NCBI GenBank assembly: GCA_002269645.1
Contig: NIVC01000273.1
Coordinates: 124,001-188,000 of the forward strand
Direction: 5' to 3'
Source of the DNA: Macrostomum lignano
Lineage: Eukaryota
Length of the DNA stretch: 64,000 bases
The notes below the pieces were generated by a model. The model was given only the letters and a program-made list of their open reading frames with translations, ran no database searches and was not told the origin of the DNA. The position numbers and the translations under genes are program-made. This document shows positions 1 through 64,000 of this stretch, piece after piece. Numbering within the stretch: position 1 is the stretch's first letter; every line of letters starts with the position of its first letter.

Positions 1-290
1 TTGACTGTGAGTCAGCTGTCACTGAGTCTGCCTTGACTGTGAGTCAGCTGTCACTGAGTCTGCCTTGAATGTGAGTCAGCTGTCACTGTGAGTCTGCCTT
101 GACTGTGAGTTTGCCTTGACTGTGAGTCAGCTGTCACTGAGTCTGCCTTGACTGTGAGTCAGCTGTCACTGAGTCTGCCTTGACTGTGAGTCAGCTGTCA
201 CTGAGTCTGCCTTGACTGTGAGTCTGCCTTGACTGTGAGTCTGCCTTGACTGTGAGTCAGCTGTCACTGTGAGTCAGCTGTCACTGTCAG
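1..290. repeat. Satellite, ~32-bp unit (GACTGTGAGTCAGCTGTCACTGAGTCTGCCTT) with shorter variants; runs off the window start
   Basis: Tandem copies visible directly; the TCAGCTG core is shared, inverted, with the arrays at 3225-3352 and 3580-3795. Confidence 0.9.
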
Positions 291-842
291 TCAGCTGCCG
301 CAGAGCCGTTGTCAAGCGGAGTCGTATAAGGCCCCACAGGTCAGTGAAACCGGTCCAGTCCATCATCTGAGAGTAACGCCAGTCTGCTGACAAGAATGAC
401 AAGTTGATTTCTGCGTAAAATCAGCTTTTCTTATTGCCATTTTTCAACTGATCATTGTTCAATTGTTGAACATCAAGCGAAACAGGAGGCTTGAAGGGTT
501 CAATCCAAATAAATATTGAAACTCTATAAATACTACTTGAAGTATTAAGAGCCGCGAATATGCGCTGCTCACAAAAGCACTCACTGACTCCTTCTCAGCC
601 CCGCAGTCAGTAAGCAGGCGAACCCAGTCAGCCCCCCCAGTGCTGCCTTTCACTTCTGCATTTATCGAGGCGATCCCGTTTCCATGGAGATTTTCTATAG
701 GCCTCGGATTCGGCTGAGCGGGCTTACGCGTGAAACTGCTCAAGCAGCCCGTGTCATTGCCTCATCGACTGGTGAGTAGGTGGGTTTAAAAATGACTGAC
801 TGAATGAGATGCGAGAAACAATGACTGCTGGTGCGGGGCCGG

Positions 843-1487
843 TGTTACACTTTAGACTATCCGGGTTTTTTTGTCTGGCCCGGATATCCGAACGCACTTA
901 CAATATCCGCCCGGATACTGCCAAGCAAAAACCTGCTTTGTTTTCTCCTTCCCGGATATCTTGAGCTGCTTTGCATTGTCCGGGCACTTTGATTGTCTCT
1001 CCCGGACATCCTACGGCACTGACTCTGCTATCCGGCCCGGAGATCACAAGAAGGGGAAGTTGTCTTGGGATATCCGACTATGGTTTGAAAGAGAGGGGTC
1101 AGCCTGCGTAGACAGAGGTTTGCTTTAGGACATCCGGCTACTGATATCCGGGGTTAGGAATAGCAAAATTTCGAAATCAATTTTCACAAAGTAGAAAAAA
1201 CTTTTTGCTACTTTTTTAATTGGCAAACATCTGCGTCATTCTTCTTTAACCGAGTATATTTTCAATCACTATTTTGCATTTCACACACTACTCCAAACAG
1301 AAGTAAAATTAAAGCTATTGATACTATACATTGTCAGCCGAAAAACGGTTACTTGATTCACCAATCTACATGTAATTCGATCAATCAAAAACAGGCCATC
1401 CGCTGAATGAAGCGTGAAGTTTTTGCTCTTTTCTCTGATTTTTCTTTTTACGAGCGTAGATTATCTGTGAATAATCTCTCTTTCAAC

Positions 1488-1532
<45 letters not shown>

Positions 1533-2095
1533 ATACAACATCTCTCTATCAACATACTCGTCGTTCAAAAAAAAACACTTGGTTCAGCGATACTTTATCC
1601 ACCGAGAGATAAATTTTCCTAAACGTAGAACTTTGACAAGAAATAAACTCTATATGTCTTAAAAGTTACGTGTAATATTCTCGTAATTTGCGCAACACTT
1701 TCCTTTGTGGGCTATTAGCTCGTACACTGATCTTCATTGCACGTACGCTTGTAATGCTAGCAATGTGACGCCAGTCCATTATCGATTTATTCTTAGACTG
1801 CATCTCATCTGCCCCTGTCTAAGGTGCAGTCAGGGCCCCTTCCCTGGCCTCTGAGTCAGCCCCATTCTCTCGAAATGATGTCCTGCCCCATTCACATGCG
1901 CTTTATCAGGTAAATAACTTGACCACCTTGCCACCCAAATCTTTATTCACCTGGACAGTTTAAAACCCAGGATATTTCAAAGCCCGATTTTGTTGTGCCT
2001 TGGATTATCCAGGGTAGGTTATCGCAAAGCGACAATAATTTTGCTTTGCGATGTCCCCGGATAAATTAAGACCCCGGAGAACAGAAAGCCTAACA
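843..2095. mobile_element. Non-autonomous element with TGTTA...TAACA ends and CCGG target-site duplication (Ginger1-like; solo LTR is the alternative)
   Basis: CCGG at 839-842 and 2096-2099 flank TGTTA/TAACA. The right foldback arm has a single CCGG at the matching position. Many TATCCGG subterminal repeats; no ORF; internal (CT)n at ~1491-1528. Confidence 0.6.
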
Positions 2096-2146
2096 CCGGG
2101 AGTTTTTTACTGGGAACGCAGCATCTCAGCAGGGTGAACTGAAGGG

Positions 2147-2443
2147 GCATTCAAGGCAGCAGCCTGAGCTGTAGTTCACCCTGCTGAGATGCATTCAAGG
2201 CAGCACCTCTGAACTGCAGTTCACCCTGCTGAGATGCATTCAAGGCAGCACCTCTGAACTGCAGTTCACCCTGATGAGATGCATTCAAGGCAGCACCTTT
2301 GAGCTGCAGTTCACCCTGCTGAGATGCATTCAAGGCAGCAGCTCTGAGCTGCAGTTCACCCTGCTGAGATGCATTCAAGGCAGCACCTCTGAACTGCAGT
2401 TCACCCTGCTGAGATGCATTCAAGGCAGCAGCCTGAGCTGTAG
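2147..2443. repeat. 45-bp tandem array, ~7 units, at the centre of the foldback
   Basis: GCATTCAAGGCAGCA recurs at 2147, 2191, 2236, 2281, 2326, 2371 and 2416. Confidence 0.9.
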
Positions 2444-2902
2444 TGCTGAGATGCTGCGTTCCCAGTAAAAAAGGCCCGGCCCCGCACCAGCAGTCATTGT
2501 TTCTCGCATTCATTCAGTCAGCCATTTTTAAACCCATCTACTCACCAGTCGATAAGGCAATGACACGGGCTGCTTGAGCAGTTTCACGCCTAAGCCCGCT
2601 CAGCCGAATCCGAGGCCTATAGAAAATCTCCATGGAAACGGGACTGCCGGGATGAATGCAGCACTGTGTGCTGACTGAGTTCGCCTGCTTACTGACTGCG
2701 GGAATGAGGAGTCAAGTGAGTAGGTTTTTTAGCGCGTATTGGCGGCTCTTAATAATACTTCAAGTAGTATTGATGGAGTTTAACATGTGTTTCGATGGAT
2801 TATTTTAAGCTCCCTGTTACGCCTGATTTTCAACAACTTCCATCAGTTGAAAAATGGCGCCAAGAAAGACTGATTTAACGCTAAGTCTCGTAAGCAGACC
2901 GG

Positions 2903-3150
2903 TGCTACACTTTAGACTATCCGGGTTTTTTTGTCTGGTCCGGATATCTGAATGCACTTACGATATCCGCCCGGATACTGCCAAGCAAAACCTGCTTTGT
3001 TTTCCTCTTCCCGGATATCTTGAGCTACTTTGCAATGTCCGGGCACTTTGAGGTGTCTCTTCCGGACATCTTACGGCACTGACTCTGTTATCCGGCATGG
3101 AGATCACAGGAAATGGAAGCTGTCTTGTGACATCTGACTGTAGGTTGAAA
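2903..3150. mobile_element. Truncated second copy of the 843-2095 element (left end only)
   Basis: Direct repeat of ~843-1097, again starting TG immediately after CCGG (2899-2902). Confidence 0.65.
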
Positions 3151-3224
3151 GAGAGTTGTTGGACTGGACCGGTTTCACTGACCAGTGAGGCCTTGCGACT
3201 CCGGCTTGACAGCGGGTCTGCGGC

Positions 3225-3795
3225 AGCTGATTGACAGTGATGACAGCTGACTGACAGTGACAGCTGACTGACAGTGACAGCTGACTGACAGTGACAGCTG
3301 ACTGACAGTGACAGCTGACTGACAGTGACAGCTGACTGACAGTGACAGCTGACTGTAGGCACCTGCTGCCCAGTGCTTGCATAATAAGTGATTTTAGTCC
3401 TGTTGTGCATTTCCGATGTACAGCCAATATTCTTGGCTTTCTGTTTTTAATGTACGCAGTCTCAACTGCAGGGTCGCTGCTAAATATATAAATTGATCGC
3501 ACAGAGCCTACAATAGATTGAGGCTTTATCGGCTACACACAACACATAACTTTCTCTCTCTCGGCTTCGCTCTCTACACTGACTGACAGTGACAGCTGAC
3601 TGACAGTGACAGCTGACTGACAGCTGACTCACAGTGACAGCTGACTCACAGTGACAGCTGACTCACAGTGACAGTGACTGACAGTGACAGCTGGCTGACA
3701 GCTGACTCACAGTGACAGCTGACTGACAGCTGACTCACAGTGACAGCTGACTCACAGTGACAGCTGAATCACAGTGGCAGCTGACTCACAGTGAC
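3225..3795. repeat. 17-bp satellite blocks (TGACAGCTGACTGACAG and variants) at 3225-3352 and 3580-3795
   Basis: Tandem units visible; the 17-aa periodicity of overlapping ORF calls equals three 17-bp units. Confidence 0.9.
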
Positions 3796-4642
3796 AACTA
3801 ATGATTGCCCAGCCTTCACTGAATACTTCACTGAAAGGAAGGAAAGGGACCTTTGTTTAAGCCATTCTGATGCACTTGCTTACAGAGAGTGGGGTAATTA
3901 AATAAGGAATAATCTAGTGAAAGCACTTCAATTCGTGAACTGACGTTGACGTTAAACTCCACCCACCCACGCCATGTTACCGACCAGCCGGAGTGCATAA
4001 GAGGGGGCGATTTTGAGCTGATTCTGAATGGGAGAGAACAATAAGAACAGGACCATCATATCGCAAGCTTTAATCTCCACAACGGATCTTTGCGACGGAT
4101 TCAAAGTGCAAGTACAACAGTACGCTCGTATGAGGGCAACCGATTTAACACAATTCGGCGCTTTTACACTGACTGCTAAAGGTGAGCTGAAGCTGGGCAT
4201 CCCGGGCTTTAATTTGAACTCTAATGGGAGAAACTGAAGCAACTGAGGCGCCAACTTGTGCACTCCGCACTCAACCGGCACATCGTCACCGGCTCACCGC
4301 CAACCTTTGCTTCGGCAAGCACGTGGAAGTCAGGCGGGGAGCAATCTGGTTGAAGCGGCTCGGCCAAAGAGATTACTTTGGCTGTGCAAATAGTCTACAC
4401 TAATTTTTTCTTTTAAATTTTGTTTCAATTTTTTGATACGTTTCTTTTTTTGTGGTGAGTGAAGGCATTGAGTGAAGAGGTCCGATTGGTCGATGTTTGC
4501 TTTTATATAGCCAGCGGTTTAGAGCGTAGAAAGTTCTAGAACGCATGCTCGTGCATTCCTGGAGCCAAGCACGCGCGCGAAGGCGAGGAAAAAATCGATA
4601 TAGCTGAGTGTACGATCTTTGGTCTCGGAGGAAAGCACGGGC

Positions 4643-7620
4643 TTGATTTAGGGCCAGATTGTGAAGAATTTCGGCCTTAAGTGGTGAGGCCAGATTGTGA
4701 AGGATTTCGGCCTTGAGTTAGGGCCAGATTGTGAAGGATTTCGGCCTTGATTTAGGGCCAGATTGTGAAGGATTTCGGCCTTGATTTAGGGCCAGATTGT
4801 GAAGGATTTCGGCCTTGAGTTAGGGCCAGATTGTGAAGGATTTCGGCCTTGATTTAGGGCCAGATTGTGAAGGATTTCGGCCTTGAGTGGTGAGGCCAGA
4901 TTGTGAAGGATTTCGGCCTTGAGTGGTGAGGCCAGATTGTGAAGGATTTCGGCCTTGAGTGGTGAGGCCAGATTGTGAAGGATTTCGGCCTTGAGTGGTG
5001 AGGCCAGATTGTGAAGGATTTCGGCCTTGAGTGGTGAGGCCAGATTGTGAAGGATTTCGGCCTTGAGTGGTGAGGCCAGATTGTGAAGGATTTCGGCCTT
5101 GAGTGGTGAGGCCAGATTGTGAAGGATTTTGGCCTTTAGTGGTGAGGCCAGATTGTGAAGGATTTCGGCCTTGAGTGGTGAGACCAAATTGTGAAGGATT
5201 TTGGCCTTGAGTGGTGAGGCCAGATTGTGAGGGATTTCAGCCTTGAGTTCGGGCCAGATTGTGAAGGATTTCGGCCTTGATTTAGGGCCAGATTGTGAAG
5301 AATTTCGGCCTTAAGTGGTGAGGCCAGATTGTGAAGGATTTCGGCCTTGAGTTAGGGCCAGATTGTGAAGGATTTCGGCCTTGATTTAGGGCCAGATTGT
5401 GAAGGATTTCGGCCTTGATTTAGGGCCAGATTGTGAAGAATTTCGGCCTTAAGTGGTGAGGCCAGATTGTGAAGGATTTCGGCCTTGAGTTAGGGCCAGA
5501 TTGTGAAGGATTTCGGCCTTGATTTAGGGCCAGATTGTGAAGGATTTCGGCCTTGAGTGGTGAGGCCAGATTGTGAAGGATTTCGGCCTTGAGTGGTGAG
5601 GCCAGATTGTGAAGGATTTCGGCCTTGAGTGGTGAGGCCAGATTGTGAAGGATTTCGGCCTTGAGTGGTGAGGCCAGATTGTGAAGGATTTCGGCCTTGA
5701 GTGGTGAGGCCAGATTGTGAAGGATTTCGGCCTTGAGTGGTGAGGCCAGATTGTGAAGGATTTTGGCCTTTAGTGGTGAGGCCAGATTGTGAAGGATTTC
5801 GGCCTTGAGTGGCGAGGCCAGATTGTGAAGGATTTCGGCCTTGAGTGGTGAGGCCAGATTGTGAAGGATTTCGGCCTTGAGTGGTGAGGCCAGATTGTGA
5901 AGGATTTCGGCCTTGAGTGGTGAGGCCAGATTGTGAAGGATTTCGGCCTTGAGTGGTGAGGCCAGATTGTGAAGGATTTTGGCCTTTAGTGGTGAGGCCA
6001 GATTGTGAAGGATTTCGGCCTTGAGTGGTGAGGCCAGATTGTGAAGGATTTTGGCCTTGAGTGGTGAGGCCAGATTGTGAAGGATTTCGGCCTTGAGTGG
6101 TGAGGCCAGATTGTGAAGGATTTCGGCCTTGAGTGGTGAGGCCAGATTGTGAAGGATTTTGGCCTTTAGTGGTGAGGCCAGATTGTGAAGGATTTCGGCC
6201 TTGAGTGGTGAGGCCAGATTGTGAAGGATTTCGGCCCTGAGTGGTGAGGCCAGATTGTGAAGGATTTCGGCCTTGAGTGGTGAGGCCAGATTGTGAAGGA
6301 TTTTGGCCTTGAGTGGTGAGGCCAGATTGTGAAGGATTTCGGCCTTGAGTGGTGAGACCAGATTGTGAAGGATTTTGGCCTTGAGTGGTGAGGCCAGATT
6401 GTGAGGGATTTCAGCCTTGAGTTCGGGCCAGATTGTGAAGGATTTCGGCCTTGATTTAGGGCCAGATTGTGAAGAATTTCGGCCTTAAGTGGTGAGGCCA
6501 GATTGTGAAGGATTTCGGCCTTGAGTTAGGGCCAGATTGTGAAGGATTTCGGCCTTGATTTAGGGCCAGATTGTGAAGGATTTCGGCCTTGATTTAGGGC
6601 CAGATTGTGAAGGATTTCGGCCTTGAGTGGTGAGGCCAGATTGTGAAGGATTTCGGCCTTGAGTGGTGAGGCCAGATTGTGAAGGATTTCGGCCTTAAGT
6701 GGTGAGGCCAGATTGTGAAGGATTTCGGCCTTGAGTGGTGAGGCCAGATTGTGAAGGATTTCGGCCTTGAGTGGTGAGGCCAGATTGTGAAGGATTTCGG
6801 CCTTGAGTGGTGAGGCCAGATTGTGAAGGATTTCGGCCTTGAGTGGTGAGGCCAGATTGTGAAGGATTTCGGCCTTGAGTGGTGAGGCCAGATTGTGAAG
6901 GATTTTGGCCTTTAGTGGTGAGGCCAGATTGTGAAGGATTTCGGCCTTGAGTGGTGAGGCCAGATTGTGAAGGATTTCGGCCTTGAGTGGTGAGGCCAGA
7001 TTGTGAAGGATTTCGGCCTTGAGTGGTGAGGCCAGATTGTGAAGGATTTCGGCCTTGAGTGGTGAGGCCAGATTGTGAAGGATTTTGGCCTTTAGTGGTG
7101 AGGCCAGATTGTGAAGGATTTCGGCCTTGAGTGGTGAGGCCAGATTGTGAAGGATTTCGGCCTTGAGTGGTGAGGCCAGATTGTGAAGGATTTCGGCCTT
7201 GAGTGGTGAGGCCAGATTGTGAAGGATTTTGGCCTTTAGTGGTGAGGCCAGATTGTGAAGGATTTCGGCCTTGAGTGGTGAGGCCAGATTGTGAGGGATT
7301 TCAGCCTTGAGTTCGGGCCAGATTGTGAAGGATTTCGGCCTTGATTTAGGGCCAGATTGTGAAGAATTTCGGCCTTAAGTGGTGAGGCCAGATTGTGAAG
7401 GATTTCGGCCTTGAGTTAGGGCCAGATTGTGAAGGATTTTGGCCTTGAGTTAGGGCCAGATTGTGAAGGATTTCGGCCTTGAGTTAGGGCCAGATTGTGA
7501 AGGATTTTGGCCTTGAGTTAGGGCCAGATTGTGAAGGATTTCGGCCTTGAGTGGTGAGGCCAGATTGTGAAGGATTTCGGCCTTGAGTGGTGAGGCCAGA
7601 TTGTGAAGGATTTTGGCCTT
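4643..7620. repeat. Minisatellite of 36-bp (TTGAGTGGTGAGGCCAGATTGTGAAGGATTTCGGCC) and 34-bp variant units, roughly 80-85 copies
   Basis: Contiguous tandem units with no spacers; diagnostic variant blocks recur at ~5229, ~6403 and ~7293. Confidence 0.97.
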
Positions 7621-8312
7621 GCGGTTTTTTATGCATAAAATACTTTGAGCATTACTGAAATACTCTGATTTTTTAAGCATTATAATGTAAAGTCAAGCTA
7701 TTAGCTATTAGCTATTAGTTATTACTCCATACAAATGGAATCAGTGAGGTTTGAATACCAGATTTGATGTTTTTAGTTGCATTTGATCTAAGGGGCATTT
7801 TGTTGTTCTCGAGAATGGGGGTGGTTGTCTACTTTATCACCCTTAGATGAGCGGTTGTAAGTATTGCACTGGGATAGCTAATTTTAAATATAAGAGCTTT
7901 GTGTGACAAAAAGATTTTAGTAGATGTTGATCCAAGGGGGATTTGGTTGTCCCAGAAGCCCAATCATGACAAGTACGAGTATGAATATTATCCCGATTAG
8001 ATCTCAGTAGTTGAAAGTATTGCGATGGGGTTGGTTGGTTTGAGGTGTTAGGGCATTTTGTGTAATATGACGGTGCAGACTCCCCATGTTGCTCACGCAA
8101 ACGAGCTTCGATTTGTATGTATGGCATGTATGGCTTCGCTTGAAACTGACATAGTCGCACAGGGGTGATGAAGAAAAAATGCTGTAGATTCGAGCTAAGC
8201 AAGAGTGGCTTCAAAAATTTCTGCTTAAGTAGGGGACATAGTATGTCTATGGTAACAACTAAAATCAATTTAAGAGAAGTCTCATGTGCTGAAAAAATTA
8301 TGCAGTGACAGA

Positions 8313-8333
8313 ACTTTTTGATCGCCCCTCGTA
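8313..8333 (-). mobile_element. Possible lone Tc1/mariner-type terminal repeat
   Basis: Minus strand reads TA-CGAGGGGCGATCAAAAAGT, resembling mariner ends, exactly where the PolB remnant stops. No partner end found. Confidence 0.35.
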
Positions 8334-8835
8334 TGTTTGGGCTCGAAAGTTTTCAAAGGCGTCAGCCAGTAATAAAATATCTGCTTTAAGACAAACATGG
8401 GGCCGTATGCAGAAAGCCTAGTCCAGACTAGCTAGTCCGGACTTGGGTAGTTCAGTCTATAGTCTATGGTCTAGCTAGCCTAGTTCTGCTATAGTAGACT
8501 GGTCTAACTTTGTGTTTCTGCATACCAAATCCAAGTCTAGACTAGCTTTTGAAGACCGGACTACCCTAGACAGAGCTTTCTGCATACGGCCCATAGTGAT
8601 AGTCTTTTAGAGTTTCGCAGTTAAAGTGGTTCCATTTTTTCCCACGTATTTATACGCTCGTATTCGTCTTCAGTAATTGAAGATTGAGTTCGTTTGGAAT
8701 AAAACTTTTCGATTAAGGGTAATTTTTTCGTTGATTACCTCACCTGATGTTATGTTTTCATATGGATAAAATCACTTTCCTGTTAATAGCAGTAATTCCA
8801 CATGGGATAGTGATTGTTGTTAGCGAAAATATTTT
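8334..8835 (-). pseudogene. polB: Decayed Maverick protein-primed PolB fragment
   Basis: Manual translation gives GK*FYPYENIT...LPLIEKFYSKRTQSSITEDEYER...FNCETLKDYH[MITE]VCLKADILLLADAFENFR, colinear with the PolB at 58.0-58.2 kb. Confidence 0.75.
8400..8592. mobile_element. 193-bp MITE (PIF/Harbinger-like ends) inserted in the PolB remnant
   Basis: 18-bp perfect TIR GGGCCGTATGCAGAAAGC / GCTTTCTGCATACGGCCC. Flanks ATG and ATA fit an imperfect 3-bp TSD. PolB motifs resume on both sides. Confidence 0.75.
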
Positions 8836-8889
8836 GTAAGTAGAATGCATGAGGGGGCTTCTAAGACAATTTTTTTCACGTGTTATAAT

Positions 8890-9003
8890 CCTAATACCTA
8901 ATCTCCTAATCTCCACCTCCTAAACCCAACTTCCATCTCCTAATCTCCTAATCTCCTAATCTCCACCTCCTAAACCCAACTTCCATCTCCTAAACCTAAT
9001 CTC
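8890..9003 (-). repeat. GGAGATTA/TTTAGG-rich degenerate repeat at the polB 3' end (also at 59140-59232)
   Basis: CCTAATCT/CCTAAA units; a homologous tract follows the other polB copy. Confidence 0.7.
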
Positions 9004-9770
9004 CAGTGCCCGAACGGTAGACTGTTAATATTGTCATCAAAAATGAATCTCTTGTTATCTGCACCCGACAGTCCAATCTTCTTTTGCTGAATTGTGTGAA
9101 TAATATGGTTTTTAGATTGTAGCTTTGAGAACTCATGTGATGTATTTTTGTTGCAATTCAAGGCGTCTCTGTATTCAGCTTCATTAATTTCCTTCCTAAC
9201 CACGCGTTTCTGAATTCCCTTTGATTTTTTTATTGGGTCTGACGACTCACATTTTACAAAATAGGACTTTGCTCTCAACCCAATGAATTCAGTGATTATG
9301 TCACCAGCAATCTCGTCCTTCATTTTCCCAATCACTTTCTTGTTAGTGGCGTCAAACACTTGATCGCCATTCTGTGTCCTGCAAGATTCATCATACTCAG
9401 ACAAGTCAAACAAATATTTTTGCTGCAGCATGTCCTGATAAATGTCTTCTGTTTGAATGTCCATAATAAAACTGTCTGTGTCGGTGTACAAGAGTTTCAT
9501 TTTATCCTTGTACTGCTGCTTCATGCCATAGAAGAACTGGTACATCAGACGTTTTGATTCGTCGAGAACAGTGACACCTGTATAGATCGGCTTGCGCAGC
9601 GTCACCTTGGTTTTGTAAAATATGATCACACCTAAGTAGCTATTAAAGATGTGGAGTTCTTTGAATGTTGGCTTTGACGTATTTGCCTGAATAACAGCAG
9701 GCTCTGATGAGGTAACAAGTTTCAGGTTTGTTCTTTTCCGCTCATTCTCAAGAGTCTTGCCATAGACAGA
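8970..9770 (-). pseudogene. polB: C-terminal part of Maverick M4 PolB (5'-truncated by a rearrangement)
   Basis: YGKTLENERKR, YTDTDS, GKMKDE, LRAKSY, KSKGI, DNKR...SLPFGHW. The first ~45 residues of the 318-aa ORF call come from unrelated repeat DNA. Confidence 0.9.
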
Positions 9771-9909
9771 GTAGTAGAATGCATGAGGGGGCTTCTGGGA
9801 CAAAATTTTTAACGTCCTCCATAATCCCATTAAATCCATCAATATTATCCCCGACAGAATCAGAAAAAAAGGGGGGTCGCACTCGCTCACAAAACGTCTT
9901 CCATAATCC

Positions 9910-10194
9910 TGACGCGACGCAGACAAGGCTTGTTTAATTTGAACAATAATGCAGCGAACTGATATATTTGCTGAGTAAATATTACAACGAAGAAAAGCTA
10001 GATTCAGTTATTTAAATACGTTTTGGTATAAAACGATATTTGAGTTATGGATAAAAGTTAGATTTGAAAGTACGCTATGTGCGCATTGATGTACGCATGA
10101 GTGGGGTGGACGCTAGGCATGGTAAGCAGGGCACAAAGTGAGTCAGTTTAATATCTAGCCAGTCAATAGTCAGCGACAACCCCCCAACACGTCA
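9910..10194 (-). repeat. 3' LTR (285 bp)
   Basis: 3 substitutions versus 14107-14391; preceded on the minus strand by the polypurine tract AGGGGGAAGA (10195-10204). Confidence 0.97.
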
Positions 10195-13100
10195 TCTTCC
10201 CCCTCCGAATCGTAGAGGGGGCACTCCCCTATTCGAGCGTGAGGGGTAGCGTCCTGTGCCACCAGGGTGAGTCGGATGTGGCTCCGGTGTCGTGTCGAGT
10301 TCAGCGTTCGGCGCCAGGTCGGGCGCAACATCCGGTGCCGTCTCCGCTGCCTGTTCGGTGCGCGCGTCATCGTCACCGTCCGCGCTGTGCCGCTCAGCAG
10401 AGCCGCCGATCAGGCCAGCAGCAGCGTCACCGGCATGTCTTAGTAACGGAGCAGCGGCTTTGTTCTGTGCCTCCTCTGTGCTCGATTGACTCGCTTCGGT
10501 ATTGATCAACGGTCGGATCTGATCCTGATGCGCCAATGTGAGACGTCCGGATCCTCGTTGAATGAGGGCGGTATTCGAGCCCTTCTGCAGGAGAAACTCC
10601 GCCTTTTCAGGAGGCAGCCCGGCGGCGGGAACGTACCAGATGCCCGATCCGATCGGCGTGCGCATGGTAATGGGATTTCGCAGCTGCCGACCCATCAGCT
10701 CCGATGGGCTGTGCGGTCGTCCTGCATGCGGGATGCAGCGGTAGTTTAGTAGAAGCCTGGCCAAGAAGCTCTCATACGTTTCTCGACGATCCCAGCCCAG
10801 AGAGGCCTTCTTGATAGATTGAACCATTCGTTCCGCGATGCCGTTGGACTGAGGATGCAGTGGCGGGGTCTTGATAGGGCAGCAGCCGATTCTCTCAAGC
10901 CAGCCGGTCAGTTTAGCATCATGGAATTCTGCCGCGTTGTCGCTTACCAGCACTTCTGGGACTCCATTGCGAGAGAAAACGTCCTGGAGCACACGCTTAA
11001 CGGTTGCTGCGCTTCTATCTGGAACTCGCACGGCTTCTGGCCAGCCCGACATGGCGTCCACGAGAATCAGGATAAGACCGACTCCTTGCACGTGTGCGTG
11101 ATCCATATGAACGCGGCACCATGGACCGTTCTCTTGTGGCCCGCGGTGCACGGTGCTCTGACCTCTCGGATGAAGCCTGGCGCATGTTGGACAGGCACGG
11201 ACAAACATCTCAACATCACCACAGTAGCCTGGCCACCATGCTGAGTTGCGCAACTGAGTCCGGGTTGAATTTGCGCCCTGGTGACTGTCGTTGTGCACCA
11301 GCTCGAGTACTCGTCTCCGTAGCGAGGTTGGGATGACTGTCCGGTCCCCATAACAGATCACGCCCTCATCGATAGCGAGAGCATGACGAACAGCTTTGAA
11401 TGGGCGTTCAGCCGGAGAGCAGTTGGACCAGCAGTTTTTTTCGATGCGGGCCGCTATGTCAACCAGTAGGCGCTCTTTCAAGGTTTCATCGGCCAGTTCG
11501 CGCCAGGGAAGGACAGCTCCGCCTGTCCAGTGCACGATGCGTGCGTCCTCCTCGCTGGCTTCGGGTAGGCGCTCAGTCGACTCATTATCTGCGAAATTGA
11601 GACGTGAGAGCGCGTCTGCGTGTGGGATCTCACTGCCTTTTACGTACTCGATTCGAAAGTCGAAGCCCATCAGCCGTATCGCCCAACGCAGCAGGCGCGC
11701 ATTGGCAACCTTTGGGAGCTGCCGCCTCCTACCGAATAGAAATTCTAGGGGCCGGTGGTCTGTCCTCAAAGAAAAACAGGTCCCCAGCAGAAATTGGCGG
11801 GCTCGTTCCATGGCCCAGACAATCGCAAGGGCCTCTCGCTCTACGTTGGAGTATCTAGACTCAGCCTCACTCAATCTCCTGCTGAAGTACATCACAGGAT
11901 GTCCATCTTGGGTGAGAACCGCAGCAATAGCACGCTCACTGGCATCAGTGGTCAGCGTTGTTTCCTTTTTTCGATCGTAAGGACGGATAATGGGTCTGCT
12001 GGCTAGGAGTTCCTTCAGATGGTGAAACGCCCGATCCTGATCTGCACCCCAGATAAATTCAGTGTTCCTACCTCTTAGCTGATTCAACGGCTCAACGATG
12101 CTGGAATAGTTCTTCACGAATCTCCCGAAAAAGTTGCAAAGGCCTAAGAAGGACTCCAACTGGCGACGGTCCTTGGGCGCACTGATTGCCTGGATTCGCT
12201 CAACCAACCTTGGATCGGGAGAGACACCTGCAGCGCTGATCTTGTAGCCCAGGAAGCTGACCTCCGCGGCGCCCAGGTTGGACTTGTCCAAGTTGACGGT
12301 CATCCCGGCGGACGTCAGCGTTCCGATTGTCAGCCTGACCTTAGCGTCCAGTTCTGCTCGTGAGCGTCCACCAAGCAGGATGTCATCTTGGTAGACAACC
12401 TTTCCTTTTACCTCGGACAGCGTCGATTCCATGGCCTTTTGAAAAATAGCGGAGGCCGATTTGAGACCAGGAACAAGCCGGGTGTATCTGAACAGGCCCA
12501 ATGGCGTGGCCACCGTAGTAACCGGTCTGCTCGACTCTTCCAATATTATTTGCAAATAAGCGTCGGACAGATCAATAGTGGCGAAATAGGACATACCGGC
12601 AATGTCGGCGAAGATGGTTTCAACTGCCGGGATCGGGTAGGTGTCACCGCAGATTTGATGATTGACGCCGGCCTTGAAATCGGCACAGATTCGAACTCGC
12701 CCGTTAGGTTTCATGACACACACAATGGGGGAGGCCCACTCGCTCCCACCGGGGGGAACCGGTTCGATGATCCCCTCGGCTTCCATCCTTTTTAGCTCAG
12801 CATTCACGCTGTCTTGGAGGTGAATTGGCACGGCGCGAGCTGCACAATAGAAAGGCCTGGCTCCATCCACCAGCTTGATCTTGGCGTCGAATCCTCGTAG
12901 GTGCGGAAGTTGCTCCACAGCAGCGATCGAAGCTGATAGTGTCGTGATGGACGGGTTCTGGTCGAAGTTGAGATTGTCCATTCCCAAGAGTCCGTGGGAC
13001 TTTTGAGCGGCGGTGACAACCAAGTCTACTGTGTGAAACTGCGACTCTGTCTCCCATGTGGCTGTGAATTCACCTAGACACGTTATGATGGAACCATCGA

Positions 13101-14106
13101 ACTGGCGCAGAATTCGTCTGGTCTTGCGGAGCGGAGGACGGCCGAGCAGCTCCCAGTGGTTGCTGGGGATGAGACTTATCTCTGCACCTGTGTCAAGCTG
13201 CATCCGGAGCGGCCGACCGTTGATGCGAACTGACTGGAAAAGGCCCCTGTCACCAGCCCTTGGACTCACAATGAATATGTTGGATGCTCCACTGTGGGTG
13301 TCGCCTGCAGCCTTCTGTGGCTCCTGTTCGCTGACCTGGGGTTCAAGTGACTCTTGATGGACAGTCTTTGATCGGCAGACAGAGGCGAAGTGATTGCGCC
13401 TGTTGCAGCTCGCACACTTCTTTCCGTAGGCAGGGCAGCTTCCTTTTGCGTGACTACCCCCGCAGTATGAGCACTTTGATGAAGCATTGGACTTGGACTG
13501 ACGTCTGGCGAAGGCTATCTCCAGTTGCTGCGGTTGTGTCGGGGCCACACTGTACTCTTGTATTTTCTCGAGTTGTTCTAAGCTTTGCAGAATGTCGAGA
13601 AGCAGAACTTCAGCACCTTGAGTCCTTTCGAGCACCCTGCGTCTGTGCTCTGCCGTAGCCAGACCGTCAATCAAGCGCATCGTTATCATATCATCTTCGA
13701 TTGGTTGCTTCTTTCCTAGCTCCGCGAAGTCACAGCTAGCCGCCGCGGCACGAAGTCGTCGATAGTACGCAGCCGCCTTCTCGCCCTGCTCTTGCTTGAT
13801 ACCCAGAAACTTTATGCGTTCGGCTATGACAAGGCGCCGCTTGGGACGGATGGTGGCAGTTATCAGTTCTTTTATAGTTTCGAACTTCATGTCCTCCAGC
13901 AGTTTCGGTGCTGCGGCTAGCGAGAGAGTTCTGATTGCTGAAAGGCCAGCTGTGGCGAGAAAGAGATCTGTGACGTCCCGAGCTGTCTCCAAGTCACTCA
14001 GTTTCTTTATCCGAGCATTGGCAGCAAAGCTCAGAATCCAGGCTTCCGCTTGGTCCGGGTCGTCAAGATTCAGCTGTGTCTCCTTGCATCCTGCTTGCGA
14101 CGCCAT
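10192..14106 (-). CDS. gag-pol: Gag-Pol polyprotein, 1304 aa
   Basis: CCHC knuckles (CSYCGGSH...C, CASCNRRNHFASVC), protease LDTGA, RT YQDD, RNase H TDAS/EREALA/TDH, integrase HH-CC plus D-D-E (LVDA, SDNA, AERM). Domain order PR-RT-RH-IN. Confidence 0.97.
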   Translation of the reverse strand: MASQAGCKETQLNLDDPDQAEAWILSFAANARIKKLSDLETARDVTDLFLATAGLSAIRTLSLAAAPKLLEDMKFETIKELITATIRPKRRLVIAERIKFLGIKQEQGEKAAAYYRRLRAAAASCDFAELGKKQPIEDDMITMRLIDGLATAEHRRRVLERTQGAEVLLLDILQSLEQLEKIQEYSVAPTQPQQLEIAFARRQSKSNASSKCSYCGGSHAKGSCPAYGKKCASCNRRNHFASVCRSKTVHQESLEPQVSEQEPQKAAGDTHSGASNIFIVSPRAGDRGLFQSVRINGRPLRMQLDTGAEISLIPSNHWELLGRPPLRKTRRILRQFDGSIITCLGEFTATWETESQFHTVDLVVTAAQKSHGLLGMDNLNFDQNPSITTLSASIAAVEQLPHLRGFDAKIKLVDGARPFYCAARAVPIHLQDSVNAELKRMEAEGIIEPVPPGGSEWASPIVCVMKPNGRVRICADFKAGVNHQICGDTYPIPAVETIFADIAGMSYFATIDLSDAYLQIILEESSRPVTTVATPLGLFRYTRLVPGLKSASAIFQKAMESTLSEVKGKVVYQDDILLGGRSRAELDAKVRLTIGTLTSAGMTVNLDKSNLGAAEVSFLGYKISAAGVSPDPRLVERIQAISAPKDRRQLESFLGLCNFFGRFVKNYSSIVEPLNQLRGRNTEFIWGADQDRAFHHLKELLASRPIIRPYDRKKETTLTTDASERAIAAVLTQDGHPVMYFSRRLSEAESRYSNVEREALAIVWAMERARQFLLGTCFSLRTDHRPLEFLFGRRRQLPKVANARLLRWAIRLMGFDFRIEYVKGSEIPHADALSRLNFADNESTERLPEASEEDARIVHWTGGAVLPWRELADETLKERLLVDIAARIEKNCWSNCSPAERPFKAVRHALAIDEGVICYGDRTVIPTSLRRRVLELVHNDSHQGANSTRTQLRNSAWWPGYCGDVEMFVRACPTCARLHPRGQSTVHRGPQENGPWCRVHMDHAHVQGVGLILILVDAMSGWPEAVRVPDRSAATVKRVLQDVFSRNGVPEVLVSDNAAEFHDAKLTGWLERIGCCPIKTPPLHPQSNGIAERMVQSIKKASLGWDRRETYESFLARLLLNYRCIPHAGRPHSPSELMGRQLRNPITMRTPIGSGIWYVPAAGLPPEKAEFLLQKGSNTALIQRGSGRLTLAHQDQIRPLINTEASQSSTEEAQNKAAAPLLRHAGDAAAGLIGGSAERHSADGDDDARTEQAAETAPDVAPDLAPNAELDTTPEPHPTHPGGTGRYPSRSNRGVPPLRFGGGR
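14089..14105 (-). promoter_or_regulatory. Primer-binding site TGGCGTCGCAAGCAGGA overlapping the gag-pol start codon
   Basis: Begins 1 nt after the 5' LTR. The complement ends in CCA and resembles a tRNA-Ser 3' end (tRNA identity is inference). Confidence 0.75.
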
Positions 14107-14391
14107 TGACGCGACGCAGACAAGGCTTGTTTAATTTGAACAATAATGCAGCGAACTGATATATTTGCTGAGTAAATATTACAACGAAGAAAAGCTAGAT
14201 TCAGTTATTTAAATACGTTTTGGTATAAAACGATATTTGAGTTATTGATAAAAGTTAGATTTGAAAGTACGCTATGTGCGCATTGATGTACGCATGAGTG
14301 GGATGGACGCTAGGCATGGTAAGCAGGGCACAAAGTGAGTCAGTTTAATATCTAGCCAGTCAATAGTCAGTGACAACCCCCCAACACGTCA
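14107..14391 (-). repeat. 5' LTR (285 bp)
   Basis: Near-identical to 9910-10194. Confidence 0.97.
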
Positions 14392-14763
14392 AATCCCATT
14401 AAATCCATCCATATTATCCCTGACAGAATCAGAGCATAACAGGTGTCCTACTTGCTCCGAAAACTTCGAACATAAATCCATTAAATCCATCCATATTATG
14501 CCTGAATCAGAGGGTCACACTTGTTCCGAAAACTTCGAACATAATCCTCCTAACCTATCCTCCTTCCTCCACGACAGAATCAGAGCATAACAAGTGTCCT
14601 ACATCATCCACTGACATCCACCCATAGCATCTTCGAAACAATCAGAAAATAATCTGCATTCTTCTCCCCACATTCAATCCGCAACGCGAAACCAGATCCC
14701 AAAGACTTTAAATCATCAGCGCAGGGTGCTCATCCTCCGAAAAAAATTAAATTCTCAATAAAA

Positions 14764-15009
14764 ATGCATCCAATCGTCTCTCCAGGTTCTTATTACAAAG
14801 CGCACGAGCTTAATTACAAGAGTAAGTACTGATGCAAACTAGAATGCAGTGATTACATGAGAAAATGGCACATTCATCTAGGCGTTTATATCAATGTCCC
14901 TAATATTAATCAAGCTCTCCAAAGACACTGGTTTCATAAGTATGGAGTAATCTACGTAAAAGATTACGACAGCTACTATAACTTCGCAGAAATCATTAAA
15001 CAATTGTGA
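14764..15009 (+). pseudogene. Paralog of the 79-aa ORF at 51831-52070, with an internal stop
   Basis: MHPIVSPGSYY...KY*CKLECSDYMRK...KDYDSYYNFAEIIKQL; TGA at 14830-14832 where the other copy has CGA. Confidence 0.8.
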
Positions 15010-15013
15010 TTTC

Positions 15014-15880
15014 TCACATTCTCTCAATGATTAACGTCAATACAAACTCTTCACCATTGAAATCAACACCCACCCCATCTTCAGTCTCAAACTGTAGCAC
15101 AATCTCGTGAATCTCCTTATTACTCAATACAACTCTTTTCACTGGATTTGGTTTCTCTACCAACATCTGTCCTCCAGCAACAGAGTTGGAGATGTTGTAC
15201 AAAATATTCGTTCGCTTTCCCTTAAATACCCAATCAAGACTGAGATTGCTTCTGATTAGAATATTCAAACCCTTTACAATGTCTGCTATATTGGGTGCTA
15301 AGAACAAACCGCTTACATTTTCCCGGGCCATGCTAACGGCCCCCGACGTTTGAGTGGCGGTCCGCGCTGTGGATTCTGCCTTATAAACTTTCTTCTCAAA
15401 TCCCAATTCCCTATACCAAGTGTCATCTTTAAACTCAACCTCCGCATCTTTGTGAACTTGCATGACCACTCTCATTACAGTGAGATCATAGGCTAGTTTG
15501 ACAGGGAACAATTCTGGCTTAATCAGATCAGATGCCTCAAAATGGCCTCTTTTAGTAAAGACGTTTTCTAGAAAGTAATTGTGGGTATCCACACTTTGCG
15601 TGCTCACAGGGAATACCACAGGTTCTGCTGCTGCACCTTTCCATTTGTAATAAAACTTATTATTTGCTGCCATCACATTGGGAACGTTTGACCAACCAGT
15701 GAAGTCGTTAAGATAGACATGGTAATTAGCACCTGGATCCAGGCGAATCGCCTGCTCTAATTTTTGAATAAATATCCCGTTTGAGTCATTAATTCGCCCA
15801 GTTATTGTAATAGGAATGCTCTCCTTAGAGTGAGAAATAATATTATTTAGTCTTTCAGCAATCGCTTCCATTTTTTTCAC
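15014..15880 (-). CDS. Maverick minor capsid protein (penton-like), 288 aa
   Basis: Directly downstream of the MCP. N-terminal ...SNVPNVMAANNKFYY and C-terminal ILY...EKPNP...IHEI...DFNGEEFVLTL pattern, shared with 48165-48909. Confidence 0.8.
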   Translation of the reverse strand: MKKMEAIAERLNNIISHSKESIPITITGRINDSNGIFIQKLEQAIRLDPGANYHVYLNDFTGWSNVPNVMAANNKFYYKWKGAAAEPVVFPVSTQSVDTHNYFLENVFTKRGHFEASDLIKPELFPVKLAYDLTVMRVVMQVHKDAEVEFKDDTWYRELGFEKKVYKAESTARTATQTSGAVSMARENVSGLFLAPNIADIVKGLNILIRSNLSLDWVFKGKRTNILYNISNSVAGGQMLVEKPNPVKRVVLSNKEIHEIVLQFETEDGVGVDFNGEEFVLTLIIERM

Positions 15881-15893
15881 CCAAAAAAAATAT

Positions 15894-17181
15894 TTAAACT
15901 TTACTGGATGAATTGTTGATCATGTTAAGCTTCACCTTCCTCTCAAATGCATAGATAATGTACAGGTCCACGGGTGTTGCGACAGTCCTTTCAATGTTAG
16001 TCACGATATTCACAGGGCTGTTATCAGTAGGCATTTGTCTGGCAGACACATCAGCGCCAAACATCGGATATAGAGTTCCATATTGAAGAGCAGTGATAGC
16101 AATTCCATTGTTCTCTTTCACAGCCAAGTCGACCAACTCGCTGTAAAATTTGCTAATCTTGTTCTGACTGAAATCTCCATTTTGTGGCAGTGCAGGGTAA
16201 AGATTATCACTGATTTCATGCTGAATGGACCGCACGTCTCCATGCATGTAGCGTATAATGCTATTTGGGTTTCTCATGTTAATAATAATATACCTTGGAT
16301 TGCTGCATGATCCCTCTTTAATGCAGATGTTTGTTCTAGTTTCGTTTCGCTCATCTCGACACATGTAGGCCGTTGTATGCAACATCAATGTCCTTCTCTA
16401 TTGCCTTGAGATAATCCGCTTTTAGTGCGGTCTTTGGCTCAATGACTTCCAAATACAGCTCGATTCCGGTTAGCTTCACAGCCATCCCAGTGTGGTCCGC
16501 CCCAGTCCACAACACTCTACTGCGATCATCTCTAGTCATCCTAAAGGTGTAGCTAAAGTTACTAGTCAGTCGATTAAATGTATTACAGAATCCACTCATG
16601 AATCTCAATGGTACAAATACATCAACAGACCGATACAGCGGGTTCTTAGCAGCATCATCAGCACCTTGCAATGCATAGTTGTATCTCTTCTTCCTATTTT
16701 TATAGCCACTGTCATTGATATCTCCTTCTTTTTCATCTGCAATAAAACCCGCACCACTTCCCAACTGAATAAAATCAGGATTCTCGATCAAACAATGAGC
16801 GTCATAGACAATTCCAAAGTTGGCGATTCGCTCCAACTCAGTGCTCCCATTCGATACACTAAACTCCTTGAACATGTACGCCCAAAAGTTACTGATCAGA
16901 GCCACATCCGCATCATGCTTGTCAACGTTAGCGCGAGCCGCATCCGCACCACCCTTTGTCTTGAATTGAAATTTCATATGGAAGCCGCTCTTAAGACTGT
17001 GCACACTAACCAAAGACGAACATCCATTGTATGTAAATGTCTGTGTTTGACCAGGACCAAGATTAGTTTCATTCTGATTTTCCTGACTGGGAACTCTTAC
17101 CTGAGTCGCTTTGATTGTGCTATCATCACTCAAAATAGGCTTGTTAATTTTGTAGAAAACTGGTGTCAGTGGGTCGTTCAT
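15894..17181 (-). pseudogene. Maverick major capsid protein (M4 family) broken by a 1-bp insertion near 16372
   Basis: VFVPLRFMSGFC, FRMTR, IELYL, YPMFGADVS. The copy at 63.3-64 kb reads GCATACACGG in frame where this copy has GCATACAACGG. Confidence 0.85.
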
Positions 17182-17308
17182 TTTTTAACTAAAAATAAAA
17201 TAAAATAAGAAATGAAGCGAAAAAGTACACAGCAGATATCTGAATTTGAGAAGCTAGCACAACATTTCCTGCAACTCATGTGAGCTCGGTGGCTTAAAAC
17301 GTCACAAA

Positions 17309-18163
17309 ATGAAAAGCAGCTGCAATGTCAGTCGCTGGATGCTTTGCCACGAGTGCCAGACGCGTGAGCTCTTTAATGTGCGCCAGCAAGTTCGAGCTCA
17401 TAAAAACCACATCATTATTAACTGGAGCTCACCTGGAGATTTAAAAAAAGCCCGCTTTGCTGCCTTGGAGGCTGCCCAGCGTCAAGAGCAGCTCAACATT
17501 ATCGAGCGCAGTCGAGCACCGGTCAGCGCACTCAGCCAGACAATTCAGGGCGTCTTTCAGCAGCCTGATGAAGATTTTCAGCACGCTACCGACGCAAACT
17601 TTGATCTGCTTGCCGCTGCACTTGCCGCTGTGGAGCAGAAATCAGATTTTTTTGGTTCAACCGCTGCGCCAGCTGCTGATGCCGGCCTCCCAGCTGACGG
17701 TGCCGGCCTTCCAACTACTGATGCCGGCCTCCCAGCTGACGGTGCCGGCCTTCCAACTACTGATGCCGGCCTCCCAGCTGACGGTGCCGGCCTTCCAACT
17801 ACTGATTCCGGCCACCCGGCTGACGATTCCACTGGTTTTGCAGCTCCTTCGGAGTTGGATACTGCCTTCTTCGAGGATATCGAGTTGGAGCCTGTTGAGC
17901 TGGCAAATGAAGAAGCTGAGCAGCAACAGATGCCACCCTACAGGCCTGTTCCAGTCGCAGGAAAAAATATGGAGCAAGCCAGAATGATGGCAGAAGCAAG
18001 CCTATCCGATCTCCTGCGAGAATTCGAACCTCCTACTCCACCGGCCGCACCAGAAATCCAAGCCGGTGACATCCCAGTCGTAGAAGCCATGCCACCGATG
18101 CCACCGTCAGTCTGCATTCAGCTGGTACTACCGAGCAGAGTCGAGGGGCGAGTATTTTATTGA
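17309..18163 (+). CDS. Hypothetical low-complexity acidic/Pro-rich protein with three 42-bp repeats (DAGLPADGAGLPTT)
   Basis: 284-aa open frame upstream of the M2 polB; no family recognised. Confidence 0.45.
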   Translation: MKSSCNVSRWMLCHECQTRELFNVRQQVRAHKNHIIINWSSPGDLKKARFAALEAAQRQEQLNIIERSRAPVSALSQTIQGVFQQPDEDFQHATDANFDLLAAALAAVEQKSDFFGSTAAPAADAGLPADGAGLPTTDAGLPADGAGLPTTDAGLPADGAGLPTTDSGHPADDSTGFAAPSELDTAFFEDIELEPVELANEEAEQQQMPPYRPVPVAGKNMEQARMMAEASLSDLLREFEPPTPPAAPEIQAGDIPVVEAMPPMPPSVCIQLVLPSRVEGRVFY

Positions 18164-18898
18164 CCTTGGGGGAGGAACTCGCATTCGCTTAAGTAGCTCT
18201 TAAAGTGTCCCAGTTCAAAGTATTTAAAAGTAGGGGAAACGAGATTTGTAGATTTTTAGGAAAAAACCAATGCATTCTACCCTGCATAAATATTAACTAA
18301 TTACGTTGCACCTCATCGTGCTCATACAGGTTTCTCATTAATATCCTAAACAAAGTGAAAAAGAAAATCATTTGGGCTTACTATTTAAACTTATTATTAT
18401 AATAAAGCTTTAATAAGCAGCTTTAATTAGTAGGGTGACTAACGAGCATGATTTTTGCATTGCGAAATGCTTTACCAGAAATATAATGGATTGATGGTTG
18501 CTTTTAATGAAAGCTTTTGCACTTTCTTGGACTTTGTTGAATTCATTACTTGTTTTTTTTTCAATCATGAATATCTTCGAAGAAGTTATAGGTTCACTCG
18601 CTTATAGAATTACCGTTAGGTTCACAGCATCTACTCAACTCTATGAGTATAATATGGGATTGATGATCTATGATACCCAATGTTTAGAATGACATGAATT
18701 TGGTTTGTCAAGCATGACTTTGGTTAGATTCAATTTCTGCTCCATAGAGCTCTGAATGCTGGAAATTTATCACTCCACTACATCTCTGACAGAATTGCTC
18801 TTGGGTTAAATTTATCAAACATCACTTTTACACTGGAATTTCAGCAGCATTGAGTTCTTCACTGAATGTCGCTCTATTTCTAATATTAATTCTCTGCA

Positions 18899-21800
18899 AT
18901 GGCCACCTCATCGAGTCAAGAGGACGAGCTGGTGGACCCAGCTGTCAGCCACGAATTTGGACCGAGTGGTAAGTTTTTTCATTCAATTGCTGGTTTTATG
19001 AACTCATGCATTTCTGTTTGTTGCATTCCTGTCTCTTAGCAACGGAATTATTTATATTTTTCTCGCCTACACAACAATTCCCTAATGGTTCCCAACAGGA
19101 TTAAGCCGGAGAACTCACAATAATGAGACATTTTTATTCCTCATTAGATGAATTGACAAAAATGCGAAAGCAGAACTCCATCTATTTCTTCAATAATAAC
19201 TCTTCAAATTATTTTTTTACACTTATACGTAGCTCGTATTGATTAATAAAAAATATTAAATCTAGAAATAAGGTAGTAGGATAAATAGTATACTCGTAAG
19301 TGTAAAAAAGGGCAATAAAATATTCGTCTTCCATAACTCCCAGAGACATTTCTCATCATTTCCACTTTCCATTAATATTTTAATACTATCTTCCCTTCTT
19401 CAATTGTAGGACCTTCATTCACCCTGGCGTTAAAAACCAGCGCTCACGAAGATGTTCTTCAAGTTCATCGATTTACACCTGTAGCTGCCACTGAAACATT
19501 CGAGTTTCTCGATTTCTGCAAAATTGCAGTACAGCAGTGTCTTGAAATTCGCTTCGACTCTTCGGATAATTGCTCTGTTAAAGCTCAGATCAAACTGAAT
19601 TTGCACATGGTCAGAGTGCAGGCGTCAGAAGCTGTCAAGGGGGAGGATAAATGGATGAGCACACAACTCGGATTGGTGGTAGATATACAGGAGTTTGATG
19701 ATTGGTGGAGACAGCAGTTTACAGAGCTGGAGCGCAAAGTCGATGTCTACAACACCAACGGTAGTGGCTGGATAATTGAAAAAATTAATTTTTTTGAACT
19801 TTACTCAGCTCTCATCGAACGAGTTTCCTACTACACGGGGCATGCTGCGGAATTTATTCTACCGACTCCACTTCTTCGGAAGAAGGCGGTTATTTGTCCT
19901 CCAAGCAATGGTGTAAATTGCTTCCTTTACGCATGCCTTGCTTTTCTACACAAGGAAGACAACAAAATCAGCGCAACGCGAGTCTTCCTACACTGACTGG
20001 CTGGATGAACTTAACATGAGTGGAATTGACTTGCCAATCAATGTCACCGACCTTTCCATTGTTGAGAGACTGAACCCGAGACTTTGCTTCACGGTTTTCA
20101 TCTGGGAGAAAGATAGCGCTCAAGTCATCCGCTTGCCTACTGCAGCTACAATTAAAGATCGAGAAGTTGTTCTACTCTTATTTATTCCACCATCAGAAGA
20201 CGAGGCCTCGGGTCATTGGTGTGCTGTTTCAAGCATCAACAGGCTTCTTAATAGCAAGGCAGCTCTGCATCGGCGGAAGTGGTGAGAGCGCTGCTTGCTG
20301 CCCTTTCATAGTGATGCAGCCTTCGAAGAGCACAGCCGAGCTCCTTGTCAACCTGGAGTGATCAACGTCAAGGAAGAGTTGCCGGATGAAAGGAATAATA
20401 TTCTCCGATTCTCATCATGGGAAAAAACAATTAGTCCGCCATTTGTTGTTTACGCCGACTTCGAAGCATTGAATGCTCCATGCCAAGAAGATTCGATTGC
20501 TGGTATAGCAACGAAGAAGTTAACTGAGCACATTGCTGTTGCTGCTGGCTACATCGTGCTGCACAGAGAAGGGATGACTGGTCTAGCGCCCAGAGGAGCG
20601 GATGATAAAGTGAGCACTTTTGTCAGCGACGATCCTAATAAGTGCATTTCCGATTTCCTGCAATCGCTGGAGAAGCTCGCTCGTGAAGTTTACGGCTGGA
20701 ACACGGAGTTCAGTCGACAAGCAGCGATAAGAACAGAGATGGCAGGGCGACAGTTCAGAGAAGCCACAGCTTGCTGCTATTGTGGAAGCGAATTCACGGA
20801 GGGTCAAATAAACATTGGGATCACGACCACCTCAGCGGAGAATTTCGGGGAGCTGCGTGTGCTGATTGTAATATGAAGGCCAGACTAAAGAGGTCTTTCC
20901 CTCCCGTCGTGTTCCACAATTTCAGGGGGTACGATCTCCATCTCATGATGTCATCCGCTTTGGGTCTGATGGAGGGTTGGAAAATCTCCGTCATCCCTCT
21001 GAATCCAGAGCAGTTTCTGTCGATGAAAATCGAATTTAAAATCGGCGAGTATGAGAGTGAGGGCAAGATCAAGCCCCTAAATTTTACTATTCAGTTCATT
21101 GATTCGAATCAATTTCTTAATGCCAGCCTCTCACAGGTCATCAAAAATTTACCAGAGGCTGAATGTCGTATCACTAGTCGCCTACGCAGCAGATTCCCAC
21201 TGCTATCATCCGAAGTGCTTTTCAGTAAGGGAGTTTTCCCGTATGACCATCTTAAAAATTCAGACGTGCTGAAGGATGCCGTGCTTCCCAGCCAAGAAAG
21301 CTTCTACAATGCTCTGACTAAGAGCCACTGCACCAACTCTGACTATGAGCATGCTCAACGCGCCTGGCGTGAATTTCAGGTTTCAAATCTAAAAGAGTAC
21401 ATGCTGTGCTACCTCGAGCTCGACATCAGGCAGTTGGCTGATATTTTTGAAAATTTTCGCAAGATCAGCATGCAAGAGGATGGCTTTGATCCAGTCCATT
21501 TTATTTCGACACCAGGCCTATCATTCGCTTCGGCATTGAAATCCATCAAGTCAGGGATTGAACTGATAACAGATGCGCAGATGTATTCGCTGTTTGAGCG
21601 CGGCATTCGCGGCGGCATGTCGTTTGTTAACATCCACAAAGTGCAGGCTACCTCAGCAGCGGGCGCCAGCACTGGTGTTGACAGCAATGAGGATGCTGAT
21701 GGTGGCACTCCTACTATTCATGCCGGCCTCACCGAGCTTCTTGCTGTGGATGCAAACAACCTGTATGGACAGGCGCTCACTATGAACTTACCAGTCGGAG

Positions 21801-22980
21801 GATTCCGTTGGCTGGACGATGATGAGCTGCTTTTGTGGACTGAAGATCGCATTCGAGGACTCAAGCTAACCGATCCACTCGCCTACCTCTTTGATGTTGA
21901 CCTTGAGTACCCCCCAGAGATTCACGAAACCACCGAAGACCTGCCATTTGCACCCGAAAAGGCTGCCCCGAATTTCAGGGAATTTCCTGCATACATGCAG
22001 CAGCTGTGGGAAAAGGTCGGTACGGAGAACTCCACCTATCATCCGACAGAGAAGCTGATGCTCACTTGTCACGATAAGCCTTCCTATGTGGTTTATTTTG
22101 CTATTTTGGCGTTCTACCTTAACCATGGAATGCGGGTTAGACGCATCAATCGCATGATTGAGTTTCACCGAGAGCCTCTCTTTGCTGCCTACGTCGAGAA
22201 AAATAGCCAGAAGCGGGCTGCAGCGAAAACCAACTTCGAAAAGGATTTCTACAAGTTAAAGAATAATGCGCTGTTCGGCAAAACTATGGAGAATGTGCGA
22301 AAGCGGCGTGATATTCGAGTCTGCACCAACGTGGAAAAGGTAAAGGTACTGCTTGCCAAGCCGACAATTACCAATTTTATCATAATTACTGATTCACTAA
22401 GCGTTTTGGAACTGCAAAAGACAAAATTAAAGCTCGATCGGCCTATTTTTATCGGGCAATGCGTCCTAGACTTTTCGAGAATGATTATGTACGAGCTGTT
22501 TTACGACAAACTGAAGCCCTGGATAGAGAACGATGGAGGTGTCATCAAGCTATGCGGTGGTGATACCGATTCTTTCTTTCTCTCAATCAGCAACATGAGC
22601 GTTCAGTCTAAAGTTCTACCGCTGTTGAAGTCGAAGCAGCTGCTCGACACTTCAAACTATCCTCAAGAGCACGCGCTATTCTCTAATGATTTAAAAGCGC
22701 GACTTGGCTGCATTAAGGATGAAGCAGCCGGTGCTCGCTTTGAGGAGTGGCTGCTCCTAAGGCCGAAGAGCCGGCTCACAATGACTACCTAAGGGTGTTC
22801 AATGAGCTCTGCAGCCATTCTGTCGTTGTTCATCGTATTGCCAGCATCCATCACCGACTGTACACTTTGCAGCAGCGGAAGTGTGCCTTAAGCATTTGGG
22901 AAGACAAGCGCGCTTGGCTGAGCCCTAACTATAGTCTCCCATTTGGTCACATTTGGCTGCTACAGCAGCAGCAGCAGCAG
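18899..22980 (+). pseudogene. polB: Maverick M2 protein-primed PolB: putative intron 18969-19409, one nonsense codon, ~3 frameshifts and a deletion; last codons displaced to 33962-34008
   Basis: GSGW (terminal-protein region), VVYADFE, CCYC...HWDHDHLSGEFRGAACADCN, FHNFRGYD, IDSNQF, KGVFPYD, DANNLYG, KLKNNALFGKT, GDTDS, EDKR...SLPFGH across ORFs 19601, 19938, 20295, 20771 and 22747. Confidence 0.92.
18969..19409 (+). other. Putative phase-1 spliceosomal intron in polB (441 bp)
   Basis: G|GTAAGT donor after a 23-codon ATG exon; pyrimidine tract plus TGTAG|G acceptor; the joined frame is open into PolB sequence; AT-rich interior. Confidence 0.6.
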
Positions 22981-23023
22981 CCCGCTACGTCAACGGACGT
23001 AGGCGGCCACAACAGCACCGTGG

Positions 23024-23094
23024 CCGCGGTCATGGGCATCGCCTCTACCCGGCGACCCGGATGGTCGGACAGCTACGACCGTGCCAAGATGCCC
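23024..23094 (+). ncRNA. Candidate HDV-like self-cleaving ribozyme
   Basis: P2 GGGCATC/GATGCCC; P3 GCC/GGC around a 7-nt loop; P4 ATGGTCG/CGACCGT; J4/2 GCCAA; P1 CCG(C)GGTC/GACCCGG; all in canonical double-pseudoknot order. Confidence 0.7.
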
Positions 23095-23233
23095 AACCCT
23101 AGGCAACCGCCTCCCCCGGTACGCGACTACGTCACGACCGCGGTGCGAGGCGACGATCACTTCCCGGTGTCCAGACATGTCATCATCGTCATCAGCCTCC
23201 TTTTCTGGCTGCAGTTTGCTCGCCCGGCTCGCA

Positions 23234-23260
23234 GGCGACATTGAACTAAACCCCGGGCCC
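23234..23260 (+). other. 2A-like ribosomal skipping motif GDIELNPGP
   Basis: Exact D(V/I)ExNPGP motif preceded by LLARLA. Confidence 0.85.
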
Positions 23261-25583
23261 GACTGCGACTGCTGCGGTCGCCCCATCAGAAGAGGCTCGA
23301 ATTTCCTCTCCTGCCAGTCCGGTCAGTGCCCCACCCGCTGCCACAAGCAACCATCTTGCAGCAGCATCCGCCGATACCAACAGAACCAACGCTGGCTCTG
23401 CCAACAACACGGCGGACCAGAGCGCACCCCCCGCAACCCGCCAACCGCGGAGGCAGCTACCCCCGGCAACTGCAGTGCCTGCTCGGGCCCAATCCGCTCC
23501 GGCACCACTCCGCTACGGTGCGCAACCGCCGGCTGCACGTCAACCTGCCACCGTACAACCAAATGCAGCAGCATCCCGCGCTTCAAGGGCTGCCCTCGCT
23601 GGCGCTGCCCCGTCCACACCCCACCTGCGGTGAGGTCCCTGGCCGGCCGCCCGATCGCGGATAGGCGCCCCGCGGATGCCGACCACCCCCGCCCGCCGAC
23701 TCAAGACTCCGGCTGCTGCAGCGGGTGCTACTCTCTCTTCCGCTCTAACCACCACCCCATCGCCTGCCGTCAGTGTAATGCTAAGTTCCACAAGAAATGC
23801 ACCCGTCTCACCAGGCTCGCGGCCGACCTGGCTGCCACCCAGGGTCACTGGACCTGCCCGGCCTGCACCTCAACATAGGCGGCACACGAAACGGCAGCCA
23901 CTAACCAGACCACGACTCAGGCCCGGACTTCCACCCAGCGCGCCTGCCTCCGCACCACGACCCGCCAGGAATCCCTGCTGATTCTTCAGTGGAATGCGGA
24001 CGGCATCTCAACCCGGGTCGCCGAGATGGCAAACTGCATCAACTCTCTCAAACCAGACCTGATTCTGATCCAGGAGTCCAAACTGCGCCCGCAGGACCCC
24101 ACCCCCTGCCTCCATGGTTACGCCGCGGTTCGGGTGGACCGCAAGCGGCCGGACGGCGGAGGTGGGCTGCTCACATTCATCCGGGACTGTCTCGCATTCG
24201 AACGCAAGCCGGTGACGACCTGCGAGCCAATCGAAGCCTGCCGCGTGCGTATCTTCCTGAGCTCCAAGAAATCCCTGGACGTGGACAACGTGTACGTCCC
24301 GCCTGTCCGTGGCGGCGAAGAACACGGCGAGGTACTCTGGTCGACCCTCCCAACGGACGCCGACCTGCTCGCCGGCGACTTCAACGCCCACTCGGCCATC
24401 TGGGACCAGATCCAACCGGCCGATGGTCGTGGCGACACCCTGCTGGACTGGGCCACCGAACATGGCCTGACGGTCGTGAACGACGGCTCACCAACCAGAA
24501 TTAACCGCGGTACAGGCGGCGAGAGCACGCCAGACGTATCGCTTTGCCGCAACGCTTGGCATCACCGCACCTCTTGGAGTACCCTCGACGACCTCGGCTC
24601 CGACCACCTCCCAATCGCCATCAACCTCCGCTGCACCACCGAAAATCTCCATCGTCAGACCAGGACTTTCTGGAGAAGCACCGGGGTGGACTGGACGGCG
24701 TTTGCCCAGGACGTCGACTCCCAAGTCGCCACCTTCAAAAGCATTGGCGTCTCATTCAAACAACGAGTCAGCCGCCTCACGGAGGCCATCATAGCATCGG
24801 CACACCGCCACGTGGGGAAAAAGTCCTCCAAACGTCCAGCCCGGCCCTGGCTCTCCCAGGAGGCTCGCGAGGCCATCCGCAAGCGCAATCGCCTCCGCAG
24901 AGACGTCAGTAACCGCCGCGCCGAATGGCTCCAAGCCTGTGCGGACGCCGCTACGCTCTCCCGCGAGAGCAAGGAGAAGAGCTGGCGGGAATTCCTGTGC
25001 GACACCGACCTATGCCAAGATGCCACCAAGGCCTGGCGCCTCGTCCGCAGCCTCAGCGGTACCCCGGGTGACAACGCCACTAAGGAGGCCCTGTCCGTCA
25101 GAGACAAAACCTACTGCGACGACGCGAGTAAGGCTGAGATCTTCATCAAGCACTACGCGGCGGTCAACCGTCTCCACTTCAACAAAGCCGACCGCGCCGT
25201 CAACCGCTCCGCTAAGTCTGCCGTACGCGCCTGCGACACCAACCAGGAGGCGGAAGAGTGCGCCCCATTCTTGGAACACGAGCTCGACGCGGCCATCAAG
25301 CAACAACGAGCCACTGGCGCCCCCGGCCCGGACGATGTCTCGCCGCGCTTCCTCAAGGCCTTGGGCCCCATCGCCAGAGCCGAGCTCCTCGCACTGTTCA
25401 ACCAGTTCCTCTCCAGGGGCATCGTGTCACAGCAGTGGAGAAACGCCACCATCATTCCGCTGCTCAAGAAGGGCAAGCCACCCGGCGACTTGGCTTCCTT
25501 CCGCCCGGTCAGCCTCACCTCCTGCGTTGTCAAGCTGCTGGAAAGCATGATGACCGCGCGCCTCACCTTCTTGGCTGAGTCCC

Positions 25584-25794
25584 CTTAACTTGACTTAGCT
25601 GCAGGGCTGTCCCGGAGGGGACACAGCGGGAAGGCGCGGGCGCCCATTCCGCTAGTCCCTGAACGGCCGACGCGTCGCTATGGACGGAGGGTTGGCGCCG
25701 CCCAGGGAGGTCCCCCAGTGTCGCCAGCAGCTATAGTGCTCTCTGGAAAGGAGAGTTCAGCCCTGCGGGTGGCCCGAAGGTAGCGCATGAGCTG
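25584..25794 (-). mobile_element. 211-bp antisense retroposon (5'-truncated LINE end or SINE) with 12-bp TSD
   Basis: TGGCTGAGTCCC at 25572-25583 and 25795-25806. Minus strand ends CTAAG-TCAAG-TTAAG. Excision restores FLAESRGWLSQQQAGFR. Confidence 0.85.
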
Positions 25795-27919
25795 TGGCTG
25801 AGTCCCGCGGCTGGCTCTCACAACAGCAGGCCGGCTTCCGCCGACTCCGCAGCTGCGAGGACCAAATTCTGTCAGCTGTCCAGAGCATCAGCGACGGCTT
25901 CCAGAACTCGCCCATGCTGCGCTCCATCATGGCGTTTCTCGATTTTAGTAAAGCCTATGACAAAGTCTGGATTGAGCGCCTACTCCTCACTCTCATCGAG
26001 AAAGGTGTACCAGGGATCTACGTCCGGTGGGTCCGCGCCTTTCTCAGCAACCGCCAAGCCCGCGTGTGCGTCAACGGCACCAACGGACGCTACCGCCGGC
26101 TTCGCCAAGGGCTCCCGCAGGGCTCAGTCATCACCCCGCTGCTTTTCATTCTGTTTCTGGACCCTGTGGTGTCGGCCATCCCGGCGCAATTTGACGCCCT
26201 GATGTACGCTGACGACATCGCCGTCCGCAGCCAGAGCAACGACGTCGCAACAGCTACACTCGTCCTCCAAGACGCGGTCGACTGCGTCGCGAACTGGAGC
26301 CGAGCCAACCACATGGTGCTGAACCCGACCAAAAGCGAATGCGCCCTGTTCACTACCGACCCGCATCAGGCCGCCCTCCAGCCCAGCATCTGCCTCAACG
26401 ACACTACCATCCCGTTCTGCAGCAGCCCTCGTTTCTTGGGCGTCTATCTCGACCGCACGCTTTCCTTTAGCAAACAGGTATCCGAAGTTTGCAGAACAGT
26501 CGGCAACCGCTGCCGTCTCCTAGCGTGCCTCGCTGCCAGGTCGTGGGGCTGGTCTAAAGACAGTCTCCTAACTACCTTCAAAGCAATGCAACTCAGCATC
26601 CTGCACTACGCGTCACCAGCATGGCAACCCTGGCTGGCAGACACTGCCATGTCTCATCTCCAACGCGCGCAGAACCAGGCACTCCGTATTGTCACAGGTC
26701 AGCTTCGCACAACCCCGGCTGAGGCACTCCACCTCGAGGCTGGAGTGTGCACCGTCGCTACCATGCGCGACCAACTCTGCCTCGCGGCTTACGAAAAAGC
26801 GCTGCGCCTCCCGGAGGACCACCCGCGCCACCGCGCGGCCGCGGCCCAGGTTCCGCACCGCACGGCCAGAAACAGCTGGCGCCACCGCGCCCAGCAACTT
26901 CTGGCAAGAATTCCGGGAAACCTGGGCCGCCGCGAAGCCCTCCCACCGCTCCCCCGCTGCCCTTGGATCCACCTGGCGGCGGGCTGGACCGTGACGCGCT
27001 TGCTGTCGACCGTCGCCGTCAGACCCAGGCAGGCTGCTCACCCGACGACGCAACAAGACAGCGCTGACTTAGCCAGGGACCAGGCGATATCATCCATCCG
27101 CACGGCGAACGCTGACCTGGTTCTTTACACGGACGGCTCCGCCGAAGGCGGCTGCTCCGAGGGGGGCGCAGCATGCGTGGTCACCCGCGGCGACCCTGCC
27201 ACCCCGCAGGTCGTCGACACCATCGCTGCCCGCGGCGCCTCGCCGACCTGCAGCTTTGACGAGGAGCGCCGCGCCCTCGGACTGTCCATGGCCTGGCTCA
27301 ACGACCATCAAGTCACCGGCCGGGTGTTGATCTGCTCCGACAGTCGCGCACTGCTCGACGCCCTCATGAGCATCGTGCCGAGATGCTCGCTCCCGGACTT
27401 GAACTGCCGGGTTGCCTCCCTCACTCTCCAGTGGATCCCAGCGCACTGCGGCATCCCTGGTAATGAGATGGCGGACGCAGCCGCCAAGAATGCCGCATCC
27501 ATCGCTGGCGCGTCAGCGAGCACCTCGTACAGCAGCGCGGTGGCAGCGGTCAGGCGCGAGATCGTCGACCCGCCCCTGACCCACGCCCGCACGATTTCCG
27601 TGTACCGCGCGCTCAACCGGCAACGCGACCGCGCCGAACTTCAGAATCGTCAGGATGCCGTCCTCCTGGCGAGGCTCCGCGCGGGCCACTGCAGCCTTCT
27701 CCGCGCGTACAGTCGCATCGTCAACCCGACGGCGGACCCCATTTGCCCACGCCGCGAGGAGGGCCCGGAAGACCTCGAGCACTGGCTCGGTTGCCCGGCC
27801 CTCCGGAGGCTCCGCCTCGAGCTGTTCGACGAGGACACCCTGGACCCCGGGATTCTGACCGTCGCCCCCGCGAGGTCGGTGGCGCTTGCGAGGCGAAGCC
27901 TCTGACTCCCTCGGCGCCT

Positions 27920-28010
27920 TTGCCCCAACAACAACAACAACAACAGCAGCAGCAGCAGCAGCAGCGACGACGACGACGACAACAACAACAACAACAACAG
28001 CAACAGCAGG
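27920..28010. repeat. Compound (CAA)(CAG)(GAC) microsatellite between non-LTR elements 1 and 2
   Basis: Directly visible. Confidence 0.95.
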
Positions 28011-28045
28011 CTCGAGGAAACGACCCCGAGGGGACTGAAATCTGT

Positions 28046-28120
28046 CCCGGCGCGATCCGTCGGACCTCCACGAGGTGCGCCCTGGGCCCTACCACTTCCA
28101 TGGTGGGGCACGAACACGAC
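28046..28120 (+). ncRNA. Candidate HDV-like ribozyme (element 2)
   Basis: P3 ACC/GGT with loop TCCACGA; P1 GGCGC/GCGCC; GG for P1.1; 9-bp P4 GCCCTACCA/TGGTGGGGC; J4/2 ACGAA; P2 GTCGG/C(A)CGAC. The first two P1 positions do not pair canonically. Confidence 0.55.
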
Positions 28121-28216
28121 CGAATCCACATTGCTGTTGACTGGGCTGTCAAGGAGAAAGAAACAACGGGCGAGCTGGACCCGTGGGACTCGACGTGGAA
28201 TAGACTCCCACGCAGC

Positions 28217-28243
28217 GGGGACGTCGAGGCAAACCCGGGGCCG
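28217..28243 (+). other. 2A-like ribosomal skipping motif GDVEANPGP
   Basis: Exact D(V/I)ExNPGP motif. Confidence 0.85.
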
Positions 28244-31200
28244 TGGGCCGAGTGCGGCATCTGCAGCAGAGGCCTTAGGAAAAGCTGGCTCGTTTGTGCT
28301 GGCTGCCAGAGCCAGGTGCACCAAAAATGCGCTGGGATCACCAGAAGCGCAGCGGAGAAATGTAAGCAGGACAGTGACCAGTGGTGGTGCGAAGCATGCG
28401 CGCCAAAAGCTAGGTGCGTAGTATGCCAGCGATGCCGCGTTAAAATCAAGATGAACACCAAGGCGGTCGAGTGCTCGGACTGCAAGCGTGCTTTCCACAA
28501 AGCGTGCACAAAGCTAACACGACGACAGCTGAAGCTGCTAGGCGACAGGAGCGTCTGGACGTGCGGCGACTGCACGGCAGAGTGGCCGGCGGAGGACAAT
28601 GTAGTCAACACCAGGCTGAGGCCGGATGACAGGGGAAAATGCATGAAGTGCTGTAGGAAGTTTCAACAGCGCCAGATTCCGGAGCAGTGCTGCAAGTGCA
28701 AGCGGTGGGCACCTGCTAAGTGTACCGGCAAGAAGCGAGGGCGGCAGTACCACACTCAATGGACGTGTGAGGGGTGCCAGGCGAGTGAGCTGGAACCGGA
28801 AGTTGCCCGCTCCGATGAGACCATGGAGTCGATGACAACAGTGCAAGAGGAGACCGTGATAAGTATCCCACCGGACGACACCAACATACGAGACGTGCCA
28901 AGGTCACCGAACGGGTCAAGCCCAAATGACACCGAAGCGGAGGACAACGCTGCTGATAGCTGCCAGTGCTGTGTCTGCGCCAGCACGGTCGGCAACGAAT
29001 GGAGCTTGCGCTGTGCAATGACCAGCCAGTGGTGCCTCCTGAAGTGCGCCGGACTAGACATCAAAACCGTCAAGAGGCAGCCAAAAAGCTCCTGGACACA
29101 TTGGTGCTGCCCGGTGCACGCCAGGAGTGGTGATAGTAGCCAAACGCAGGGGGCCGGGAAGCACGTGCAGCTGCGGAGCGGACGGTGTGGCTACAAGGAA
29201 TGCAACCGCCGCCTAAAACCGGAAGCTTTCCTGCAGTGCAACAGCTGCCCGACAAAGGTACACGTGAGCTGCGGCGGCACAAGTAGCCGCGCGCTCATCG
29301 ACAAATGGCGCCGTGAAAAGTCGTGGGCATGCCGCCTCTGCCAAGCGGCCGGGAGAGCGCACACAGCTGAGCCCACAAGCAGAACAGAAAGGGCAGGCGA
29401 CGAACCAAAAGAGATGACCGGAGGGCGTCACATCTGCGTCTGCCAATGGAACTGTGATGGCCTGGCACCAAAGATCCCGGAGCTGCTGGCGTTCGTGACA
29501 GCTAACTATATTGATGTAGTAGCGCTGCAAGAGACTAAGACCAGAGCCGAGGATAAGCGGCCAAAGACGCCTGGATACCGGCTTGTACGGCAAGACAGGT
29601 AGCGAGCCCTGCCTAGGGGAGGAGGAGTAGCCTTCCTTATCAAGGAGGCACTACCCTTCCGGGTCGTCCGGCGCAGTGGCGAGGCGGAAGGCGTTGAGGG
29701 CGGCATGGAGGAGCTTGCCATTGAAGTTTTCTGGACCGACAGTGAACCTGTGCGGCTGTACAATTTCTACGCCCCCCAAAGGCCCCGGGCACGGATACGG
29801 CTATGGCTCAACTACAGAGTGGCCCGGACGACTGGGAACTCTGGCTCGGCGATGCTAATGCGCACAGTAACAGCTGGGACAGCGACGCTCACCGGGACGC
29901 CCGGGGAGAGATGCTGGAGGCTTGGATCAGTGAACGTGACGCCATCTTATTAAACGACGGCTCCCCGACCAGGCGTGGTAGAGGCACGGAGAGACCTAGC
30001 GCGCCCGACATCACGCTGTGCAGCTCTGCCATCTACCGACATTGGAGACCGGAGTGGAAAGTGGAGCGGAGGCTGGGCTCGGACCACGCCCCCATCCTGA
30101 TCAGGGGAGGGTCGCAAGAAGACAGCTCAGAGGAGGCGCGCCTTACCTGGCACTGGAAAAAGGCGGACTGGGAGGCGTACCGGAGACAGATCGAAGCAGC
30201 ACTGGCGGATAGCGAGCCGGAAAAGACGGTGGCAAAGGAGGAGGAGAGATTGCGCAAGATCGTGCTAGCGGCCGCGTACAACTGCATCGGACTGATTAAA
30301 CTGAATAGAGCGGAGAAGTTCAGCCTGAGTGCCGAGGTCGAGGAGGCGCTGGCGAAACGCGATGCCCGGTTATGGGGACTCGAGCAGGCGGCGGACGACA
30401 CAGCGGCCGCTGGCGGAAGCGGAAGTAATGCCGACGAGGACCCGATTACTAAGATCAGGGATGACCTTAGAGAGAAATGGTGGAGTCGGGTCACGCAGAC
30501 AAGAAGCGCCGAAGATATGTGGAAGCTGGTGAGCGGTTGTAAAGAGAAACCGCCGAGAGTCCCTGCTGAGGTCATAGCCCAGGGAGAGAGGAGGCATGTG
30601 AAGCCGGCGGACAAAGCCACGGCTTTCGCCAAGGCCTACGCCAGCATCAGCGACGTTAAGGTCCCGCGGGCTAACAGGCATGTCAAACGACAGCTGAACA
30701 AAGGACTGCGGCAGACAGGAAAGACCGGAGACCCAGTGATCACGGAAGTCGAGGTTAAACGAGCGCTGGAAGAGATGGACGGGAGCAAAGCCCCAGGGCC
30801 GGACAAAGTGCACCCGCAGCTGCTCAAGCACATACCGCCATCCGGTGTGGCCGCCTTTACTAACCTGTTCCAAAGATCATGGCAAAGGTCTGAAGTCCCC
30901 CAAAACTGGCGATCAGGCGAAATCATCCCGCTGCTGAAGGACGGATTGGACCCGGAGATCACATCATCGTACCGCCCCATCTGCCTGACAGCCACCATCG
31001 GGAAATGGCTTGAGAGGGTGGCCAGCAACCGGCTATACCACGCGCTGGAGAGCAGAGGCCTACTTGCCGAAGAGCAGGCGGGCTTCAGGGCCGGCCGCAC
31101 CACAACAGACCAAGTGCTCGCGCTGTGCCAGGACATCGCAGACGGCTACCAACTAAAGCTTAAAACGATCGTGGCGCTGTTAGACTATGCGAAGGCCTAC

Positions 31201-33194
31201 GACACGGAGAGACGGGCTGCTAGAGAAGATGCGGCGTTTAGGTATAGACCCGATGCTAATCCGATGGGTCCAGGCATGGCTCTGCAACAGGCTAGCCTGG
31301 GTCCGCCTCGGCAACGATCGCGGATGTACGGTGGTCATGAAGCAGGGACTACCCCAGGGCAGTGTGCTGTCACCGGTTCTATTCCTGATTTACATTAACG
31401 ACGTGGTGGAACAGGTAAACCAGCCGGTCAAGATCAGGTTGTTCGCCGATGACCTGGCGCTATGGGATCAAGCGGAGACGGTGGAAAAGGCGGCGAGAAA
31501 AATGCAGTTAGCGGTGTCGGACGTGGCGGAGTGGATCAGGAAATGGCTACTCCGGCTAAACCCGCAAAAGTGCGAGGTGGGCCTGTTCAGCCTGAACAAC
31601 AAGGACCGAGTGGAAAATGTTGCGCTGACCATCGAGGGAAAGCGCCTCCGCACCACGGAGGTCATCAAATACCTCGGCGTCTCCATCGACCGACGACTGA
31701 CGTTCGCCGAGCACATCCGCCTCTGTGTCATCAAGGCGCGAAACCGGATCAGCCTGCTGAAGAGACTCTGCGCCATAGGCGCTGGTCTACCCTTGGAGCT
31801 ACCCAGAACGGCGTACGTGGCGCTGGTCCGACCTGTCATCGAGTACGCGGCGGCGGCGTGGAGCCCGTGGGTGTCGGAGACGCAGTGGGCCAAGGTAGAA
31901 CGATGCCAGAGGGCGGCAGCCAGAGTCGTAACCAGACTGCCTAGCTCGACACCGGTCGAAGCGCTGCTCGAAGAGGCTAGGCTCCAGGACTTGCGAAGCC
32001 GAGCCAGAGAAGCGGCTGTCAAACTGTACGATAGCTACCTCAGGCTCGCTGCAGAGGACAGTCGCAAACGCTTAGCCCGTGCGGAAGTCAGGCAACGCCA
32101 AAAGAGGACAAATTGGCGCCGGGAGGCCAGTAAAGGCTGGGCAGCTATCTTTGACACGGACCCGCCAGCAGAGGACCGCACGTGGACCACACCGTGGGAC
32201 GGCGGAGCGGCAAACCTGGTGTTCCCGCAACCCGGTAGGAGAGAAGTGTGGAAGGAGGACAACGAAAAGGTAGCGCGTGAGAGGCTGAGCGAATGCAAGT
32301 CGGACTTGATTGTGTTTACCGACGGGTCAGTCGACAAGGAAGGAAGAGGCGGGGCCGGCTTCAGCGTGTGGGCCGAAGGAGTTGAGATCGCAACAGGCAG
32401 CCACCCTGCAGGACCCGGCTGCTCATCGATGCAAGCGGAGCTTGCTGCGATCAAGGCGGCAGTCGAGTGGATTGACCAGCAGCAGACAGGGTGGAGCGCC
32501 ATCACCATAGCCTGCGACAGCTCAGCGGCACTCCAAGCGTTGGATACCCCGCCACGGCGCCGAAAGAGGCTGGCTAACGCGATCCGGACCGTGCTGGATA
32601 AGTGGACCGATAGGTCAGTGCGCTTCGTATGGGTGGCCGGACATGCAGACGTGGAAGGTAACGAACGAGCCGACGAGCTAGCGGCCAAGGGCCGCCCCCT
32701 GAACGGCTCGGATGGACCAGGATGGACGCCGGAAGCTGCAAAGCTGGAGATAAGGAACCGCATGCGGAGGCGAAGTGGATGGAAGCACGCCAGGTCGGAG
32801 GCGACTTATAGCGCCAGCGGACCTAACTGGCACATCGAGGCAAACTGGCCGGTGACGGAGAGGGCCGACTACGCTCGCTTCCGCGTAGGCCATAATACCA
32901 AGTTGGCGGCGTACGCCCACCGCATCGGCCTGGCTACCACAGCAAACTGTCAGCACTGCGAGCAAGGTGAACCGACGGTAGAGCACGTAACCATCGAGTG
33001 CCCGGCGTTGGATAGCGTCAGACGGCAACTCGGGATAACCAACCTGAGCACGCTCTGTAACGACCCGGAAGCCGGCCGCCGGCTGTGGAACGCATTTCAG
33101 CGACTGTAATGAAAGGTACTGCACCGAGGGGATAGCCAACAGCAACAGCAATGCGAAAAACAAACAAACAGCAACAGCAGCAACAGCAGCAACA

Positions 33195-33942
33195 TTCACG
33201 GATAACGCCAGAGAAGTCCGTAGAGCGGCGGCGGGTAAGTTCTGCAGTTCGCTGGTGGCGGAAGAAGTGGCGTTAGTGTTAGCGCTGGATTTTATCGAGG
33301 AAAAAAAAGCCCCGCAGTGCTCTTATCTGCACGGACAGCAAGTCCGCGCTACTTAAACTCAGAGGCGAAAAGACACCCCTGTCGGCCAGAATGTACAACA
33401 CCATCGGGAGGCTGCGCTGTGCCAGCCAGAGGACAGAGATCTGGCTACAGTGGATCCCGAGTCATATCGGTATCCAAGGAAACGAAGAGGCTGACCAGGA
33501 GGCAAAGGCGGCTGGAGGGATGTGCCAGGATCACACGGCCATGGACTGGAGTTGCGTCAAGAGGCAGATCCTCAAGAGAGGTGCCAGCTCGTCCTGTGAA
33601 GACAAGAGATTGGAGGCCGTGTTTGGAGAAAAGAGGGTGCTGTGCTCGGTAAACCGTAAAACGGAGGTGTTGATGGCTCAACTGCGTTGTGGGCACTGCA
33701 AGCATACCAGCTATTGGAGGCAGAAGGTGGGCCTGGACCCGGCCGGAAACTGCTCTTTTTGCGACGAAGAAGAATCGAAAGACCACTGGATGACGTGTAG
33801 TAGATGGGACTCTATCAGGATTCGGTGTGGAGTGGAAGGAATAAGATCGCTTCAAGACGAGCCCAAGGTTTTAAAATTCCTTCAGCTGGCCCACCCTCGG
33901 TGGCTCAGCTGAATGGTTTTCTCGCCGAAGACACACACACAG

Positions 33943-33974
<32 letters not shown>

Positions 33975-33975
33975 G
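33195..33975 (+). mobile_element. 5'-truncated third I-group non-LTR element (RNase H plus C-terminal Zn finger, CAG/CAA tail)
   Basis: GKFCSSLVAEEVAL, a frameshift in the A-run at ~33300, then ICTDSKSAL, WIPSHIGIQGNEEAD, QLRCGHC, CSFC...HWMTC. Confidence 0.85.
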
Positions 33976-34573
33976 CAGAAATCATCAAAACGGCGCCGAC
34001 TACTTTGAAATTGAATAATGAGTACAACAAGCTTGCTAAACAAAAACAATAATTTCTTTGCGATTTCAAAGTTTCTTTCTTTAACATTGAATAAAGGTTA
34101 ACCGCTAATCTAAATAGGATTTTTTCCAAATGCAATAAAAAGTTTGATCATCTGCTGAGGCTAGCAACAATTTTTTGCTTCACATTATTTACTTACAATT
34201 GCGCGATGATGATAATAAAACCAATGCTTCGTTAGTGGTGGTGGTGGTGTTTGCGGTGATGGCATGTGAGAGTTTTATTTTTTTCTAATTTTACCTGTAC
34301 TATGTGGTTGGTTTTTTCGAATCCTGATATTGCTTTATAAATTTTATTATATTCCCTCCGCTTTTGGACTATTTTTCTTTTCCTATTTTTGTAGTGGTTT
34401 ATCTGCTTGCTCGTATTTGCTTTTAGCTTGCTATTTGTTTATCTCTACAAGATGTTCACTAGTGGTTTTTCAATGCAATAAAAAATGAAGACAAAAAAGC
34501 TAGTGCATGAGAGAGAATTAGTTTGAATATTTTAATTAAACAAGCCGCGATTTATTCTTTCTTTTTATTTATT

Positions 34574-35140
34574 TCAGTTTGAAAGCAAGCAAGCTAATAG
34601 GGAACGGTCTGATTGTAGCATATGCTTAGACTTTGCTCCGCTGAGCACAAATGAGCCATTGTGAAAAAGCGTACACTTGCAGTATTGAAGCTGACAAGCT
34701 AAAGCAGTAAAACTTTCAGGTTCATATTTCGCATTCGGTAGCACTTCACAGAGGTTTCTTAGTGATAGAGCCTTGGGCAAGTCTATTTTTCCATAAGCAG
34801 TAATAGTCTTAATTCGGACACAAACGGATTGACGAGGCAGCAGTTGAGGCCGAACTCTGCGATGCAGCATAGCCACGAAGCGACGGGCAGCCTTGACTGA
34901 GGCCGAGTAGCTCCGGGCGCCACAGATACTCAGTTGTCCAGTCGGATAGAGCAATAGAGTCACTCTGGGACTCCGCATCCTCTTGATGAGCACTCGGGGC
35001 CAAACGGGACGATAGATGACATGAGCCATGCTGAGAGCCAGTTCCCGCAGAGGCAACTGGGCACCCCTGCCTCCAGCCAGTCTCAGATCCACGCCGCCAA
35101 CCAGATTGGTCACTCGCAGGGCTGTCGCAGGTGTACTCAT
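34574..35140 (-). CDS. TATA-binding-protein (TBP)-like protein, 188 aa, intronless
   Basis: Two TBP-type half-repeats: VTNLV...Y.P.W...MRSPRVTLLLYPTGQLSICGARS and IKTIT...YEPESF...TLFHNGSFVLSGAKS. Confidence 0.85.
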   Translation of the reverse strand: MSTPATALRVTNLVGGVDLRLAGGRGAQLPLRELALSMAHVIYRPVWPRVLIKRMRSPRVTLLLYPTGQLSICGARSYSASVKAARRFVAMLHRRVRPQLLPRQSVCVRIKTITAYGKIDLPKALSLRNLCEVLPNAKYEPESFTALACQLQYCKCTLFHNGSFVLSGAKSKHMLQSDRSLLACLLSN

Positions 35141-35654
35141 TTAGAGAGTCCTTTCTGTCAGTGGTGCTGTCTTTGAGAGCCTTTGAGTGATGCGGGCACA
35201 CCTCGCTTCTTAAGTTGATACAGAACTTTGGCTTCAGCCAGTTGTAGTAGAGCAATACATTTTTCACTGCACAACCAGTATCAGATGCTTGAATCAAAGG
35301 TGATCCTAGATCCTCTAGGTTGTACACCTGTCTGCCAAGCAGCTCAGTCAGAAAGATGGACTTCTTCACCCCGCTTGTCCAGGTGGGGCCGTAAGCAATC
35401 TTTAGAATGTCATTTTCCAAATGCATGTACGGTCGGGATCCATCTGTCCACTTGAAATGATGCAAATTCTTTGAGAGCTTTCTGTAATGCACCTGCATCT
35501 CAGGTGAGATTCGCTCCCATGAGAACGGAGAGGCGTACACGTGATGAGTGATATGGTAACTGCCTGCCCGGACTTGGGCAATGGCCAGCTCCTTCACAAC
35601 GAAATCTCTGCTCGATCTCTCACCTGGGAAGCCTTGGAAGTCAATATAGTTCAT
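34809..35654 (-). CDS. Maverick-associated DEDD-like 3'-5' exonuclease-fold protein; C-terminal ~110 codons overlap the TBP-like gene
   Basis: YIDFQGF...FVVKELA...H.F.W.DG...Y...K..FL..LL...V.NLEDLG.P pattern; the fold assignment is inference. Confidence 0.55.
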   Translation of the reverse strand: MNYIDFQGFPGERSSRDFVVKELAIAQVRAGSYHITHHVYASPFSWERISPEMQVHYRKLSKNLHHFKWTDGSRPYMHLENDILKIAYGPTWTSGVKKSIFLTELLGRQVYNLEDLGSPLIQASDTGCAVKNVLLYYNWLKPKFCINLRSEVCPHHSKALKDSTTDRKDSLNEYTCDSPASDQSGWRRGSETGWRQGCPVASAGTGSQHGSCHLSSRLAPSAHQEDAESQSDSIALSDWTTEYLWRPELLGLSQGCPSLRGYAASQSSASTAASSIRLCPN

Positions 35655-35666
35655 GATCGGATGGTG

Positions 35667-36386
35667 TCAAGATGCCAGATATCGGGAAGCCGACTCAGTT
35701 CCCCTTCTTAAATAGTTTTTCCTGCTCAGGTGTAGCCAGGCTCTCCCACTTCCGAATCCCTTAACTGTATGATGAGCAGGGGCGGCCTCTGGAGAAACAG
35801 CAGGTTTAGAAATTAGCTGCCTAACTGACTTTCCTATGGCCGAAGCTGGGATGTTAAGCTTTTTGTCTTGGAGCAATGAGAAAAACTCACTCCAGCCCAC
35901 CGGCTCGCTGGCACATTTAAAATCCCTCACGGCACTGTGAAACAAATCCAGAATGTTTGAGGAGGGTATTGTCTTCCCAGAAATTTGCGCCTCGCCATTT
36001 TCGGACACCCGAATCAGAAAAGGATTGCCAGATAGGATGGCCCATAGACTGCGGGCTCTCGCTTTAAACTTCTGCGGCACGGATTGGGTGATCTTTTCCC
36101 CCCAGCTGCTGGGTGCAATATCAGTTTTCAGCATCTTTGCATCACTAGCAGGTACCGCACCATCCTTTCCAGTCCGCTTGCGCTTGGCCAGCAAACTCTT
36201 CATCGCATCATGGTACATGGCAGCTTCCACATCGTCTGGGCAATCCTGGGCAAGCAAAATATCAGTGCATTTCCTCTGCGCATATCTCACGGCAGTGTCG
36301 AGTTCAGACTCGACTGGCTTCAAATTCTGTGTGAGCATGTCGTACTCTGATTTGGGGAGCAGAACCATCTCTGAGAACTTATTCAT
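35667..36386 (-). CDS. Conserved Maverick protein (PZ-like), 239 aa
   Basis: M.LLP N-terminus and ...NGEAQISGKTIPSSNILDL...P.GW..F...L...NIP...I.K block; lies within the capsid module. Confidence 0.6.
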   Translation of the reverse strand: MNKFSEMVLLPKSEYDMLTQNLKPVESELDTAVRYAQRKCTDILLAQDCPDDVEAAMYHDAMKSLLAKRKRTGKDGAVPASDAKMLKTDIAPSSWGEKITQSVPQKFKARARSLWAILSGNPFLIRVSENGEAQISGKTIPSSNILDLFHSAVRDFKCASEPVGWSEFFSLLQDKKLNIPASAIGKSVRQLISKPAVSPEAAPAHHTVKGFGSGRAWLHLSRKNYLRRGTESASRYLAS

Positions 36387-37154
36387 TTTGCTTCTTTTTC
36401 TTCACTAGCTTTATTAGAATGTAGAGAATTTTGATAAAACCCGTATTTAGCAGATCCGCAGCTCTTCTATGTGTAGAAATTTTGCGGATTATTTGCTTTT
36501 TCTTCACTAGCTTTATTAGAATGTAGAGAATTTTGATAAAACCCGTATTTAGCAGATCCGCAGCTCTTCTATGTGCAGAAATTTTGCGGATTATTTGCTT
36601 TTTCTTCACTAGCTTTATTAGAATGTAGAGAATTTTGATAAAACCCGTATTTAGCAGATCCGCAGCTCTTCTATGTGTAGAAATTTTGCGGATTATTTGC
36701 TTTTTCTTCACTAGCTTTATTAGAATGTAGAGAATTTTGATAAAACCCGTATTTAGCAGATCCGCAGCTCTTCTATGTGCAGAAATTTTGCGGATTATTT
36801 GCTTTTTCTTCACTAGCTTTATTAGAATGTAGAGAATTTTGATAAAAACGTATTTAGCAGATCCGCAGCTCTTCTATGTGCAGAAATTTTGCGGATTATT
36901 TGCTTTTGCTTCACTAGCGCTGCCTTTTCAGTGAGTGAGAACGACAGAGTGTTTTGCAATAGGTTATAGCAGGCCTCAATGAGAAATTCATGTACGGCTT
37001 TTGGACCCGCTCTGATCAACAAACGTTTAAAGCTGATGGAATATTTCGGTGACGCGAGAACATCAAACAAACTTTCATGTGAGTCGAATGTTTCCATTAT
37101 CATTAGTGTTGCAGAATATAGAGCAAATGGCAAAATCTCGGCTGTTATTCTCAA
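36379..37154 (-). pseudogene. Small basic Maverick protein with an amphipathic C-terminus, amplified as a 102-bp repeat; 1-bp deletion in the first unit
   Basis: LLIRAGPKAVHEFLIEACYNLLQN...KAALVKQKQIIRKIS...GFIKILYILIKL. Confidence 0.6.
36401..36918. repeat. 102-bp tandem repeat, 5 copies
   Basis: TTCACTAGC recurs at 36401, 36503, 36605, 36707, 36809 and ~36910. Confidence 0.95.
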
Positions 37155-37804
37155 GTGTAAACCAGGTGGGGTCGCTGATTGGGCAGGATTCGAGCCCGGA
37201 CCCGCAGCTCATCAGGGGTGGAAGGGTGAAAATCCAGGAGCAGGTAGGCTCCCCTGCTGTGCGATGTCACGTGCTTGAACACTGACAGCAGAAAGCCGGG
37301 CTTCTCAGCAAAACACTGCCTGCCCAGCGCCACAATCTGCAGCTGGTCTCTGGGGTTCTTCATGATCACAAAGTACATCGCATTCAGACTCATTGTTCGC
37401 AACTCCTTCCCTTTAAAAAATACATTTTGGGTCAGCATAACCAGAAAGCAGGGCAAATGATGGACAATTCCAGTGAAAACATTTCGCATTGCAGCAGAAT
37501 TGGAAGTTTCTTCAATCAGGTCATCAAATACAACCAGGTCATTGGGTCTCAGTGCGGTCTCGATACTGCTGGGAAATCCCTGCTGCAGGTGCACGCCGAG
37601 ACTGCTCAGCTCAAAGTGTGCTGCTTGTGAAATTCCGTAGTACCACAGATCTCTCCCAGGCTTCACATCAAACATGACATCCTTGTATTGTATCAGATGT
37701 TTCACGAAGGTTGTTTTTCCTGCATTTGTAGGCCCGCTGACAATCATGCAGCTTCCCTGTCGCAGGCGCACATCATAACAGTTTATCTGCTCACGTGATT
37801 CCAT
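37151..37804 (-). CDS. A32/FtsK-like packaging ATPase (M2), 217 aa
   Basis: Walker A GPTNAGKT, Walker B VVFDD, then HH..C.L..LTQN and KNPRD. Confidence 0.9.
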   Translation of the reverse strand: MESREQINCYDVRLRQGSCMIVSGPTNAGKTTFVKHLIQYKDVMFDVKPGRDLWYYGISQAAHFELSSLGVHLQQGFPSSIETALRPNDLVVFDDLIEETSNSAAMRNVFTGIVHHLPCFLVMLTQNVFFKGKELRTMSLNAMYFVIMKNPRDQLQIVALGRQCFAEKPGFLLSVFKHVTSHSRGAYLLLDFHPSTPDELRVRARILPNQRPHLVYT

Positions 37805-37885
37805 CGCCTGTTGAGCTAAATCCCTAATTTTGAAAGTCTAATTAAATTTCTTTTTTCTTAAGCAACTCTCAAACCTTTGCAGCAT

Positions 37886-38362
37886 TCACTCATTAAAGTG
37901 GCTCTGCTGATTTGCATGGAGGTGCCGCAGAACCCACTCAAACGAGCGCTTGAAACGAAACTTTTGATAGGCAAACAAGAGACAGAACAAACCGCATTTA
38001 GCAGAGTTGCAGCTCTGAATTCGATTCACATTGCTACGTAAGTAGAATGGAGAATACCAAAAGGATTTCAGTGCTCTGTGAATGATGTCTAAAGTGCTTG
38101 AGTCCCAGCCCAGAGAGTTAAAGAGTTCTATGGAATTCTCCTTATTAGCAAAACAAACCACCCAGTGACCAAAGGACGAGCCGTACTGAAGCAGAAAGAA
38201 AATAAACTTACATCGAGATAAATTTCTTTTGAGAGTTGCTCGCTGAATAATGTTTAAAGCATAAGATGTTTTACGAGTATTTATTGAATTCAAGACAATA
38301 ATTAAACAGTTATTTTGTGGCAAAAAGCTTTTAGCCAGTTTAAGCAGTTGAAAAGCATCCAT
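37886..38362 (-). CDS. Adenain-type cysteine protease (M2), 158 aa
   Basis: GHWV, FNSLG (Asn where Asp is usual), IQ...KCGLFC. Confidence 0.85.
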   Translation of the reverse strand: MDAFQLLKLAKSFLPQNNCLIIVLNSINTRKTSYALNIIQRATLKRNLSRCKFIFFLLQYGSSFGHWVVCFANKENSIELFNSLGWDSSTLDIIHRALKSFWYSPFYLRSNVNRIQSCNSAKCGLFCLLFAYQKFRFKRSFEWVLRHLHANQQSHFNE

Positions 38363-38385
38363 ATTAGCGTTGCGCCAGCGTACTC

Positions 38386-39720
38386 CTAGGATGGAAAATC
38401 TAGCAGAATCTCCCTGTGCTTGGTGACTTCAATCAGTGAGTCATACAGGCACATAACAATCAGAGATACAAGCTCCTCCAGGGCCTGTCGGAAGCGAATC
38501 TCCAGCCGCAAATTTCCCTCCTTCTGTCCGTACCACAGGGCCGCTCCCTCGGGCGTGAGATCGAATGTGAAAGCTGTGTTGCCGTTGGAGAACAACTGGT
38601 AGGGGACCCACGGAACCGAGTTGCTAGGGCTGGCTGACTGACAGCTTTTCAGGTAGTGCAAGTACTCTCTCACGAATGAATTATTCTCAGGTGCAAATGC
38701 AGCGTGGCACATGGCTTCACCACATTTCTTTAGTGCTAGCTGGCTGAGGTTGAAGCTCTGGAACTCGAAGGGGCTGGAATGGTGATGGCCATTGAAGGCT
38801 CGGTGGTTCACGAAGACCAGCATAACGAACTTCGGCAGTTTGCCATGGGTGAATCATTCAATGTTTTTTGACTGAATTCCCTGGGGTAGAATGAAGTTTT
38901 GCATTTCGGTTCGCTCGATGGGGTAAAGTGCGTTCTGATTGGTCAGTCCCTGCTCATGCGCCAGGCTGATGTGAGGCGCCACTTTGACTCGGCGCAGGTT
39001 CAGAATGCAGTGGGAGATTTCCATTCGGTAGGCTGTGTTGTTCTCATCTGGGGTTCGGATGGCAAATGCAGCATCACTGGGCATCAGCTTGATGTGCAGG
39101 TGTAAATTGTTCAGCAGCAGAACAGGACACTGGAAGATGTCGCTGAGCAGCGGTCCCGCATACTCCACCCAGCGGGACTCCCTGTGTCTCTCGACATGCC
39201 CCTCAGCAGCAGTTTCGGGTTCCAGGAATCCGGCGGGGTAGAACTTTAACTGCTGAGCATCGGATGAGCCCATGAGAGCTTTTAGGTAGGCATGGTAGGG
39301 GTAGAGCTGGTCTCCACCTGATACAACGCGCTGGTTGATGCTCACGATTACATCTGAGAATGCCGTAGACAGGACAAAGTTTTCTGGATGCACCCCACTG
39401 TCTCTGCGCTCAGTGACAACTCCATCGGCATTCCGAACCTCCTCCCTCATCAAAGCCCCGCCAAGCCGGACTAGGCGACAGCGAATATACAGGAATGAGC
39501 TCAGCAGATCAGTGTACTCATCAGCCGATGGATGGCAGTCGAATTCAATAGGTGAGTTAGTAGTAATAGAGTTCACGGGGTGAATATCAACATACGTGGA
39601 TTTTTCAATAGCAGTCTGCAGCACGGGGGACTTGAACAAATCGAGTCTCGGGTTGAATCCGTAAGCCATTGCTATGAGAGTGAGTCCAGAACACGCTTCA
39701 GTGTTCTGGACTTTGCCCAC
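38386..39720 (-). pseudogene. Major capsid protein (M2), frameshift near 38850; probable start MAYGF at ~39672
   Basis: LDLF..P..QTAIEKS.YVDIHP...PIEF, YPYHAYL, LHLHIKL, YPIERT, PFEFQ.FNL, TAFTFDLTP, GNLRLEIRF. Confidence 0.9.
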
Positions 39721-39950
39721 TTTTTGGTTTCTTTTGCCTGTTTTCTTGGTCTGTGTTTTAGTCGTTCTTTTCTTAGGTTGCTTGCTTGTTCTGACCTTGC
39801 TTGTTCTGACCTTGCTTGTTCTGACCTTGCTTGTTCTGACCTTGCTTGTTCTGACCTTGCTTGTTCTGACCTTGCTTGTTCTGACCTTGCTTGTTTTGCG
39901 TGCTTCGCCACTTTTTTCTTCTTATTCATGCGCACCTGCTTCTTATTCAC
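39672..39950 (-). CDS. Small highly basic protein with a 15-bp (ARSEQ) repeat; core/DNA-condensing protein candidate
   Basis: ATG-initiated Lys/Arg-rich 92-aa ORF immediately upstream of the MCP; function is inference. Confidence 0.45.
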   Translation of the reverse strand: MNKKQVRMNKKKKVAKHAKQARSEQARSEQARSEQARSEQARSEQARSEQARSEQASNLRKERLKHRPRKQAKETKKWAKSRTLKRVLDSLS

Positions 39951-39964
39951 CTTTTTAGCCTGTC

Positions 39965-40063
39965 AGTAGTAGTGTCATATAAGGGGTTGCGCCACACTTA
40001 TTGCTCGGGCGCATTTGGCGCCAGCTCGCTGGATGACTCAACCCCTTATATGACACTACTACT
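39965..40063. mobile_element. 99-bp element bounded by perfect 25-bp inverted repeats starting AGTAGTAGT (Maverick-type termini)
   Basis: AGTAGTAGTGTCATATAAGGGGTTG (39965-39989) and CAACCCCTTATATGACACTACTACT (40039-40063); no TSD. Confidence 0.6.
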
Positions 40064-40118
40064 ACCAGGAGGTTATGGGTTCAAGTGGTGTGGGATATAT
40101 AAATATATATATATCTGT

Positions 40119-40244
40119 GAGTGAGGGTGTTGAGGGTGAGGGCATGTGGGTGCATTGGCATGTGGAATATTTCACAGACCACAGAATTTCCGGAATTTTT
40201 ATACTTTTAAAAAGGGGGGTGCCCTCGCCCTCATGCCCTCACTC
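40119..40244. repeat. Imperfect ~25-bp inverted repeat
   Basis: GAGTGAGGGTGTTGAGGGTGAGGGCA versus TGCCCTCGCCCTCATGCCCTCACTC. Confidence 0.5.
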
Positions 40245-40565
40245 ATTTTGAAAATCACTAAAAATAAGTGAAAAATGACTAAAAACAGGCGAAAATGGTC
40301 TGAAAACAGCGATTTTTTGTGATTTTCAAAAATTTTGAAAAAGTGCAATTTTCACGATTTCGTGAGTAAAACCATTAGAAAAGTTGGATTCACGGGTCAA
40401 TTCAATGCAATTTCAGGTATAAACAATTTGAAAGTGTCATCCATTCCAAGGATAGTAAATTTTATATATATAAAATGGCCTTCAGTAAACCATTATTTCT
40501 AGGTTCTGCATTGGATATTCAGTCAGCTATAACCTCTTCCGAACTGAAGAGGATTTTATTCATCT

Positions 40566-42841
40566 CCGTTCCGGTTGGATGGTAAGCAGCGCTTACCATA
40601 GACTATTCCTTTCAGCAGAATGGTTTGCTAAGTCTGTGGTCATTCCAGTCTGATAAAAAGACATGAATAAGGCCCAAAACTAAGTCTCCATAAACTAACA
40701 TAGAAAGTTTTACAGCTGAAGATTATGGCTGCACTCATGGAAGAATTTGAAAGTTTTTCCGATTCGGAATTAATGACGTCCGATGAAGAAGAAGACATCA
40801 TGTCAGAGGACGATTATGGTGAGTCGGACGGCCAGAGCACTGCCGAAGAGACGGAAGAGCTGTCTTGGCATTCTGTAGTTGCTGGGCATGACGTGCAAGC
40901 GAATGTGCACGAGTTTCTAGGGACACCTGGACTGAATCCAGGAATTTGCGTACCTGGTGATGTTGAGCAGGCAACGTCCTTTTTTCTCGGTCTTTTTTTG
41001 TCCAATAGTCTTTTCGAAGACCTGGCAAAATGGACTAATCGAAGAGCCTGGGCGGCGATCCACTCTGTCAATGTCAACGACCTGCCTCGGAGTTTTGCGC
41101 AATGGAGAGATTGCAGTGCGAATGAAGTAAAGAAAATGTTAGGAATGTGCCTTTACATGGGTTCCAATAAAAAGGCGGAAATGAACGAGTACTGGAGCAC
41201 AGACAGTTACTACAGTACGCCGTACTTTCAAGCACCTCAAGCTCTCTCTAGGGACCGCTTCAAGCAGCTACTTGGTCTGCTCCGTTTCTACGATTGCGCT
41301 GAGGATCCGATTGTCAACGATCCTCTCTTTAAGATCCGTCCGTTGCTGCAGGCTTTGAAAGAGGCTTGTATTAATGTGTACAGGCCCGAGGAGGATGTGA
41401 GCGTGGATGAGTCTTTGGTGCTGTACAAAGGTCGCCTGCGCTTTAAGCAATATATTCCAACGAAGCGGGCTAAGTACGGAATAAAGCTATATTGTGCATG
41501 TGAGGCCAAATCAGGCTACCTGTACAACTTCCGCGTTCACTCGACCCCAGAGGAGAACCGCCGGTTCGATGAACAGTTGCAGGGAGACAATCTGTCCTTC
41601 AGCGAGAAGATTGTTGTTGAGCTCTGCTACAACTTGTTGCACCAAGGCTACCGCATCTTTGTCGATAAATGGTTCGGTTCCTATCGGCTGTCAGAGTACC
41701 TGCTGACTCAAGGAACGCACCTGACTTGTACCGTCCGGGCCGACCGAGGTGTGCCGATTGAGCTCAGACAGCTGCACGTTCCACCTAACGACGTCGCCTT
41801 CATGCGCAAAGACGGGGTGCTGGCTGTCAAGATCGTTGAACGAAAGGAGAGTGGCCTGAAGACTCTGTATTTGCTGGACACGAAAGAGGCGGCTGAGAGG
41901 GTTCAAACCAGACGCGTGGTTCGTGGAGGAGCAGAAACAGTGGTGCAGAAGAGCAGGTCAGTTCTCACCTACAATCGGTGCATGGGTGGTGTTGACAGAA
42001 TGGACAGTCATCTACAGCCTCATCTGCCAGGGAGGAAAACTACAAAGTGGTTTTTGAAGCTCGGCTTGCATCTTTTTCTTCAAATGATTCGCAACGCTTG
42101 GATTGTGCACAGCCGGTGCGGTGGAGAGAAGACGTTCGCCAAGTTTCTTGAGGCCAGCATTCGGGAGCTGGTGGAGCGTACCGGAACGAGCAGGAAGCGC
42201 CCGGCCGCTGGCATCCAGGCCGCTCCAGGTGGCCCAGTCAGTCCGCATTTTCCAACGAAGATTGTGGCGCGGGACAGTCAGCCAAGACCAACAAAGCGCT
42301 GTCGTGTCTGCTACAGAGCTGGAAGCAGCAAGCGCACGATCTACTGCTGCCCTGAGTGTCCAGGGGAACCGGGGCTCTGCTTGGAAGCCTGCTTTCAGCA
42401 GTGGCATGCCTGATCTTCGACTGCGATTTGGACTAAGTCTGCCTTAATGAATCTATTTGAAGGCAACTGTTCACTCGAACTTAGTCAAAATATAATGCAA
42501 GTCAGTATATTTTAATTTAGTTTGTATGTTTACTGAGTTATTATGTTTATTTAAAGTTTAAAGTTGTCTAACACATATCACAATGTTCTTTCTTGCGTTT
42601 TGGAGTACTTTTGCATCTAAATGTACGATCTGTACGATCTGCTTACTTTTGTTTTACTTTGTTAAAATATTTTTCGTATGATTTTTTCTTCAGTCGAGTT
42701 GTTTCCAGACCGTGAATAATCTGTAGCAGATTTCAACCAACTGCGGTATAAAAGGCAAATGACAAATTTTTTATTTGGAAGGATAAAAGTAAAGCTAGTT
42801 CCTTTTTGAATAAATATTTGTCCATGACCCCTAATGGCTGA

Positions 42842-42876
<35 letters not shown>

Positions 42877-43062
42877 GTTTTGAAGAGCTGCTCAATCTGA
42901 TTTTCCTAACTTCAATTCTATGGCAAGCTCTGCTTACCATAGCCAACCGGAACGGCCTGTGGCCAGCCAAAGACTTATAGAGACTTTCCTCACTCGCGAA
43001 AGTTTAGGTTTGGATTGGAGTGTCAGCGTGGTAAGCACTGCTTACCATCAGACTGCTGGCGG
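40566..43062 (+). mobile_element. piggyBac-family transposon (left boundary uncertain)
   Basis: Transposase ORF; inverted repeats at 40566-40588 and 42931-42955; palindrome GGTAAGCA..GCTTACC at 40581-40597 and 43030-43046; element sequence ends ...GCGG before ATAA, where Maverick PLA2 coding sequence begins. Confidence 0.75.
40725..42413 (+). CDS. piggyBac transposase (PGBD4-like), 562 aa, intact
   Basis: SVDES, FKQYIPTKRAKYGIK, FVDKWF, YNRCMGGVDRMD and a C-terminal CRVC...CPEC...LC...CF...H domain. Confidence 0.95.
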   Translation: MAALMEEFESFSDSELMTSDEEEDIMSEDDYGESDGQSTAEETEELSWHSVVAGHDVQANVHEFLGTPGLNPGICVPGDVEQATSFFLGLFLSNSLFEDLAKWTNRRAWAAIHSVNVNDLPRSFAQWRDCSANEVKKMLGMCLYMGSNKKAEMNEYWSTDSYYSTPYFQAPQALSRDRFKQLLGLLRFYDCAEDPIVNDPLFKIRPLLQALKEACINVYRPEEDVSVDESLVLYKGRLRFKQYIPTKRAKYGIKLYCACEAKSGYLYNFRVHSTPEENRRFDEQLQGDNLSFSEKIVVELCYNLLHQGYRIFVDKWFGSYRLSEYLLTQGTHLTCTVRADRGVPIELRQLHVPPNDVAFMRKDGVLAVKIVERKESGLKTLYLLDTKEAAERVQTRRVVRGGAETVVQKSRSVLTYNRCMGGVDRMDSHLQPHLPGRKTTKWFLKLGLHLFLQMIRNAWIVHSRCGGEKTFAKFLEASIRELVERTGTSRKRPAAGIQAAPGGPVSPHFPTKIVARDSQPRPTKRCRVCYRAGSSKRTIYCCPECPGEPGLCLEACFQQWHA

Positions 43063-44340
43063 ATAACAAAACTACCACCCATCTTCGCCACTGGAAAATA
43101 TCCTGGCGAATTTCATATTCCAGGGTATTCTTTCACTGGCCCAGGTACAAATTTAGACAAGAGACTCAATCCAATTACAGACCGGCCTCGGTATGACAGT
43201 CTACCAATTAACCCAATCGATTGGACTGCTTACTATCATGACAAAAATTATAGAGATGCTGAAAACACTTCTTCAAATCCAGAGGAAGCTCTAGCAAAGA
43301 AGCATATAGCTGATGAAAAAATGATAGCTGATTTAGATGCTATTCCAACCAGTGACTTGTCTGTGAAAGAGAGACTCATTCGAAATCTAGTAAAGCGTAT
43401 TATCAAGGCTAAAGTTCGGTTTGGACTAGGCATTCATACTCACAACCCCAACAATTGTATAGACTGTCTAACAATTTATGGTAAGGGTCTTAGCTATGAA
43501 GATGCAGTAAAATTGCATAAAGAATATCGAAAGCCAAGAGTATTTAGAAAAATGATTCACTATGCAAAAGACACAATTTGGCATGCAGATATCATTATCC
43601 TTCCTCCTGAAAGAGGTTACAAATATGCACTCACTATCATAGATGGTTTTACACGTTACGCCTGGGCAGTACCTTTGAAAACAAAGACGGGAGCGGAAGT
43701 TGCAGAAGCTTTCTAAAAAGTATTTAAGGAATCAGGAAGACGATCAGAGAGACTTTGTGTAGATGAAGGCAAGGAGTTTTATAATCAGCATATGTACAAG
43801 CTATACTCGTTTTCAAAAGACAACATTAGAAAGAAGGATGAAAGGGGTGAATATATTAACAAGATGTTTTCAATTTATGGCGAGTCCAAGAATGCAATGA
43901 TTGAGAGGTTCAATCGTACTCCCACAAATAAACTCTGGTTTGAATTCGATCTACAGGGTAATCAGAAGTGGCTCCACACATTGCCAGCTATTGTTGAAAA
44001 ATACAACAACACAATCCATTCTGAGATTCTGATAACTCCTTCAGAAGCATCTAAACATCCTGAGCGAGTACCAAAGCCTTCCTTCGAGTATTCAAATGAG
44101 AAACCAAACTTCAAAGTAGGTGACAAAGTTCATATCTATAGATATAAGGAGCACTTTGAAAAGGGTCGAAAAGGTTATTGGAAAATTTCAGAATTGTTTA
44201 GGATAAAGAAAATAGTTTATTCAAATCCCATAACCTACATTATTGAGGATGAGAATGGAGAAGAAATTATTGGATCATTTTACAAATCCCAGCTTTTACC
44301 AGCAAATTTTTCAACTAAAAATGAGCGCCTATCGAACAAA
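43063..44340 (+). pseudogene. PLA2-integrase fusion gene (M3), N-terminus cut off by the piggyBac, single in-frame TAA at 43714-43716
   Basis: PLA2: PGYSFTGPGT...AYYHDKNY...ADEKM. Integrase: WHAD, IIDGFTR, VDEGKEF, IERFNRT, FKVGDKV. ORFs 43015 and 43792 are in the same frame. Confidence 0.9.
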
Positions 44341-44743
44341 CTGCAAACGGGCGAAAGGTCAGATTGAAACGTCTGATTCACAACTACTAGCTGATAAAGA
44401 GGGTGAAGGAATTGGTGATATGATCAGTGGTGTCACAAACTTTTTATCAAATCATGGAAGTAAAATCGTGAGTGGAGCTGATGCAATAGGTAAAACAGCT
44501 ACCACAGCGAAAAACATATTTGATGCGAAGAAATCATACAGTGACATGTCTAAAGCAGGTGAGGAACTGGAATATATTAAAAAGAAACGTAGAGAAAAAG
44601 AAGCAAAGAAAAGAATGGAAGAAGAGCAACAGATAGCTTCACAATCAAACAAGACCATTCAAGATATTGTTAAAAAGGCTCTAGGAACAGCAGAACAGTC
44701 TCAAGTGTCTTTGAGACAAGGTAATGGTTTGAAGAAATTCTGA
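44322..44743 (+). CDS. Small Maverick protein with a GxG motif followed by an amphipathic helix and a charged coiled coil
   Basis: EGEG-IGDMISGVTNFL...; similar layout to 62079-62440. Confidence 0.55.
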
Positions 44744-44751
44744 CCTTAAAA

Positions 44752-45204
44752 ATGAGCGAGAAAAACACTGAAGCAAGACTCAATCGGTATGTTCGAGAGG
44801 GAAAACCAAGATATGTTACTGTAAATAAGCAAAAGCAATATCTTTCTAAAGAGAAGATTCGAGAATTGCAAGAGAAACAGAAAGAACATGAAGGTGGAAT
44901 AATTCCTCTATTAGGCTTACTACCAGCAATTTTGGGTGGTATCGGAGCAGCTTCCGGAGTTGGTACAATGATTGCAAAATGTGTTAATACAGCCAACAAT
45001 GCTAAGCATAATAAGACAATAGAAAGCATTGAACGACAAAAACTAGAAGAGTTGAAAAAGGCTCAAGGGAGTGGAGTATTAGTTGATGCGGCTAAAAGAG
45101 TCGAACAAGTACCCAGAGAAGCAGTCAAGTGGCTGCTAAAGACGTTTAAAGTTGAAAAGGAGAAACAAGGTAAAGGGATAATTCTTAGACCTCACGAAGC
45201 TTAG
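44752..45204 (+). CDS. Maverick amphipathic (membrane-lytic-like) core protein, 150 aa
   Basis: EGG-IIPLLGLLPAILGGIGAASGV; homologous to 55375-55821. Confidence 0.65.
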   Translation: MSEKNTEARLNRYVREGKPRYVTVNKQKQYLSKEKIRELQEKQKEHEGGIIPLLGLLPAILGGIGAASGVGTMIAKCVNTANNAKHNKTIESIERQKLEELKKAQGSGVLVDAAKRVEQVPREAVKWLLKTFKVEKEKQGKGIILRPHEA

Positions 45205-45224
45205 TTGAAATTTCTTGTATAAAA

Positions 45225-46589
45225 ATGGAGAACAAAAAGGATATACTGAACCTATATGAGGACAAAACTTTTAGCTTTTTCAAAAAGAAAGAAGACTATA
45301 TTAAGATTTCTCCAACACCAGGTAGCACTAATAATCTCAATGTTGCTGGAGGTCAAATAGTTCATGAAGTCAATTCAACAGAGGCATACATTCTCATGTC
45401 AGAGGCATTCGGTTTTATAAGATACTCGATAACACAGCGAGATAACACAGACTTGAATACGAACATTACTCTAGAACATAATTGGCCTATGCGTCTGTTT
45501 TCTCAACTTATTGTGGACATAGGAGGATCAAAGAAAATCTATAATGAACCTGGAGAGTATGACACAATCTTAAAATCCGTAATGTACTCAAAATTGATGA
45601 ATGAAGTTGGAGAAGCATACGGTTGGATTCCAGACACTGGAGATGCTGGGACTGTTTCTGATATACCTCTAGCAAACAACGCAGATGCTGAAGCTGTGAG
45701 AACTGCAGCAATCGCTATGAAAAATAGACTTAATAAGAAGGATTCGAATACTGGATACATTAGGAGGCTTGAAAATTATAATAATGTCACTAATGCTCCA
45801 AACAGAGGTGGAACAATCAAACTATCATTAACACCCCTCATTGGGTTCCTTGATTGGCAGAAGATTAGCAAAGGAATTAAATATAAATTCACATGGAAAA
45901 GAAAGACTAACGATGCTGAAATTTTCTTTGGAGCTGCCGGGACGGAAGCTAAGTTAACTATTAATAGCTTTGAGATTTGGATCCCTGCTATTACTTTGTC
46001 ACCCAGTGCTGAAGCAGCTTTTCTAAAATCACTCAACAAGGACATTATAGTATCATTTTCAGAGAGGGTAACGATTCCGCCACAACTCATTCAAGGAAGC
46101 CCATATACATGGAACATAACCAGCGTCTCCAATATGCCACTTGCAATCTTTGTAGCCTTCAAATATGACGTAAACAATCCATCATATATAGTTAATGATC
46201 ACAAGTATGTATCTTACAAGACTGGAGCAAATGCAGTAAAAATAACCCAGCTTCAAGTCAGATTAAATCAGGTGATGTATCCAACTGATTATGTTGATAT
46301 TGATCCAGTAGCTCAAGACATTCATAAAGCGTATGAAATGTACGAGGACATCTGCAGCCATTTCGGTGTAACTCCACCATTCAATAAACAAGACTTTCTA
46401 ACCATCTATCCAATATTCTGCTTTGATCTAACAGCTCAGGATGAGTTTCTTGTCAAGAATGGAGTGAATATTCAATTATTTATCAAGAAGTCAACTAATG
46501 TTGAGCTGACTGCTTTTGCACTAATTCTTGAACAAACAAAGAATGTAATCCAAGTTATCAGTGAGTATCAAATGGGCCGCGTCGAATAA
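45225..46589 (+). CDS. Major capsid protein (M3), 454 aa, intact
   Basis: LFSQL, LSLTPLIGF, FEIWIPAI, P.AIFVAF, LNQVMYP, YPIFCFDLT; followed by ATPase, penton and protease. Confidence 0.9.
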   Translation: MENKKDILNLYEDKTFSFFKKKEDYIKISPTPGSTNNLNVAGGQIVHEVNSTEAYILMSEAFGFIRYSITQRDNTDLNTNITLEHNWPMRLFSQLIVDIGGSKKIYNEPGEYDTILKSVMYSKLMNEVGEAYGWIPDTGDAGTVSDIPLANNADAEAVRTAAIAMKNRLNKKDSNTGYIRRLENYNNVTNAPNRGGTIKLSLTPLIGFLDWQKISKGIKYKFTWKRKTNDAEIFFGAAGTEAKLTINSFEIWIPAITLSPSAEAAFLKSLNKDIIVSFSERVTIPPQLIQGSPYTWNITSVSNMPLAIFVAFKYDVNNPSYIVNDHKYVSYKTGANAVKITQLQVRLNQVMYPTDYVDIDPVAQDIHKAYEMYEDICSHFGVTPPFNKQDFLTIYPIFCFDLTAQDEFLVKNGVNIQLFIKKSTNVELTAFALILEQTKNVIQVISEYQMGRVE

Positions 46590-46611
46590 GGTCATTTTTT
46601 TCTTTTTTTAA

Positions 46612-47385
46612 ATGCCCAAAGTAAAATTTCAGCATGATCCTATTTTCCCTAATCCTCTTTTATGTTGTATTATCGGCGCTACAAATACGGGTAAAACATA
46701 TTTACTATTCCATATTCTTACAAGTCCTGAAAAACTAGTTGACTTTAATGAGTTAGTTTTATATGTTCCCAGAGCATCTCAAATGGATCCAGAGTATCAG
46801 TTTCTAAAGCATGGCTTTGAAAATGGTCTCCCACCTTCTCTTATCAACTCACTCTATCATGTCTACCAGGTGAGTGAGGATGCATCTCCTGAAGATATTA
46901 GACATATTTGTCGAGAGGCAGCCAACCCTGGTCGAGTGCAAAGCACATCAGAAAATTCAGAAGTAATAGAGAAAATTCCTGTCACTCTTTCCCATACTCC
47001 AAATGAAGAAATTTTTCATAATGGACTAAAGACATGTGTGATATTGGACGATGTTTTGGGAGAGGCTAATCAAACATTTCAGGAAAGTATGTTTCAGAGA
47101 GGCAGGCATGGAAACTGTTGTGGTTTTTATCTAGCTCAAAATTTTACCAAACTAGATCGCAATACTGTCAGGGAGAATACGACATGTTACATAATCTTTA
47201 AACAAAAAGATACAAACTTAAATCACATTGCTAGAAATATAGAAACGAATTATGAACCCGCTATATTCAAGGCTAAATGTAGAGAGGCTTGGAAAAAGAA
47301 GTATGGCTATATCTATATAAATACAAGAGCTGATGAGGATGAGCAAGATTTGTATAAGGATGTTCTAACCAAAATCCCATTGTAA
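46612..47385 (+). CDS. A32/FtsK-like packaging ATPase (M3), 257 aa
   Basis: GATNTGKT, VILDD, RGRHGNC...LAQ, VRENT...IFKQ. Confidence 0.92.
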   Translation: MPKVKFQHDPIFPNPLLCCIIGATNTGKTYLLFHILTSPEKLVDFNELVLYVPRASQMDPEYQFLKHGFENGLPPSLINSLYHVYQVSEDASPEDIRHICREAANPGRVQSTSENSEVIEKIPVTLSHTPNEEIFHNGLKTCVILDDVLGEANQTFQESMFQRGRHGNCCGFYLAQNFTKLDRNTVRENTTCYIIFKQKDTNLNHIARNIETNYEPAIFKAKCREAWKKKYGYIYINTRADEDEQDLYKDVLTKIPL

Positions 47386-47387
47386 AA

Positions 47388-48190
47388 ATGACTAATGAAT
47401 ATATAAGAGAACTCATTAATTTAGCAAAGCAGCGAGAAATGTACAAATCCAGAAATGATGCTCAACGCTATTTGAAAATTGGAGAAGAGAGTTTATATGC
47501 AAGAGTGGCTCCATTGGCTCAAAAACCTGTCACAGAAAATCTTGATGAATTTATTGATGTCAATGCCAATCTTGTTGATAAACTTCAGAATCAAAAAGTT
47601 CCAGTTCCGCAATCAAGCACACCAAAAGGCCGATTTGAACCCCTAGAAGTATTTGACAAAATAATTGAAGAAATTGGAAAGATTCCAATAACTCAAAGAC
47701 CAGCGCCTAGTATACGGATTCAAAAAACTGATGCTGGATATATGTTTGGATCATCTGTAATAGATGTTGAATTCCATGAACAAGGTCGGGACATCATTGT
47801 CAACGAATTCCGAATGCCATTTTCTGAAGATCTTGAAGAGTTGTTCAAAATGCCTAAAGTAACTGAAAATGGTGAAGAGCTGAAGCAATTCAAGATGCAA
47901 ACATTGCAGGATTATGTTAACCTCATTGAACACTGTAAAAATCCAGAAGCCAAATCAAGTGGGAATTATAAGAGCAGTAAGGATATTGAAAGATAATCCA
48001 CCAGGATATCGAGTAAAACCGGGATCTGGACTCAGTGAAAGAGTGTTGACATTACTAGCCGCAAAAGCAGAGGGGCATAACAATGTTGATAAAGAGCTAG
48101 CAGAATTACTTGCTTAAAAATGGAAAAAGAAATAGAAAAGTCAACATCCTCTTGAGTAAAAAGTTTCAACGCACATTTGACTTCTTTTCA
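47388..48190 (+). pseudogene. Conserved Maverick protein (PZ/'GasderminX'-like), frameshifted near 47990, stop near 48117
   Basis: C-terminal ERVLTLLAAKAEGHNNVDKELAELL matches RLAVLLGAAKTG...EFVNILDKML at ~62.6 kb. Confidence 0.55.
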
Positions 48191-48909
48191 ATTAAAAACC
48201 CATTTCGACAAACTCTAGGCACTCCGATAAATTTGTATGAAGATCGAGAATACGAAGCTGGTATAAAAAAGTTTGCAGTCTTTGATGCCATTAACAATAT
48301 TGAAGGAGGCAATAATGAGTTGCGATACTCGAGGGATAGTGGTAGAACATGGAAAAAGTTAAAGATTCAAGCAGGGTCATGGGAAGTTAAAAGTCTGTCA
48401 AGCGAGATTCAAATATTGCTAACAGCTGCAAATGATTGGAAAGAGGGAGCTATTGTCTTCAGTGCAAGCCTAGACACGCGTAGAGTTGAGTTACGGTTAG
48501 CCACAGAGTATCAAGTTGATTTCAGGGATGCACATTCCAATAATTTTAGAAGACTGTTGGGATTCAATTCGGAAGTGTATTTGAAACCATTTGAGAGAGC
48601 TCCAAATCCAGCTCGGATAGACGGAGCTAGAAGTGCGATCATGGTTCGTTGTCTAAATATCAAAGGGGGTTTATCACTGATCCAGCTAATGGAAATCATT
48701 TAATTGATAAGCAAATACTTCTTTCAATTCCATCGTTCTCTGTCCCAATGGGAAGTAAAATTATTCAAGAGCCCGCAAATCCTGTGTACCTACCACTAAC
48801 TACAAACATGTTGAGCACATTCGACTTTGTCATCGAAGATGAGTCTGGTGTTCTATACGACTTTGATGGCGAGGAAATATTTATAAATCTACACGTACGA
48901 CAAATATGA
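48110..48909 (+). pseudogene. Minor capsid protein (M3), frameshift near 48680
   Basis: INNIEGGNNELRYS...IQAGSWE...LLGF and ILLSIP...IQEPANPVYLP...DFDGEEIFINLH. Confidence 0.8.
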
Positions 48910-48918
48910 GTGTTAAAA

Positions 48919-49350
48919 ATGAGCGAAGCTGAGACATGGAACGTATTTAAACTAAAGTTTGGGACTGACACTACGACAAATATTGATCTGATAAATTGGG
49001 CAAAATATCTCAAGTTAAAACCATTTCGTTATGCCATGAGAGATGAAATTGTTGATTTACCACAGTATGGTTACTTTATGACAAATATTCACACTTCGAA
49101 AGAACGGGGTATACATCATTCAGCTATTTTTACAGCTCCTGATAAGGTTTATTTTTTTGATTCCTGTGCACTACCGCTCACACAGGAAATTATGAAAAAG
49201 TTTAATCACACAAAGAATAGAATATGTGGAGACATGGAAGAACAAATTCAAACTTTTGATAAGAAATTTTGTGGTCAAATGTCGCTGTACTTTTTACACC
49301 GAATCGATAAAGGAGATAGCTTTAATGAAATTTTGCAGCAATTAAAATGA
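48919..49350 (+). CDS. Adenain-type cysteine protease (M3)
   Basis: N...S...GIHH, YFFDS, QIQ...FCG. Confidence 0.85.
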   Translation: MSEAETWNVFKLKFGTDTTTNIDLINWAKYLKLKPFRYAMRDEIVDLPQYGYFMTNIHTSKERGIHHSAIFTAPDKVYFFDSCALPLTQEIMKKFNHTKNRICGDMEEQIQTFDKKFCGQMSLYFLHRIDKGDSFNEILQQLK

Positions 49351-60411: not shown

Positions 60412-61077
60412 TTACAAATTACAAAAATACCCGGTTGAAAGATCTGTTTTCTTTTTGATAATTTCATCTGCAGTATTGACCGGACGAGTAGTAGATTCTG
60501 CTTCATCAATAGCAATGTCACGAAGATTGAGTGTTCTCTCCAGACGATTAAGCCTCCTTAGTATTTTACCCCAAGAGCTATACATTCCGTTTAGATAGCT
60601 ACTGTGTGATACATCGTTTCTCTTTAATGCTTCAAGTTTTTCTTTAATTCTATCATGCAATGCTGTTGACTGGTTCATGAACTCTTCTAAATTATTCACT
60701 TTAGCTGTGTTTGTGAAAACTCCTCCTTCAAGAATGCGCATCCGTCTATCAGTGGAATTTTCCAGAAGATTAACTGATGATCTCAAGCCGTTGATTAGCG
60801 AGACTATCGAAGTTATTTCTGACCTTAGTTCATTAGTTGCGTTTAACAACGGCACATAAAGCTTATCACTTTCAAACTTCTGCCTAGCTACTTTAAGCCT
60901 GAGATCTTCCATGTTTATTTGCAACTGGTGCATGGAGCGCTCTAATTGTTTCAGTCTGTTTTTATTCAGTTTGATCTCTGGGATCTCTTCATCAGTGTTA
61001 ATGTAGCGCTTATCAAGGAAGGAAGTTGTGAGAGTGCTGTTGCCTGTAGTTGACTCACCTGCAAAATTAATAGACAT
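60412..61077 (-). CDS. Coiled-coil protein, 221 aa
   Basis: Heptad-rich; N-terminal DKRYIN motif shared with the 49347 fibre-like ORF. Confidence 0.55.
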   Translation of the reverse strand: MSINFAGESTTGNSTLTTSFLDKRYINTDEEIPEIKLNKNRLKQLERSMHQLQINMEDLRLKVARQKFESDKLYVPLLNATNELRSEITSIVSLINGLRSSVNLLENSTDRRMRILEGGVFTNTAKVNNLEEFMNQSTALHDRIKEKLEALKRNDVSHSSYLNGMYSSWGKILRRLNRLERTLNLRDIAIDEAESTTRPVNTADEIIKKKTDLSTGYFCNL

Positions 61078-61093
61078 TTTTTTAAATAAAAAA

Positions 61094-61894
61094 TTAAAGT
61101 AAAATTCTTTTCTCCTTATTAATCATGACAAACTGATAGGGTTGGTTCCACTTTTCATAGCATATGTTAACAAATTCCTCCTGTGATATTGTTCTGTTAG
61201 AGTTCTTAGCTGGATATGTAATGTGAGCTGGGGCAATGACCTCATTATAAAATCGTTTCAGTCGATCCTGTGGTATGGTTGGGAAAAGGAGAATCAAATT
61301 ACAGTTACCTCTAATTGTTTTATTTGGCAGTTCAAACCAGTTTTGGGCAATGTAAATAACATTGCAGTTATTATGTCTACCCCGGGTGAAATAATTTTCT
61401 ATCTGTTTCTGGGGACCGGTCATGCAGTCATCAAAGACAATCAGGTGCTTTCTCCCCTTTTCTAGTTCATCAGGTTGAGGTAAGAGTTTAGTTTTAGGAT
61501 CTATCTGTGGATCTCCATAAGTGAAAACTTTAATGTTTTGCCATTTTTCATTGTCTGGGATGTGCTTTGCGTATTCAGTGGCTACAACTTCCGGGTTGCT
61601 GTTGAGGTCTTTTTGATGTCTAAAACATTGAATAATATCTTCCTTGTTGAGTTTGTTTTGTAGGCCCGCTACTAGCATTTTATACTCATCTTGATACAGA
61701 GTGGGTGAATAGATGTGTAGTGTGTCATAATCGAGGAATCCAGGTCTGAGGAGCATGTTAAAAACTCTGAAGGTTTTCCCTGACCCAGATGAGCCAACAA
61801 CAATGCATCGGAAGTGCCCTGGAATTATCTCGTTGTGAGCAAATTTTATCTGATTGCGTGTCCAGTGGGGATGAAAGTCGTTTGTGAAGTCCAT
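61094..61894 (-). CDS. A32/FtsK-like packaging ATPase (M4), 266 aa
   Basis: GSSGSGKT, IVFDD, RGRHNNC...IAQ, IRGN. Confidence 0.92.
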   Translation of the reverse strand: MDFTNDFHPHWTRNQIKFAHNEIIPGHFRCIVVGSSGSGKTFRVFNMLLRPGFLDYDTLHIYSPTLYQDEYKMLVAGLQNKLNKEDIIQCFRHQKDLNSNPEVVATEYAKHIPDNEKWQNIKVFTYGDPQIDPKTKLLPQPDELEKGRKHLIVFDDCMTGPQKQIENYFTRGRHNNCNVIYIAQNWFELPNKTIRGNCNLILLFPTIPQDRLKRFYNEVIAPAHITYPAKNSNRTISQEEFVNICYEKWNQPYQFVMINKEKRILL

Positions 61895-62078
61895 TTTTTA
61901 TGTAAAAAAACTTTTTCTTTTTAAAATTGTGTATTTAAGACGCGTGTGTCTTTTTTCGGGATGTGTATGTGTGTGTCTCTTTGCGGGATGTGTGTGTCTT
62001 TTTTTTCGGGTTGTGTGTCGTTTTTTTTCTACTAGTCCTACATCCGACTAGTCCTACACCCTCACACCTCTTTTACCG

Positions 62079-62490
62079 TCAGGGTGCACCAAATTGGTCA
62101 AATTTAAAACCGCCTCCTTTCTTATATTCAGCTCTCATCTTTGCGTAGATGGCTGGATCGACACTATCTGCACTCGGTGCAAGGGGTTGAATATCTGGTA
62201 TTGATTTCCGGGTTTCATGAACCGTATCTTTAATCTTTTTGGCTGCTGTGGCTACACTACCGGCCGCTTCGGCAACGTTCTTGATGTTCTCTTTGTTCTC
62301 TCCAATGACCTTAAAAATCTTGGCCCCTTGAGCGATCAAATCGGCAAGACGTTCCCAGAACGTTCTTTTCTTGGATAGTGGCCTGCAGGGAAAAGTCCAG
62401 ATCCGCGTTTAATGAGATTAAGTTCCTCTTTGTCGTAGTATTTGTCAATGTCTTTTTCGAAAATAATTGGCATCTTTTTAAATAGAAATT
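62079..62490 (-). pseudogene. Small amphipathic-helix protein, frameshifted (ORF calls 62336 and 62079)
   Basis: KRGSG-LF...IAQGAKIFKVIGENKENIKNVAEAAGSVATAAKKI, similar to 44322-44743. Confidence 0.5.
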
Positions 62491-62499
62491 TATTTTTTG

Positions 62500-63330
62500 T
62501 TAAACCGTGAAAGCAAAAGTTCTCTTGCTCTTTTATCGATATATTTTCTCTCAAGCATTTTGTCCAGGATGTTGACAAATTCTTTTCTATTCTCGTCTTT
62601 CATTCCGGTCTTTGCCGCTCCTAGAAGAACAGCTAACCGCTGGTAGAATTCAGGCATGCCTTTTCGGAAGAGCTTGGAGGTGATTCGAATGATTGGTCAG
62701 AGGAGGAACTGTCATGTGGCGCTTGTCTTTGTTGAGGTGTGAATACTCTGTCATTGATTCGCTTCATTCGTTCTGGGGAGAGCCGCTCTAATTGTCGCCA
62801 TTCATCTGGGCGCTGGTTTCTGTACTGGGAAATCTCATTTGGCCCTGATTTTTCAAGCGCTTCTAGTACTTGTTCGGGTGTGATTTGTTGCTGTGGCGGT
62901 GGAGGTTGTTGTGGTTGTGGTTGTGTTTGTGGTTGCTGCTGTTGTGGTTGTTGTAGTTGTTGTTTTGGTTGCTGCTGTTGTGGTTGCTGCTGTTGTGGCT
63001 GTGGTTGTTGTGGTTGTTGTGGTTGTTGTCTTATGACCTCTTCTTGATTCGGCAAACCAAACCATTGTTGAAAGTATTTGTATTTTTTAAACCTGTTCAA
63101 GACAATCCCGTTTTCATGTAAAATTTTCAAAACACCGTCGTTCTTGAGCATATCTATATCCCTCTCTAAAGCGAAGGTAACAAGATCTTTGTAATTTTCG
63201 AACTGCTTTTTAGACGTTTTCTCTAGATTTTTAGTCATGTAGTCGAGTAAACTTTGAGTGAAGGGGATTCGTTTAGTTTCTGCGCCTTTATTGATTAAAA
63301 TATTTTCCTTTGTCACTTCAATTTTGTAAT
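62500..63330 (-). pseudogene. PZ/'GasderminX'-like protein with a Q/P-rich insert; 5'-truncated, frameshift near 62640
   Basis: Shifted frame gives RLAVLLGAAKTGMKDENRKEFVNILDKMLERKYI; CAA/CAG/CCA repeat at ~62895-63030. Confidence 0.55.
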
Positions 63331-64000
63331 AAGAAGGAGATATCAATGACAGTGGTTATAAAAATAGGAAGAAGAGATACAACTATGCATTGCAAGGTGC
63401 TGATGATGCTGCTAAGAACCCGCAGTATCGGTCTGTTGATGTATTTGTGCCACTTAGATTTATGAGTGGATTCTGTAATACATTTAATCGACTGACTAAT
63501 AACTTTAGCTACACATTAAGACTGACTAGAGATGATCGCAGTAGAGTGTTGTGGACTGGGGCGGACCACACCGGGATGGCTGTGAAGCTAACCGGAATCG
63601 AGCTGTATTTGGAAGTCATTGAGCCAAAGACTGCACTAAAAGCTGATTATCTTAAGGCAATAGAGAAGGACATTGATGTTGCATACACGGCCTACATGTG
63701 TCGAGATGAGCGAAACGAAACTAGAACAAACATCTGCATCAAAGAGGGATCATGCAGCAATCCAAGGTATATCATTATTAACATGAGAAACCCAAATAGC
63801 ATTATACGCTACATGCATGGAGACGTGAGGTCCATTCAACATGAAATCAGTGATAATCTTTACCCTGCACTGCCACAAAATGGAGATTTCAGTCAGAACT
63901 AGATTTGAAAATTTTACAGCGAGTTGGTCGACTTGGCTGTGAAAGAGAACAATGGAATTGCTATCACTGCTCTTCAATATGGAACTCTATATCCGATGTT
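63331..64000 (+). pseudogene. Second, 5'-truncated copy of the M4 major capsid gene; runs off the window
   Basis: Near-identical reverse complement of ~16065-16731; own stop codons at 63900-63902 and 63906-63908. Confidence 0.9.

Follow-up and report, generated by a model that had tools for sequence, protein, structure and literature searches.

The window analysed here, a stretch of 64,000 nucleotides (64 kb) from Macrostomum lignano, carries three co-oriented non-LTR retrotransposons (E1, E2 and E3) that interrupt the CAG/CAA tract of a Polinton polB gene at 22963-34008 in this assembly (Table 1). Profile searches of the window matched polB (PF03175), integrase (PF00665), protease (PF00770, a weak match), capsid (PF21738) and ATPase (PF04665), and a TBP gene was found in the window as well. 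The same set of polB, protease, integrase, double-jelly-roll capsid and A32 ATPase is known from Polinton/Maverick elements and points to such an element as the host of the insertions. Two related Polinton-type elements seem to be present in the window, and their genes are listed here without being split between them. The polB frame runs through PFGHIWLL directly into (CAG)6.

Table 1. Features of the interrupted polB locus, with positions as counted in the window.
Feature	Position	Strand	Basis or remark
Protein-primed polB, Polinton/Maverick-type, in several frames	19376-22962	+	PF03175, E=5.5e-18
Polyglutamine tract piece 1, (CAG)6	22963-22980	+	Contains left copy of the E1 target-site duplication
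E1, full-length Ingi-like LINE, interrupted by stops	22981-27943	+	Domains and copy comparison
Antisense insert of ~0.2 kb inside E1	25589-25793	-	12-bp duplication
E1 tail, (CAA)6	27926-27943	+	
polB tract piece 2: CAG run, CGA codons, CAA run, mixed end	27944-28009	+	
E2 target-site duplication, left copy	27998-28009		12 bp
E2, full-length Ingi-like LINE, frameshifted, A-rich CAAA tail	28010-33168	+	
E2 target-site duplication, right copy	33169-33180		12 bp
Tract piece 3, between E2 and E3	33169-33194	+	
E3 target-site duplication, left copy	33183-33194		12 bp
E3, 5'-truncated LINE piece (RNase H half and C-terminus), (CA)n tail	33195-33938	+	
E3 target-site duplication, right copy	33939-33950		12 bp
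Last tract piece	33939-33978	+	CAG/CAA run
polB C-terminal codons KSSKRRRLL and stop	33979-34008	+	Sister-copy comparison

The coordinates and the layout of the three co-oriented elements in the polB CAG tract hold as originally described, and E1, E2 and E3 are not nested in one another. Each element had also been thought to end in CAA/CAG repeats, which is correct for the CAA tail of E1 and incorrect for the tails of E2 and E3, since the CAG/CAA following these two is target DNA. Identity to the nearest copies amounts to 99.7% for E3 (a piece of 0.74 kb), 96-98% for E1 and 92-93% for E2. The duplication of E1 sits in pure CAG, where its size is unreadable, and measures 12-13 bp at a non-repetitive site (C38).

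A search with the 3' end of polB returned 32 matches, 12 of which represented other copies of the gene at 98% identity. In 11 of these 12 sister copies an unbroken tract of 41-43 CAG/CAA codons with one CGA (R) continues in frame into KSSKRRRLL and the stop, so that the predicted empty allele (LLQn-KSSKRRRLL*) indeed exists and the C-terminus is the expected one in all 11 empty copies; more than 400 codons are open before the stop in 10 of them. The twelfth sister copy carries a 354-bp SINE within its CAA run. The long Q tract sets the host family apart from a 77%-identical polB family, which has a similar basic C-terminal motif and lacks the tract. The original tract was thus not (CAG)6, as had been supposed, given that the empty copies show about 40 codons instead of 6. 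The spacer that follows E1 displays the same order of CAG, CGA, CAA and mixed end as the empty sister copies, and the target-derived pieces, each counted once by hand, add up to ~38 codons, near the length of the empty tract. The spacers correspond to consecutive stretches of the old tract, for which reason their reading as element tails was rejected, and E1, E2 and E3 occupy three points of a tract that existed before them.

The proposal that the train disables the viral polB is not supported by the comparison with sister copies, as the window copy already contains three frame-breaking deletions upstream of the train: near 19968 and 20800 (relative to 4 of 4 sister copies compared over the whole stretch) and near 22768 (relative to all 12 sister copies at the 3' end). 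The train itself removes only the last ~50 codons, and its role as the sole lesion of polB was rejected on the grounds of these deletions. Contigs from 6 public short-read runs contain the undeleted form of polB and E1 junctions that match two other sites; none of them spans the polB-E1 junction or the other junctions of the window, from which neither the presence nor the absence of the train follows.

Domain analysis revealed profile matches of E1 and E2 to APE (PF14529/PF03372), RT (PF00078) and RNase H (PF00075), and of the E3 piece to PF00075. E1 comprises a putative HDV-like fold near its 5' end, a 2A, a PHD-like Cys-rich region, APE, RT, RNase H and a C-terminal Zn-knuckle-like motif, and E2 is composed of a 2A, PHD fingers, APE, RT and RNase H. 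The 2A-like motif DxExNPGP is located near the N-terminus in E1, E2 and most related families. In the related family F6, a single frame of 1581 codons spans everything between the 2A-like region and the C-terminus, with no separate ORF1; the window copies of E1 and E2 are broken yet collinear with this single-ORF layout. The second version of our own descriptor detected the HDV-like fold in 8 of the 11 families, E1 among them (0-2 hits in 500 shuffles), the first and stricter version having detected it in 2 of 11; E2 was matched by the earlier descriptor only (3 hits in 300 shuffles). Rfam identified no ribozyme in 22900-34100 or at the 5' end of one family.

According to excerpts of the published descriptions, Ingi/L1Tc elements combine a single long ORF with an N-terminal 2A, APE, RT, RNase H and a 5' HDV-like fold (PMC3708506, PMC5814959, PMC13708176, PMC5786205), the 2A being described as not exclusive to Ingi (PMC3708506). 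The elements reported here share with them the single ORF with 2A, APE, RT and RNase H, the short duplications, the tandem arrays and, putatively, the HDV-like 5' fold, whereas the possession of RNase H distinguishes them from Vingi, which lacks it. They differ from Ingi/L1Tc in carrying PHD fingers after the 2A, in having a target common to at least 11 divergent families, and in the nature of that target, a CAG/CAA microsatellite in place of the loose non-repeat consensus upstream of L1Tc with its poly(A) tail. In an RT tree of 31 unnamed rows (three of them under half filled), E1, E2 and E3 were placed on separate long branches. We read them as Ingi-like LINEs from three deep lineages, the Ingi-like character being assigned by anatomy. 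Protein homologues and cluster members of the elements came with no clade names attached.

Copies of these families were collected by DNA searches and by an RNase H protein query (148 matches; 146 of 2798 candidates scored), and the resulting copy lists are lower bounds. Altogether 100 stretches were examined and 11 families mapped, the 5' starts of most families being placed by eye, after the CAG/CAA (CAR) run. Of 33 rows with full-length 5' junctions, 28 agreed with (CAR)n at no fewer than 11 of 12 bases; once the window's two rows and one duplicate were removed, the count was 25 of 30 copies, from 11 families. The background was 90 matches among 105,652 window positions and 2,702 among 606,140 positions of distant flanks (0.09-0.45%), which places the enrichment at the exact junction at ~190-fold or greater. 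The prediction that these families target CAG/CAA was thereby confirmed for all three elements and their relatives. Of the five rows among the 33 that missed, two are 5' pieces in inverted orientation, one follows immediately on a GAA-tailed LINE, one (L158) is inserted cleanly in non-repeat DNA and one matches at 8 of 12 bases. The 54 rows of truncated copies, a few of which represent duplicates or internal breaks, include 20 with CAR in the final 12 nt and 32 with CAR no more than 40 nt away (background, 94 of 21,108); the other 22 rows had no CAR at this distance, some of these misses being inversions or internal breaks. The specificity for CAG/CAA is loose. The possibility that the 5' CAR run forms part of the elements was rejected, as the run varies by site, is missing at L158, precedes truncated copies and is present in empty alleles.

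Full-length sites of E1, E1b and E2 are rich in CAG, and those of E3 and E4 mostly in CAA. Where the site is non-repetitive, clear duplications measure 11-14 bp and mostly start with ACA. Another gene, likely of a Polinton, resembles the window ORF at 17258-18163, has polB 2.8 kb off and contains a run of 5 Q codons that is empty in 23 of 25 copies; one further copy contains an E2-family insertion and another an E3-family insertion at the same site, each of which duplicates nearly the whole run. Hence ~15 bp are enough, and the duplication restores the target on both sides. The features by which microsatellite LINEs are recognised, i.e., the repeat on either side of independent copies, an intact empty site and target duplication, were all found.

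Cross-family trains beyond this locus, as anticipated by the original prediction, were encountered both at other sites of this genome and among metagenome relatives. Four were picked from the match list as trains: C2768, in which four LINE families and the SINE of the twelfth sister polB copy are separated by short CAR spacers of 21-24 nt; C2036 (two members); C2653 (three members); and C109. C2653 and C109 are copies of one locus with two members in common and a different first one. Adjacent members were also observed at C1205, C1135 and C1567. In the 75 stretches not picked as trains, a reading by eye, with mostly ~0.5 kb visible downstream, identified an adjoining second member in 6. Multi-family trains are thus recurrent but a minority. 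The SINE has a tRNA-like head by eye alone, ARAGORN having found no tRNA in it (0 in 2 loci).

The 3' end is visible in 43 of 79 metagenome loci, with a CAR run lying no more than 150 nt away in 28 of the 43 (against 19 of 508 coding windows taken as a control), a count that is uninformative near CAA-tailed relatives because tail and target are inseparable there. Most of 12 relatives with CAC, CA or CTA tails also run into CAA/CAG, as judged by eye. Regions upstream of the 2A match CAR at 11 of 12 bases in 14 of 23 cases, compared with 21 of 477 in reverse-strand windows, an imperfect control. Trains were present in 4 of the 79 loci (L231, L239, L270 and L303).

We favour, with a probability of about three in four, the reading that three LINEs occupy three positions of the polB tract, where they likely arrived singly by means of an endonuclease that would nick (CAG/CAA)n. 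By analogy with established TPRT, the APE domain would nick the bottom strand, (YTG)n, and the freed DNA end would pair over 2-4 nt with CA/ACA at the 3' end of the RNA and prime reverse transcription. A second nick 11-14 nt away would cause 4-5 repeat units to be copied and leave a full target on each side. As every event would make two targets from one, the tract would never be exhausted and would accumulate insertions of any of the group's families, all in the same orientation, as a train. Q-coding tracts of Polintons and the (TTG)n tails of an RTE-like element would in this mechanism be merely commoner targets. The landing pad is renewed by target-site duplication, and the tails contribute little here.

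The tails could in principle direct insertion by themselves, if an unspecific endonuclease succeeded wherever the 3' repeat of the RNA pairs with nicked DNA. Such templating is consistent with the fact that every tail ends in CA-containing units, with the ACA at the start of most duplications and with the co-occurrence of CAA tails and CAA targets in many families; we regard it as unlikely, because families with (CA)n, CAAA and (CAC)n tails enter CAG/CAA, which is beyond a pairing of 2-4 nt. In the (CA)n-tailed families E3, F6 and F7, CAR follows the element in 22 of 27 cases, and their 5' flanks contain CAR in 23 of 26 and (CA)n in 0 of 26, the latter being a weak control because the sampled flanks contain few (CA)n runs (5, compared with 166 CAR runs). 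Likewise, E1 has a CAA tail, yet 4 of 4 full-length E1 sites end in CAG, and the CAG/CAA preference is seen whether tails are CAA, CA or A-rich. The idea that each tail recreates the target for the next element, so that the train was built from a short CAG run, appears decidedly improbable at this locus, where the tract was long beforehand, the spacers are pieces of it, the CAA tail contributes just 18 nt, the tails of E2 and E3 differ from CAG/CAA and E1 follows CAG. No element lying inside a tail and still enclosed by an intact outer duplication was found among the copies examined. Growth of this kind would nevertheless suit the CAR spacers of the C2768 train and the 15 of 85 junction rows (~12 sites) that fall inside an antisense RTE-like element's (TTG)n tail. 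Tails of another clade, the RTE-like one, thus do serve as landing pads, and CAA tails can provide an extra target for families that accept CAA.

Random or break-driven insertions might also have simply persisted in repeats and in dead Polintons. CAG tracts are break-prone, and the host polB copy is broken anyway; nonetheless, this passive accumulation is very improbable in view of the junction enrichment given above, the single orientation, the normal duplications and the two families at the same site. A co-resident of the locus argues against it as well: the antisense insert in E1 is the 3' part of an element that occurs in many copies and carries a CAAGT-repeat tail, and this 0.2-kb element (1114 candidates, of which 40 were scored at 99-100%) was without CAG/CAA flanks in 8 of 8 loci and is not CAG-targeted. 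An assembly chimera joined at CAG/CAA runs would agree with the polB-E1 junction being unbridged by the contigs of the 6 runs, but is scarcely credible given the matched 12-bp duplications around E2 and E3, the correct order of the tract pieces and the junction of the 5'-truncated E3, which lies outside any repeat.

Several known systems come close to these elements. Excerpts of earlier reports list Waldo (ACAY), Mino (AC), Kibi (TC), Koshi (TTC) and Dong (TAA) as microsatellite-targeting LINEs (PMC3812793) and regard endonuclease specificity as the likely basis of insertion into simple repeats (PMC3812793; for HERO, PMC4640811). Most target-specific families are assigned in these excerpts to early-branched, Tx1 or R1 groups (PMC4640811, PMC8869645), and the way in which APE-type elements locate microsatellites is described as poorly understood (PMC3812793). 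The elements reported here likewise insert into simple repeats; in contrast to those families, their CAG/CAA target is not on the list, their tracts are often protein-coding and their trains mix families. For Ingi/L1Tc, the excerpts describe tandem arrays and hot spots that yield RHS pseudogenes with one or more retroelements (PMC5814959, PMC7563717). A CAG/CAA target for non-LTR elements was not found in the literature searched, Repbase being outside the reach of that search. The CAG/CAA preference of Ingi-like LINEs is therefore apparently undescribed so far, while microsatellite targeting and Ingi hot spots are already known. The odds appear evenly balanced on the wider proposal of an undescribed and widespread Ingi-like radiation, whose APE would recognise polyglutamine-coding CAG/CAA, with this preference kept across deep lineages and distant marine eukaryotes and the self-renewing landing pads shared by unrelated families.

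These observations add the polyglutamine repeat CAG/CAA to the targets of non-LTR elements and locate a target preference in a lineage of the I group that does not belong to R1. Owing to this targeting, Q-rich Polinton genes gather insertions. If the wider proposal is true, the elements would encode a natural CAG-repeat-targeted integration enzyme, and a CAG-nicking enzyme might be of relevance to repeat-expansion loci and to targeted gene insertion. Near-identical young copies with open frames exist in these families, and together with the common target despite CAA, CA, CAAA and CAC tails they make the choice between endonuclease and tail pairing directly testable.

In the window, genes for polB, protease, integrase and ATPase are each present in two sets. 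Together with long inverted matches, this suggests a pair of related Polintons that are either nested or arranged in opposite directions. The TBP-like gene adjoining polB is apparently Polinton cargo, and further ORFs and other mobile elements and repeats of the window are listed in the table.

Among the related LINE copies, inversion of the first 150-160 nt of the element was observed at the 5' junction of four truncated copies. In two of them (L192 and L203), the CAACAG end of the target is complementary to an internal CTGTTG at the start of the inversion, which would be as expected from twin priming. In L182, L184 and L200, full-length copies of E1, the first LINE of the polB tract, and of the related families E1b and E4d have their 5' ends 0-3 nt behind LINEs that carry RNase H and end in (GAA)n; this abutment could be explained by template jumping or by insertion into the left (upstream) target-site duplication.

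A short element combining a ribozyme-like 5' part with a 3' end similar to the related family E4 is flanked by CAA runs and looks like a non-autonomous derivative of RIME/NARTc type. A SINE of 354 bp, whose tail is A-rich, also inserts in CAA runs and is probably mobilised by the CAG/CAA-targeting Ingi-like LINEs.

Coordinates of features in the window and in fetched genomic stretches (L-numbers)
Feature	Location	Strand	Remark
TBP-like gene	window 34574-35140	-	PF00352, E=1.3e-21
F5/8 type C (galactose-binding-like) ORF	window 49329-50726	+	among Polinton genes
Phospholipase A2-like ORFs (two)	window 42943-43716 and 53845-54336		among Polinton genes
Long inverted matches	window 16060-16733 and 63328-64000; 8939-9775 and 58957-59222		83-98%
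Gypsy pol	window 10192-14130	-	open, 1312 codons
piggyBac-like transposase	window 40704-42413	+	PF13843
Satellite	window 4652-7621		36-bp unit, 84 copies
Inverted 5' pieces	L192:4266-4407; L193:4613-4777; L203:5687-5850; L156:5680-5843		truncated copies
(GAA)n-tailed LINE	L182:700-950; L184; L200:1-1955		directly 5' of full-length copy
Short element	L210:6582-6720; L151:3870-4040
354-bp SINE	L003		once, tract of sister polB
354-bp SINE	L147/L148		once, within multi-family LINE train of contig C2768

Follow-up and report, generated by a model that had tools for sequence, protein, structure and literature searches.

The stretch analyzed here, referred to as the window, comprises 64,000 nucleotides of Macrostomum lignano (contig NIVC01000273.1, positions 124,001 to 188,000 of the forward strand). 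Part of it is occupied by a copy of a Maverick element with the following features:

17263 to 39964, no strand assigned: Maverick copy, truncated at both ends, with neither integrase arm nor termini, delimited by homology to sister copies
20873 to 22792, plus strand: C-terminal part of the protein-primed DNA polymerase B (pPolB) of the same element (PF03175)
22982 to 33938, no strand assigned: retroelement ORFs (endonuclease, RT, RNase H) inserted over about 11 kb and dividing the copy, from ORF content and homology
34568 to 34573, minus strand: AATAAA, a candidate polyadenylation signal that abuts the stop codon of the TBP-like gene
34574 to 35140, minus strand: TBP-like gene, an intact ORF of 188 aa with two TBP repeats; key sites N12, W47/P48, Y65, K111, T112, E140, E142, F144 and F159
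34809 to 35654, minus strand: upstream ORF of 281 aa with an N-terminal IDFQGF...VKELA domain and no Pfam hit, presumably exonuclease-like
35667 to 36386, minus strand: conserved Maverick ORF of 239 aa, function unassigned, from the gene string and sister copies
37151 to 37804, minus strand: putative packaging ATPase, Walker A seen, no Pfam hit
37886 to 38362, minus strand: adenain-like cysteine protease (PF00770)
38386 to 39669, minus strand: putative major capsid protein, two ORFs in this copy, from motif and synteny, no Pfam hit

The pPolB part is parted from the capsid gene string by the retroelement insertion and belongs to the same element; it matches the polB adjoining a sister TBP gene at 97.8%, and in the sister copies pPolB is convergent with TBP. 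A sister copy of about 15.9 kb (G000:C2389) has 132-bp TIRs and a 6-bp target-site duplication, as is typical of Maverick/Polinton elements, and encodes both pPolB (PF03175) and an rve integrase (PF00665). Its gene order is PC4-like, integrase, putative minor capsid, 170-aa ORF, putative major capsid, protease, ATPase, 105-aa and 230-aa ORFs, exonuclease-like, TBP and convergent pPolB, in which the capsid, ATPase and exonuclease names are our assumptions. The morphogenesis module was recognized by Pfam for the protease and by the Walker A motif for the ORF that we take to be the packaging ATPase; the capsid ORFs gave no Pfam hit, and we presume their identity from motif and synteny. A second family of elements, B, keeps the order from integrase to TBP, with pPolB upstream and the PC4-like gene downstream. 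The PC4-like gene (PF02229, below cut-off) is found in both TBP-bearing families, at opposite element ends (L063:1935-2663; L035:8975-9670).

Several other repeats lie in and around this copy. A tandem array of units of about 102 bp (36390-36920), longer than in sister copies, is located inside the region of the 105-aa ORF. A Ty3/gypsy-like gag-pol ORF of 1304 aa (10192-14106, minus strand) lies between Maverick fragments, and a piggyBac-like transposase (PF13843; 40725-42413, plus strand) is flanked by short inverted repeats at about 40579 and at 42940-43049. A Maverick-associated ORF at 49347-50726 (plus strand) contains an F5/8 type C (galactose-binding) domain and is possibly a fibre or receptor-binding protein. 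At 39965-40063, a terminal hairpin starting with AGTAGTAG, from another repeat family with 47 matches, is inserted into the Maverick and truncates it. This hairpin also accounts for TCATATAAGGGG at 39975, which had been put forward from the sequence alone as a TATA motif targeted by the TBP-like protein. It lies outside the element, as homology to sister copies stops at 39964, and we rejected it as a promoter of this element.

The 188-aa ORF contains two stretches that match the TBP profile PF00352 (E 1.3e-21), and solved TBPs were matched at the sequence level too. The AlphaFold model (pLDDT 85, pTM 0.77) superimposes on archaeal and eukaryotic TBP structures with a TM score of about 0.8 at 22-25% identity, so that profile and predicted fold agree on the two-repeat saddle of the PF00352 family. 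The ORF is real and has a TBP fold. An earlier sequence-only reading had described an intact 188-aa ORF with both TBP half-repeats and no N-terminal extension at the end of a co-oriented capsid-module gene string, and had suggested modelling as a check of the fold; all of this held, with TBP as the last gene of the string on the minus strand. It had also noted that the gene is intronless. The gene is indeed a single open frame, but this has no diagnostic value, because the core of the host TBP likewise lies within one open frame of 219 aa. The host TBP (L059) is 26% identical to the TBP-like protein. Four contig sets presumed to derive from RNA span the TBP gene, but they also cover most of the element including non-coding parts, which makes them neutral as to expression. 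The one joint seen in them (35142-35202) has ends that are not canonical and likely stems from a different subfamily.

The genome contains at least 152 matches to the TBP-like protein (with 150 of 231 candidates scored), which is a minimum and gives no estimate of copy number. The TBPs of family B are 37-39% identical to those of family A and have their own set of copies. In 52 of 54 fetched TBP loci the exonuclease-like ORF lies upstream on the same strand, a count from best hits or subfamily representatives and not from a random sample; pPolB is convergent at 38 of 41 family-A loci. Pooled pairwise dN/dS values (NG86, 13 representatives) in family A were 0.15 for codons 1-110 and 0.17 for codons 112-188, the latter near saturation. 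For six copies of family B we obtained 0.19 in the part of the gene that is not overlapped by the upstream ORF and 0.50, from few changes, in the overlapped part.

In a tree of 31 rows, which kept 13 of 24 metagenome rows and had no giant-virus rows, families A and B join with support of 100/99 on a stem of length 2.3 within the eukaryotic group, with long-branch joins flagged. Either a TBP or a TLF may have been the donor. A profile search against 1.84 billion representatives returned nine hits with E <1e-30, eight of them from this lineage (some being mis-predicted fusions from this genome) and one a duplicated plant TBP; ordinary TBPs follow. Eight homologues of the element TBP come from Logan, ENA and JGI records (P0003-5, P0007-9, P0014 and P0016), and a scan of a viral contig set for their context found nothing. 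Scanning metagenomes yielded 34 loci of 24-38% identity; none of the 24 that we examined had a Maverick gene nearby, and we read these as cellular TBPs or fragments.

The element TBP is a fixed gene of two Maverick families under purifying selection. It had been suggested to be a captured, highly diverged basal factor, a view that linkage in 52 of 54 loci, low identity to the host TBP, the long-stem clade and purifying selection all support. That the gene is a passenger or a recent host retrocopy without function is extremely improbable. We found no point in favor of it: neither high identity to host TBP or TLF nor neutral decay was seen. The dN/dS values (0.15-0.19), the 26% identity to the host TBP, the shared position in two families that are only 37-39% alike and the related proteins in other datasets all speak against it. 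The three findings named in advance as fatal to the captured-gene view, namely lack of linkage to other copies, grouping as a recent retrocopy and neutral evolution (dN/dS is 0.15-0.17 in family A), did not materialize.

We then compared the residues of the DNA face and of the partner surfaces, for which we assume the roles known from yeast TBP structures, including those of the first and third Phe and the two central Asn. P48, Y65, K111, T112, E140, E142, F144 and F159 are invariant in 17 of 17 element-type sequences with identities down to 31%. Relative to canonical TBP, all 17 carry the DNA-face changes Phe to Pro48, Phe to Tyr65, Gln-Asn to Lys111-Thr112 and Thr to Cys73, and Val to Thr/Ser is also among the changes at central positions that we take to contact bases. 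N12, F144, F159, E140 and E142 are kept in all of them. Instead of the four intercalating Phe of canonical TBP, the element protein has P48, Y65, F144 and F159, and of the two central Asn only N12 remains, T112 replacing the other. The earlier reading had recognized the retained first and the lost second Asn. Its statement that the four Phe positions are all aromatic (W, Y, F, F) stands for Y65, F144 and F159; the first is Pro48 and not Trp47 in the ungapped alignment to the host TBP. Position 47, Trp in family A and His in family B, aligns to the Arg preceding the first Phe of the host protein. With one Phe and one Asn gone, the protein may bend DNA less strongly. In the host TLF three of the four Phe are gone, in a pattern unlike that of the element TBP.

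The partner surfaces are retained to different degrees. The N-lobe basic patch (TFIIA/Mot1/TAF1/Brf1) is partly kept in family A (R86, R87 and R94) and lost in family B. E140 and E142, present in 17 of 17 sequences, are the C-lobe glutamates of canonical TBP, described as a TFIIB-contact signature in the accessible part of PMC7221094.

No PF00382 (TFIIB) match was found among the element ORFs scanned, a search in which a very divergent TFIIB might be missed, and the element contains no recognizable TFIIB or RNA polymerase. Genome-wide, the TFIIB family gave 15 matches on 7 contigs; the two loci inspected are host-like, and the core of the host TFIIB is interrupted by an intron.

Upstream of several genes we noticed a short box of the form (C/T)(A/T)TAAGAA, a motif chosen after inspection. 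In the window it is found at:

35207 to 35214, minus strand: CTTAAGAA box, a candidate promoter element about 70 nt before the TBP start and inside the upstream ORF, present in 12 of 12 family-A loci
35705 to 35712, minus strand: TTTAAGAA box before the exonuclease-like ORF, from sequence and family-A comparison
37855 to 37862, minus strand: CTTAAGAA box before the ATPase, from sequence and family-A comparison

Across family-A subfamilies, whose integrase N-termini are 53-100% alike, TAAGAA begins 34-78 nt upstream of six genes: integrase (9/10), minor capsid (10/10, leaving out one mis-sliced row), ATPase (11/11), 105-aa ORF (9/9), exonuclease-like ORF (11/11) and TBP (12/12). The PC4-like gene has a variant of the box in 4 of 10 cases. 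Within 100 nt upstream of the major capsid gene (0/10), the protease (0/11), the 170-aa ORF (0/10) and the 230-aa ORF (0/11) of family A there is no box. In family B, CTATAAGAA precedes two genes (6/6 and 7/7) and TBP is preceded by the canonical TATAAAAG (7/7); no box was found before the major capsid gene (0/4), the protease (0/3) or the ATPase (0/5), the start of the last being unsure. Locus L063 has 8 box matches versus 1.09 expected. Over the whole window the box is not enriched (4 seen versus 7 expected).

A co-resident Maverick lineage served as control. Its 13 stretches from five loci gave no TBP profile hit, and in this lineage without a detected TBP the box occurs at 0 of 36 gene starts. 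The control copies are nearly identical, with about ten gene types, so that this amounts to one comparison. The TBPs of families A and B are only 37-39% alike yet share essentially one box, so that the two families provide no test of co-variation. In the TBP-less lineage (window 14000-17200 and 43000-64000; L136-L148), T-rich tracts followed by an A-run directly precede most start codons; they may serve as trans-splice acceptors or form another class of promoter.

The explanation towards which we lean slightly is that a Maverick TBP paralogue with an altered DNA face reads the candidate TAAGAA box and uses host TFIIB and Pol II. The element TBP would bind the (C/T)(A/T)TAAGAA box of its own element and, once bound, would bring host TFIIB and RNA polymerase II to the integrase, minor-capsid, ATPase and neighboring genes. 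We infer that the box would act as a promoter read by the element TBP, with TFIIB recruitment resulting in a late-gene switch. The conserved TAAGAA box and the retained TFIIB-contact glutamates lend indirect support to such a redirection of Pol II to element promoters. In family B, the canonical TATAAAAG before TBP would fit a two-step cascade. In family A, the location of TBP behind the same box is a bootstrapping problem; weak priming by host TBP or by read-through, followed by positive feedback, might resolve it. The major capsid gene, with no box close in front of it, would depend on read-through or on a start lying farther away. This and the box before family-A TBP are among the main difficulties of the explanation. 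The choice of the motif after inspection, its lack of enrichment over the window, the single control comparison, the sharing of one box by families A and B and the possibly weaker DNA bending count against it too.

If host TBP is the protein that reads the boxes, the element TBP may instead be a decoy or repressor, which sequesters TFIIB or further partners of TBP, or sits on promoters, and thereby dampens host or element transcription. The invariant TFIIB-contact glutamates next to an altered DNA face would suit such a protein, as would the part of the N-lobe basic helix kept in family A (R86, R87, R94), and family-A TBP shares its box with structural genes, as a co-expressed late product would. 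However, the DNA-face substitutions are invariant in both families and in the outside homologues, which fits a constrained ligand better than decay. Moreover, the control lineage lacks both box and TBP, and the basic helix is lost in family B. We regard this alternative as rather unlikely.

PDB titles include wild-type TBP on the G(-26) and T(-30) TATA variants, so that host TBP may itself read TAAGAA-like boxes, a further main difficulty for the explanation towards which we lean. According to another explanation, the element TBP is a general substitute that binds the same TATA-like DNA as host TBP, escapes Mot1/BTAF1, NC2 and TAF1, and boosts element transcription without a private code. The box is one or two changes off canonical TATA, and some or all of the N-lobe signature residues have disappeared, which parallels what the accessible part of PMC7221094 describes for viral TBPs. 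The invariant changes of Gln-Asn to Lys-Thr and Val to Thr/Ser, at what we assume to be central base-contacting positions, would be expected to shift specificity, and we consider a general substitute unlikely.

The TBP gene also overlaps its upstream neighbor, which the earlier reading had missed, as it had the link of pPolB to this element. Its first 332 nt (34809-35140) overlap the upstream ORF in a different frame, and this frame stays open across the first TBP repeat for 110 codons in family A and 129 codons in family B. Where a T would be synonymous in TBP but introduce a stop into the overlapping frame, T is used in 0 of 13 cases in family A and 0 of 12 in family B, compared with about 39% and 30%, respectively, at other sites of the overlap; past the overlap, T is frequent at such stop-creating sites. 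Resampling of this stop avoidance gave P values of 0.001-0.04. The extension of the upstream frame over TBP has no amino-acid constraint of its own. The stop-free frame covers the whole first TBP repeat in both families (window 34809-35140, minus strand; L036:9313-9701). In a few copies (L056, L057, P0010), indels fuse the exonuclease-like ORF in frame to TBP; these fusions are probably single-copy indels, assembly errors or decay.

Where the two TBP repeats join (nt 330-360), identity between subfamilies falls from about 97% to 52-72%, while the non-overlapped DNA upstream of TBP stays mostly at 93-100%. This drop points to recombination that swaps the C-terminal repeat with the pPolB arm. 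The breakpoint lies at about 34780-34810 of the window and is seen in L010, L017, L029, L032, L039 and L041. The alignments indicate that the N-terminal repeat moves with the capsid arm and the C-terminal repeat with the pPolB arm. This joint inheritance of the C-terminal repeat and the pPolB arm, together with the place of TBP in the morphogenesis string, would suit a non-transcriptional role, in which the saddle would bend element DNA or coat it during replication, in packaging or in the virion core. Such a role gives no reason for both TFIIB-contact glutamates being invariant, and the boxes precede start codons and are not at the termini, which makes it quite improbable.

Returning to the reading of the box by the element TBP, the observations can be put together into a broader, tentative claim, which we hold to be a serious possibility that falls a little short of probable. 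Some animal Mavericks may carry a one-protein orthogonal transcription switch, in which a minimal TBP core whose DNA face has been re-coded reads a private TAAGAA box and works with host TFIIB and Pol II. It would be the smallest viral late-gene system of its kind; each TBP repeat would be passed on with its own arm of the element, and the upkeep of the overlapping frame would influence TBP synthesis. Little has been written on how Mavericks turn on the genes for capsid and packaging, and a 188-aa protein together with an 8-nt box makes the question of a promoter code directly testable. If true, a natural TBP with changed base specificity and intact TFIIB contact would be a useful probe of TATA recognition. 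Three points moderate this interest: larger viruses are already known to have TBPs, a label for the gene has appeared once in print, and the link to function is so far a correlation. The element TBP is best described as real, functional as judged from selection and a variant of viral TBP, with a mechanism that we propose from sequence comparison.

Our literature searches turned up no work on a TBP or a promoter code of Mavericks beyond one label in a figure legend, and figures and bioRxiv supplements may name further TBP genes. A term search of the main texts of PMC10748475, 10.64898/2026.06.19.733378 and PMC8097293 gave no occurrence of TATA or TBP. The label is that of TBP in the legend of Fig. 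5 on MELD viruses with adintovirus-like PolB (Starrett et al. 2021, PMC8502044; preprint 10.1101/697771). As here, this would be a TBP-like gene in a mid-size Polinton-related genome, one that may or may not be homologous to the element TBP. However, TBP appears there as a legend abbreviation only, once in the main text and not in the one supplement file searched, and residues, selection and promoters are not analyzed in these parts of PMC8502044.

With cellular TBP and TLF/TRF2 the element protein shares the two-repeat saddle (TM about 0.8), the first Asn, both C-lobe Phe and the TFIIB-contact glutamates. It differs from cellular TBP in its 26% identity to the host protein, Pro at the first and Tyr at the second Phe position, Thr at the second Asn and the lack of an N-terminal tail.

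Like the TBPs of giant viruses (Nucleocytoviricota), as far as these are described in the accessible part of PMC7221094, the element TBP is divergent and has a weakened N-lobe regulatory surface. According to the same part, almost all giant viruses with a TBP also encode TFIIB, whereas none was detected in this element, which thus lacks the TBP-TFIIB pair. Fold matches in BFVD to giant-virus TBPs have 7-19% identity, and the model is closer to cellular TBPs (22-25% identity).

A functional parallel may be seen in the viral TBP of beta- and gammaherpesviruses. KSHV ORF24, in the accessible part of PMC12529657, is a TBP mimic which, with no RNA polymerase of viral origin, is proposed to steer host Pol II to a variant of the TATA box. 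ORF24 has several domains, acts within a viral complex of several proteins and does not have the TFIIB-contact glutamates, whereas the element TBP is a bare 188-aa core that keeps them. Because ORF24 lacks these glutamates, we do not place the element TBP, which is neither large nor multi-domain, in the herpesvirus family; the comparison is one of fold and a working analogy, with no homology claimed beyond the fold, and what the two proteins may have in common is the use of a TBP-like saddle to direct host Pol II to a variant box.
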